DNA of 64,000 nt from Antedon mediterranea (lineage: Eukaryota > Animalia > Echinodermata). The notes under the pieces were generated by a model. That model searched no databases and had not been told where the DNA came from. It worked only from the letters and a program-made list of their open reading frames with translations. Location: contig NC_092671.1 in assembly GCF_964355755.1 (NCBI RefSeq), positions 12,586,001-12,650,000 of the forward strand. The letters are read 5' to 3'. Shown here in pieces: positions 1 to 64,000 of this stretch (its first letter is position 1; every line of letters starts with the position of its first letter). The translations under genes and the position numbers were made by a program.

Positions 1-129
1 CCTCTTCAGAGTTTGGAATCTGTAGTTTAACAATTAATGGTATTTTCCCTGAAGACGCTGGTCGTATCACTTGTTTAATAACCAATGAAGGTGGTACATG
101 TCAGACAACAGCAATGTTAACATGCTTAG
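1..129 (+). CDS. Exon (5'-truncated by window): C-terminal half of Ig domain
   Basis: SEFGICSLTINGIFPEDAGRITCLITNEGGTCQTTAMLTCL; donor G|gtaagt at 130. Confidence 0.85.
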
Positions 130-3100
130 GTAAGTATTGCATTGTTTGTCTGTTATTTTTGTTTTGTTTTTGTAATACTCCCCTTATAATTGTGCAGCTG
201 AGCATGCACAGAATGATGTTTTTGATTGGATGGCTGCGTAGTCAAGTGGTGTGTCATGAAAATAAGAGCTCCCTACTATCAATGACTCTGCACACATAAA
301 AGAGAGGACAATCTTAATAATAGTATACATTTTGAAGAATAAATCAGAAAAAAATATGTTAAAAAGAATTCTGAATATTAAGTTTGAGCAATTAACACAT
401 CTGTTTTTATAAATTTATTTTGTGTAGCAAAAGATGCAGTTATTCTTGAGACACAGCTTCCTGAAGAGATGCAAGGGATTCAGAAAACACTTGCTTATGA
501 AAAAGCTCTTAGAGAGTAAGTAAATATACTCTTCAACCTGTATATTGAATACTTTTTATTTAGTATATTTCCCAATATTCTATAATTTTGTAATACTGCT
601 TTACTTGTGTAATGCACTAAGTTTTTGAAGTCATTACAAGCGGCAGACGCTTCTGGTCCGTCACTTCTCGTACCAGTAAATTCAGTAATAATTTTTACTC
701 ATCTGCTGCTGAATGTTAAAGAATGATGTACTATGTTTTTGAATTGTATTGTCCTAGTCTCAGAGCAACACAATTTCCTTGTATTTTCAGAGGAACCTTA
801 AACACTGAAGATGAGGCATCAGAGGAAGATGAGCATGGTGAGCCATCCTTTGTAAAGATTCCTGAAGAGGTTAAATGTGTGGAAGGTGGTCCAGCTCGAT
901 TCTCCTGTCGTCTTACAGGATATCCTCTTCCAAGAGTGTCTTGGTACAAAGATGGCATCCAACTTATTTCTGTAAGTTATCAATTTGTTACTTTTGTGTA
1001 AATTGTTTTGAAAAATGTAAAAATTATTTAAATTGTACCATATGTACCAAAACTATGATTTTGTTTTCCAAAAAATGTATATCATGCATATGAGGTCTTT
1101 TTATTTTTCACAGAGTTCTAGAATAAAAATATGCTTTGATGGATTACATCATCTTGAGATCCCAAAGACAAGACCTTACGATGCTGGCGAAATTAAGGTT
1201 GAAGCTAAGAATAAATATGGCACAGTCAGCTATACAACAAAACTGAGTGTCCTCAGACGGGAAGATTTCAATATTCAACTGCGACCTGCTTCAAGAGGTA
1301 AAGTTTTTCTTTTTCAATTTTGAAATTCAAAAAACTTTTAATATTTACAATAAAAGGACCATAAAAAAAATACTGTTTATATAATTGCAATTAAATGAGA
1401 CAATAACACTAAGATGTAAAAAGTTAATGGTGGATATTTTTTGTAAAATCAGTAATAGTTTAGTTTATATTGTTATGTTCCTTTATTTAATCAGAAGAGC
1501 AAACAAAAATGCAAAATCAATTTGAAGAGCAACGACTAGCAGCAAAGATTGGCAAGCCATCTACAGCACAAGACAAAATGGTTCCAGCTCATGCTGTAAA
1601 ACAAGAGGTTATCAAAGAAGAATTTAAACCAGCTGAAGTTGCACCAATGACAGAAGCAACACCTGTACTAGTGGCAGATACAGCTACTATACAAGAGACT
1701 TTTCCAGTGGTTCCACTTCCTGTCTTCAGTCTAGAACTCTTAGATCAGGTTGCAGTTGAAGGATCGCCTGTTGTATTTGAAGTGAGGTTTACTGGTGACA
1801 ACACAGTAAGGTGGTTGAAAGACGGTGAGGATGCGCATTCCAATCCAGACTTTACCATCAAGGTGACCGAAACCTACAGTACGCTTACAATTCTGGAGTC
1901 ATTCACTGATGATGCTGGTGTGTACACAGTTGAACTCAGTAATGTGACAGGAACTGTTAGAAGTGCAGCTGAACTCTTCATAAAAGGTATCTTGCTGGTC
2001 AATGGTCAAGCTAAGAAGCAGCCATCTTGATCCTCGTTTTGCAATGATTTAATACTAACCTGAAAGGATTGATCTAACAAATGTTTAACCATTGGTTGCC
2101 ACACAACAGTTTTGCACTACATTACAGCATCTACACTTTCACACCAGCTATGGTTTGAAGTCTTATAAATAATATATCTGTGGAAATCTTAAAATAGAGT
2201 TTTGATAAATCTACCAAACAAAATTTAATTTGTGATATGTATTTTTGTATTAATAAAACTAGATTTTAAATTCATTATTTTAATGTAAACATCAATGGAA
2301 GGATAAACAGAGAGAGGTTTGACTTTCATTAAACAAATTCCTTCACTTCTCAGTTAGAAAACCAACCACTTTTTCAAGTTTAATAGAAATATATCTCATT
2401 ACCTGATCTGATTTAGAACATTTTTAATTCTAAAATGTACCACACTGTCTCCCCTCTATTCACTAAAATTCTATTAATAAAGTTTATCTTCTTTAATACT
2501 AACCTTCAGAAGTAACCATTGCTACTGTTTCCCTTTTTTGTGTGGAGTGTGAAACCCAGCTTTTGTGAAATACCTTTTTCCACTCTTGATACCATATCAT
2601 ACTACTGTAACGTTTGCTCATGAAAATGTTTAAATAAAGATTACTCTCTTAATCATTTAAACATAATAGAGCAGTCTACCTGAAAAACAATTATCGTACA
2701 TTTGCATGGTTTTTTTTTTTGTGTTTTTATGCTTTTATCTTTCAATTTTATGTTTTCCTTTTACATTTTTCTAAATAAATTTCCCTTAAATATTAGGCAT
2801 TAGGCATCTTCAGGAATATTGCTAGTGCGATTATTCTAACTACTGAAACATTTTCCATTTAGAATTGGTTATTGAAGAGAAAGGTGGAGAACCAGTTAAA
2901 GAAATGGCTCCTAAAGTACTGTCAGCACCTCAAGAAACCATTATAGGAGTTCCAGGTGAACCTATCAAAATCATCATCAAATTTGAATCAGAACCGAAGT
3001 CTACAGTTGTATGGTACAAGGTAAACACATTCATTTTGTTCAATATATTATGATTATTATAATTAAGAACCAACATGAGGTGTGTTTGCCAACACCTACC

Positions 3101-6100
3101 TAGAAATGTGAACTTTGTACTAAATAGTTATACACATCTCTTCAGGATAAACGTTTATGCATTTCTGAATTAAGAGTTGGAACTCAAAGAACATTCTCTT
3201 TACTAAATTTGTTCAAGGCTTTAAAAAAAAAACTAGGAGCGTTTTAAAAGTATTCCATTTGGTGGGGTCAGTATTTTGATCATTGACTATGCATAAACAG
3301 TTTTATTTACAAAACTATGAGTAGTATTTAACCAGAAATGTTTTTAGAAATTAGTATTAAGTTGAATTTTTTTCTTAACAGGGAGACCAGAAGTTAGTTA
3401 CATCAATTCGTCAGAAGATGATTGAAGATGATAATGTATTTACGTTGCTTATATTGGACTGCAAACCAGAAGATACAGGCTCTTACTACTGTGAAGCGTG
3501 CAATGCATGTGGTGTCTGTCGTACAGAAATAAAAGTCGATATACCAAGTAAGCAGATTTAGAATTTTGTAATAGTTTTGTTTTTATTGTTTTTGTTCCTG
3601 CAAAAATGTTTTTTTTAAATAACTATTATGTCTACACACAATGTAAAAAATACAATCAACCATTGTTCGCAAGTAATCTTGTAATTGTAATTCTTTATCA
3701 AATGTTATATTATTCCATTACTTTGGTTAAGCTACTATTTACAAATTTATCATCTGAAAAAATATTATATTTGATTGTCATTACAGCAAACAACAAAGCT
3801 CCACAATTAACCTCACATATGAATGATGTTGAGGTAGAAGAAGGCTGCCCTATAGAGATACAATGTCATGCTGTTAGTAAAACAGGTAACGTTGTTTTAA
3901 AGTGTCATCTTGTTTTTATATTGTCCACATCTGTAGTCTTCGCTTTTAACCACTTCTTTTCTTGTGTTGATGTTTGTAAAAATAGTGTTTTCTGTAGATT
4001 TTTGTCAATTTTACTTAATAATTCCTTATATATTTTTGTCTGTCTTTTTATTTCTCTTTAATTTAAATGTATTATTAACACATTTATTTAAATTTTTACC
4101 TTTACTGTTTTTTTAAATCTTTATTTTTGACCTGTTATTAGTATACACTTTTGGTTTAAAATAAATCTAAATGTGCTGATTGGATGGTCTCTTGATACAC
4201 TTCCTAATTTAGATTTTTTTTAATATTGAAAATTTGAAAAGTAAAATGTTTATTACAAAATCAATAGTAGTTTACTATTAGTTTAGTAGACGTTTTAAAC
4301 TTTTTATATAAACAATGAAATACACAGGTATTGTGTGGGTGTTCTAATATTGTCCTACACTCTGTTTGCCTACTTACACAGAGTCCTTTGTTTTCTGGTA
4401 AAAATCTTTCAACCCTGACTTCCTCATTATTTATTATTACACCATGACAATGCCATTGACAGAATGGGACCAGGACCAAATAAATGATTGTATTGTGATG
4501 AAAAAATGTTTAAATATCATCAAAATAGATATGTTCACAAACTGTGAAAAGCAATTACTTAAGCATTGCATTTAATAGAGGGTTTTTTGTCCATTTAGGC
4601 GGATTATTTTCTTTAAAAATGTCAATGAACTGCTATTTCTCATTCCCTAACAAATATGTATGAGAACTTGTGCTGCATCTGGATTTGGCAGCCTTAGGAA
4701 TATTAACATTTCATGGAGTTTATTGTGAGATAACTATATATTTAGTTAGTGAGTTAATATAAAATATTAATATTAAGACTTTTTAAATTATCAATAACAT
4801 TGAGCCAGAGATGCTTTTTTTTAAACTATAAAAAATATATTGCAATTTTGGTAACATGCTTCTTTTCTAAATCTAATTCAAATTCAACAAACATTTATTT
4901 CATCAAATGCCATGCAAATATTATACAGAGCATAAAAAATTGGGACCAACCTAAATATAATATATTCTTTAACATCACTCTCTGTTAAAGCCATCTTTCT
5001 GTCTGTTTTTATACCACAAGCCATTCTATTACAATATTAATTTTTACTTTCAGAGCCTATTGTAACCTGGTTTTTAGATAAAGCTATCATCAAGCCATCA
5101 AAGTATTTCCAAATGTTTTATGAAGACGGAATCGCAAAACTTTACATCAATGAGGTTTTCCCTGAAGACGAAGGACTGTACTCATGTGAAGTTAGAAACG
5201 ATTTTGGAAAGGTCGCTAGTAGTGCGAGATTGCGTGTTAAAGGTATGTTTTATGATGCAGAATACTACCCTTCATGAACATTTTGTATATACATTACATG
5301 GAGGAAAACATGGTGTGTGAATTGCATGTAATGATGTGCAAATCTTGCACACTTGAGAATGATTGAATTATTGCGTAATGAAGCAGTGAAAAGGTTCACT
5401 CTTCCCTATTTAGTCCTCATATTTATTCAATTGTTAATTGTATTGGTTTCTTATTTATACACTACTAAATTTTAATCTCATCAAATAGTTTTGGTAAACA
5501 AAATGAAACATTTTACAGGGTGGTAAAATGGAATATTCTATTATTTTAAAGGTGTGTTTCAAAGACTGAGTCCAAATGAATATGTCACTCACAAAACTTT
5601 AACCAAATGTTTTTGGAATAAAGAACAATTTATTTAAAAGGAAACACACAATTTATTTAAATGTGGACATTCTTCCAATACAAATAAGTTTTTTCTTTCT
5701 TTTATTCAAATCAGATAATAAATACTAAATTGTCAGGTTGTCATACAGCAATTACAATTTTGTTACTACCATCACATTCCACTGCCTATAAAAAGCACAA
5801 AATAACTTAAATGTAATCACATCATGCGTGACTCGTATGTTCTATTTAATACGTCTCTGTATTTTGTACCTCAATAGTTGCCTTATTCTTAAAACAAACC
5901 GTCCTATTAATGGTGCTTAGTTGTAACTTTGACAGTGTTTAGAAATTAATAGATTTATAAACTTCTAACTCTTAAAAAATTACATCAACATGTCATTTTT
6001 AAAACAGTTGGAAGTTTAGTTTTACAGATTCTACATATAACCTATATTTAACCATATATCTATTATAAAGTTATATAATTTCAAAAGGAGACATTTATAT

Positions 6101-9100
6101 ATAGAACATATGTGTGCATGACACACACTGCCTAATATCACCTTAATGTTAAAACTATTTATTACAATCAAACCATGCTGCAATTTAAATAATATCCACT
6201 TTTGTATGTTCAGTTTGTGATAATTATTTTATACGTCATATTAAGTACTATTTTTTGTTGAAGATAAACATACAATTTAAAGTAGTAATTTCCGTTTTAT
6301 GCTCAAACAATTTTGTGAAAAAGATTTCTGGGAGTAAATTTGAAGGTTAAGACTGAGGTGGTCATAGTAACATTTTTATATATTTTAAGTATTAGTCATA
6401 GTGCAATTAGGTAATTATGTGCTCACTTTTAGATTTAATATATTTAAGATTTATTATAGTTTAATTTATAGTGAATTTAATTTATTTGAAGTGCAACATT
6501 TTCATGTAATGGCAAGTGATTTGAATACCAAATATGAAGTGAATTTTCTTAAATTTACAACATTAGTAATTAGTAACTTTAAATGTATGTATAAAAAGAT
6601 CTTGCAAAACTATTCTATTGTATTAGCAGTAATTTTTAAATGAAAATCATTTTTTTTTTAGATTAAAAAAAATTGGTACATATATATTCATAATATACCC
6701 GGTTGACACATACAATAATCAACACTATCAAACTAGTTTGACAAAAAAGTGTGATGTGCCCAAATATGGTAGTGATATGACATCATCATGTCTATATGGG
6801 TACATCACATTTTGTCAGTTACAGTTTTATAGTGTAGACAGAGCTTTACATATTGGTTTGAATGTGAAAGTTTTTTGTGTTACATCCTCAGTTGAACCTG
6901 TAAATATCAATGTAACACAGTGATATATGCGCATACCTTTCTACTGAGTTTTTACGAAAATGTTAATATTATCATGGGTGATACCTATGTAACAATTCAC
7001 CAGGGAATTTGTTTTGGATGTGCTAACAATGTAGATTTATTACAGCAAATGCAATAGAATAATGTTGACATGATCCTCAATTCATGTTCATGGTGCTTGT
7101 CCGTCTTTCATATGATTTTGTGTAATTCTTTAAGTAAATACTTTAAATATTTAATAGCATTCTAAATTGGCAGTAAGTAGATTGGTCACATAAAGTAAAC
7201 TAGCATATTACATTGCTAGGCTAACATTTATCACTGTATAATGACATTAATGACTAATTAAAATGTAGATTGTTTTGCAACTGCAATGCTTGTCCTTGGT
7301 ATCCTTCAAGTTTCAATAACTTATTAACAAAATTGTGCACATAGCTGAAATATTTATAATCCCAAAATGTTGATTCAACTAATTTGGTAGTTGAGTTAGA
7401 TTGGATGCTACCTATGAAAAATACATTTCATAGTGGAATAATTTAATATTAGTTATCTAATTGTTGTTAGTGCACAGTGTTGTTATCACAGGTCACAGAT
7501 CATTCAGCACATCAGGCAAAAACTTCACATGTGATGAGTCTTGTGAACGCTACACCATCAGGTATTTTGATTGGTTACTGTATGTTTTCATGTACACAAA
7601 ATTTATGTGTAATGTTTAATGTGTAGAAAATTTATTGACGCCGATGGTTGAATGTTTCGCAAGCATCATTACAGATCACATGGGTTACTTGCCTCCGAGC
7701 TGCTTTTTGTCATTCATTTCTTCAATTGAAATGTATGATAAAGATAAGACCATTTATAATCATTGCAGTTACATTAAAATCTGCCATTTTCAATTTGGCA
7801 TTTAAATTATGACCTTTGGACAAATTTTAATGGTTTTTGCCTTGTCCTATTTCAGTTGAAGAAATAATTTCAGCAGCTGAGGAGGCTGTGCCCCCTAAGT
7901 TTGTTCAGAAGATCTCAAATGTTGATGTAATTGAGGGGAATCCCGCACGCTTTGACTGCAAAATTGTTGGTACACCACAACCCGAAGTCACATGGTATAA
8001 GGACAGATCTGAGATTACAAACACGGCTGACTACCGTGTTGTTAATCGCTCAGATGGAACCAGTTCTTTGATCATTAGAGAGACTTTTTCAGAGGATATA
8101 GGTCACTATAGTGTAAAGGCTGTTAACACGGCAGGAAGCAACATATGTGATGCGCAACTAACAGTTCAAGGTAAGTTGGTATTTTAATTGCTTACATTTT
8201 TATTTGCCTTTTAATATAAAGTATTAGTGCTATAGGTTAATAAGTTTGAGAAGAGCCATCCAAAAGATGGACAAAAGGATAGAGAAGTGTACTCTATGGA
8301 GTGTTACACACCAAGGGTAGAATTTCAACAGAATCAATAGAAAATATAGGCATTTGTATTCAAAAGCATGTGAACTGTAACACTTGTATAGTTCATCATT
8401 TTGGCAGTTGGAAATAAATGAAAAATATCAATAAAAGCAGGTGTAATTTCTAATTTAAACTGGTGTATATAGGAAAGTTATTGCAGTATAATTTAGTTTT
8501 AGTATATTTTTTATTTTTCCAATATATTTTCAATATTTTAAAAATGATATTAATGTCGGGAGTCTAGTATTTTAAACTAAAAACATGCAAAAAATGATTA
8601 GTTTAAAATGTGTGTTGTGATGTGAATAACAATAACTTATAAAATAAATAGTTTTGTGTTGAATGCATGCATGGAATATTTTTTTAAATTAGATGTCTTC
8701 TTGCTGTTTCTATATACAACTGTATTATTACATATATACAATAATATGATCTGTATTATTGTATATGAGTAATGAACTGTGTCAAAACTAATCTACCTAC
8801 AGGTACTGATAGCTTAGATAAAGCATTAGAGTGCAATCTAGTATTTTGAACTGTACTGCTGCAGGTTACTGCAAGAAAAACTTCTCAAAAAAGATGAATA
8901 TTATCTATATTAAAAATAAATACTAAACATTACTATTACAAACTTTTGTATTACATGAAAATGTATTATCTACAAAAATACTAATATTTTATTATTTCCA
9001 TGAATTTGTTTTTATCAGAGGTTTTCTCTGTCACAAAATTTATATTGAGATGTTTACACAGCTTAATTATGCCTAGCACTGACATATTGTAACCATCATC

Positions 9101-12100
9101 CCATCGTAAACCTACCATTATATTATATTAAAGTAAATTACTAGAAAAATACTCATATTTTATCATTTCCATGGATATAGATTATGATTAGAGGTGGGAA
9201 ATTCTTTCAAAATTTGTTTCGAGACGTCTACCCAGCTTAATTATGAATATTACTGGAATAAGAAGCTACATTGTAACCATTTTAGTACTTGCCACCAATC
9301 CTAAACCTCTACCAACCTTTGCATTCAAAGCATGATAGTGTGCATTAACTAGTACTTTATGGAGTCTATTAATTGTGTATTTTGTAGAAAAATAGTATTT
9401 TATAATTCTAAAGCATGGACGTATGGATCTTACCGGATATTAATTTTTAATAATACCAAAGCATGGATGTGTGAATCTTACAGAAACATTAGTGTTATAT
9501 TATTCGAAGTGTGATGAAATAACCAACGATACCTCCCAGAAAAAAAATAAATATGTGCATGGCACTAACAACAAATTTATCGTGATTAATGATACTCATT
9601 GCACAAATGTAAGTTGTCACTAATTATTTATTTGATAGTTTTAGTAAAGGCTTATGTAGAATTTAATCTAACACTTTTTTAAAAGTTAAATTTATTTAGT
9701 ATGTGTGAATGTTGTTATTTTTGGTAGATTTTGAAGTGAGAGCTTATACTAGAATTTATTTGCTAACAAATTATGTCTGGATTATCCAGTACAAAAATTG
9801 TGAATATAAATGATACTATAGTAGTTAGCTTTAGTATTAATAGCATGGTAATAGACGTTTGAGACAAAAAAGTTTAATGCATCTTGCATAAATCAATTTC
9901 ATGAACATTTTTACATTATTAGACATTCCTATAATAGATTCATTGTACTAGAAAAAGTTCTATTATATATTACTGTTATATATTTTACTATATATATTTG
10001 TTGTAAGTATATGTTAAACATAATTATAATCATAAATGCTTTTTACAGCTGAATTGAATGCTCAAGTTCCTGGTTTAATGAGCTTCAGTGAGTCTTATGG
10101 TGGAGATGTCAGTGGTGCATACAGTGCAGGTGACCTGGACTCTGATGTCGACATTGATCTTGATGACATTCTTCCGTATGACGGAAGAACAGTCACAGTG
10201 TATCCAACCACATTTGAACCTACAGTTCCAAAAACTATCGAGACAAGTCAAGAAGCTGTACCACTGTCTTGGCCAACGGGTGACCGTAGGCTAGATAGTG
10301 ATGTTGTAGATAAACAACCAATTAAAGTTGCACAAGATATTATTACTAAAAGCACAAAAAGAGTTACAACAACCACATTGACAAAAACAAAGGATGATGC
10401 GGATTATGTTCCAAAAGTAGATCAAGCAGAGTTGAGAACACCACCTGCATTCACAAAATTCATCAATCACTGCCGTCTTTATGAAGGGGATGAGGCAAGG
10501 TTTGATGTTGCTGTTATTGGAGATCCAACTCCTGACATCAAGTGGTTCAGAAATGGTATTCAAATTGAAGACTCTCCTGAATTTCATGTTAGAGTGGCCA
10601 TTGATGGATCTAGTTGTCTTGTCATTCCAAGAGCACAGATTACGGATTCTGGCCAGATTACTTGTCGTGCAGAGAACAGTGCCGGTGTTGCTTCATGCAC
10701 TGCCAAACTCATTGTTGAAGGTATATTTTTTCCCCAACATTGATTCAAAATAGCTTCACTTCACCTATGTGAGAATGATTTTAAAAATATAATTCTCAAT
10801 TAGTGCAGTAAAAATGCATGCAGTACATGAGCCCCTAGTATGATTAATTCTAAAATTTTGTCTGAAAAATCTTAATCCACTAAGTAAACTTCAGATACAT
10901 TCAGGTACTATAATATCTATAAATAGTTAGTGAATGATTCCATGTTCTATTGAAACTTTTCTTTGCAGTATTACCCAGTGATATTGAGCAAAAGATGCAT
11001 TCTTCTTTGCTAGTTGCTCCAGAGGAGTACACTTCTGATATTGAAATTCTTCTTGAACCTCGAACCAAAATAACACCTCCAACATTTACCTCATACATGA
11101 GTAATCAAGACATGCCTGTAGGTAGTACAGTTTCATTCAAATGTAGTGTATCTGGCTACCCAAGGCCTACTGTTAGATGGTTTAAGGTAAGTTGTAGGAT
11201 TTTAATATGAGATTGCCATAGTACGCTTGTTGACAATGTTTAATGAATACTTGCCAATATAGAATTTGACTTTTTTAATATAATATTTTGATAGTGAATG
11301 GCAGTTTTATTATATGAGAGTTCGGTTTTCTTTTTCAGAATGGAAGTGAGCTGAGACCAGCTGGTCGTGTCCACATTCGTATCACACAGGATGGCTCTTG
11401 CATACTTAAAATAAAAATGATCCAACCAACTGATGCTGCCAAATATATGGTGAAGGCAGCAAATCCTGCTGGTGAGGCAACATGTGTGGCTGATTTACAT
11501 GTCAAAGGTCAGTTTAACTTTCTCACTAATGTAATGCAGTTAGCCCTATCCTTATGTTGAATTAAAAAACAACCTAAACTAAATACAGAAATGTAATTTA
11601 TCTTTGGATAGTTGTTCATTGATTATTGAAGGACTCAATTTAATTATGTTGAAGACAAATACTTATTTTATTTGGTTTTTAGTTGATACAGCTTCTTACG
11701 ATAGTGATTTAAGTGAGGCCAGACAAGAAATGAAGGTGCATATCCTTCAAGACAGACTTCAACCACATCCTGGATTTGTACATCGTACAACAGAAAGAAG
11801 TCAACCTGATGTTGTTACACAGCAGGTAATCACAAGAGAAGGATCTGATACAGAGGAATTTCAACGTATTAGAAAGAAAACTACAACAACCACAACAACA
11901 ACTGTGACTGAAACAGTAACAGAGGAAGAATCTGCAACTGAAGATCTTCCAAGACAAGTTGTCCGACCTCTGACCTTTCAACCTATAGCGTATACACAAC
12001 CACCAATTAATATTAAATTGTCTTTTGAGGGTATGCCTCATGGTTATGTTCCTCTGCCTTATGGTGAACCGATGCCAGAACCTCCAAAATTTGTACAGCT

Positions 12101-15100
12101 CCTCCATGATACTGTTGCAACAGAGGGTGATTCTGTTCAGCTTGAATGCTTTGTATCTGGAAGTCCACCTCTTAGAATCTGGTGGTACAAAGGCCAAACA
12201 CCGATTACTAACTCTTCAGATTTTCAGTACATTATACAAGAGAACCGTATCTTGTTGGTTATAAAAGAAGTCTTGCTTCATGATGAAGGAGAGTATACTT
12301 GTCGTGCTGAGAACAGTTATGGCACTGCTACTTGTAGTACAAGCCTTAAAGTTGTAGGTATGTAATGCACGTTTTTCTAATCTTGATATTAAGTTAAAAA
12401 AAAAAAAATTGTTTTAATCTTACATTTTTTACGAACAACCTAACAAAAAGCAATAATAATTTTGATGTTCTATTCTATTAATGAAACATTCTAATGGTCA
12501 TTTAATGCAGCTACTTAATGAATAAAAATGATATTAATAATTACATTTCAGCATCAAGGTCTGACATAAGTGAAGATATTTCTGGACAAGAAGCATATCG
12601 CAAGACATCGTCTAAAACCACTGCAACTACTGAAGAGATACTGACTAGTGACTTTGAGAAACAAGAGCGTGTTAAACCACCAAGGTTCCTAAATGAGCTA
12701 CTTGATATTGAAGTTACAGAGGGAAGTACTGCTAAGTTTGATGCTAAAGTGACTGGCTATCCCATGCCATTGATAAAGTGGTATAGCGATGGTTTAGAGA
12801 TCCAAGCAGGTGGTAGATACACAATTCAATATGATGATTTCGGTCATTGCTCTCTCACTATTTATGACCTTAAGCGTGAAGACTCTGCTGACATTGAGTG
12901 TAGAGCAATTAATATTGCTGGAGAAGAGGCTTCAAGCTATGCAGACCTAATAGTAAAGCCAACACAAGTGAAAGAGAAAAAACCAAAAAGAAAACGCAAA
13001 GAAACGAGTATTATCATTGGTCATGGAGAGAAACCCAGATTTATTAAACAAGTTGCACCATGTGAGGTACAGAAAGGCGAAAAGGTACAATTTTTGTGCC
13101 AGGTTTGTGGCAATCCTGAACCAAAAGTGATGTGGTTTAAAGATGGTAGACCAATTGTGAGTAGTTCAAATGTTAGTGTGACTGAAAGCAATAATGGATA
13201 TTGCTCTTTGACCATTCATCAAGTTGAAGAACTTAATGAAGGAGAATATATGTGTAAGGCAGTAAATGAGCTTGGGAAAGCTATTTGCTATGCCGATTTG
13301 ACAGTAGATGTATCCGTCAAATCAGATGAATTTGAAATTACAGTGGATGATATACTAGAGTCAATGCCAGACTTAGAAGTAGAAACAAGTGAATCCACAT
13401 CGTTAAGATCAGTGACCAAAGTTCTCATTCCAGTCGAGCCAAAGAAAACAGTTTCAACTCAAGAAAAAGTTGTTGAAGATGTAAATGTTTTAAAAGAAGA
13501 AATAGTTGTAGATCATGTTCCTCCAGCTGATACAGAACCTGAATTTCATGTTCAAGAATCAGTGTATGTGGAGGAACAATGTAAGCCAAAAATTATTGTG
13601 CCTCTACAAGATGACATAGGAGAAATTGGTAAAGACATTACCCTAGAGTGCACAGTATATGGAAAACCCAGGCCAGAAATAAAATGGCTAATGAATGGGG
13701 AACCTACACATGGAAATAGATACATTAGCCTCCTTGAATTGGATGGTAGATGTATATTGGTTATTACCATTATTAAAGATGACCATGAAGCAATTTACGA
13801 GTGCAGAGCAACAAATATATTAGGAACAACATCTACTAGTTGTGAAATTAGATTACTTGATGCTCAGAAAAAGGTCTTGTCAAAAGGATTTTCTGACAGA
13901 TTTCAACCAGTTGAATTCCAGGTTAATGTTCCCACAGAAAAGGAAATTGAGACAGTAACCAGACGCCGAGTAACAGAGAGTATCTTTAAACCTGGAACAG
14001 TAATGCAACAGAAATCGGTAGCTGAGGTTGAGCCTAAACGTGTTGATTCCAGGCATGTAGAGTTAGAGTTTACATTCCAAGGTAGGCAAGATGCTAATGT
14101 TAGTGTGGAAGCTATTCCTGAAGAACCTGTCGATGTGCTTTCTGAAAAATTGTTTGAACAGAAACCTGTTGTTCATAGACAGATTAGTAAAGCTGCAGTG
14201 GAACCAGCAAAATATGACTCTAAGCAACCTGAACTTGAATTTACTTTTAATAGAGGGCAGCAAGAAATGATTGGTGAAGTTGTATTTGGTGATTCTATAA
14301 ATGGAACTACAGAAAGCTTTTCAAGAATTGGTCCTGATGGTGATTCCATTGAGACAATAACAAAAACAACTAAAAAGACTGTAACTGAAACAATTACCAC
14401 ATCACCAACAGATTCAAATATTCCTCAAAGGCAAACATCACTCATTGAACTTGAAAAGAGGCCAGAAACCTTTGAGCCACTTGAATTTACATTTGGTACT
14501 AAAGGGGCTGATCAAACTCAAATAAAGCGTGAATTGTCACCTGAGGAAGAATTATTACATTTATCGTCACTTGATTATCAGAAACAACTAATGAAGGAAA
14601 TAAAACCTCTTTTCGCACCAGAACCAATAAAAATGGAATTCACTCCACCTGAAAAAGTTGAAATTATTCTTCGGCCAGAAGAAATTAGGAAGCTTTCTCC
14701 ATTAACAATTACTGTTGAACCAGTAAAAAAGACAGAATTTCATGTTGCAAAAGAAGAAGTAATGGAAGGAGAAATGCCAGAAGGTGACTTATCATCAGGT
14801 ATAGATGAATACATTGACATTGACTTTGATAACATACTAGAAGGTATTGATACTGTTCCAGAGGAACAAATTGTTCAACAGAGCACAGAATGTTCTTTGG
14901 AGGAGATGAAATTTGAGGTACGTAAACCTGAAGCTATTGAGCCAGTACAGGAAAATGTTCTTAAAGAAGAACCTCTACCACACTTCGATTTGACTAAACC
15001 ACAAATAGTTGAACGTAAGCCAGGTATTGAAGAAGTGTATCCAGATTATGAAGCAGATGTCTTCTTTACACCTCCAAGAGTTGTGAGACCTTTAAATGAT

Positions 15101-18100
15101 GTTGAGGTTAATGTTGGAGTAGATGTCCGGTTGGAATGTCAAATAATTGGTAACCCACATCCAACTATAATTTGGCTACGTGATGGAAAAAGAATAAAAA
15201 GTGACAGATTCCTTTCCTTGACTGAAAAGGATGGAACCTGTGTTCTCCTTATCAGTCCAGTTTGTGAGGATGATGATGCTGAGTTTGAATGTCATGCTGA
15301 AAACTCAGAAGGTTTTGTGTCAACATATGCAGACATAATATTAATGGAGTATGAAACAACTATCACTGATGAATTGCACAAAACGGAAGTGTTGTTTGAT
15401 ACAGAAGATAGATCTTTAAAACCTGTGGAATTACAAATTGAAATGAAACAACCTTCAGAAGTAGAAGGATCCAAGCCAGAAGTAGAAAAACCTAAGCCAG
15501 AAGTAGAAGGACCCAAGCCAGGAAAGGCACCAACAGTTTTGGTGCCACTGCAGGATTTAGAAGTTCCACTTGCTGATGATGCAAGGCTTGAATGCCAAAT
15601 TATTGGGGAACCAATTCCAACAATATCTTGGTTAAGAGATCAGGAACTTATTTCTGGTGAAAGATTTGTAACTTTACAAGAAAAAGATGGTAATTGTCTA
15701 CTTTTAATTACTCCAGTTACAGAGGATGATGACACAATATTTGAATGCAAAGCAGAAAATCCCTTGGGAATTTCATCAACTTCATGTGAAGTAATTGTGA
15801 CTGAGGCACATAAAACTGAAATAAGCATGGAAGGAGAACCTCAGAGTTTTCAACCAATTGAATTAATTCTAGAAAAAGAGAGTGAATTAGTTCCAGAGTA
15901 TGGTGAATATGTAGAAAGGCCAGAATTTGAAGTAACCATTGAACAAGTACCATATACTTCAGAGAAAGGGGTCATTATCGAAACAACTGAGACAACTAAA
16001 ACTGAAGTTACCATGGAGACACAACCAAAGAGTTTACAACCAATTGAATTAATTTCACAGCCTGAAGTAGAAAAACCTGAATTTGAGATAAGCATTGAAC
16101 AATTACTACCTACTACAGAGGAATCAGTTGTTTTGCAAACAACAGAGATGGTTAAAACGGAAGTTACCATGGAAAGAGAACCACAGAATTTACAACCAAT
16201 TGAGATGATTCTGGAAAAGGAGAGTGAGTTAGTTCCAGAGTATGCTGAATATGTAGAAGCTGAAAGGCCAGAGTTTGAAGTAACCATTGAACAAGTACCA
16301 CCTACTTCTGAGGAAGAGGTTATTTTGAAAACTGAAACAATTAAAACTGAAGTTACCATGGAAAGAGAACCACAGACCTTCCAACCAATTGAATTAATTC
16401 TAGAAAAAGAGAGCAAATTAGTTCCAGAGTATGGTGAATATGTAGACATTAAACAACCAGAATTTGAAGAAACCATTGAACAAGTACCATCTACATTAGA
16501 GGAAGGGGTTGTTATCAAAACAACTGAAACAATTAAAACTGAAGTTACCATGGAGACACAACCAATGAGTTTACAACCAATTGAATTAATTGTGGAAAGA
16601 GAAGGAGAAACTGAAACAACAATAACTGATGAAATGCATAAAACAGATGTGGTGATTGATACAGAAGATAAAACTTTACAACCTGTGGAATTACAAATAG
16701 AAATGAAGCAACCTTCACAATTAGAAGAGTTGAAGCCAGAATTGGTTGAAAAACAACCTACAGCAAGGGCGCCAACAGTTTTGGTACCATTGCAAGATGT
16801 AGAAGTTCCACTTTCTGATGATGCAAGGCTTGAATGCCAAATTATTGGGGAGCCAATTCCAGCTATAACTTGGTTAAGAGACCAAGAACTCATTTCTGGT
16901 GATCGATTTGTAAGTTTACAAGAAAAGGATGGTAATTGTCTACTTTTAATTAGTCCAGTTACAGAGGATGATGACACAATATTTGAATGCAAAGCAGAAA
17001 ATACTATGGGAATGGCATCAACCTCATGTGAAGTAATTGTGACTGTTGAAACACCTGAAGCACATAAAACTGAAATAATTCTGGAAGAAAAACCTCAAAG
17101 TGTTCAACCAATACAGTTAGTTTTGGAAGCAGATGAATTACTTTCAGAGCCCAAAGTGGAAAAACCTGAATTTGAGATAAGTATTGAGCAATTACCAACT
17201 ACTACAGAGGAAAAGGTTGTTTTGGAAACAAGAGAGACAATTAAAACCGAAGTAACCATTGAAACAGAGCCCCAGAGTGTTCAACCCATTGAGATGATTC
17301 TGGAAGCTGAAAAGCCAGAGTTTAAAGGAACCATTGAACAAGTACCACCTATTTCAGAGAAAGAGGTTATTTTGAAAACTGAAACAATTAAAACTGAAGT
17401 TACCATCGAAAGAGAACCACAGAGCTTCCAACCAATTGAAATGATTCTGGAAAAGGAGAGTGAGTTAGTTCCAGAGTATGCTGAATATGTAGAAGCTGAA
17501 AGGCCAGAATTTGAAGTAACCATTGAACAAGTACCACCTACTTCAGAGAAAGAAGTTATTTTGGAAACAGCTGAAATAATTAAAACTGAAGTCACCATGG
17601 AAAGAGAACCACAGAGTTTACAACCAGTTGAATTAATTCTTGAAAAGGAGAGTGAGTTAGTTCCAGAGTATGGTGAATATGTAGAAGCTGAAAGGTCAGA
17701 GTTTGAAGTAACCATTGAACAAGTGCCATCTACTTCTGAGGAAGAGGTTGTTTTGGAAAAAACTGAAATAATTAAAACTGAAGTTACACTGGAAACAGAA
17801 CCTAAGAGCTTCCAACCAATTGAATTAATTCTAGAAAAAGAGAGCGAATTAGTTCCAGAGTATGGTGAATATGTAGAAATTGAACAACCAGAATTTAAAG
17901 TACCATCTACGTCAAAGGAAGAGGTTGTTATCAAAACAACTGAAACAATTAAAACTGAAGTTACCATGGAGACACAACCAATGAGTTTACAACCAATTGA
18001 ATTAATTGTGGAAAAAGAAGGAGGAACTGAAACAACTATAACTGATGAAATGCATAAAACAGATGTGGTGATTGATACAGAAGATAAAACTTTACAACCT

Positions 18101-21100
18101 GTGGAATTACAAATAGAAATGAAGCAACCTTCACAATTAGAAGAGTTGAAGCCAGAATTGGTTGAAAAACAACCTAAGGGAAAGGCACCAACAGTTTTGG
18201 TACCATTGCAAGATATAGAAGTTCCACTTTCTGATGATGCAAGGCTTGAATGCCAAATTATTGGGGAGCCAATTCCAACTATAACTTGGTTAAGAGACCA
18301 AGAAATAATTTCTGGTGATCGATTTGTAAGTTTACAAGAAAAGGATGGTAATTGTCTACTTTTAATTAGTCCAGTTACAAAGGATGATGAAACACTATTT
18401 GAATGCAAAGCAGAAAATTCTATGGGAATGGCATCAACCTCATGTGAAGTAATTGTGACTGTTGAAACAACTGAAGCACATACAGCTGAAATAGTCCTGG
18501 AAGAAGAAACTCAAAGTTTGCAACCAATACAATCAGTTTTGGAAGCAGATGAATTAATTTCAGAGCCCAAAGTGGAAAAACCTGAATTTGAGATAAGTAT
18601 TGAGCAATTACCAACTACTACAGAGGAAAAGGTTGTTTTGGAAACAAGAGAGAAAATTAAAACCGAAGTAACCATTGAAACAGAGCCCCATAGTTTTCAA
18701 CCCATTGAGATGATTCTGGAAGCTGAAAAGCCAGAGTTTAAAGGAACCATTGAACAAGTACCACCTATTTCAGAGAAAGAGGTTATTTTGAAAACTGAAA
18801 CAATTAAAACTGAAGTTACCATCGAAAGAGAACCACAGAGCTTCCAACCAATTGAAATGATTCTGGAAAAGGAGAGTGAGTTAGTTCCAGAGTATGCTGA
18901 ATATGTAGAAGCTGAAAGGCCAGAATTTGAAGTAGCCATTGAACAAGTACCACCTACTTCAGAGAAAGAAGTTATTTTGGAAACAGCTGAAATAATTAAA
19001 ACTGAAGTTACCATGGAAAGAGAACCACAGAGTTTACAACCAGTTGAATTAATTCTTGAAAAGGAGAGTGAGTTAGTTCCAGAGTATGGTGAATATGTAG
19101 AAGCTGAAAGGTCAGAGTTTGAAGTAACCATTGAACAAGTGCCATCTACTTCTAAGGAAGAGGTTGTTTTGGAAAAAACTGAAATAATTAAAACTGAAGT
19201 TACACTGGAAACGGAACCTAAGAGCTTCCAACCAATTGAATTAATTCTAGAAAAAGAGAGCGAATTAGTTCCAGAGTATGGTGAATATGTAGAAATTGAA
19301 CAACCAGAATTTAAAGTACCATCTACGTCAAAGGAAGAGGTTGTTATCAAAACAACTGAAACAATTAAAACTGAAGTTACCATGGAGACACAACCAATGA
19401 GTTTACAACCAATTGAATTAATTGTGGAAAAAGAAGGAGGAACTGAAACAACAATAACTGATGAAATGCATAAAACAGATGTGGTGATTGATACAGAAGA
19501 TAAAACTTTACAACCTGTGGAATTACAAATAGAAATGAAGCAACCTTCACAATTAGAAGAGTTGAAGCCAGAATTGGTTGAAAAACAACCTAAGGGAAAG
19601 GCACCAACAGTTTTGGTACCATTGCAAGATATAGAAGTTCCACTTTCTGATGATGCAAGGCTTGAATGCCAAATTATTGGGGAGCCAATTCCAACTATAA
19701 CTTGGTTAAGAGACCAAGAAATAATTTCTGGTGGTCGATTTGTAAGTTTACAAGAAAAGGATGGTAATTGTCTACTGTTAATTAGTCCAGTTACAGAGGA
19801 TGATGAAACACTATTTGAATGCAAAGCAGAAAATTCTATGGGAATGGCATCAACCTCATGTGAAGTAATTGTGACTGTTGAAACAACTGAAGCACATACA
19901 GCTGAAATAGTCCTGGAAGAAGAAACTCAAAGTTTGCAACCAATACAATCAGTTTTGGAAGCAGATGAATTACTTTCAGAGCCCAAAGTGGAAAAACCTG
20001 AATTTGAGATAAGCATTGAGCAATTACCAACTACTACAGATGTTGTTTTGGAAACAATTAAAACTGAAGTTACCATGGAAAGAGAACCACAGAGTTTACA
20101 ACCAATTGAGATGATTCTGGAAAAGGAGAGTGAGTTAGTTCCAGAGTATGCTGAATATGTAGAAGCTGAAAGGTCCGAATTTGAAGTAACCATTGAACAA
20201 GTACTACCTACTTCAGAGAAAGAGGTTATTTTGGAAACAGCTGAAATAATTAAAACTGAAGTTACCATGGAAAAAGAACCACAGAGTTTACAACCAATTG
20301 AATTAATTCTTGAAAAAGAGAGTGAATTAGTTCCAGAGTTTGCTGAATATGTAGAAGCTGAAAAGTCAGAGTTTGAAGAAACCATTGAACAAGTACCACC
20401 TATTTCAGAGAAAGAGATTATTTTGAAAACTGAAACAAATAAAACTGAAGTTACCATCGAAAGAGAACCACAGAGTTTACAACCAATTGAATTAATTCTG
20501 GAAAAAGATAGTGAATTAGTTTCAGAGCATGGTGAATATGTAGAAACTGAAAAGCCAGAGTTTGAAGTAACAATTGAACAGCTACCACCTACTCCTGAGG
20601 AAGAGGTTATTTTGAAAACTGAAACAATTAAAACTGAAGTTACCATCGAAAGAGAACCACAGAGTTTACAACCAATTGAATTAATTCTGGAAAAAGAGAA
20701 TGAGTTAGTTCCAGAATATGTACCATCTACTCCTGAACAAGATGTAGTTTTGGAAACAACTGAGACAATTAAACCTGAAGTTGCAATTGAAAGAGAACCA
20801 CAGAGTTTAGAAAAGGAAAGTAAATTGGTACCGGAGTATGGAGATTATGTGGAAGTTAAACAAATCCCAACTGCTTTAGATGAAGAAGTTGCTCATGAAG
20901 TAGAAATAGCATTTGAAAAACCAACTCTATTTATCAAAGTAAAGTTATATGACATTGAGGCAGAACCTGGTGATGATGCACGATTAGAATGTCAAATAGT
21001 AGGAAAACCTACACCAAATCTAACTTGGAAGAAAGACGGTAAACCATTGGACAAATCTAATTATATATCTTTGTATGAAAAGGATGGTACATGTGTTTTA

Positions 21101-24100
21101 ATCATAACACCATTCTATGAAAAAGATCAAGGAATGTACCAATGTGTTGGAGTAAATCCTGCTGGTAATGTTGTTACTTCAGCATTAGTGAAATGTAAAT
21201 TGATTAAAGGTAAGATAGTAGAAATTTGATGATGATGTGCTTTGATAATTTTTTTTTATTTATATTTCTAAAAAGTTTTTTTTCCCCAATTAATTTTTTT
21301 AATGCTAACATTTGTTTTGTAAATGAATTACTTTTTGCAGTAAAACTGTACATCATTGTATTATAACTTTTATTTGATGTGTATATTTGACGTGATTATT
21401 GCAGTGTAACTTTAACATTGCTTTCTGTTCTAAGGAATTAAGGATGAAGCTAAAAACAAACAACTAGATACAAATATTATCCTTGAGTTAACTAAAGATA
21501 CAGAGGTAAAAGTTATTAATGATGATTTTGGTTTGGTTCAAGAGGTAACAAAATGTACAACAACTACCACCACCACCACCACCAAAGAAATAACGGATGT
21601 ATTAGAAGAACCTAAACAAGATTTAGGTCTACCACGTGAAAATATGCTACAAAAATTCATGGATTCATTGCCATTGGAACCTAAAGAAATTGATGAGGAT
21701 GTAAATTCAGAACAAATGAAGCCACTAAAAGATGAACCAAAAGAGCACTTTAAAATAATGGAAGTTGTTGATACTGAACTGGTTACAGATGGGATTATAG
21801 ATACAACTATAGAAACTGCAACTCCAGATAAAGACATAGAAAACGAAAAACCTGAAATAACTGATATTAAATATTTTTCAATAACAATGAAACCTGCTAA
21901 AAATGAAGAACTTGAACTGGGGCCTGAACAAGTTCTTGAAGGAGAAATGCCAGTATTAGATTTTTCTTTTGAACCTGGGGAACATATTTCAATTGATTTT
22001 GGTAAAATATTGCCTTTACAGGAATCTGCAGTGGAAGAAGAACAAAGTTATCCTGATTTTGTTGGGGAATTTTCTCCAAGTGATATGAAGTTTCACATTA
22101 GCAAACCAGAACCTATTGAAAACATAGAACATCTTCCATCAGAAATAGCAGTATCTTCTGAGGTACAACAAGATATTTATGAGCACCCTATAATCATGAA
22201 ACCACTGAAAGATGATGTACATGTTGAAAGTGATGGTGCAGACTCTAAACTTCAGCTATTAGAGGCAATCAATGAGTTGTCCTCCTTGGTTACCAAAATC
22301 CAGCCCATCAAAAAATCAGAAATTGAATTACAGCCTGAACAAATACTTCAAGGGGAAATGCCAGAAGTAGATTTTTCAGTAGCCCCAGTTGAATACCTTC
22401 CCATTGATTTTGATAAATTTATGCCTTCAAAAGAAGTTGCAGTTAAGGAACCACTAAAATATGTCGGAAAAATAGAGAATTTTTCTCCTGTTGATATGAA
22501 ATTTGATATATCCAAACCAGAAATCATTGAAAATGTCAAAGAAATTATAGATGACTTTACAGTTACAGAAGTAACAAAACCTGTTAAATTTCCACAAGTA
22601 ACTGAGTCAACAGTAATGCCATCTGATCAAAATGCTCTGGAACAATCCCTCCAAACACCAGTTGAAATAGTTTCTAAAGAATGTCCTAAATCTCACCCCA
22701 TGAAAGCTAAAGAAACACTCCAACCAGTAATGTCTCTAGTTGAGTCTCAGACAAAACCTGAGATTTTAAAGGGTTTAAATGATGTTGAAACATACATTGG
22801 CGATATTGTTACTCTACAATGTCAAATTCAAAGTTCTCTAGAGACAGATATACAATGGTACAGAAATGGAAGTTTGTTATCGAAAGATGATACAAGGTAC
22901 GAAAAATCAATTAAGGATGGTACTGCTGTACTACGAATTAGTCCTGTAGAAGAAGAAGATGACACAGAATTTAGATGTACAGCTACTAATATTGCTGGAA
23001 ATGTATCTACATATTGTGAAGTCATAATTGAAGGTCAGTATTTTGTTTTAATATTTACAATTATTATGTGTACGTAAATTGTTTTAAGTGTATTTATTGA
23101 ATTTACTGATTTCTTTTACCTGTGATCTTTGCTACATGCATACAATAACCCAGATATATTTATTGTTAAAATTAAAATTCAAAATAAAGTAAAGTATACT
23201 ATTACAATAAACATAAACTACTTTTCTCAATTATTCACATATTTTAAAATATAATCAGCCTTTTGTTAACACAGTTGATAGCTAAATTAAAGATAAAATT
23301 TACTTATAAAAAACTGTAACATTTTCTCAGTTCTTCGAAGCAAGAAAGTATTCTCTGCTTCAGAACGAAAGCAGAAAGCGTTGTCATTGCCAACATGTGA
23401 ACAACTAGAGCTACAACAACCTTCCACAGCAAAGACAGGTGGCATGCATCTAGACATTATAGATTCAATTCAATTTCCTTCTATTCAGAATGACAAACCA
23501 GAAACTTGTGTTTCAGTGCCATGCTTTGTCCAACAGTTAGCTCCTGTTTTTTGTTCCTCTGGTAAAAGTGTAAATCTAATTGCCCATGTCGTTGGTAATC
23601 CAAATCCCACCATTCAGTGGTTTAAAAATGGTAGGCCGGTTGCTGGTGAAAGATTTCACGTTAGCCACCATGGACAAGGGTTAATTGAACTGAAGATAAA
23701 CAAAATAAGTGTTGGGGATAATGGAACATATGAATGTAAAGCAGTCAATAGCCATGGTGTAGCAATTGCGACAACAAAGCTTAATGTTGAAGATTTGAAT
23801 GTTCATACCACAACTGTCTTGAAGCATTACACTACTGAAGACATTTTAAAATATAAAAATGAAACATGCAAAGAAGAAATGTATGATATAATGGAAAAAG
23901 ATTTTGAACCTATCGCATTTCTCAAAACACTTCCACTTAAAGTTGAAGCTGAAATTGGTGGTACTGTCCGGGCTGAATGTAGAGTTATAGGCTATCCCAA
24001 ACCAACAATTGAATGGCTTGTAGATGGTAAATTAGTTTCAGGTGATAGATTTGTCGGTATTCATAGGAATGATCAAGCTGTTTTGGTTATAACACCTGTA

Positions 24101-27100
24101 AAGCTAAGTGATCAAGGAATAATTCAGTGCAGAGCTTCACATCCAATGGGCAATGCATCTAGTTTTGCAACTTTGAAGGTTTTTGAAAAGTCCCAACATA
24201 AACCATCGCTGATAAGAAAATCTGAAAAACTTGCAACATGTTCTTCACTACCAATTGAACTACCAAAAATAGTTGTAGACAGTTTTGATGATGAACATGA
24301 TGATAGACTAACTGAAAATAATGAACAACTTGCTACCAAAGATACCAATGAAGCTGTTCATGTTTCCTCTCAACCTGAACTTAACCCATATTTAGAGAAC
24401 CATAACACATATCCAGATATTAATGCATCTTCACAAAAAATCTTTGTTGATTTAGCTGAAAATCAAACATGTATATCCGAAAAAGATTCTACATTTGAAA
24501 ATGTTGTAATTAAAGATGAGTCTATGTTAGAAGAATATTTTCAAAGTGGATCTATTGGCCAACCTTATGTTTGTCCTAAATCACTAGGCACAAATATGGA
24601 TTTCCAAGAAAATAACATAAAACAGTTGGAATTTTGTAAAGAACTTGATAACTGTAGAAGTAAAGTGGGAGGTACTGCTTGTTTTGAATGTCAGGTAATT
24701 GCCAGTCCATCAAGTTCTGTAAAGTGGTTTAAAGATGGTAATTTGTTAACAATCAATGATAGATATATCATGATCAATGAGTCCAATGGATATTGCTTTT
24801 TGGTTATTTACCCTATTGTTGAAACTGATGAAGGAACATACGAGTGTCGCACTGTTGAAAATGATTGTGAAGTTTCTACTTTTGGTAGCCTAATTATTGA
24901 CACTGAAAGCTTGCTCTTGAAGAATTCCAATGTATGCCCAACAAGCAACTTATGTAAAGTGGATAATTCTGAAATGGCTACTACCGAGGCAGATGGTGAA
25001 AGCTGTAGCAACATAAAAACATTGTCACTAGAAGAAGAGCTTAAAGGTTGGAGTACAGTTTGATTTTAAGAACACCAGAATAAAGTTTATCCTTCACACC
25101 AAGATTAACTGGAATGAACCTTACTTCCATCAGTTGTAAAATATCACAATGAGTTTCACTTGCACTATTTTGTATACAACACTTTCTTCTGTCATTTAGT
25201 ACACAGTAATGCAAACAGTTCATATCTCATATTCACAAACTAAATTAATTTACCCTTTCACGCATACAAATACCGCACATTCATAGATATTAGCTGTGTC
25301 ATTTTTTTAAAGACAAATTCCCTTTTTATGCACTGTGCTACAAAATTACTTATTTTTTGTCAAACAAAAGATTTTTTGTTTAGGTTCTGGCACTGTATTA
25401 GCAATAGCAATATTTGACTGTATACTGTTCTATCCATATACAAAATTATATTGTATATTTTTTTACCTTTTTTTTACTTAACTGAGATCTGAACAATATA
25501 TATTATATCTACTTGTATGTACATTACTATTTAATATATATTTATTTTTTTACAGAACAAAGTGGTACCCAACAACCTGTTGTGACATCTCTGGATGACA
25601 CTGAAAAGCTATCAGAGGAGAAACCAACAGATATAGTACCTGTAAAAGAAGATGTGCATGATGACAAGGACCATCAAATAAGTCCTGTATTTATTCAGGA
25701 ACTACAGATGGTTCAAGCACATAAAGGTACAGAAGTGAGATTTGAATGCCAAGTAACCGGAAATCCACAACCATCAGTCAAGTGGTTCAAAGATGGACAA
25801 CCATTGTGTGGTGACGGATACTTCATCCTTAATAATAATGATGGAACATCTATGCTCCTTATTCTAAGTGCGACTGATGAAGATGAGAAGGTTTTTGAGT
25901 GTAGAGCTACCAACATACATGGAGAGGCACACACCTCTGCTACACTGAACCTGCTGGGTATAACATTTGAATGCCTGTACTTTATTGCAAATACAATGCT
26001 TCGAAAGTTTATAAAACCTTGCCAGTTTGCGTCATTTGAATCTTGCATGTATTAACAAAAAAATTGTGTGAATAAATAGATCGTTGCATGTTTGTTTTTA
26101 ATAGTGATTATTTAATTTTGTTTCCTTTTGTAGTTATCGATACTATACAGTACGTCATCAAATTAATGTAGAGTAAAACTTAGACTAGCAAGTTCTTATC
26201 TTGAAATCTCTTTAGTTGTAGATTGTTTCAGATTGATTAAAGTTCCACCAATTGTTATTCTTTCTCATTGCTATCATTCTATTTAACTTTCACATTATTT
26301 AGATATAGGCAACCACAGAATGATGCACTGCATAAAGTGCTCATGAATGCATTACAGAGTGTGATTAGCCATAAATGTATTCTAGAAAATGAATATTATA
26401 ACATAGATATAGAATAAAGCCAGCATCATATCACTTTATTAGTATAATATAATTATAATAATTGATTTTGGCTTTTTGTCATGGCTCACATATGTAGTTC
26501 GATTTTTAGAAGTTTGAGTATGGTATATTCCAGCCATCTTTTAACCAAAGGTACTCTTCAATACTCAAATTTCCAAAATTGCAGATTATATCTGAAATAA
26601 TGTAATTTTAATTGTTGATTTAGCTCCTGAGAAGGAAGAAGTAATACTGCAGGTAGCTGAACTGAAAAAAGAAGTTGAGGTAGAATTGCAACCAGTTTTA
26701 GTTGAAGGGGCAGAATCTGCAAAAGAGGCAGAGCCAGAATTGCAACCAGTTGTAGTGGAATTGGCAGCATCTGCAAAAGAAGTAGGGCCAGAAGTGAAAC
26801 CAGTTTTAGTGAAATTGGCAGCATCTGCAAAAGAAGTAGAGCCAGAAGTGCAACCAGTTTTAGTGGAAGTGGCAGAATCTGCAAAAGAAGTAAAACCAGA
26901 ATTGGAACCAGTTGTAGTGGATTTGGCAGCATCTGCAAAAGAAGCAGAGCCAGAAGTGAAAACAGTTGTAGTGGAATTGGCAGCATCTGCAAAAGAAGTA
27001 GAACCAGAATTGCAACCAGTTGTAGTGGAAGTGGCAGCATCTGCAAAAGTAGCAAAGCCAGAAGTGCAACCAGTTGTAGTGGAAGTGGCAGAATCTGCAA

Positions 27101-30100
27101 AAGAAGTAGAATCAGAATTGCAACCAGTTGTAGTTGATTTGGCAGCATCTGCAAAAGAAGCAGAGCCAGAAGTGAAACCAGTTGTAGTGGACGTGGCAGC
27201 ATCTGCAACAGAAGCAGAGGCAGAAGTGCAACCAGTTGTAGTGGACGCATCTGCAAAAGAAGCAGAGCCAGAAGTGCAACCAGTTGTAGTGGAATTGCTT
27301 GAACCCGAACAGGAAGTAAAGCCAGTTGTAGTGCAAGTGGCCAAAGGTAAAACAGAAACTGAAGTACAAGCAGTTGTACTAGAGGTTGTAGAACCTGAGA
27401 ACAAAGCGAAACCAGAAGTCCAACCCGCTGCAGAAATAAAGAAAGAAGCAGTACCACAAGAGCAGACTGCAGTACTTGAGTTGGCTGAACCTGTACAGGA
27501 AGCAGTTCCAGCTGTACAACCAGTTGCATTAGAGGCAACTGAGCCAAAGAAGAAAGAACCAGAAGTTCAACCAGTTGAGACCACAGCAGTACAATTTAGC
27601 CCAACTCACCAGTTGACCTTACCACAAGCAGCACAACCAAAAGCAAAGGTGGAAGTTACCATGCAGCCTCCCCGATTTATCACTGCATTGGAGGATATAG
27701 ATGTTGTTGAAGGAAATAATGTTCGCTTTGAAGTTCAACTAACAGGTAGTTCACCTATCAGTATCAGATGGCTGAAGGATGAGCAAGAACTGGAAGTAAG
27801 TAACACACATCTAACAAAATTACCATTATTTCGACTAAGCAATGATGAATATTACTACTACTACATCATGGTGTATATGAATTAAATTGAAATACATGTT
27901 TTTTCCTTTAGGCTTCTTCTGACTTCAAAATTCGCTTTGATGGAAAATACCATGTTTTGGAAATATTAGATGTTTTTATAGATGATTGTGGAATCTACAT
28001 CTGTGAAGCAACTAATCCTGTTGGAATTGCAGTTTGTGAAGCTAAACTTAATGTCACTGGTAAAAAAAATTATATTTTTTGTAGAAAATTTCAAGTATTT
28101 TGTTTCATACTTATACTGTACAGACTGTATCTGTATATAGAACCCATGTGTGTTATTGTTTTTGTAAATGTCTACAGAAGAATCTGAGGAAGGTCCTGTC
28201 GCAGGAGAACCACAACCAGTACAGAAAGAGGAACCGATTCATGAGATACCAGTCATTGAGATACAGCCACCAGTTGAGATATCAGCCAGCCTAATTCAGT
28301 TTGTACCAAAGAAGCCAAAGGTCACAGAAGAATTTGTCCAATCAGAGTTACACTTTCAGGTGAAAATAGTGTTGACTTTATAATCACAAGCGTAGGCCTT
28401 TGCTTCACATCATATTTGACTCTCATTTAACATTACAAACATAAACTTAATATAATTTACAGTATAGTTGGCCTGACAAATATTTACTGGTTTTCGTTTG
28501 GCACAATGTATGCAACGTTGAAATTAAACTGCAAAATATGTTGCTTTTGGTTATGCAAACCTACTTTTTACTTGTACATATGTAGGTTGAGGAAGCACCA
28601 ATATCAGAGGTCTCAGAACTGTCACTAGTTCCAGAGGTTGAGGAATGTGCTCCTTACTTTACTAAGGAACTTGAACAGAAGTCAATTGCAGTTGATGGAG
28701 AATCTGTCTTCTTTCAGTGTTCAGTTGCTGGTGTACCTAGGCCTAAGGTATAATATCCTCTTTTTTCGATTGAATATTCTTAGTCTTCTTTCAAATTGAA
28801 TAAGAACAATATTTATTTAGCAATCATAACAGAATACAATAACCTGGATAACAATAGGAAAAACCTAAACTAATTCTACACTCCACAATAGATTGCTGCT
28901 CTTTGTAATTTTATACTCTGCACACAATCAGATCCATGATTTTATTTTAATTTCTCTTTTAACAATTAATAAGAACATTATCTTCAATTTTTTTTTACAT
29001 AGGTCACTTGGTACGTTGACGGGAATGAAATTAAAGATGAACCTGAATATATTGTAAAACATACTGATGAAGGTATTTGTCAATTACACATACTGGAAAT
29101 TATTCCAGAAGATGAAGGTGATTATACATGCAAAGCTGTTAACCACCTTGGTGAAGCCACAACTATGGGACAACTCTTTGTTGAAGGTACGTTCTTTTTG
29201 CCTTCAAGTATAACTAGCGGATCCTCCAATTGCAAATAGAGGTCTAAAGATCTGTCTACACTATCTAATTTGTTTGAAAAAAAAAAGTGTGATGTGCCCA
29301 AATATGGTAGTGATATGCACAAATATGGCAGCGACATGACATCATGTCCATATATGGGCAAATCACTTTTTTTTGTAACATAAAGTTTGATAGTGTAGAT
29401 TGAGCTTAAAGATGTATTGTCCTCAAAAAACATGAAAAATGAAGATTAATTATATCTGACTTTGAATATGTTATTTTGTAGTTTTAATAAAGTTAATCAC
29501 TTATAACTCGTTTTCACTTATAAAATGACAAAAAAAATGGTTAAATTTCACTAAAAACCATTGCCTGGCAGCCAATTTGACAATTTTTTGCGTTAAATTA
29601 CACAAGAAAATTAAACAATTTAATAACATTAATAAAATGGAGCTGGTATGATTGGGTAGTGTTGAATTGACATATATGTTGTCCATAGCCATCATTGGGC
29701 GATTTAACATTCAATCAATCATAAAGCACAGCTTTTAATTTTCATCATGTACTATAAGAAATTAAATTCATTTTTTTAATTAACACTTTATAAATGAGTA
29801 TAATTCATTTTTATTTTTAAAGTTTCAAAATATTGTATTGATGTTTTTCATTTAAACATATTTAACTATCCTTCCTATCATGTACTGCTGATTGAGTTTT
29901 CTAACATTTCATTGCACTGTATAGTATGTAGTTCACAACTGTAGATAAACAATTCTGAAATCATATTTAAAGCTGAATATTAATGAAAATGTTGCAATGG
30001 AATGTTTCATATGCTACAGTTTTTATGTATGTCATCTACTTATGAAATAGTTTCTTATACTTCTTGTAAATTATTTTAAATAGTGATTATAGTTATTAGT

Positions 30101-33100
30101 TACTTTATACTGTAGACATTCACATTTTTAGACTAGCTATCACTATGATTTTCTAAAAGTAGTTTAGTAAAATAAAAGGCATACAATAGAAGAATGAACC
30201 AAAAGCATGAAAATATTTGCACCATCATGCTTTCGCTGACTTTCTACATTCCTAATACGCATATGAGTGGATACTAAATAAATTATCAATACCAATATTT
30301 TTGATGGTTAGAATGTTCTCAAAAGGAAGACCAATCAGCAGATGAACTAACAGGTGAACCAGAAATTTCCTCTATCATGACTTCAACAGACAGAAATGAA
30401 ACTGATATTGGAGACATCAGTGAATTTGAGAGTGGGACAGACTATGCTGAATTTTTTCCTAGTGATTTTACATCTGATAAACATCAAGATACATTAGATA
30501 CAGCTAAAAAAGAAGAACCAAATGAGAAAGATTCTTTCACACAAGAACTTTTAAGTGAAGAAGACATGCTGATTGTGGAGGATGAAATACCAACAAAAGA
30601 GAGGGAAATAGTGCAAGATGCTCTAACAACAAGTAAACCTGAGGATACTATCAAGGAATCGACACCAGCATTAAAAGAGAAAAAGAAAATTAGGAAAACT
30701 GTTTCATTCGCAAATGAAGACTCAATTATTCTCCACAAAATAGTTGATTCTGAATATTCTGATTCAACAAGTGAATCTATTGATGTAGAATTATTTATTG
30801 AAGAAGATTCTTTACAAATTGAAGATGAACTTGAGTCAGATGTTGAACAATTAGAATCATTTGACAATAGTAAAAGAGTACCAGAGGTTTATTATAAGCA
30901 ACTGTTGGAATCTGGAAGGAACAACATTTCTGATGACTGCAAAATGATCGCAGAAGAGGAAGTTGTAAATGATTTAAAAGAAGATATTGAAGAAGATGAA
31001 ACTTATCCAGAAGAAAATGTTGTCCTTGAAGTGGACATACCCACAGACGTATCTAAGCCAAGTAAAGTGGATTTTGGTACTGTTAAATCTGAAGTTCCTG
31101 AACACATTTCTAAATATGCTGAAGAGCTCCTTAGTCAATGTATTGTGGACATTGCAAATAATGTAGGTGATACCTGTGTTGATCATGACTTAGAAAGTAA
31201 AGATAATGTAGAGGAAAGTTCTTTAAGCTTGTCAATAAAACACAAGGGAGACCTTGACGTTGTTATAAACAAACCTGAAAACTACTTGGATCAGCCTGAT
31301 GACATTCTAGATACTAACAGACAAATTGAGCTGTACGTAGACACAGACACTGGTACAGGTAATGAAGAAGATTCTTTGGAACTTCCAACATGTGATACAG
31401 TACCCAGAGTTACAAAAGAAAAGATTGTTCTTCAACAGGGCAAATCACAATTTGAGCCAAATCCTCCACAAGTAACCGAAAAGCATGAGTTTTACTTAGA
31501 ATCGCATGAAGAACAGGTGGAAAATATTGAGGCACAACGAGAAGAGGTGATGGCCAAGTTTTCAGAAGTTCTCAAAGAGCTTACACAAAAAGTAATCATT
31601 GTAGATCCTTATCCCATTGATGTGATCGAAATGTATTTGCCCACAGTAGATAAAGTCCAGCATTATTTAGAGATACATTCATTACAGCCTTGTGATGACG
31701 ATGAGGATGATGGTGGTGATGCCCAGAAGCTATTGGAAAAACGAACAGCAATATCATTGGATGAAACTGTATTAGATATTTTACCAGAGGAATCTTCCAA
31801 CAATGCCACAGAGACAACCCAACTACATTTCCAACACGGCACTAAGCAAAATGAAATGCAATTAGATATGCCTGAACAACAATTTCAATTTATTGGTGAA
31901 TCTAATGAAGTCATGGCCAGGTTCACAGAAGTTTCTGAAGAGAATCCACAAAATGCAGTCATTGTAAAACACCCTGCTGTCATTAAAAATGCAGAGACTG
32001 ATATTGGTGTTCCAAATACTAAGAATAACATTGAGGATTTACCAAAATATCTAAATAAAGGAGGTGTTAAAGAAGAAGGATTAACTGAAATATCAGAAAG
32101 TTTGACGGTTAATACAGTGAAGACCAGTAAAGAACTCTTTGCTATTACAGACACTGCACTTGATCATGGTACAAAACAAAGTGAACTAAATATGGATGCA
32201 CCAAATGAAGAAGTGCAATCTATCGATGTACCACTTGAAATAGTCACAACAACATGTTCAGAAGTACCAAATGTTGCAAATACAGTTTTGACCGAACCAG
32301 AGGAAAATGATGAGACACAGTGTTCAATACAGGAAACTAGTACACAACAGACATATATGAATGAAGGTAGGATGGATATGAATTTTGAAGAAAAAACTGA
32401 ACTCAAATACCAAATTCAGCTGCCTGATAGTGAGTTACCGGTAATTATTCAGCCAGTTGGAGATCAAGTTAAAATTGAATTAGAATTGCCAACATATAAA
32501 ACTGAAATTACTAAAGAAGAAGCTAGAATACAACAGCCTGTGTATCAAAGTGAAAGCAATGTGGATATTAACGCTGGAAAAAGTGCTGAACTGAAGTACC
32601 ATGTCGAAATGCCAGATTCTGATTCGGAATCGGATATTCAGCTGGTTAGAGATCAAATTGAACTAGAATTACCAATGTCTGGAAGTAACTTAACTAAGGA
32701 AGTTGAAATACAGCAACCCACACATCAAAGTGAGAAAAGCATAAAACTGAACTCTGAAGAAAGCACTGATCTTGGATATCATGTTGAGATGCCTGGTAGT
32801 GAGGTGGTCATTCAGCCAGCTGGCGATCAATTTAAAATTAAATTAATGTCAACATCACGTAAGACTGATCTTACTAAAGAAGTAGAAACTATTCCTGATG
32901 AACCGATAAAGCCTTCAGCACAACAAGATTTCAGTAAAGAAATTCTAACAATAATGCCAACAGAAAGAACTGAATTAAGAACTCAGTTTTCTGAAGAAAT
33001 TTACAAAAACCAAAATCCTGACAAGCAAGTAATGTTAACCGAAAAAAGTGAGGAACTAATTGTTTTTGATGGAACTAAACATGTTTCTGAAAAAGGTTGG

Positions 33101-36100
33101 CTTAATTGTTTAATAGTAGAATAGTACATTATTTTATCGTAAAAACTAGTTTGATATTATACTGTAATATTGTTTATTGGATTTAGACCATTGTATTTAG
33201 GTAATAAGATATAGGATTTCTTATGCAAATGTTTATTGTTGACAAATTCACAACATGAAACTGTAGGAAAATAAATACATCATTAAAAGGTATTTAAACA
33301 TTTCAGGATTACTAAATGATCCCTTCCTTCAAACATGCTCTACTTTACTATTGTTTTATTGGTCTTCATTAATAGAAGTAAGTCTTACTGTGACTGAGAC
33401 ACCTGATGCTGTGAAATCCGAGGAGGAAGTGTCTGTTGACTTGTCAGTATCTGAGGCAGCTCCACTGGTATGATATGAGCATTATTTAATTTTCATCATT
33501 TATTCACACTTGCATAAATACATTTGGTACAATAAATATATAGCATACAGTTGAGGTAGTGTTTCCTCTTCTGAAGATATACATCTTGTTTTACAGATAT
33601 AGAGTAACTTTATAAGTAATGTTCTGTTAAATAACAATCAATCAATATATATATATGTACATATGTATGTATAAATAGATATATAATAGTATTATTTTCT
33701 ACAGAGTGAAGAACATATTGAGGTCACTCAGACAGTTGAAGCACACGTAGAGGTTACTAGACTCACAGCAAAAGAAACTGTTGAGGTTATAACCACAGTG
33801 GTTGAAGAAGAAAAACCTGATGTTACAGTAACAACGGAGCAGCAAATTCAACTCCAAAAAGATGAAAAGGTTTGTCGATAATTTAATTATTTATATATCA
33901 TTTGAAGTATATGTTTTCTTTTATCACTGTAATCCTCCTCATCACACTTAATATTCTTAATACAAACTTGTTGGTATCATCGCTGTCATTTTTATATACC
34001 ATTTCTTTCTTGTTTCAGCCTGTAGACATAAAACTAGAGATTAAACAAGAGGAGCCAAAACACTTTGTTGCTTTAGGAAGCTACCTCGCTGAATCTGATG
34101 AAGTAATGTCTATAAGAGAAGGAGAAGGCAAGTATATACAAAAGATTATCGCTTTGACTTTGGTCAATTGTCCAGTTAAAAACCAATATTAATCAATTTG
34201 TATGTATAATATTAGATATTTATCTAACATGATTTTTAAAATGTTCATAAACCTAATGCATTTATTTAATTTCAATTGATATACATTTTTAATAAAGTCC
34301 ATTTCATGTAATTTGATATTTCTTTTATTTTTTAGATTTACGCATACTTGACAATTCACATGGAGACTGGTGGCTTGTGAGAAAGGGCACTGGAGAGGAA
34401 GGTTGGGTTCCCTCATCATATCTGGTTTCTACAGAGCAATATGAAAAACATCTTGAAGAGGAACTAGCTGACAGTATGCGATCTTTACCAACTGGTGCAG
34501 GTATACAGCTAATATCTAACAATATGTTTTTAGGAGATTCAGATATTAATCTGTTTGAAAGTTATTGCTGTTAACATTAATATGCTGTTTTAGCATTTTA
34601 TGAAAATCATAATTCCTTTATTGTGTTTTTGATGAATTAACTTTTCTATATAATTTAAAAGGTAAACAATTTCAGATAAAAAGCTTTTGATTTTCTTAAG
34701 TTGATTTTTATTAATATTATTATTTGTTGGCATGTGTTTTTTTAACATTTTAATTATGTTTGTGGAAAAAAAATACAGAATTAGTTATCCAAGGTGAAGC
34801 AAAAGCCCCTCAATTCACAACATCACTTGAAACAACAAAATCCAAAGATAACAAACCAGTGACATTAGCATGCTGTGTGGAAGGTAATCCTACACCTATT
34901 GTGGCATGGTATCGCCAGAGCACTTTAATACGTGAATCACCAGACTTTGAGATCAATTATGATGGCAGTCTATGTACTCTGACAATAAAAGAGGTGCTTC
35001 CAGAGGACTCGGGAAAATATACATGTGTCGCTAAGAACCAGGTTGGAGCAGCATCAAGCAGTGCTGATCTTCTTGTCGAAGGTAAAGGCACCTAAAAGTT
35101 CAGTTTTAGAGTCTTATGTTGTAAGAGTACTTAAGTTATTTATAGTTTCATAGATTGTACTAACCATAAATGTCTTGTATACTAATTGTTGTGTGTATTT
35201 GAAACAGTGAGTATATCAGATGCTGAGAGTATTGACAGTACCCACACTTCAACCTCAAGAAAATCTCTCTCAAGGTAATTCATTTAGTTTGTCACCATCA
35301 GTCCTCCTATGTATTCTAACTGATTCTTGTTGGTTAGTGTACTATATTTTGGCAATAGTTTTAGTTTGTAGAAAGTTAGGATTTAAGATTTGAAAAAGGT
35401 GTTCTAACTGACTTAAACTCAGAATCTTCTGCTTACAAATTTATTTTAAATCAACCAGTATCTTAAAAAATGATGTTACCATACATTTGTGGGATCTCAT
35501 TTCTATAGAGAATCCACGATAGATGAACCTGAAGGCCTTAAGCCAGCTTTTATGCAAGTTGCAAAGCCTAAATCTGTACAGGAAGGCGCTAAAAAGGTTG
35601 TGTTTGAGTTTAAGTTAATAGCCGCTCCACGACCTCAAGTTGCTTGGTATCACGATGGACTACCACTCGAGGAATCTAAGCAATATAAGACTTCTATGTA
35701 TGCTGATGTACATCTGTATATTCTTACACTGGAGATCTTTGATGTTGAGGATGATCATGAAGGAAACTATAAAGTGGAGGCTAAAAATAAAGAGGGAGAG
35801 GCTATTGCTGTTGTGAAATTGAATGTCAGCAGTAAGTAATAATCAATAATATGTTACTTAGATGAATTAATTATGAAAGTTATTCAGAACCATATCATAC
35901 TCCTTATAGTTTACATATATTTATGTTAATATTATTTATCAGAAGTTATAACATTACATACTTTTAAATGTTGTAATTTGCATATGATTAGATAGAATAG
36001 ATACCTAATATAGATATATAATATCATATAAAACACATCAGTTTGTTATGCTTATTTATAGCTTTTAAATTTATCATAATTAAGGTTCTTCTGTATGAAG

Positions 36101-39100
36101 TGTACACTTCAATTCTTCCATAATTTTCTAAATTATATTATGCTTGTGTAAAACATGTGAATGAGTAATATTTTTATTAATTTCCAAGTACATACTGTTT
36201 GTAATCAATAATTCATTTTATAGCATGCAATTACATAACAAACAAGCATGCTTTTTACCTAGTTTTATATAGTGGATTATATTTCAAAGGAAACTAATCA
36301 CAATTCTGAATTTTGCAATTCAGAATGGTAAAAGGTTTTAGTGACTGTATACTTGTAAGTAGAATGGTATGTGTAGAATCACCAGGCACAAGCACAAAGC
36401 CTTGTATTTTGATGCATTACTAATATCTTGCGTGTTTGTATGATGGTTGTCATGTTGATAAAGAGATTTAGTTATGAAGCGACATGCACATTATAAAATG
36501 TGAAGCTATGAAAGATAATAATGTTATTATATAAGGTAAAGAATCTTGCTTGAATTGTAGAAATAACAGTGTTAATTGTAATGATGATGTGGCCAGGTTA
36601 ATGATTCTACTATTGTAGAGAATTCTCATATTTCTTCTTATAATAATCTTGATTGATTATTATATTTATGATGTGATAATGATGAAAATAAGAATGAATA
36701 TCATAGTTGTTGTTCATTCATTTAATTAATACTACCATTATTAACATGCATTTTTAAAGTAACTAATACTGCTTGTATGACAACATTTTGATTAATTCTA
36801 TTTCTTAGCCACTAGATCATATTGAGTTGTTAGCTGGTCTTTTGCAAAATGTAACAATGCATGCTCACCCACTACCACCTCTCATCACTTTTAACCTCAC
36901 CATTTTAGTGGATGCCATATGGAATACTAATCTTTCTCTAAGGTTTGAATACTATTTTATGCTTTTTTGTTATCCTCTGCACTGATTTTAATTTGATTTT
37001 CATTGTCCAGCATGTGATTATGACAGCATAAATATATATTGTATGTTAGTAAATTGTACTTGGAGATCAGTGTTCATTTGATAGAAATTAAGATTGCTTT
37101 TTGCTTATTTAACATCATCTGATAACCACAAAATATGAATGTATTGTTACCAATTTTTTTGTTAAATACCAATTTTAGCCATCTTTTCTAGTATCCAAAG
37201 AAAAAACAGAAACCATTCTATATTTTCTGGAAAGGTTTCTTTGCCAAATTGCATATCAAATGATGTTGAATTAATCTTTGAATAAATTAGTCAATAAAAA
37301 TCATTGCATCTTCATCTTTACCTATGTCAGAAGCCACTCCAGAACCACCTCGATTTGTACAGCCAATTACCTCTCTTACTGTCAAAGAAGGTGAAACCGC
37401 AAAGTTTGAATGTATTGCAACTGGTGTTCCTCGACCTGATATCACATGGTGTAGAGACAACCAAGAGCTCTACCCAGGTGGTGCCTTCAAGATACAAGAC
37501 AACGGCAAAGACATATATACTATAACTTTAAAAGATACTGTCCCTGAAGATTCCGGGACGATTACCTGTTGGGCTGAGAATGATACCGGAAGAACTATGT
37601 GCGGGGCAGAGCTTACTGTCACTGAAGGTACCCCAGATGATTAAACCTCAAAACATCATTCAGACCATTTCCATTCATACATTTCATTCCCTTTAGTAAA
37701 CTGTAGTATATGCTTTCAAAACATTGCTTTAATGGATATTTCTGAACCTAATTGAATGTGATTGATATTTCATATTTGTTATTGAATTTTCGAAATTGTC
37801 TTCTATTTTTCTTGATAGTGCTTTGCTTCTATTTGTTTTTATGTGATAAGTATCTTTTCTAAATATTGCTAATTAGGAACTGTTTGAATCTGTGCTTTAA
37901 CACATTGGTTTTTTTTATATATCTTTTTTGGTATTCTATAAAATTATTTATAAATTCCTGCTTTCTTATTTTTCATTTAAAGAATTTTTAAAATTTAATT
38001 AAAGATTGAAAGACTCATTACATATAAATATTACATTCCTGATAACTAATTTTTTCCAGGAATTCTAATATTGATGCATGCTTTGTATGATACTAAATAT
38101 TAAATAAATGTATTGTTTTAGAACCTGTTCAAACTGAAGTAACTGTTACTAAGCATGAAGAGGTAACAATCACTAAGGTAAAGACAGTACACAAGCCTGA
38201 GGTAGCTTCTGTTTCTGTAAAAGAGGAGGAAGTAGAAGAAGTTCCAGAACCTCCAACATTTACCATACCAGTCGAAGATGTAGACGCACTGAAAGGAACC
38301 ACTGCAGAGCTAAGAGCGAAGGTAGCTGGATCACCCATGCCAGAAGTTACTTGGTATCGAGATGGAAAAGTGTTGCAACCCAGTGAGCGTTATCTGATAA
38401 TGAGTGACAACGAAGGAAATGTATCTCTAATTGTATCTGATGCGAGGATGGAAGATGATGCAGAGTATCTTTGCAAAGCAATTAACAATTATGGAGTAGC
38501 TAGTTGTAGAGCTGATATTATTGTTGAAGAAGGTATATTAATATTATGTATTTATTATTGAAAATAAGTAGATGATAATATAAATTTTCAATCCATGCAT
38601 AAATATTACTATACACATTTAATTGTGACAAAATGTAAGACTTCATTTGTAGTTGGTAAGTGACAGAGAAAGGTAAATTTCTATTTCTTTTTTAAATTGA
38701 GAAAAATTCAAGTAAATCTTTTACTTCTCTATTTCTCTGTGAACATGTATCAAAGACAACTCGTAGAGTAGTCTATTAATAAAGTAATTAACATTTTAGA
38801 ACCAACAGAAATGACAGAAGCTGCTTCAATAACGATGCAGGAAATCATTCTTGACCAAGCAAAGGCAGAGTCCGAGATTTTGGCAAGTGAAGTAGAGTCG
38901 GAGGATATTCTTGATGATGATCGCTTTGAACTAGTGGAAGAGGAAGCTTTACCAGTGGAAGAAGTAACTACTGAACTACCAAGTGAAGTAGTGACTACTG
39001 AAGTTACAGTAGAAGGTAGGACAAAGTATAGCCATTCGGATGGTTGATCAACTCTTTTATTATTTGGGTTGTGAAAATTGTATACATATTTTGTATTAGA

Positions 39101-42100
39101 TTTATTGAATTATTCTTGGATACTTGTATCAATTAATTAATTTTGCTTGGTGACCAACATTTGGTATGTGGTTCTTTATATTTTTACACTTACACAATAT
39201 CTTTATTCCTGCACACTATTACTAATCTATTTAAAACAGAGCCGATAGAAGAAGCAGTAGTTGATGAACAATTTGAGGAACCTAAATTTGTTGAGGAGAT
39301 GGTAGATATGGAAATAATCAAAGGTCATCCTGCTCAATTTGAGGTTCTTGTATCAGGAAATCCAAGACCTACACTTAACTGGTTCAAAGATGGTCATGAA
39401 ATATCTCCTGATGAACATTTTTCAATGGAGTATGATGACGATGGTATGGCGTGCCTTACAGTCAAAGAGACTTCTAGTGATGATGATGCAGAATATACTT
39501 GTAAAGCTATTAACAAAATAGGTGAAGCAGTATCAAAAGCTGATATATTCATCCAACCACAATATAAAAAACCTGTTGAAGGAACGATGCCAATGTTTGT
39601 TCAAGAGTTAAAAACTGTCAGATCCTTTGAGGGGGACAATATTAACTTGATCTGTAAAGCCACTGGTACACCAGACCCAGATGTGATATGGTACAGGAAC
39701 TCCATCGAGATAAAACCAAACCCAAAGGTTTCAATGGATTATGATGAAAATGGTGTGTGTATCCTACTTATCAGAAATGTTCATGCTTCAGATGCAGGAA
39801 TGTATACTTGCAAAGCTGTAAACAAAGTTGGAGAAGTTTCAACCTCTTCAGAGTTATTTGTTGAAGGTAAAGAAGGCTTGGTTGAAATGCTTCATTACTT
39901 ACAGACTTTTGCCTATTGTGTCATGGTACCAGATGATGATTAACCAGGTTTTGTTTGTTTTTTGGTTGACGTGTACTTGCACCAACATTTAAACTGCACT
40001 AGCTATTAATTTTCGCCATATCCTGTTGTCACGTTTTGGTTTTGAGAATTTTATTAAACATGTCATTGATCAATAATCTCCTCATAGCATGTCATTAGCA
40101 CTGAACTGTTTTATGTATTGATTTGGTGGTTGCTATTGCATTTACAGTGAACCATAACCAATATTTTAATTTGGTAAAAAACATATTTAACCTATAGCTG
40201 GAATAATTCTGCAAAGCAATAGAATATTAATTATACTAGAAATAATAATAAAAAATATATATATTATAGAATTTATTTTGGATATTGTATTACTAATATA
40301 AAAAAGTTTAACCTCCAAAATAAAACTTTGGAATACATTTTAAATTCTTTAATTTATTCAATCTTTAAAAATCTTATTATGGTCTATTCCATTCACTCTT
40401 TTAAATTAACAATAGATTTAACCTTAATTAGTGTTAGATATAGAGTATTGTATTTACGATAAGTATTGAACCTCTAAAACCTTCTAGTTTTAATGTTTTG
40501 TTAAATCTGTTTTATACTTGTGTATGTAATGTCTGCTACTAATCATGTATGTTAAGTATCCTATATTAACTTTTTACATGCATGGAATAGAAGAAAATAT
40601 TGTGTTTAATAGAATCCAATCTACCTCTCTTTTTAGATAACTTATAAATATTCCACATGGTATTACAAACCTCAGGTATTTTGCCAAAACTAGGAAAAAT
40701 TATTTATGGCCATTTTTCATTTGAATTGTGTTAGTTTGTGAATAAGTGAGCATGATATTTAATATTTGTGACTATTCTTATGATGAGTCATATACAGTAG
40801 CCATTTCAATGGATTATTTTCAAATAAATCAAATGTAATGTTCAACCATAGACCTATATGTCTATGGTTGAACCATAGACATATAGGTCTATGGTTGAAC
40901 CATTGGCATCAATTCTTGAACAATAAAAAAAAATTAATTATAGTCTGGTTGGTCAAATAAGGTTATGACTCATCATAAGCAGTATTTTTTTTTTTATATA
41001 TATATATAATTTCACCACAAGTAGTATGTCCAAAATCTTTGAAATGTTAACAAACATAACCTTAATAAATTATGAGTGCCTGCTCTTTTCTAGAATACAA
41101 TTATTGTTGTGCATAATTTTGTAGATAATTGCACTAAACATTTTGTCCTTTTTGTACTATATTCTTAAGTAATTAATGTATATGAGCATCATAAAATATG
41201 CCAATATGTTTAGTAATATATTACCAATCATTTAATAATGCAAAACATTATACATAATTTTTATATAGTTTTACAATTATTTAAAATTTTATAGAATTTT
41301 TCATTACTCTTAAATAAACTTTAAATGAACAAAACTGAGTTATTTTCTAAATTTGTTTTAGATTTACATTCATTTTGCTTATTTTCTCATTTTTGCTTAT
41401 TCTTTCATTTTATATATTTAGTATTCAAATATCAATTCCTTTTATAATCTATTTTTTTGTCTTAATTTATAAGATTTATTTAGTTTCATGGCCTTTTCAT
41501 TACAGATATACCATTCAAACTTTATTTTATTACATTTAGTCCATATATTTTCAGAGAGCAATACTATATTATGTTTTTTGCTAATGTACACTGAACTTTA
41601 CTTTCTTCTTTTTCATTTAGTATCTTTTCATTCAATTTCATCACACTTCCATTGCTATTTTCATTTTCTTAGTTCCGGCAAACATTTTGGATGGACCATC
41701 AACTATCACAGTTAATGCTGGGGAAACTGCAAAAGCAACGTTTTCATTCAGTGGATTCCCATTACCGACTGTTACATGGTCTCGTGGCTATCTTGAAGTT
41801 GACGAGACAGACCGTATACATATTAAGACTCACAAGACAGAAAGTACCCTGGTGATTGATAATTGTGTCGCTACTGATGCTGGCGAGTATGCTATTGAAG
41901 CAGAGAACAATGCTGGGGGACAAGAACGATATGTTAATGTTATTGTAAAGGGTAAGTAAGGCAGGGGCAGATCCACGGAACCTTCCCCCACCCCCCCCCC
42001 CCACCCCAACCTAAATTTCACAAATTGTAATGCAAAAGGTAGGACATCAAATCATCATCATTTAATTTCACTATTTTTCCGTCACTGTAAGTAGTCAAGG

Positions 42101-45100
42101 TCTTGAATGTATATTATATACACATGTTCTCATTCATTTTATATCCTCTTACATTGTCGCAACAAAATTGTGTATAGTTGTATTGCTAAATCAATTTTTT
42201 TTGGTATTTATTTTATTTAAATTCGCAATCAACAGCAGGGAGCCCATCATTACATAATACATAAAAGAAAAAAGAACATCGACAAGGTCCACAAGATTTA
42301 AATAATGATAAAAGATAAAGATAAACAATTAAAGAAAATATCAATAGTGGAGTAAAAAAATAAAAAATGTTGGTGTTTAATCTTGATATGTCCACTTATT
42401 ATAATCATGAAATTTCAGAAATAATGAATGCAACCAATATTGAATTTATATTATTGTTAAATCTTTCAAATTGTTTTATAGATGTTCCTGGCAGTCCGAG
42501 CAAACCTCAAGTTTCCAATATCACAAAGACATCAGTCCGGTTAACATGGCAACCTCCTCACATGGATGGAGGCTATGTTGTCAGTAATTACCATATTGAA
42601 CAGCTTGATGTACAGCAACGTACATGGACTGTTGTCAAATGTTTTAACAGTTTGTCTATTGAACTAGACAATCTTTATCCTGGAATTGAGTACCGCTTCC
42701 GTGTCAGTGCCGAGAACATTCTTGGTGTTGGAGCACCTAGTGAAGAGTCTGACGCTATTATGACTAATAAATCAACAGGTATTAGTATTTTGTGAATAAA
42801 TAGCAATTTCCATGTATTATATTTTATATATTGATGTGATAAAAATAGATACTTTACACAAAAAACCAGTACATGCTAGTTGATCACTATATCAATGTCC
42901 AGCCACAGTGTAGCTGCCATATTGTGTTTACAACTTCTAATTCAAAATTGATGGTAATTTCCAATACTGTATTGTTATTGTTTTAAATGCAATGTCTTTA
43001 AATTTATCTTATAAAAGTAGTTGATCACTACAATCAATGTTACCTGTTCATGAGTTAAATGGAGTTGAAGTAAAAACTAAAATTTCATAGCGTCCTTTAA
43101 AATATGGTAAATCGAATATCATGAAAATTATTGGTTTTTTTTTGTGCTTTTTTGTGTTTATAGAGCCACCAAGATCTGCGGATAAAATGGACACTCTGAG
43201 ACCACGAGGTATGACAGGACTGCCTGATCTTCTAGAGTGGGATGTAGTGGGCCTACTGGCTATATTTGTGGCTTTCTGCTATTTTTTAATGTCATTCATT
43301 ATTTAATATAACTAAAACAGCTTTAAAATTAGACATGTTAAAGATACACTACCATTTGAAAATTCAAAAATGTAATAATAATAATAATAATAATAGTAGT
43401 AATAATTTTAGACATGTTTGAACAATTTTTGAAAATGAAAAAATAAAATTAGTCAAATAAAGTTACTATTTGAACATTACAATAATAATATCTAATAATA
43501 CCATAACATTATTTCAGCGAATATAGTAAACAAAAATAATTGGACTTTGTTATTTGTTATTGTGGTAGTATATCTTTAATAATATCACAAGAATCACAAC
43601 AAGAAATGGCAGCATGCTGTCTAGGATATTGGTTTGATGGCATGCCTTGCATGATTTCAGATTTGTAGTTAAGAATGAAGATAAGGACATACATTTTCAC
43701 TTTAATGACATTTGATTTTGTTTTACTGGCATGTTTTGCATGGTTTTAGATTTCTATTTTAAGAAATATGTTAACAATTGTATAATGAGAATCGAGAAAT
43801 TCTCCTCTAAATGTTTGATAAACATTTTTTAAAAACTTTTTAACATAATTATTATTCATTATTTCAAGTCATAAATCAAGGTTAGCCTTTTTAGCAGGTA
43901 AAAATTAACTTGCATATTTCAAATCTTCCAAAATAACTTTGACATTTTTGTATGATGTCTTTTATTATTTTATTGTTTTTTTGTTTAAAATTATAATGAA
44001 TGGTTTAATTTACCAAAAGTGCATTATTGTTTAAATGTAAAACTATGTAAAAATTGTATATTGAAGAAAATAGTTTTCAGAGACAAAAATATTTTTAATA
44101 AATAATAATTATTTCATTAAATGTGTTTTTCCACCAAGCATGTGTTGTAAATAATCACAGTGTGTGAAAAGCATTTCCTCTGATTTCAATGTAGTAGTGG
44201 ATAATAGTTCTTCACAAAATGAGTAGTGGAGTACAGTTGATCATGTAGCAACAATATTAACTAACAAAGTTAAGCTGATCAGCTCAATGATTGTACTGCT
44301 TTATTTCATGAAAAACAATTATCCATTGCTCACAGTGTGTTTTATACAGTAGTTTACTATATACTGATTCTTATAGAATTATTATATAAAAATCAAACAT
44401 TTGTTTGATTGACCATTACCTAACAAATAATGCAATTTTATATTTTTTTAAATATGTAATTATGTTTATAAAATATTTGTACTGTATATGTATTTTTATA
44501 TGTTGTTAAACTAACATAAATTTGTGATAATTTATTTAATTAGTTTTGATCACATGCACAGTAATTAACTTGTTATAGATTGTTTCAAAGTTATGCTACA
44601 GTTAAAATAACCATTTTGCACCTAAAATGATTTTGTTTTTTACTAATACACTCTAAATACAACAACTTGTTTTTGTATGTAGTATAAGAGATTATGTTTT
44701 TGAAATTTTTAAAACTCTATAATGTTTGGGATGTTAGTGACTTTCATTTAGACTCTTACATTTAGAAATCGTGATATACAAAGGACTCGTTTACTTATAA
44801 TAAATGTCTTAACATGCTAATACCGACTTTATTTGTGTTTTTTATTTAATAACAGTAGCTGAATATTTCAACATACTTTTATATAAATGTACAATGATGA
44901 GCTTTTGATTTTCCAATGACCAAGATATGCAGTGACCTCATACAATGATAATTGATAGTTTTGAAGGCGTCATTGGTTGTTGTGATATTGAAAGCTCATA
45001 TAATCATAACTCTTCCATGCATGAGTCCAATCACTATTCTTGACCATGCATGTTTCATTCAATATAGCTCCAACATTTACAAGGCCATTACATGACACGG

Positions 45101-48100
45101 ATATTGCCGAGGGGGATAATGTAGAGATGGAGTGTTTAGTTGAAGGAGAACCACATCCAGAAATTGTATGGTACAAAGATGGTGAAGTGCTTAAAGAATC
45201 AGAACGACTAACACTTCATCACAGTGCTGAAGGTGCATGTAAACTTTATATAGAGAGCGCTGTACAGCAAGATGAAGCATTTATAATATGCTCCGCAATT
45301 AATCTGGATGGGTCAGCTACCACAAGCGCACAACTAACTGTCGACGTTTACAAAGGTTTGAAGCACAATACATACATTAGAATTAACATCAGATAATTCA
45401 TTTTAACACATCAAATAGATTTAGCTGTCTTGCTGCCAATATCCCTTTGTTAACTTGTTTCAAATTATCTTTTGCAACATAATACATATATATATATATA
45501 TATATACATTGTTATACCCACAGAAGCAACTGAGTTTATATCTGAAGAGTCTGAACAAAGAGTAGAAAAGGATGAACCAGATGCAATTCCTTCAGTTATA
45601 AGAATTCTTGAAGAAACGCCAGTCAGTACTCCTCCCGAGTTCTATTCGACTCCCCCTGAAAATATATTTATTGAGCCACAGCTTCAGCAGATTGTTCCAG
45701 AAAAGTTCTCGGCTGAGTCTATTGTTGTCGAAGAACAATATCCTGCTGTGGAGAAAGTTTATGAAATAACAGATACAACAGAGTTGGAGAAAAGACGTGA
45801 GGAAGAAGAAATAGTTAAAGTGGAAAAGTTTGAAAAACCAACACCATCAAAGGAGATCACTATTGTTGAAACAGTAGTTATTGAAAAGCCACTGTCAGTT
45901 GAGAAATCAACTGCTGCCGTTGAAGTAACTGAATCTCAAAGACCAGTAACACAAGAGGTAATAACACTTGTTGAGGAAATAACAGTTAAAGAAGCTGTTC
46001 CACTACAAAAAGATACTGCTAAAGTTGATATTACCAAAATTGTAAAACCAGTGGCTAAAGAAGCTGCTACCATTATTGACACAGTTGTGGTTAAAAAACC
46101 AACACCACCAGAGAAGGTTACTGCTAAGACTGACATCACTGAAACTGAAAAGCCAGTGACACAAGAAGTAGTAATGATCATTGATGGGGTCAAAGTTAAA
46201 GAAGCAGTACCATTAGAAAAGCATGTAGCTAATGTTGACATTACTAAACCTGCGAAACCAGTAATTGAAGAAATGCTCACATTCATTGACACCGTCATAG
46301 TTGAAACACCAAAACAAATGGAGGAAGTTTCTGCTAAACCACTCACAGTTGAAGTTGAAATACCAGTTACACAGGAAGTAATAACACTTGTCGATGGAGT
46401 CACTGTTAAGAAATCGCTGCCATTGGAACCAGATACTGCTACAGCAAACATTACAATATTGAAAAAACCAGTGTCTAAAGAAACTATTACTATTAGTGAC
46501 ACTCTTGTGGTAGAGAAACCAACACCAGTAGATGAGGTAACAGCTAAGCCTAAAATCACAAAAGTTGAAAGGCCAGTTACACAAGAGGTAGTAACACTTG
46601 TCGGTGAAGTCACAGATAAAGAAACTGTTCCATTGGAAAAGGATACTGCTAAAGTTGACATCACTGAAACTGTGAAACCAGTGGCTAAAAAAGCTGTTAC
46701 CATCATTGACACAGTTGTTGTTGAAAAACCAACCAAAGTAGATGGGGTAACTGCTAAGGCTGACATCACTGAAGTTGAAAGACCAGTAACACAAAAAGTA
46801 ATAACACTTGTTGATGAAGTCACAAATAAAAAAGCAGTTCCATTGGAAAAGGATACTGCTAAAGTTGACATCACTGAAACTTTGAAACCAGTGACTAAAA
46901 AATCTTTTACCATCATTGACACAGTTGTTGTTGGAAAACCAACCCAGGTAGATGAGATAACTGCTAAGGCTGACATCACTGAAGTTGAAAGGCCGGTAAA
47001 ACAAGAAGTAATTACACTTTTTGATAAAGTCTCAGACAAAGAAACTGTTCCATTGGAAAAGGATACTGCTAAAGTTGACGTCACAGAATCTGTAAAAGCA
47101 GTGGCGAAAGAAGCTGTTACCATTATTGACACAGTTGTGGTTGAAAAACCCACACCAGCAGAGGAGGTCACTGCTATGGCCGACATCACTGAGGTTGAAA
47201 GACCAGTAACACAAGAAGAAATAACACTTGTTGACGAAGTCACAGATAAAAAAGCAGTTCCATTGGAAAAGGTTACTGCTAAAGTTGACATCACTAAAAC
47301 TGTAAAACCAGTGGCGAAAGAAGCTGTTACCATTATTGACACAGTTGTTGTTGTTGAAAAACCAACCCAAGTAGATGAGGTAACTGCTAAGGCTGACATC
47401 ACTGAAGTTGAAAGACCAGTAACACAAGAAGTAATAACACTTTTTGACAAAGTCACAGATAAAAAAGCAGTTCCATTAGAAAAGGATACTGCTAAAGTTG
47501 ATATCACTGAAACTGTAAAACCAGTGGCGAAAGAAGCCGTTACAATTATTGACACAGTTGTGGTTGAAAAACCAACCCCAGTAGATGAGGTAACTGCTAA
47601 GGCTGACATCACTGAAGTCAAAAGACCAGTAACTCAAGAAGTAGTAACACTTGTTGATGAAGTCACAGATAAAAAAGCAGTTCCATTGGAAAAAGATACG
47701 GCTAAAGTTGACATCACTAAAACTGTAAAGCCAGTGGCGAAAGAAGCTGTTACCATTATTGACACAGTTGTTGTTGTTGAAAAACCAACCCAAGTAGATG
47801 AGGTAACTGCTAAGGCTGACATCACTGAAGTTGAAAGACCAGTAACACAAGAAGTAATAACACTTTTTGACAAAGTCACAGATAAAAAAGCAGTTCCATT
47901 AGAAAAGGATACTGCTAAAGTTGATATCACTGAAACTGTAAAACCAGTGGCGAAAGAAGCCGTTACAGTTATTGACACAGTTGTGGTTGAAAAACCAACC
48001 CCAGTAGATGAGGTAACTGCTAAGGCTGACATCACTGAAGTCAAAAGACCAGTAACTCAAGAAGTAGTAACACTTGTTGATGAAGTCACAGATAAAAAAG

Positions 48101-51100
48101 CAGTTCCATTGGAAAAAGATACGGCTAAAGTTGACATCACTAAAACTGTAAAGCCAGTGGCGAAACAAGCTATTACCATTATTGACACAGTTGTTGTTGA
48201 AAAACCAACCCAAGTAGATGAGCTAACTGCTAAGGCTGACATCACTGAAGTCAAAAGACCAGTAACTCAACAAGTAGTAACACTTGTTGATGAAGTCACA
48301 GATAAAAAAGCAGTTTCATTGGAAAAGGATACTGCTAAAGTTGACATCACCGAAACTGTGAAACCAGTGGTGAAAGAAGCTGTTGCCATTATTGACACAG
48401 TTGTTGTTGAAAAACCAACCCAAGTAGATGCGGTAACTGCTAAGGCTGACATCACTGAAGTTGAAAGACCAGTAACTCAAGAAGTAGTAACACTTGTTGA
48501 TGAAGTCACAGATAAAAAAGCAGTTCCAATGGAAAAGGATACTGCTAAAGTTGACATCACTGAAACTGTGAAACCAGTGGCGAAAGAAGCTGTTACCATT
48601 ATTGACACAGTTGTTGTTGAAAAACCAACCCAAGTAGATGAGGTAACTGCTAAGGCTGATATCACTGAAGTTGAAAGACCAGTAACTCAAGAAGTAGTAG
48701 CACTTGTTGATGAAGTCACAATTAAAAAAGCTGTTCCATTGGAAAAGGATAGTGCTAAAGTTGACATCACTAAAACTATAAAACCAGTGGCAAAAGAAGC
48801 TGTTACCATTATTGAAACGGTTGTGGTTGAAAAACCAACACCAGCAAAAGAGGTAACTGCTAAGACTGACATCACAGAAGTTGAAAGACCTGTAACACAA
48901 GAAGTAATAACACTTGTTGATGAAGTCACAGATAAAGAAGCAGTCCCATTGGAAAAGGATGCTGCTAAAGTTGACATCACCGAAACTGTGAAACCAGTGG
49001 CGAAAGAAGCTGTTACCATTATTGACACAGTTGTTGTTGAAAAAACAACCCCAGTAGATGAGGTAACCAAGATTGACATATCTGAAGTTGACAGGCCAAT
49101 AACACAGGAACTCACTGTTAAAAAGGAACCAGTTACAGAAGAAGTAGCAACTATTCCAGCCAAAATTGTTGAACCATTTAAAGATAAGGTATAGCTATTG
49201 CAATTAATTACATAGTTGAATTCTGAGTAATATTGTTATGGTAAATTTCAATTATTATAATTATTCCGTTTTTCTATCTAATGGAATTTAATAAAACTAT
49301 ATAGATGATATAAATAGAATTTTGTAATGCACATTGATTTTAGTAGGATTGACGAATAATTCTAAAGATGATAAGGTAAGATTTAAATTAAAATTCTTTG
49401 AAATTGTAGGAAGTTGTTGATGGTGACTACGTCAAATTTACTAGCACTTTGAGTGGAACTCCTCGACCAACTGTCAACTGGTTTAGGTATTGTGCTTTTA
49501 ATTTATGATTGATAATTCTGTATTTTTTATTAAATTCATTTATTTTAATTTATTTAATTGCTATTATAGGAGCTTATGGCTCTTTTAAAGTTAATGAGCT
49601 TCAGTTACTCGTTTGTGTCACTGAATAAATATTGTTATGACATGTAAATTAATCCAATATATACAACAACAGGAATGAGACTGAAATTCATACAGATGAG
49701 GATTATACTTTAATGTACGAAAATTACATCACATCACTTGAGATTCTTGATGCTATTCCAGAGGACTCTGGTGAGATTACTCTGAAGGCATTCAACATTG
49801 CAGGAGAAGATTCTTGCACAGCTAATCTTGTTGTGTCTGGTATAGTACCACTTATTATATTACTGTAATAAAACACAGGCTTTCTCCTGAAAGATATCCT
49901 GATAGGAATAGTTTTGGTAGTAAATTTATATAGCATTAAAATTACACAGTAAAATACTTTTTACACATAAACACACAGAATATGTATACAATAGTTAAAA
50001 TACAGTATATAATAGTAAAAATATGAAATAAAGATATATATCAAGATTGTATTATATATTGTCATTGTTTTTACAGAAAAACTATTTCCTCCAACGTTTA
50101 TTGATAAGCCAAGCGACCGTGAAGTAATGGAAGGTATTTAAGTAACTTTGATTCGTTTAGATATCTGCCGGACTGAATGATTCTGCGTATCAAATAGCTT
50201 GGAAATATTTTTTTCTTTTTACTGTTTCGACTAATTCAGTGTTGAATGATTTATATTACAGGGGATGACATTGAAATTCGCTTCAAAATTGATGGTAATC
50301 CGTATCCAAGCCTTTCCTGGGGCAAAGGATGGAAAAAAGTTGTCTCAAGTGAACAGTATACAGTAACTGTTGATAAAACTACATCAGAACATGTTCTAAT
50401 TGTTCATGGAGCCAACATAACTGATGCAGGAAACTATATCTGTACATTAAGAAATTCTGAAGGAGAAACAAGGCATCGTGTCCACATGAAGGTCAATCCT
50501 AAACCGGTAGAGAAAATGTCATTTCTTCGTGCTTTAAAAAAGTAAGATTTGTTGTTATATTAAATGAATTGTTTACAAAATATATTAAGTTCTTATGAAT
50601 TAATAATGTGTAATTAGTTTTATTATCATGCTTTCTCAATTAAAATTTCAGGAAACCAGAAGTAAAGAAAGAAAAAGTTGAAATTAATATCTTTGAACTT
50701 CTAAAGGAAGCTGAACCATCTGAGTATGTGGAGATTTTAAAGGAAAATGGTGTTGTTGACTCTAACGAAATTGCAGAACATGTGGAAAAAATGAAAAAAC
50801 ACAGAGAGAAAGAAGAAACTTTACAGGTATTTTGAGTTTAATTTAAATCTTGTATAAATATAATTGTTGATATGGAAGTAGTCGGTAACTTGATTGAATA
50901 TTAAATTGTTATGTATCTTCTTTGTATAGGAATTTGTCCCAGAAGCTTCCAAGTCAGAAACTGTTCCAGAGGAGAAGCATGTCGGAGAACCGATTCATGT
51001 TGCAAAAGTTGAGGCTTCTATAAAACAAGATTCTTTTGAACAGGCACCAGCGGATACACCTGACAATCTTCAACCAAATGTTCTTGAAATTGGAAAATTA

Positions 51101-54100
51101 CAGGATATTAATGATGTACAAATTTCCCAAGAGGAAATACTTCAACATGAGTCGATAGAATTGGAAGTTGAAGAAGAAGTAGAAGTGCCAGTTGTGATAG
51201 ATGAACCAAAACAAGAGAGGGGAGAACCAGAAGAAGTATTTTTAGATGCACAATCAGAGATAGAAGAGAAAATAACGGTTGAAGATGAATTAGAGGAGTT
51301 AGTAGAAGCAATACCAGAAATTGAGAAAATCAACATTGATGTTTTAGAAGAAGAATTTGAAGTTACCAAACCAGAAATCAAAGAACAAATTGAATTTGAA
51401 GAACTAGGAGTAAAGATGGAGATGCCAGTGCAAGAGATTCATGATATGGTATCATCAATTATTATTGATGAAAAACCTGACCAAATGCTAAAGAAAGAAG
51501 TTGATGTTGTGAAACCTCATGTAGAAGAGCCAGAGAAGGTTGAGATATTTCGAACAAAAGCTCAAAAGCCAAAAGAAGAATCTGAGGAAATGAAAACAAA
51601 GCCTTTTGTTAAAAAAGAATTAGAACCTGAACATGCAATTATAGATTTGAGTAAGACTAAAACGCAAAAAGAGGAGGGTAAAGAAGTTAAGACAGTAACT
51701 CTTGGTAAAAAAGACAAAGAACCAGAGCACATGCTTGTTCAGTTAAAGAAAACACCAAAAGCCAAAGCTGAGAAAGTTGATACTGAATTTACTTTGCCTT
51801 CTAAGAAATCTGCAGTTGAGGAACCAGTCATTCCATTTAAAACAAAGGCATCAGAAGAACCTATTACTTTACCAAAGAAACAAGTAACTAGGGAAGTGCC
51901 TGAAAGTGTAGATGAACCCATTGTTGAACATTTTCCAAAAGCTATTGGTAAGTTTATTATTAAGATAAATAAGTTAAAATTTGGTATAATTGAGCAGTAA
52001 TTTTAAATGTTTTACAACTTGTGTTGACTGTAACATATTATTCTTTGTAGAAAAAGTGATGCACATCACTGAAACAGAGGCAGTAGAAATACCAGCTATG
52101 ACAGTTATTGAAACTGAAGCCACTGTAATCAAACCAAAAGCACAAGCTCCATTCTTTGAAATAAAACCACGTGCAAAGGACATAGAAGAGGGTATAGTTA
52201 ACGTTTTAATTCAATTCTTTTATAATCATAATTCCTGATTTGTGCATCATTTTTTAATTATTTTTTTTATTTCATTTGTTTTTTTAGGTGAAAAAGTCGA
52301 ATTGTACTTTAAAGTTCATGGATTCCCTATGCCTTCTATAGAACTTACCAAATCTAACAAAAAGGTTGAAAGTACTGATCACTGTGAAATTGTTATAAAT
52401 GTAGATAAAGGTGAATGCTTAATTTCTATTAATGCCACGTTACCATCAGATGCCGGTCGGTATATCTGTAAGATAGCGAATGAAGCTGGAGAGACAAAAC
52501 ATGTGGTATCTTTAATGGTCCGAGAAAAACAAGTCAAGCAAACTTTCAAAGTACCACTCAAAAAGTAAGTACTGAACTCTACTCTTTTATCAGAGTATTA
52601 CATTAAAACAAAAGGGCTGTTTTATGTGGATATCAAACAGTGCCAACTGTATGTATGTATGTACAACTATAATCAGTATAGTGAAATATAATGAGTATTC
52701 CAAATTCTATTATTTACCACTCATAGAGCTGCCTCTCCGAAAAAAGAGCAGGTGCCTAAGAAACGTGAACGAAGGGATTCTGATGAGATCCAAGCTGAAA
52801 TTATTGAAGCTTTACTACGGGAGGCTAGCCCAGATGACTATGAAAGAATCTTGATGGAGCATGGAGTGTTTGACTTTCGTGCAATGCTTAAACATATCAA
52901 ACGAGCACAAAGGACTGAGACAGTTGAAGACATTGACTGGGGAGTAAGTAATAATGTCTCATTTTACATGCTTTTTAAAAGAATTTGATGTTATTTACTG
53001 AAGCTATAAGTTTAATAATCAAATATTTCTATTTCTTATTTATAAATAATGTAGTTCATTAGCTAAAGTAAGATATAAATATATTTGCATTTCTAAAGAA
53101 ATTACGTCACATTGAGGAATCTGTGACTGAAGTAACCCAACCAGCACTAGAGACGGCAGCTGTCACCTCTCCTACCATCTTACTTAGAAGTGAAATACCA
53201 AAATTACCAGGTAATTTATGAATATTTTAAAATTAAAACTTCAATTTTTTTAAAGTTTACCAGATTTTCAATTCTAAATAACTAGACTTCTCCCACGTTC
53301 TGTTCTGTAGTCTACTATTTCATGATTATTTAAAAAGGAACAAAATATTATATAAGTAAAAAATAATATTGAGGTGATTATTCAATAATGATCACACTAG
53401 AAACATTGAATTACTGTAATTGAATATATGTATATAGTATATATATTTATGTGAATGGTCACAGTGTTTTCTACTTATGCCTGTTCTCACTGTTTTGAAA
53501 CTTTACGTTAATTTTGTACCATCAATAATGTGTCGTATTTATATACAACCTTAGATTGTGTGGTGTATATATTACGGTGGCATAGAAAATACCGACTCAA
53601 CACATTGTTGTATAACAGTGTTGTACAGTAGTGTTATAAGTGAAAGAATACAAACTACATATGTTTCTAATGATCATGTTTGCGTTTTATCCCTAACAAT
53701 TGTTTTAGCATATTTTGTATATACACACTAACAGTTTTGTAGAATTATGTGTTTCATCTACCTGAGTGTTTAGATTTTCTTCCTTTCTTTGTTTTTCTTT
53801 TGCAATGACTTTGATTTATTTGTTTTGTTAATTACTAATGGGCTGCACTGGGGAATACTGACTGACTTAAAAGCTAAGGTTACATGTCAATAATAATAGT
53901 AGAGATATTTGTTGGAAAATCCTCTTTTGTTACATTTACAAACACTTTGAAATAACCAAATGTTCCAGTCACTTGCATGTGAAGCCTAATGCACATCAAG
54001 ATTTCTACTAGCGCATGCCAACCAAACGAGGTCATAGTTTCTGGCATTCTGTGTATATTTTCAGACGTAGAAATCGGCTCCACTGATGTATTAGATTCAT

Positions 54101-57100
54101 ACGTACCATCAGGATCAGGGATTCCAGAGTTTTTCAGTTATGTCTCAGAGGCTGATGCTAAAGCAGAGATTGTTGAAATAGAAATAAGAGAATGTAAAGA
54201 AGACATTAAACATGAAGAAGTAATTAAACCTGGTGAGGAAACTCCACTTGAAGACAGTCTTCAACAATTCATGTCAGCTGTAACTGAAGAAGATGTAGAT
54301 GGTACATTTAAAATCGGAAGTAAAGTTAAAGCAGAGATTAAAGAAGAAGTTGAGATGTACAAAGAAGTGGAAGAAGCTGCCATCCAAATCGAAAAACAAG
54401 AAGATGTAGAAAGTGCATTTGAGTTTAAAAAGAGAAAACCAGTAGATGAGGTGAAAAGTGATGGAGTATTAAAACCAGACCATGTAGAAATAGATGAAGT
54501 AGAAAGTGCATTTAAATTAAGAAAAAAGGTAGAAGAGGAGGTGGAAATTCGTCCAAAGCTGATTTCAAAAGTCGCCCAAGAAGATGAAGGGGAAGGTACT
54601 TTTGTCCTTAAAAGAAAAGCAAAAGGTACATACATTTACAGAATTTTTACAAATTACAAAAACTTGTGACCAGGTGAAAATTTAAGGTAAGATTGAGTAA
54701 ATGACAATGATAATATTGTTTGTTACTGGAAGTCATGTAAAAATAAATGTAAGTAAAAAATGCACATTGCTCTTTCAATAATCATATTGACAATAATTAA
54801 TACACATAACACAAGTTCAACTGCACTCCATCCTTTTTATCACATCACATTTAATGAAAGCAAAGTCACTATTCTGTACACTGTTTGTATAAGTGCATCA
54901 ATCCCAGTTATCAAAGATCACAGGCATCTGGGTACAATCTGTATTCTTTCACACTATTATTCACACTGTTATTTTTTCCTGAGAACATTCATCGTTTCGT
55001 CGCACCACCGAACACACTATTGCACCATGGCATTCTGAATGAAGTATTATACTTATATAAGGGCAACTCTTTTAAGATTTTGTAGATGATGCGACTTCTG
55101 AAGTTTCTGAAGACTCTACTAAAGAACAAAGTGAATCTCTGACCAATACATTTTCCATTGCTGCCATTCCAAAAAGTGATACATATTCAGATTCCAATAT
55201 GAAACATGAAACAACAGTAGATAACCTTGATAAAAACACATTTTTAGCTGAAAACAATAAACATAGTTCATCTTCTGAAGAAGAGTGGATAAAAGTTCCA
55301 TTACCTAGTTGGGGGATGGGTAGTTTTCCATATCAAAAACCTGGACATAAACTTGTCCGTGTTAAAAAAAAGAAGAAAAACAAACCATCAAATGAAGAAA
55401 ATATTTCTGCTATATTTGATCAAGAGGAACATTGTGATGAGGGTAAAGATGATGAACTTTCTGAAAGAGTTGATGATTCAGTTGTACTTAATGAATCAGA
55501 CCTAGACTCAGCAGAAGAATACCAATCAAATGAATATCAAAATAAAATACCACTGTCAAAAGATCAAGCTCAATCCGAACGAAATATGAAATCAAAGCTA
55601 GTTGATGGTAAACATGAGAGAACAGCAAGTAAAGACTTTTCAGACAATGATTCTATCCAAGATATCTTATCATTGATAGAAACAGATTTACAAGATGTTT
55701 TCGAACAGAGCACACAGACTGATATATCCATTATTGTAACTACAGACAGAGGGACTGATGCATTTAATGATTGTGTGGGCAAAATTAATGATATTTGTTC
55801 TGAAGATTTTGTCAGCAGTGAATTGTCTCCAAACGAACAGAATAAGTATATTATGCCTGATTCTGAAATATGTGCAAAAAAACCACATCACAAAGATTCC
55901 GAAAGTAACCATGCTAAAGACAAATGTACTGAAACTCTAACATATATTGAACATCCTAGTTATCTCGCAGGTGAAAATGACAAAGATACACAAACAATTG
56001 AATCATTTCCTGTCAACGATGTCAATCTGAGTAATGATGACATTGAATCAATTTTTTGTCACAGTACCAATACTGACACTTTTCTACCCGACATATTATG
56101 TCTTCCAAATTCCCCTACCAAAGTCGACCAAGTACCTTGTCAGCATGAAAACGACAAACAAGAAACTAGACAGAAAGAAGAGCCAGTCACGTTTGAGTAT
56201 AGTAAGCCATATATGACTGATGTATTAATTCTAAAAAACGAAAGTGTTGCTGATCAACCCGTTGATATCGATAGAGATGAAAATATAGCAGCAAATGATA
56301 AATGTTCAGTTGAAGAATTTCCTACTAACCTGTCTGATAATGAAGCTGAAAATGGTAATGGAATAGGTCCTGATGAGTTACTAGTTCAAGCAGAAGACAC
56401 GCCTAATGATGGATTTCATACTGAAAATGATGAATGTAAAGAAGAATATACTGGAAATTTGCATTCTACTTTTGGTGATACTATTGATAGTTGTGATTAT
56501 GATAGTACTCATGAACAGAAAAATATAAGCAAAAATAAAGATATACATAATAATTTACCCACACTTCATCAAAAACATAATTCTCAACATAATATTATTG
56601 AGGAAGATGTTTTGCCTGAACCAATTCCAAAAGATGAGGGCATTTATGCAGTAATTGAATACGGTAATTAATCAAATTTTCTATTATTATTTGCGATGTT
56701 AGTTAAGGAAGCCGGATTTGTAGAATTATAACTTGTATGATGATGTCACAATATGAAAAAAAGGTAAGTTACCGCCCCACAATAGAGTAAAGGTGAATAC
56801 TATTCGTTCTGAGCATAAAGGAATGCATTGAGAGCTTGCTTATGCGCTAGATAAGAATGAACTATTACTGTATTATTATTAAGAACCCAAATTACTAATT
56901 TCTGGCATTATGTGGTGGGTTGGTTAGTTCTACCTTATCCACTCAGTATTTTTAATTAAGTGCTCATTGGTTTCTTGTGAAATTTGACATGACATATTGT
57001 ATCATTTTTTCATATGAACATCACTAACAATGTATCATCATTGCTTATGTTATATGTAATGTTTGTTTATCATTTGTTGTTTTTCTAAACGCTATAGTAT

Positions 57101-60100
57101 ATTTGTAACATATAGTAATTTACAACTTACCTTTCAGAGAGATATAACAGTCTTGTATTATACTATTTTTTAACGCATAATTTATTTTGATAAATAATTT
57201 AGAGCCTCCTGCAATCAAACGTCCATTGCGAGATATCAACGCAAAGGTGAATGACACAGTGACTTTAGAAGTCACTCTGTCTTCGGAAGCAGATGTTTCC
57301 AGTATCAAGTGGTTTAAAAACTCGCAAGAGATTATGTCTAGTCCTAACTATGAGATATCTCAGACTGGTACAACATTAACACTTCTCATAAAAGATATTA
57401 AACCAGATGATCAAGCTGACTATACAGTGGTTGTGGGAGATGTTAAATCAACAGCAACCATTAATATTGAACGTAAGGAACATTCCAATTCAGTTATTTA
57501 AAAAACAAAACAAACATTTTAATGTAAATACTTTAAAAGACACATTAAAATGTCTGCTAAAGTATTTATTTCTGTGTTATACAATGGTAAAAGTCAATTT
57601 TTTACCCAGGTGTATGTATGACTGTGAAATTGAATATTTAATGCACTTTTATTATTTTTGTTTATACATTTTTTTTGTTTAGCTTTGAACTTTACTTCTG
57701 AAATCAAAGATGTTAATATCACTGACATTCAGAAAGAGGCAGTGTTTGAAGCACAAGTGTCAGTTAGCACAGCAGATGTTGTCTGGTTAAAAGACAATAA
57801 ACCTATTGTTGCCAGTTCTAAGTATGAAATGGTGATGTCAGGTGATACTAGAAAGCTTATTGTTAAAGACATGAGTCCAGAAGATGAAGGAGAGTATACA
57901 TGTGTCGTAGGCAGTGTAAAATCTTCAGCCCATCTTAATATTGATTGTAAGTTAAGTTGTTTGAAATATGTATTGTTATTCATTCATTCATTCATTGTTT
58001 TTATTGTTAATGAAATCAACCAGCCTTTAGGATATTAATTTGAATTAAGTTTAAATCCAATATACAATGATCATAATTCTAAAATATTTATTACACTAAC
58101 CAAATGTGTTGCATACCATTTTTTGTTTTGTTTAATTTTACTGTATTTATTATTTTTATTTAGTTACAAAGTTTACATCACAATTAAAAGATGTGACAGC
58201 TACCATATCAGAAGAAGCATCTTTCACTTGCGAAGTATCAAACCAAGAAGCGAGTGTGACATGGATGAAAAACAACAAAGAAATAACTGAAGATTCCAAA
58301 CACTCTTTTGTTGTTAATGGGTGTCAGAGAAAGTTGATAGTCAAAGACCTTGATATGAATGACTCAGCTGGATATTCATGTGTGTTTAAAAACCAAACAT
58401 CGGCAGCAAATTTGACAGTTAAAGGTTTGTTAAAATTATAATGTGATTCAATTTATTATCCAACTATGAATTCTATAATGATTTTATAAACTTTATACAT
58501 ATTGAAGTTTGTAAGGTTATTTTGTAAGATTTGCATCAATATTATTATAAAGAAGTGTTCTTTTTATATAGCACCTCCTGTACTTTTCACAAGTGAATTG
58601 AAACCTGTGGAGATAAATGAATGTGAAGATGCTTGCTTTACTTGCAACGTTTCTGATGAAAATGCAGAAATAAAATGGTTTAAAGATGGAGAGGAAATAA
58701 GTTCAAATGATAAATTTGAATTTATCACTAAAGACAATGAGCGCATTTTGGTTGTCCACAATGTTTCCTTTGATGACGAAGCAGATTACACCTGTAAAAC
58801 AACAGACAGTGAATCTACTGCAGAACTTATTGTTGAAGGTAATACCAATTAATTAAAATTAAAAAGGTTTTTGGTACACAAAAATAGATGTTTTAAAGTA
58901 TCGAGTTGTTCCCTCATCTATGAAGTAGTATATTCAATTGCTAAATCGTTCCACATTCAGTTTGTTGATTACTTACCTTACCTGATAATTATTGCATTTT
59001 AATATTCCAACAGCATTGAATTTCACTTCCAAAATTAAAGATGTAAAAGTAACTGACGTACAGACAGAAGCTGTTTTTGAAGCACAGGTGTCAGTTAGCA
59101 CAGCAGAAGTGACTTGGTTAAAGGACAATAAACCTATTGTTGCCAGTTCTAAGTATGAGATGGTGATGTCAGGTGATACTCGAAAGCTTATTGTTAAAGA
59201 CATGAGTCCAGAAGATGAAGGAGAGTATACATGTATCGTAGGCAGTGTAGAATCTTCAGCCCATCTAAATATTAATGGTAAGTTAAGTTGTTGATATATG
59301 TATTGTTATTAAAAACTACTGTTTTTATTGTCTAAGAAATCAACCCGCCAGAGCATTCTTGCAATCATAGTAATATGAAGTAAGTTTAAATCCAAAATAA
59401 AATGGTAAAGTAATAAAATGATAATGTCAAAATTCGAAAATACATATTACTTTAACCAAATTTGTTGCATTCCTTGTTATGTTTAATTTCACTGTATTGC
59501 TTTTATTTAGTTACAAAGTTTACATCACAATTAAAAGATGTGACAGCTACCGAATCAGAAGAAGCATCTTTCACTTGCGAAGTATCAAACCAAGAAGCGA
59601 GTGTGACATGGATGAGAAACAACAAAGAAATCACTGAAGATTCAAAACACTCTTTTGTTGTTGATGGATGTCAGAGAAAATTGATAGTCAAAGATCTTGA
59701 TATGAATGACTCAGCTGAATATTCATGTGTGTTTAAAAACCAAACATCGTCAGCAAATTTGACAGTTAAAGGTTTGTTAAAATTAAAATTTGATTCAATT
59801 TATTATCCAACTATGCATTCTATAATGATGTTATAAACTTTATACATATTGAAGTTTGTAAAGTTATTTTGTAAGATTTGCATCAATATTATTATAAAGA
59901 AGTGTTCTTTTTATATAGCACCTCCTGTACTTTTCACAAGTGAATTGAAACCTGTGGAGATAAATGAATGTGAAGATGCTTGCTTTACTTGCAACATTTC
60001 TGATGAAAATGCAGAAATAACATGGTTTAAAGATGGAGAGGAAATAAGTTCAAATGATAAATTTGAATTTATCACTAAAGGCAATGAGCGCATTTTGGTT

Positions 60101-63100
60101 GTCCACAATGTTTCCTTTGATGACGAAGCAGATTACACCTGTAAAACAAAAGACAGTGAATCTACTGCAGAACTTATTGTTGAAGGTAATACCAATTAAT
60201 TAGAATTAAACATTTTTTTTTTGGTACATAAAAATAGATGTTTAAAAGTATTGAGTTGTTCCCTCATCTATATTCAATTGCCAAATCGTTCCAAATTCAG
60301 TTTGTTGATTACTTACCTTACCTGATAATTATTGCATTTTAACATTCCAACAGCATTGAATTTCACTTCCAACATTAAAGATGTAAAAGTAACTGACGTA
60401 CAGACAGAAGCTGTTTTTGAAGCACAGGTGTCAGTTAGCACAGCAGAAGTGACTTGGTTAAAGAACAATAAACCTATTGTTGCTAGTTCTAAGTATGAGA
60501 TGGTGATGTCAGGTGATACTCGAAGGCTTATTGTTAAAGACATGAGTCCAGAAGATGAAGGAGAGTATACATGTGTCGTAGGCAGTGTAGAATCTTCAGC
60601 CCATCTAAATATTGATGGTAAGCTAATTTGTTGATAATATCATATTTATTTGAATAAACGCCCAGGAGCGTTTATTGTTCAGGACAGTTTTAGGGAGGCA
60701 TTTATTCGAGGGAGGTGTTTATTCGGGGGAGGCGTCTATTTTTTAGGTGTAATATGGTAACATGTATAATCAAATAAATACCCCCTAGATATGTACAATA
60801 CGTAATAAAATTGTATCAAAGTGGTTGGTCAATTATAGATCATGTCAATCAATAAATTCTAATACAAATAGAAATGTGTTATAATACAAGATTATGTATA
60901 TGCATGTGCAATAAATAAGCAGAGCATTTTTATTCGAGAGGGGCGTGTATTCAAAATGATTTTTAATGTGGGAAGTTTATTCGAGGGAGGCGTTTATTCA
61001 AAGCGGAGAGTTTATTCAAATAAATACAGTATGTACTGTTACTCTAAAATTAGTATTTTCATTCTCTAAGAAATCAACCAGCCATAGAATTCTTGCTATC
61101 ATAGTATTTAATATGAAGTAAGTTTAAATTGAACATAAATTGATAATGTCATAATTCTAAGATATGTATTACTTTAGCCAAATGTGTTTAATTCCAATGT
61201 ATTATTTTTATTTAGTTACAAAGTTTACATCACAATTAAAAGATGTGACAGCTACCGAATCAGAAGAAGCATCTTTCACTTGCGAAGTATCAAACCAAGA
61301 AGCGAGTGTGACATGGATGAGAAACAACAAAGAAATCACTGAAGATTCCAAACACTCTTTTGTTGTGGATGGATGTCAGAGAAAGTTGATAGTCAAAGAT
61401 CTTGATATGAATGACTCAGCTGAATATTCATGTGTGTTTAAAAACCAAACATCCTCAGCAAATTTGACAGTTAAAGGTTAGTAGTTTGAGTGGTAGTTCA
61501 AAATGAATAAATGAAATTATTTTTTAAATAAATAAATTTATCATAATAATTTGATTACAATTATTGTTTAGCGCCTCCTGTTGTCTTTACTGCCGATTTG
61601 AAGACGGTGGAGTTAATTGAACGTGAAGATGCTTACTTTACATGCAGTATTTCAGATGAAAATGCTGAAATAACTTGGTTTAAAGATGGAGAAGAAATAG
61701 TACCAAATGAGAAATTTGATTTCATCATTAAAGGCAATGAACGTACTCTTGTTGTTCATAACGCTTCTGTCGATGATGATGCAGATTACACCTGTAAAAC
61801 ACAAGACAGTGAATCTACTGCAAAGCTTATAGTCGAAGGTATTATTAAACTATTATTAATTGAATTATGCTTTCATATAAAGTAAAAATCATAAATTAAA
61901 AGGCTCTAGTTAAAAAAAACCTGATTTAATTATTAATTTTCTATCTAACAGCACTGAAGTTTACCTCTGGTATCCAAGATGTCAATGTTACTGAGTTTGA
62001 AGACGAGGTGATATTCCAGGCTGAAGTATCATCTGCCAATGCAGAGGTTACTTGGTTTAAAGACAATAAACCTATTGAAACCAACTCAAAATATGAGATG
62101 GTTGTATCAGGGAAAAACCGAAAGCTTATTGTTAAAGACATGAGTCCTGAAGATGCGGGGAACTACACATGCGTTGTAGGTGACATAGAGTCTACAGCCA
62201 ATCTAACTGTTGAAGGTAAAATATCTGGTCTGATTTGTGTGATTTTATTTTATTTATCATCATCAAGTTAATAAAATAAGAGCTTAGAACAAACTTTGAT
62301 TATTGCTTGATTTTCAAAAAATATAAATATATAAGTTACTGGAAAGAAACATACAAATACAAATATGTATTTAATAAATAAATGAATAAGTTTTTTATTT
62401 TAAAGTTTTCTTTAGGTTTGTGACAAAAGTGTTTATATTATGCAAAAAATATCTAATTTACTTGTTACTTCTATTTGCCCAGTTACAAAGTTTACTTCAC
62501 CATTGCAAGACATAATCACGGCAGAGTTTGGAGAAACTACTTTCTCTTGTCAAGTTTCCAACCAGCAAGCTACTGTGACATGGATGAAAAATGACGAGGT
62601 TATTACCGAAGGTCCTAAACATTCCTTTGTCGTTGATGGATGTCTGCGGAAACTTGTAATCAAAGATGCTGACATGAAAGATTCTGGTGAATATTCATGT
62701 GTGTTTAAGAATGAGTCATCATCAGCAACATTAACAGTCAAAGGTAATTGTTTTGTTTGTACTTCAATTCTATGCTAATGAGCCAATTCTTGTTAAATTG
62801 TGAGTTAAAAGTCATCTAAAGAAAGCATAGACATGGCATCTATTTGAATTAGTAACATAAGTCCTTTGTTGTTTAGGAACCAACTTCACAAAAGAGTTAA
62901 AAAATACAGAAGTAGCAGAATTTGATGATGTTAAGTTAGTCTGCGAAGTGTCCAATGCTAAAGTGACCGTATCATGGCGAAAAGATGGAAAACCACTAGA
63001 AGAAGATGACAGAATTGAATTTATTGTTGATGGCAAAAAGCGTGGATTAATCATTCATAACCTGACACTTGATGATGAGGCAGATTACACATGCGTTACA

Positions 63101-63414
63101 TCTGAGCATTCAACAAATGCAGAGTTACTTATTGCAGGTAAATACAGTAATAGCCGATACTGCTGCTAATCACAATTATAACATTTTGTTATAGCAACAA
63201 AATGTTAGAAGCCTAAATGTAACAATTATATAAGGTATTGGCAACATTATATATATATATATATATATATATAAATCCAAAGGCAAATTACTGAAAAAAA
63301 TGACAATGCTGTGGGTAACAGTGGCTGGATCTCAATGGAGATACAAAAATAAAAAGCGAAAAGCTAAATCAAACGATAAAGTAAACAGCCAGAAAAGTTA
63401 GCAGAGCTTTATGG

Positions 63415-63469
<55 letters not shown>

Positions 63470-64000
63470 ATACTATTCTTTAGTTCTTTGTTTCTGACAA
63501 CTGTTTGCGTGCCCTAATATTGTGTCCTATTATGTATAGAATGTACATTTACCACCGAGCTCAAGGATATCGATGCAACTGAATTTGATACAGCTGTAAT
63601 GGAGTGTGCTTTAAGTAACCCTAAAGCTAAAGTCACATGGACAGTTGAATCAAAGCTGATAGAAGAGAATGAGAAGTTCACCTTTATTGTTGATGGCAAA
63701 AAGCGTGGCCTTCGTATAAAAGATGTTGGTATTGATGACGATGCTGAATATACATGTTCTATTGGTGCCCAACAAACATCCGCTGGATTATTTGTTGAAG
63801 GTAATTTATAACCTCTTCACTTTTAATACTAAATAATTTAGTGTAGTGTAGTTTTTGTGTATTCGTCTATTTTATGTATCTGATAAGCTAGCATTTTTAG
63901 AAAAAGAATGTTTTACAATCTTTTTAATCATTTTAATGCCTAATCTATTTAAGGAACCAAGTTTGAAACAAAGCTTATTGATGTGACTGTTATAGTAGGC
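1..64000 (+). CDS. TTN: Titin/connectin-family giant muscle protein gene (kettin/Sallimus-like N-terminal part, N2A-PEVK-tandem-Ig C-terminal part); internal portion, about 68 exons
   Basis: About 50 I-set Ig domains (P.F...L.D, C...G.P.P.V.W.KDG, D.G.Y.C.A.N..G), SH3, Fn3, PEVK-like exons; every intron phase chains consistently on the + strand. The symbol denotes family membership, not proven orthology. Confidence 0.92.
428..515 (+). CDS. Exon: kettin-type inter-Ig linker
   Basis: tgtgtag| KDAVILETQLPEEMQGIQKTLAYEKALR |gtaagt; phase 1 to 2. Confidence 0.85.
791..971 (+). CDS. Exon: Ig N-half
   Basis: ttttcag| ...EPSFVKIPEE...CRLTGYPLPRVSWYKDG.. |gtaagt; phase 2 to 0. Confidence 0.9.
1114..1297 (+). 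CDS. Exon: Ig C-half resembling the last kettin Ig
   Basis: ttcacag| SSRIKICFDGLHHLEIPKTRPYDAGEIKVEAKNKYG... |gtaaag. Confidence 0.9.
1495..1986 (+). CDS. Exon: linker plus Ig domain
   Basis: aatcag| ...PVFSLELLDQVAVEGSPVVFEV...DDAGVYTVELSN.. |gtatct; phase 1-1. Confidence 0.88.
2863..3020 (+). CDS. Exon: Ig N-half
   Basis: catttag| ...APKVLSAP...VVWYK |gtaaac. Confidence 0.85.
3382..3547 (+). CDS. Exon: Ig C-half (not in ORF track)
   Basis: ttaacag| GDQKLVTSIRQKMIEDDNVFTLLILDCKPEDTGSYYCEACNACG.. |gtaagc. Confidence 0.88.
3787..3885 (+). CDS. Exon: Ig N-part
   Basis: ttacag| NNKAPQLTSHMNDVEVEEGCPIEIQCHAVSKT |gtaacg. Confidence 0.82.
5054..5242 (+). CDS. Exon: Ig C-part (frame differs from listed ORF)
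   Basis: ctttcag| PIVTWFLDKAIIKPSKYFQMFYEDGIAKLYINEVFPEDEGLYSCEVRNDFG.. |gtatgt. Confidence 0.88.
6722..6845. mobile_element. MITE copy 1 (5'-truncated), PIF/Harbinger-like, intronic
   Basis: Near-identical core (aagtgtgatgtgcccaaatatggtagtgatatg) to 29248-29406; right TIR ..tagtgtagacagagct followed by tta. Confidence 0.7.
7499..7561 (+). CDS. Candidate 63-nt cassette micro-exon (DHSAHQAKTSHVMSLVNATPS)
   Basis: tcacag|...|gtattt; phase 1-1, stop-free, about 43% GC inside an AT-rich intron. Confidence 0.45.
7856..8170 (+). CDS. Exon: one Ig domain
   Basis: atttcag| ..PPKFVQKISNVDVIEGNPARFDCKIVGTPQPEVTWYKD.. |gtaagt. Confidence 0.92.
10049..10720 (+). CDS. Exon: unique linker plus Ig
   Basis: ttttacag| ..PPAFTKFINHCRLYEGDEARFD.. 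|gtatat. Confidence 0.9.
10969..11186 (+). CDS. Exon: Ig N-half
   Basis: tttgcag| ..PPTFTSYM..SGYPRPTVRWFK |gtaagt. Confidence 0.88.
11339..11507 (+). CDS. Exon: Ig C-half (not in ORF track)
   Basis: ttttcag| NGSELRPAGRVHIRITQDGSCILKIKMIQPTDAAKYMVKAANPAG.. |gtcagt. Confidence 0.88.
11683..12357 (+). CDS. Exon: Thr-rich linker plus Ig
   Basis: tttttag| ..PPKFVQLLHDTVATEGDSVQLEC.. |gtatgt. Confidence 0.9.
12552..21209 (+). CDS. Giant exon (8,658 nt, 2,886 codons): 9 Ig domains interspersed with Glu-rich repeats
   Basis: ORF 12518-21229; acceptor atttcag at 12551, donor G|gtaaga at 21210; phase 1-1. Confidence 0.92.
15527..20870 (+). repeat. Coding super-repeat: 1,416-bp unit (Ig plus several 50-64 aa KTEVTMEREPQSLQPIELILEKESELVPEY repeats)
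   Basis: APTVLVPLQD Ig starts at about 15527, 16769, 18185, 19601; antisense ORFs recur at a 1,416-bp offset. Confidence 0.9.
21435..23033 (+). CDS. Large exon: acidic unique sequence plus Ig
   Basis: ttctaag| ..; ORF 21533-23077; donor G|gtcagt; 1,599 nt, phase 1-1. Confidence 0.85.
23331..25046 (+). CDS. Large exon: three Ig domains plus unique sequence
   Basis: ttctcag| ..; ORF 23381-25063; donor G|gttgga (weak); 1,716 nt, phase 1-1. Confidence 0.82.
25556..25957 (+). CDS. Exon: linker plus Ig
   Basis: tttacag| ..SPVFIQELQ..CQVTGNPQPSVKWFKDG.. |gtataa. Confidence 0.88.
26624..27795 (+). CDS. Exon: PEVK-like Ala-rich repeat plus Ig N-half
   Basis: gatttag| ..; ORF 26686-27885; donor GAA|gtaagt. 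Confidence 0.88.
26689..27276 (+). repeat. Coding tandem repeat, 54 bp / 18 aa (QPVVVELAASAKEAEPEV) x about 11
   Basis: caaccagtt recurs at 26689, 26743 and onward; visible in translation. Confidence 0.9.
27912..28059 (+). CDS. Exon: Ig C-half
   Basis: cctttag| ASSDFKIRFDGKYHVLEILDVFIDDCGIYICEATNPVG.. |gtaaaa. Confidence 0.88.
28178..28359 (+). CDS. Exon: PEVK-like linker
   Basis: tctacag| ESEEGPVAGEPQPVQKEE..LHFQ |gtgaaa; phase 1 to 0. Confidence 0.8.
28586..28747 (+). CDS. Exon: Ig N-half (not in ORF track)
   Basis: atgtag| VEEAP..CAPYFTKELEQKSIAVDGESVFFQCSVAGVPRPK |gtataa. Confidence 0.88.
29003..29186 (+). CDS. Exon: Ig C-half (not in ORF track)
   Basis: tacatag| VTWYVDGNEIKDEPEY..IIPEDEGDYTCKAVNHLG.. 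|gtacgt. Confidence 0.88.
29248..29406. mobile_element. MITE copy 2, PIF/Harbinger (Tourist)-like, 159 bp with TAA target duplication
   Basis: TAA|agatctgtctacactatc ... gatagtgtagattgagct|TAA; long imperfect inverted arms; second copy at 6722. Confidence 0.78.
30312..33095 (+). CDS. Giant exon (2,784 nt): acidic low-complexity unique sequence, no Ig
   Basis: ORF 30377-33124; acceptor ggttag, donor G|gttggc; phase 1-1; three degenerate repeats of about 60 aa near 32340-32890. Confidence 0.78.
33376..33467 (+). CDS. Small linker exon
   Basis: taatag| VSLTVTETPDAVKSEEEVSVDLSVSEAAPL |gtatga; phase 1 to 0. Confidence 0.75.
33705..33869 (+). CDS. Small Glu/Val/Thr linker exon
   Basis: tctacag| SEEHIEVTQTVEAH..QKDEK |gtttgt; phase 0-0. 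Confidence 0.8.
34019..34127 (+). CDS. Exon: SH3 N-half, ends at a GC donor
   Basis: gtttcag| ..KHFVALGSYLAESDEVMSIREGE G|gcaagt. Confidence 0.85.
34336..34500 (+). CDS. Exon: SH3 C-half
   Basis: tttttag| LRILDNSHGDWWLVRKGTGEEGWVPSSYL.. |gtatac; WW and GWVPSSY SH3 signatures. Confidence 0.9.
34779..35081 (+). CDS. Exon: Ig
   Basis: aatacag| ..APQFTTSL..CCVEGNPTPIVAWYR..PEDSGKYTC.. |gtaaag. Confidence 0.9.
35208..35274 (+). CDS. Small Ser-rich linker exon
   Basis: aaacag| SISDAESIDSTHTSTSRKSLS AG|gtaatt; phase 1 to 2, required to restore frame. Confidence 0.85.
35509..35831 (+). CDS. Exon: Ig
   Basis: tctatag| ESTIDEPEGLKPAF..FKLIAAPRPQVAWY.. |gtaagt. Confidence 0.9.
37331..37627 (+). CDS. 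Exon: Ig
   Basis: atgtcag| ..PPRFVQPITSLTVKEGETAKFEC.. |gtaccc. Confidence 0.88.
38122..38532 (+). CDS. Exon: linker plus Ig
   Basis: gttttag| ..PPTFTIPVEDVDALKGTTAEL..EDDAEYLCKAIN.. |gtatat. Confidence 0.88.
38800..39015 (+). CDS. Exon: acidic linker
   Basis: attttag| PTEMTEAAS..VTVE G|gtagga; phase 1-1. Confidence 0.8.
39240..39866 (+). CDS. Exon: two Ig domains
   Basis: aaaacag| ..EPKFVEEM.. and ..MPMFVQEL.. |gtaaag. Confidence 0.9.
40840..40900. repeat. Perfect 61-bp palindrome (30-bp arms, 1-nt spacer) made of two 22-bp CCATAGAC-N6-GTCTATGG hairpin units
   Basis: gttcaaccatagacctatatgtctatggtt-g-aaccatagacatataggtctatggttgaac. Confidence 0.92.
41673..41951 (+). CDS. Exon: Ig preceding Fn3
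   Basis: ttcttag| PANILDGPSTITVNAGE..DAGEYAIEAENNAG.. |gtaagt. Confidence 0.9.
42482..42778 (+). CDS. Exon: fibronectin type III domain
   Basis: VPGSPSKPQVSNITKTSVRLTWQPPHMDGG..YRFRVSAENILGVGAPS; titin-type Fn3 consensus. Confidence 0.92.
43164..43306 (+). CDS. Composite exon: 45-nt internal form (donor at 43209) or terminal form ending in a hydrophobic tail
   Basis: tttatag| PPRSADKMDTLRPR G|gtatga; read-through gives GMTGLPDLLEWDVVGLLAIFVAFCYFLMSFII-stop. Confidence 0.65.
45068..45355 (+). CDS. Exon: Ig
   Basis: aatatag| PTFTRPLHDTDIAEGDNVEMECLVEGEPHPEIVWYKDG.. |gtttga. Confidence 0.9.
45524..49188 (+). CDS. Giant exon (3,665 nt): Thr/Val/Lys/Glu-rich 70-aa repeats plus start of Ig
   Basis: ORF 45472-49194; acceptor cccacag, donor AAG|gtatag; phase 1 to 0. 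Confidence 0.9.
45949..49101 (+). repeat. Coding tandem repeat, 210 bp / 70 aa x15
   Basis: TQEVVTLVDEVTDKKAVPLEKDTAKVDITETVKPVAKEAVTIIDTVVVEKPTQVDEVTAKADITEVERPV. Confidence 0.92.
49410..49486 (+). CDS. Exon: Ig middle part
   Basis: attgtag| EVVDGDYVKFTSTLSGTPRPTVNWF AG|gtattg. Confidence 0.85.
49673..49839 (+). CDS. Exon: Ig C-part
   Basis: acaacag| NETEIHTDEDY..AIPEDSGEITLKAFNIAG.. |gtatag. Confidence 0.85.
50077..50133 (+). CDS. Exon: Ig N-terminus
   Basis: tttacag| KLFPPTFIDKPSDREVME G|gtattt. Confidence 0.82.
50262..50541 (+). CDS. Exon: Ig preceding tri-helix motif 1
   Basis: attacag| DDIEIRFKIDGNPYPSLSWGKGWKK..SFLRALK AA|gtaaga. Confidence 0.88.
50652..50826 (+). CDS. Exon: degenerate N2A/MyBP-C-type tri-helix bundle 1 (not in ORF track)
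   Basis: atttcag| KPEVKKEKVEINIFELLKEAEPSEYVEILKENGVVDSNEIAEHVEKMKK.. |gtattt. Confidence 0.82.
50930..51947 (+). CDS. Exon: PEVK-like
   Basis: tgtatag| EFVPEASK..; includes ORF 51161; donor G|gtaagt. Confidence 0.88.
52051..52191 (+). CDS. Exon: linker plus Ig N-terminus
   Basis: tttgtag| ..QAPFFEIKPRAKDIEE G|gtatag. Confidence 0.85.
52288..52564 (+). CDS. Exon: Ig preceding tri-helix motif 2
   Basis: tttttag| EKVELYFKVHGFPMP..DAGRYICKIANEAG..FKVPLK AA|gtaagt. Confidence 0.88.
52727..52943 (+). CDS. Exon: N2A/MyBP-C-type tri-helix bundle 2
   Basis: EIIEALLREASPDDYERILMEHGVFDFRAMLKHIKR; phase 2 to 0. Confidence 0.88.
53099..53210 (+). CDS. Small linker exon (not in ORF track)
   Basis: tctaaag| KLRHIEESVTEVTQPALE..PKLP G|gtaatt; phase 0 to 1. 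Confidence 0.78.
54065..54625 (+). CDS. Exon: Glu/Lys-rich PEVK-like
   Basis: ttttcag| ..; repeats of ESAFEFKKRK/ESAFKLRKK/EGTFVLKRK; donor G|gtacat. Confidence 0.85.
55086..56663 (+). CDS. Large acidic Asn/Asp/Cys-containing unique exon (alternative in-frame acceptor at 55077)
   Basis: ORF 55199-56671; tttgtag| ... TAC G|gtaatt; phase 1-1. Confidence 0.68.
56817..56880 (+). mobile_element. Possible 3' end remnant of an L2-clade LINE/SINE
   Basis: atgcattgag..ttatgcgctagataagaa..tattattatt resembles the stem-loop plus (TAT)n tail recalled for L2-type 3' ends. Confidence 0.35.
57203..57472 (+). CDS. Exon: first distal tandem-type Ig
   Basis: aatttag| PPAIKRPLRDINAKVNDTVTLEVTLS.. C|gtaagg. 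Confidence 0.9.
57683..57946 (+). CDS. Ig exon A1
   Basis: LNFTSEIKDV..EAQVSVSTADVVWLKDNKP..; 264 nt, phase 1-1. Confidence 0.92.
58164..58424 (+). CDS. Ig exon B1
   Basis: TKFTSQLKDVTA..CEVSNQEASVTWMKNN..; 261 nt. Confidence 0.92.
58572..58838 (+). CDS. Ig exon C1
   Basis: PPVLFTSELKPVEINECEDACFTCNVSDENAEIKWFKDG..; 267 nt. Confidence 0.92.
59014..59277 (+). CDS. Ig exon A2
   Basis: Near-identical to A1/A3; cag|..G|gtaagt. Confidence 0.92.
59511..59771 (+). CDS. Ig exon B2
   Basis: Near-identical to B1/B3. Confidence 0.92.
59919..60185 (+). CDS. Ig exon C2
   Basis: Near-identical to C1. Confidence 0.92.
60354..60617 (+). CDS. Ig exon A3
   Basis: Near-identical to A2. Confidence 0.92.
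60640..61029. mobile_element. Tc/mariner-superfamily-like MITE (390 bp, TA target duplication)
   Basis: TA|tcatatttatttgaataaacg ... gtttattcaaataaatacag|TA; absent from the paralogous A1-B1 and A2-B2 introns; internal tttattcgagggagg repeats. Confidence 0.82.
61216..61476 (+). CDS. Ig exon B3
   Basis: Protein identical to B2 in the ORF track. Confidence 0.92.
61572..61838 (+). CDS. Ig exon C3 (diverged)
   Basis: PPVVFTADLKTVELIEREDAYFTCSISDENAEITWFKDG.. Confidence 0.92.
61952..62215 (+). CDS. Ig exon A4 (diverged)
   Basis: LKFTSGIQDVNVTEFEDEVIFQAEVSSANAEVTWFKDNKP.. Confidence 0.92.
62483..62743 (+). CDS. Ig exon B4 (diverged)
   Basis: TKFTSPLQDIITAEFGETTFSCQVSNQQATVTWMKND.. Confidence 0.92.
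62877..63137 (+). CDS. Ig exon
   Basis: TNFTKELKNTEVAEFDDVKLVCEVSNAKVTVSWRKDG.. |gtaaat. Confidence 0.92.
63419..63467. repeat. (AT)n microsatellite; shorter (AT)n at 63248-63273 and 45486-45506, (AAT)n near 43374-43394
   Basis: Direct reading. Confidence 0.95.
63540..63800 (+). CDS. Ig exon
   Basis: CTFTTELKDIDATEFDTAVMECALSNPKAKVTW.. |gtaatt. Confidence 0.92.
63954..64000 (+). CDS. Start of next Ig exon (runs off window)
   Basis: tttaag| TKFETKLIDVTVIVG. Confidence 0.8.

Follow-up and report, generated by a model that had tools for sequence, protein, structure and literature searches.

A conserved hydrophobic read-through tail at a splice donor of a crinoid titin gene: a candidate membrane-anchored isoform

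Introduction

Titins are regarded as soluble filaments that reach membranes only via adaptors such as obscurin-ankyrin or nesprin. In Solo/Trio8, membrane anchoring is achieved by a hydrophobic C-terminus. The closest precedent for a titin with a membrane end appears, by analogy, to be isoform 2 of mammalian CCDC141, which combines an Ig domain with a C-terminal transmembrane end and is located at the nuclear envelope and in a network near the Z-line (PMC12657953, partial text). CCDC141 is a product of the ancestral "connectitin" locus, which it shares with titin (PMC12198301), and its alternative ends either carry or lack a C-terminal transmembrane domain, as do those of the titin proposed here. 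However, the two helices would occupy different places in the locus. CCDC141 is a spectrin-repeat protein with one Ig domain that is encoded upstream of TTN, whereas the crinoid titin helix lies inside the titin body, preceded by dozens of Ig domains as well as PEVK-like stretches, an SH3, and an Fn3.

Several other systems share single features with this arrangement. Vertebrate titin Novex-3 is likewise cut short in the I-band region, where it ends in an alternative exon, and has nuclear and sarcomeric roles, but its terminal exon is large and separate, and the available part of the source describes no membrane helix and membrane links only via obscurin (PMC6098106, partial text). Solo/Trio8, too, is a short isoform that associates with membranes, but a neuronal Rho-GEF on endosomes (PMC4536496, partial text); the Trio gene is treated as the ancestral paralog of titin (PMC12198301). 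In Drosophila, Sallimus/kettin is an Ig and PEVK chain that ends in Fn domains, and early stops lead to short isoforms; it has five C-terminal Fn domains, with no membrane helix described in the available part of the source (PMC9886281, partial text), whereas the crinoid titin has one Fn3, followed either by the tail or by a continuation into chordate-type tandem Ig domains. The pair of obscurin and small ankyrin 1.5 also links the myofibril to the sarcoplasmic reticulum (SR), but with two proteins and the anchor on the ankyrin, where the proposed titin isoform would use one chain for both (PMC2172649, partial text). Purriato (PMC10036370, partial text) was considered for comparison and was not relevant.

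According to a review of echinoderm muscle, which leaves titin unmentioned in its available part, the arm muscle of crinoids is obliquely striated (PMC10603993, partial text). The initial annotation of this locus knew of no description of a membrane-helix titin. This claim stood in part: no paper on a membrane-anchored titin was found in the literature searched, which covered few subscription journals, but the published CCDC141 isoform 2 is an analogue at the same ancestral locus, and the tail itself already ends a RefSeq model. This model, XP_033111500.1 from the crinoid Anneissia japonica, is an automatic prediction named only "titin-like" that contains neither the onward splice nor a statement about a membrane; it is orthologous to the gene analyzed here, collinear with it over 10135-43303, and has the same terminal tail. 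The tail is present in RefSeq as an uncommented model, is conserved, and is surprising for a titin.

Results

The window, that is, the whole stretch of 64,000 nt of Antedon mediterranea DNA that was analyzed, is part of one very large titin/connectin gene on the + strand, the 5' half of which is Sallimus-like and the continuation chordate-like. Pfam found I-set Ig domains in 10 of the 19 ORFs scanned, which together with long P/E/V/K-rich ORFs characterizes the titin/connectin family, as does the joint presence of a titin-type Fn3 and an N2A-like tri-helix motif. The ORFs from upstream up to the tail encode I-set Ig domains, SH3, P/E/V/K-rich stretches, and a single Fn3 (Pfam), the best PDB matches of which are titin Fn3 domains. 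After the tail, a further Ig, a PEVK-like repeat exon, and the tri-helix motif (PDB matches to MyBP-C, E 2.3e-7, and to titin 7nip, E 0.051) are followed by tandem Ig exons that run to the end of the window. The features needed below are as follows:

34335..34511, + strand: 3' part of an SH3 domain exon (Pfam SH3_1, E 5.4e-6; 81% identical to XP_033111500.1, P0004)
41673..41951, + strand: I-set Ig exon preceding the Fn3 exon (Pfam I-set; RNA joint 41950->42481; 71/93 identical to P0004)
42482..42778, + strand: titin-type Fn3 exon (Pfam fn3, E 6e-15; RNA joints; 77/98 identical to P0004)
43164..43208, + strand: 45-nt linker exon common to all isoforms, 5' part of the proposed composite last exon (RNA contig end at 43208)
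43209..43214, + strand: phase-1 donor gtatga, also coding for Gly-Met (RNA joint; Gly-Met invariant in all four tails)
43209..43306, + strand: read-through coding tail, 32 residues plus the stop TAA at 43304-43306 (open frame; 29/32 identical to the C-terminus of XP_033111500.1)
43244..43303, + strand: the final 20 residues of the tail, all uncharged and predicted to form a transmembrane helix (Kyte-Doolittle 19-mer 2.63; AlphaFold2 helix)
43307..44410, + strand (assumed): likely 3' UTR of the tail isoform (RNA contigs behind the stop)
44385..44390, + strand: TATAAA, a possible variant poly(A) signal that precedes the end of the RNA contig by 20 nt (sequence; weak, in an AT-rich background)
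45068..45355, + strand: next Ig exon of the long isoform (Pfam I-set, E 7.6e-21; RNA contig)
45524..49194, + strand: PEVK-like repeat exon of the long isoform (ORF; RNA contig from 45522)
52695..52985, + strand: tri-helix motif related to the MyBP-C M-domain and the titin N2A insertion (PDB search; ORFs)

The initial annotation had read, from the sequence, a 45-nt exon with a phase-1 donor at 43208/43209 that can splice to 45068, and an RNA contig bears this out. The exon, 11 of the 14 residues of which are identical to the Anneissia model, lies between an acceptor ending in ttatag and the donor CGAG/gtatga. The expression data come from a single RNA run, X1, available as contigs that carry no strand, ends, or true level and from which rare branches are dropped; X1, which no record lists as RNA, was classed as such since three GT..AG introns are skipped in its contigs. 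One contig of 651 nt with a depth of 260.9 spans the Ig, Fn3, and 45-nt exons and stops at 43208. From there, a branch with a depth of 145.7 leads to 45068 (joint 43206->45066, cut +2, GT..AG), so that the donor is used in one isoform, as is typical of a composite last exon. Compared with the upstream depth, this value indicates that most transcripts in X1 continue past 43208. A second branch, from 43208 to 45524 with a depth of 88.8, was derived by bin-depth arithmetic and has no listed joint; this route would skip the Ig exon 45068-45355, and the donor would thus have three fates, namely inclusion of this exon, skipping, and read-through.

Reading through the donor 43208/43209 gives GMTGLPDLLEWDVVGLLAIFVAFCYFLMSFII, with the stop at 43304-43306. 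As had been noted initially, the frame remains open for 32 codons up to the TAA and ends in 20 uncharged C-terminal residues, and a recount reproduced the noted contrast in GC content between 43209-43280 (35/72, 49%) and 43321-43380 (12/60, about 20%). A value of 35/72 was reached by only 6 of the 1,134 intronic 72-nt windows in 33000-45000, all of them in one C-rich tract, 41952-41982. Of the 1,331 GT starts that lie in introns of the window, 178 are open for at least 32 codons, 13 reach a Kyte-Doolittle 19-mer value of at least 2.5 at any position, and one yields a C-terminal segment with such a value. The DNA runs X2, X3, and X5, from one sample, cover the tail without any letter change or gap listed in 43209-43306; therefore, the tail is not an assembly error. 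No paralogous tail was detected elsewhere in the window, where the best other HMM score was 7.1 bits.

The 46-residue exon-plus-tail sequence (P0001) served as query for a full HMMER scan that covered 1.84 billion representatives and returned five matches at E<=0.001. The best was XP_033111500.1, a protein of 7,754 aa, the very end of which (residues 7709-7754) matches at 87% identity (E 3e-16). The model is collinear with the window across 22 matches, each with 50% or more identical residues, that were selected out of 520. The tails alone are identical at 29 of 32 positions (91%) with the same stop position, compared to 76-79% for the flanking Ig/Fn3 exons (the excess is not significant; Fisher P=0.10) and 40% (1273/3170) for the giant exon 12545-21184. 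Since frame, length, and 91% identity are kept at this distance, which is not expected of intronic DNA, the tail is, as judged by sequence comparison, evidently under selection.

Two further matches, P0005 and P0007, are short ORFs from ENA assemblies and are more distant, with 15-17 tail residues identical to the window tail. Both begin with an acceptor-like start, continue with a PEVK-rich linker (54% and 64%), and then contain Gly-Met and the tail, which stops 32 and 30 residues on, after the helix. From this ORF layout, they would seem to belong to titins as well. Across all four tails, 13 of 30 positions are invariant, and in all four cases the frame is continuous from the upstream exon into the tail. 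The conservation anticipated for a real tail is thus borne out: it is intact, in frame, and ends identically in Anneissia, and it is recognizable in two more distant sequences. P0009, from the cluster of P0007, extends 34 residues beyond the helix; either a different code was used in gene calling, or a longer form may really exist. P0006 and P0008, the remaining HMMER matches, are repeat proteins that match a few words and were dropped. Word-seeded homologue searches, the length ranges of which are exceeded by giant titins, yielded 0 of 9 candidates for the tail (82-2000 aa) and 1 of 141 for the Fn3, an unrelated multi-Fn3 protein; alignment A1 likewise yielded 0 of 3,646 candidates (192-2000 aa, again below giant titins). 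Among 238 metagenome pattern matches the sole pass, L001, is a bacterial transporter-like gene matched in another frame without a titin match, and the ESM Atlas contained no usable match for P0001 or P0007.

The C-terminal segment is predicted to form a membrane helix. AlphaFold2, run with five aligned sequences, predicted that the linker is disordered and that residues 19-45 of the query form one helix, with pLDDT values of 79-94 in the last three blocks. All four tails have Kyte-Doolittle values of 2.6-2.8, and in the 7,754-aa Anneissia protein no segment other than the final 19 residues exceeds 1.7. A single hydrophobic helix within the last 20 residues, with no residues after it, is the hallmark of tail-anchored proteins. 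The flank of the helix has a net negative charge of -1 to -3, and there is no positive charge after or just before it. The invariant positions do not cluster on one face (moment 0.25, P=0.28), so the helix is apolar all round. No PDB chain matched the tail at E<=10, and Pfam found no meaningful match, the nearest being TMEM171 (E 0.043) and PspC (E 0.18), each in a single member of the tail set. Hydrophobic transmembrane domains are directed to the endoplasmic reticulum (ER), whereas mitochondrial tails carry positive C-termini (PMC10200711, partial text); the tail features would accordingly point to insertion into an ER-type membrane and not into mitochondria. The Anneissia protein lacks a hydrophobic N-terminus, and the true N-terminus of the gene lies upstream of the window. 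The SH3 and PEVK-like regions imply that the bulk of the chain is probably cytosolic, with the SH3 exon as the upstream cytosolic marker of the Sallimus-like half; a GPI anchor was rejected because the upstream chain would be cytosolic.

The DNA behind the stop codon is transcribed. Two X1 contigs map there, 43412-43657 with a depth of 20.2 (and 44 more letters in a skipped repeat) and 43956-44410 with a depth of 36.4 and one mismatch in 455. No contig was found in 42800-43161 or 44411-45065, and one other intron carries a contig, with a depth of 4.89. The contigs behind the stop fit a 3' UTR of about 1.1 kb of a minor isoform that ends near 44410, and the TATAAA in front of this end is followed by a U-rich tract at about 44436-44449. 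The two AATAAA motifs at 43442 and 43456 that had been cited for polyadenylation are present, but at chance frequency: two such motifs in 43307-43470 compare with 1.58 expected (P=0.48), and four in the whole intron with 4.16 expected. They were discarded as an argument. The associated poly(A) site near 43460 was not supported; the contig 43412-43657 runs through both motifs, and transcription reaches about 44410.

Across 43209-43345 there is no contig in X1, and read-through was thus not directly seen. The depth in the bin 43190-43267 is fully accounted for by the spliced contigs (residual -0.6), and the graph branch at 43208 by the two spliced routes (145.7 + 88.8), with no read-through needed. 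However, contig assembly drops rare branches, so that the hole alone proves nothing. The tail isoform might make up roughly a tenth of the transcripts, a loose estimate because of the properties of the contigs described above.

Discussion

We consider it probable that the locus encodes a minor isoform with an alternative last exon, namely an I-band-type titin that is predicted to be tail-anchored at the ER/SR or the nuclear envelope. The switch between splicing and termination that was proposed initially stands in so far as the tail is conserved, the donor is spliced, and the DNA behind the stop is transcribed up to about 44410; its early poly(A) site does not stand. Splicing of the donor 43208 to 45068, which was observed, would continue the long filament. 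In roughly a tenth of the transcripts the donor would remain unused, polyadenylation would occur near 44410, and the ribosome would add the 32 conserved codons before it stops, so that the chain would end in the 20 uncharged residues of the predicted anchor. From general tail-anchored protein biology, a helix without residues after it or a positive flank would be inserted post-translationally by the GET/EMC machinery into an ER-type membrane. The chain of Ig, PEVK-like, SH3, and Fn3 regions would stay in the cytosol and could then elastically tether the Z-element or the thin filaments to the SR, the nuclear envelope, or the cell cortex; the tandem-Ig part further downstream, which runs in the direction of the thick filament, would be missing from it.

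An unlikely alternative is that the tail is not the end of a titin at all. Translation from the invariant ATG, which lies shortly behind the start of the intron, would then give a free membrane micropeptide of 31 residues, or an internal promoter would lead to a very short protein. Sarcolipin and other SERCA-regulating peptides have a similar size, the Met at position 2 is invariant in all four tails and would give peptides of 29-31 residues, and the RNA contigs behind the tail are not bridged to the upstream exons. However, the donor gtatg accounts for the Met equally well, the upstream exon and the tail share one continuous frame in the window, the Anneissia model, P0005, and P0007, and the preceding intron (42800-43161), in which a transcript from such a promoter might start, carries no contig. 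In addition, the PDB (E<=10) and Pfam searches gave no match to sarcolipin or phospholamban, although both libraries presumably contain such peptides.

Similarly improbable is the possibility that the isoform is made but its helix stays outside the bilayer and binds to a partner protein or to itself within the sarcomere. The invariant Trp, Asp, Cys, Tyr, and two Ala go beyond what lipid anchoring alone would need, but a run of 20 uncharged residues that is equally hydrophobic in all four tails, with its invariant positions not gathered on one face, speaks against a docking helix.

That the tail is unselected intron read-through or a degron appears very improbable. Such tails do exist: U-rich non-coding DNA often yields hydrophobic C-termini, which BAG6 passes to the proteasome (bioRxiv 2022.07.20.500724, partial text), and no contig covers the coding read-through. 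Nevertheless, 29 of 32 residues and the stop are shared with a species in which the giant exon is only 40% identical, a fixed motif recurs in two further lineages (P0005 and P0007), and the GC content is 49%. Equally remote is a tail-anchored isoform that resides at the mitochondria or the plasma membrane instead of the ER/SR or the nuclear envelope: ER-inserted tail-anchored proteins can traffic onward, and CCDC141 is found at costameres in the adult heart (PMC12657953, partial text), but the net charge of -1 to -3 around the helix is unlike that of mitochondrial tails. Finally, it is hardly conceivable that a separate Sallimus-like gene normally ends with the tail and that a second gene begins with the exons at 45068, although Drosophila Sls ends in Fn domains (PMC9886281, partial text) and the RefSeq model stops at the tail, because this is largely refuted by the RNA contig that joins 43208 to 45068 (depth 145.7 versus 260.9 upstream).

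If the tail-anchored titin exists, a conserved switch to a membrane-anchored I-band spring would provide a direct route from the contractile lattice to the SR or the nucleus, and it would be a candidate organizer of the obliquely striated arm muscle of crinoids (PMC10603993, partial text). A broader reading, which we regard as tentative and rather doubtful, is that of an ancient, class-wide or even wider integral-membrane titin isoform, with a spring in the SR or the nuclear envelope, a fixed Trp/Asp/Cys/Tyr pattern that binds a membrane partner, and the CCDC141 transmembrane end perhaps as a relic. In that case, sarcomere stretch would pull directly on the calcium store or the nucleus, without an adaptor. 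The conserved switch also makes it possible to test whether the connectitin locus has long had products with a transmembrane end, an idea suggested by CCDC141 isoform 2.

Additional features of the gene

Ig exons at 1491-10135 lie upstream of the start point of the Anneissia model (10135), so this model is either N-terminally partial or has an internal start. An acidic ORF of 939 codons at 30305-33124 has no Pfam match. In its matches with 50% or more identity, the Anneissia model jumps from 29185 to 33333 and has no counterpart of this ORF, which may be an alternative or a fast-evolving exon. The intron preceding the Fn3 exon contains a multi-copy element at 42207-42357 with elevated DNA depth and many loose ends.

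Downstream of the donor, a 1,246-codon ORF at 45454-49194 consists of T/V/E/K-rich repeats of about 70 residues each, as judged by eye, and looks like a lineage-specific PEVK-like spring immediately after the switch. Two motifs resembling the tri-helix of MyBP-C and titin N2A, at 50644-50832 and 52695-52985, each stand behind an Ig exon. An acidic low-complexity ORF of 531 codons (55076-56668) without a Pfam match separates the tri-helix region from the tandem Ig exons. At 57634-62775, a three-exon tandem Ig unit appears to be present in about three copies with near-identical translations, suggesting a recent internal duplication.
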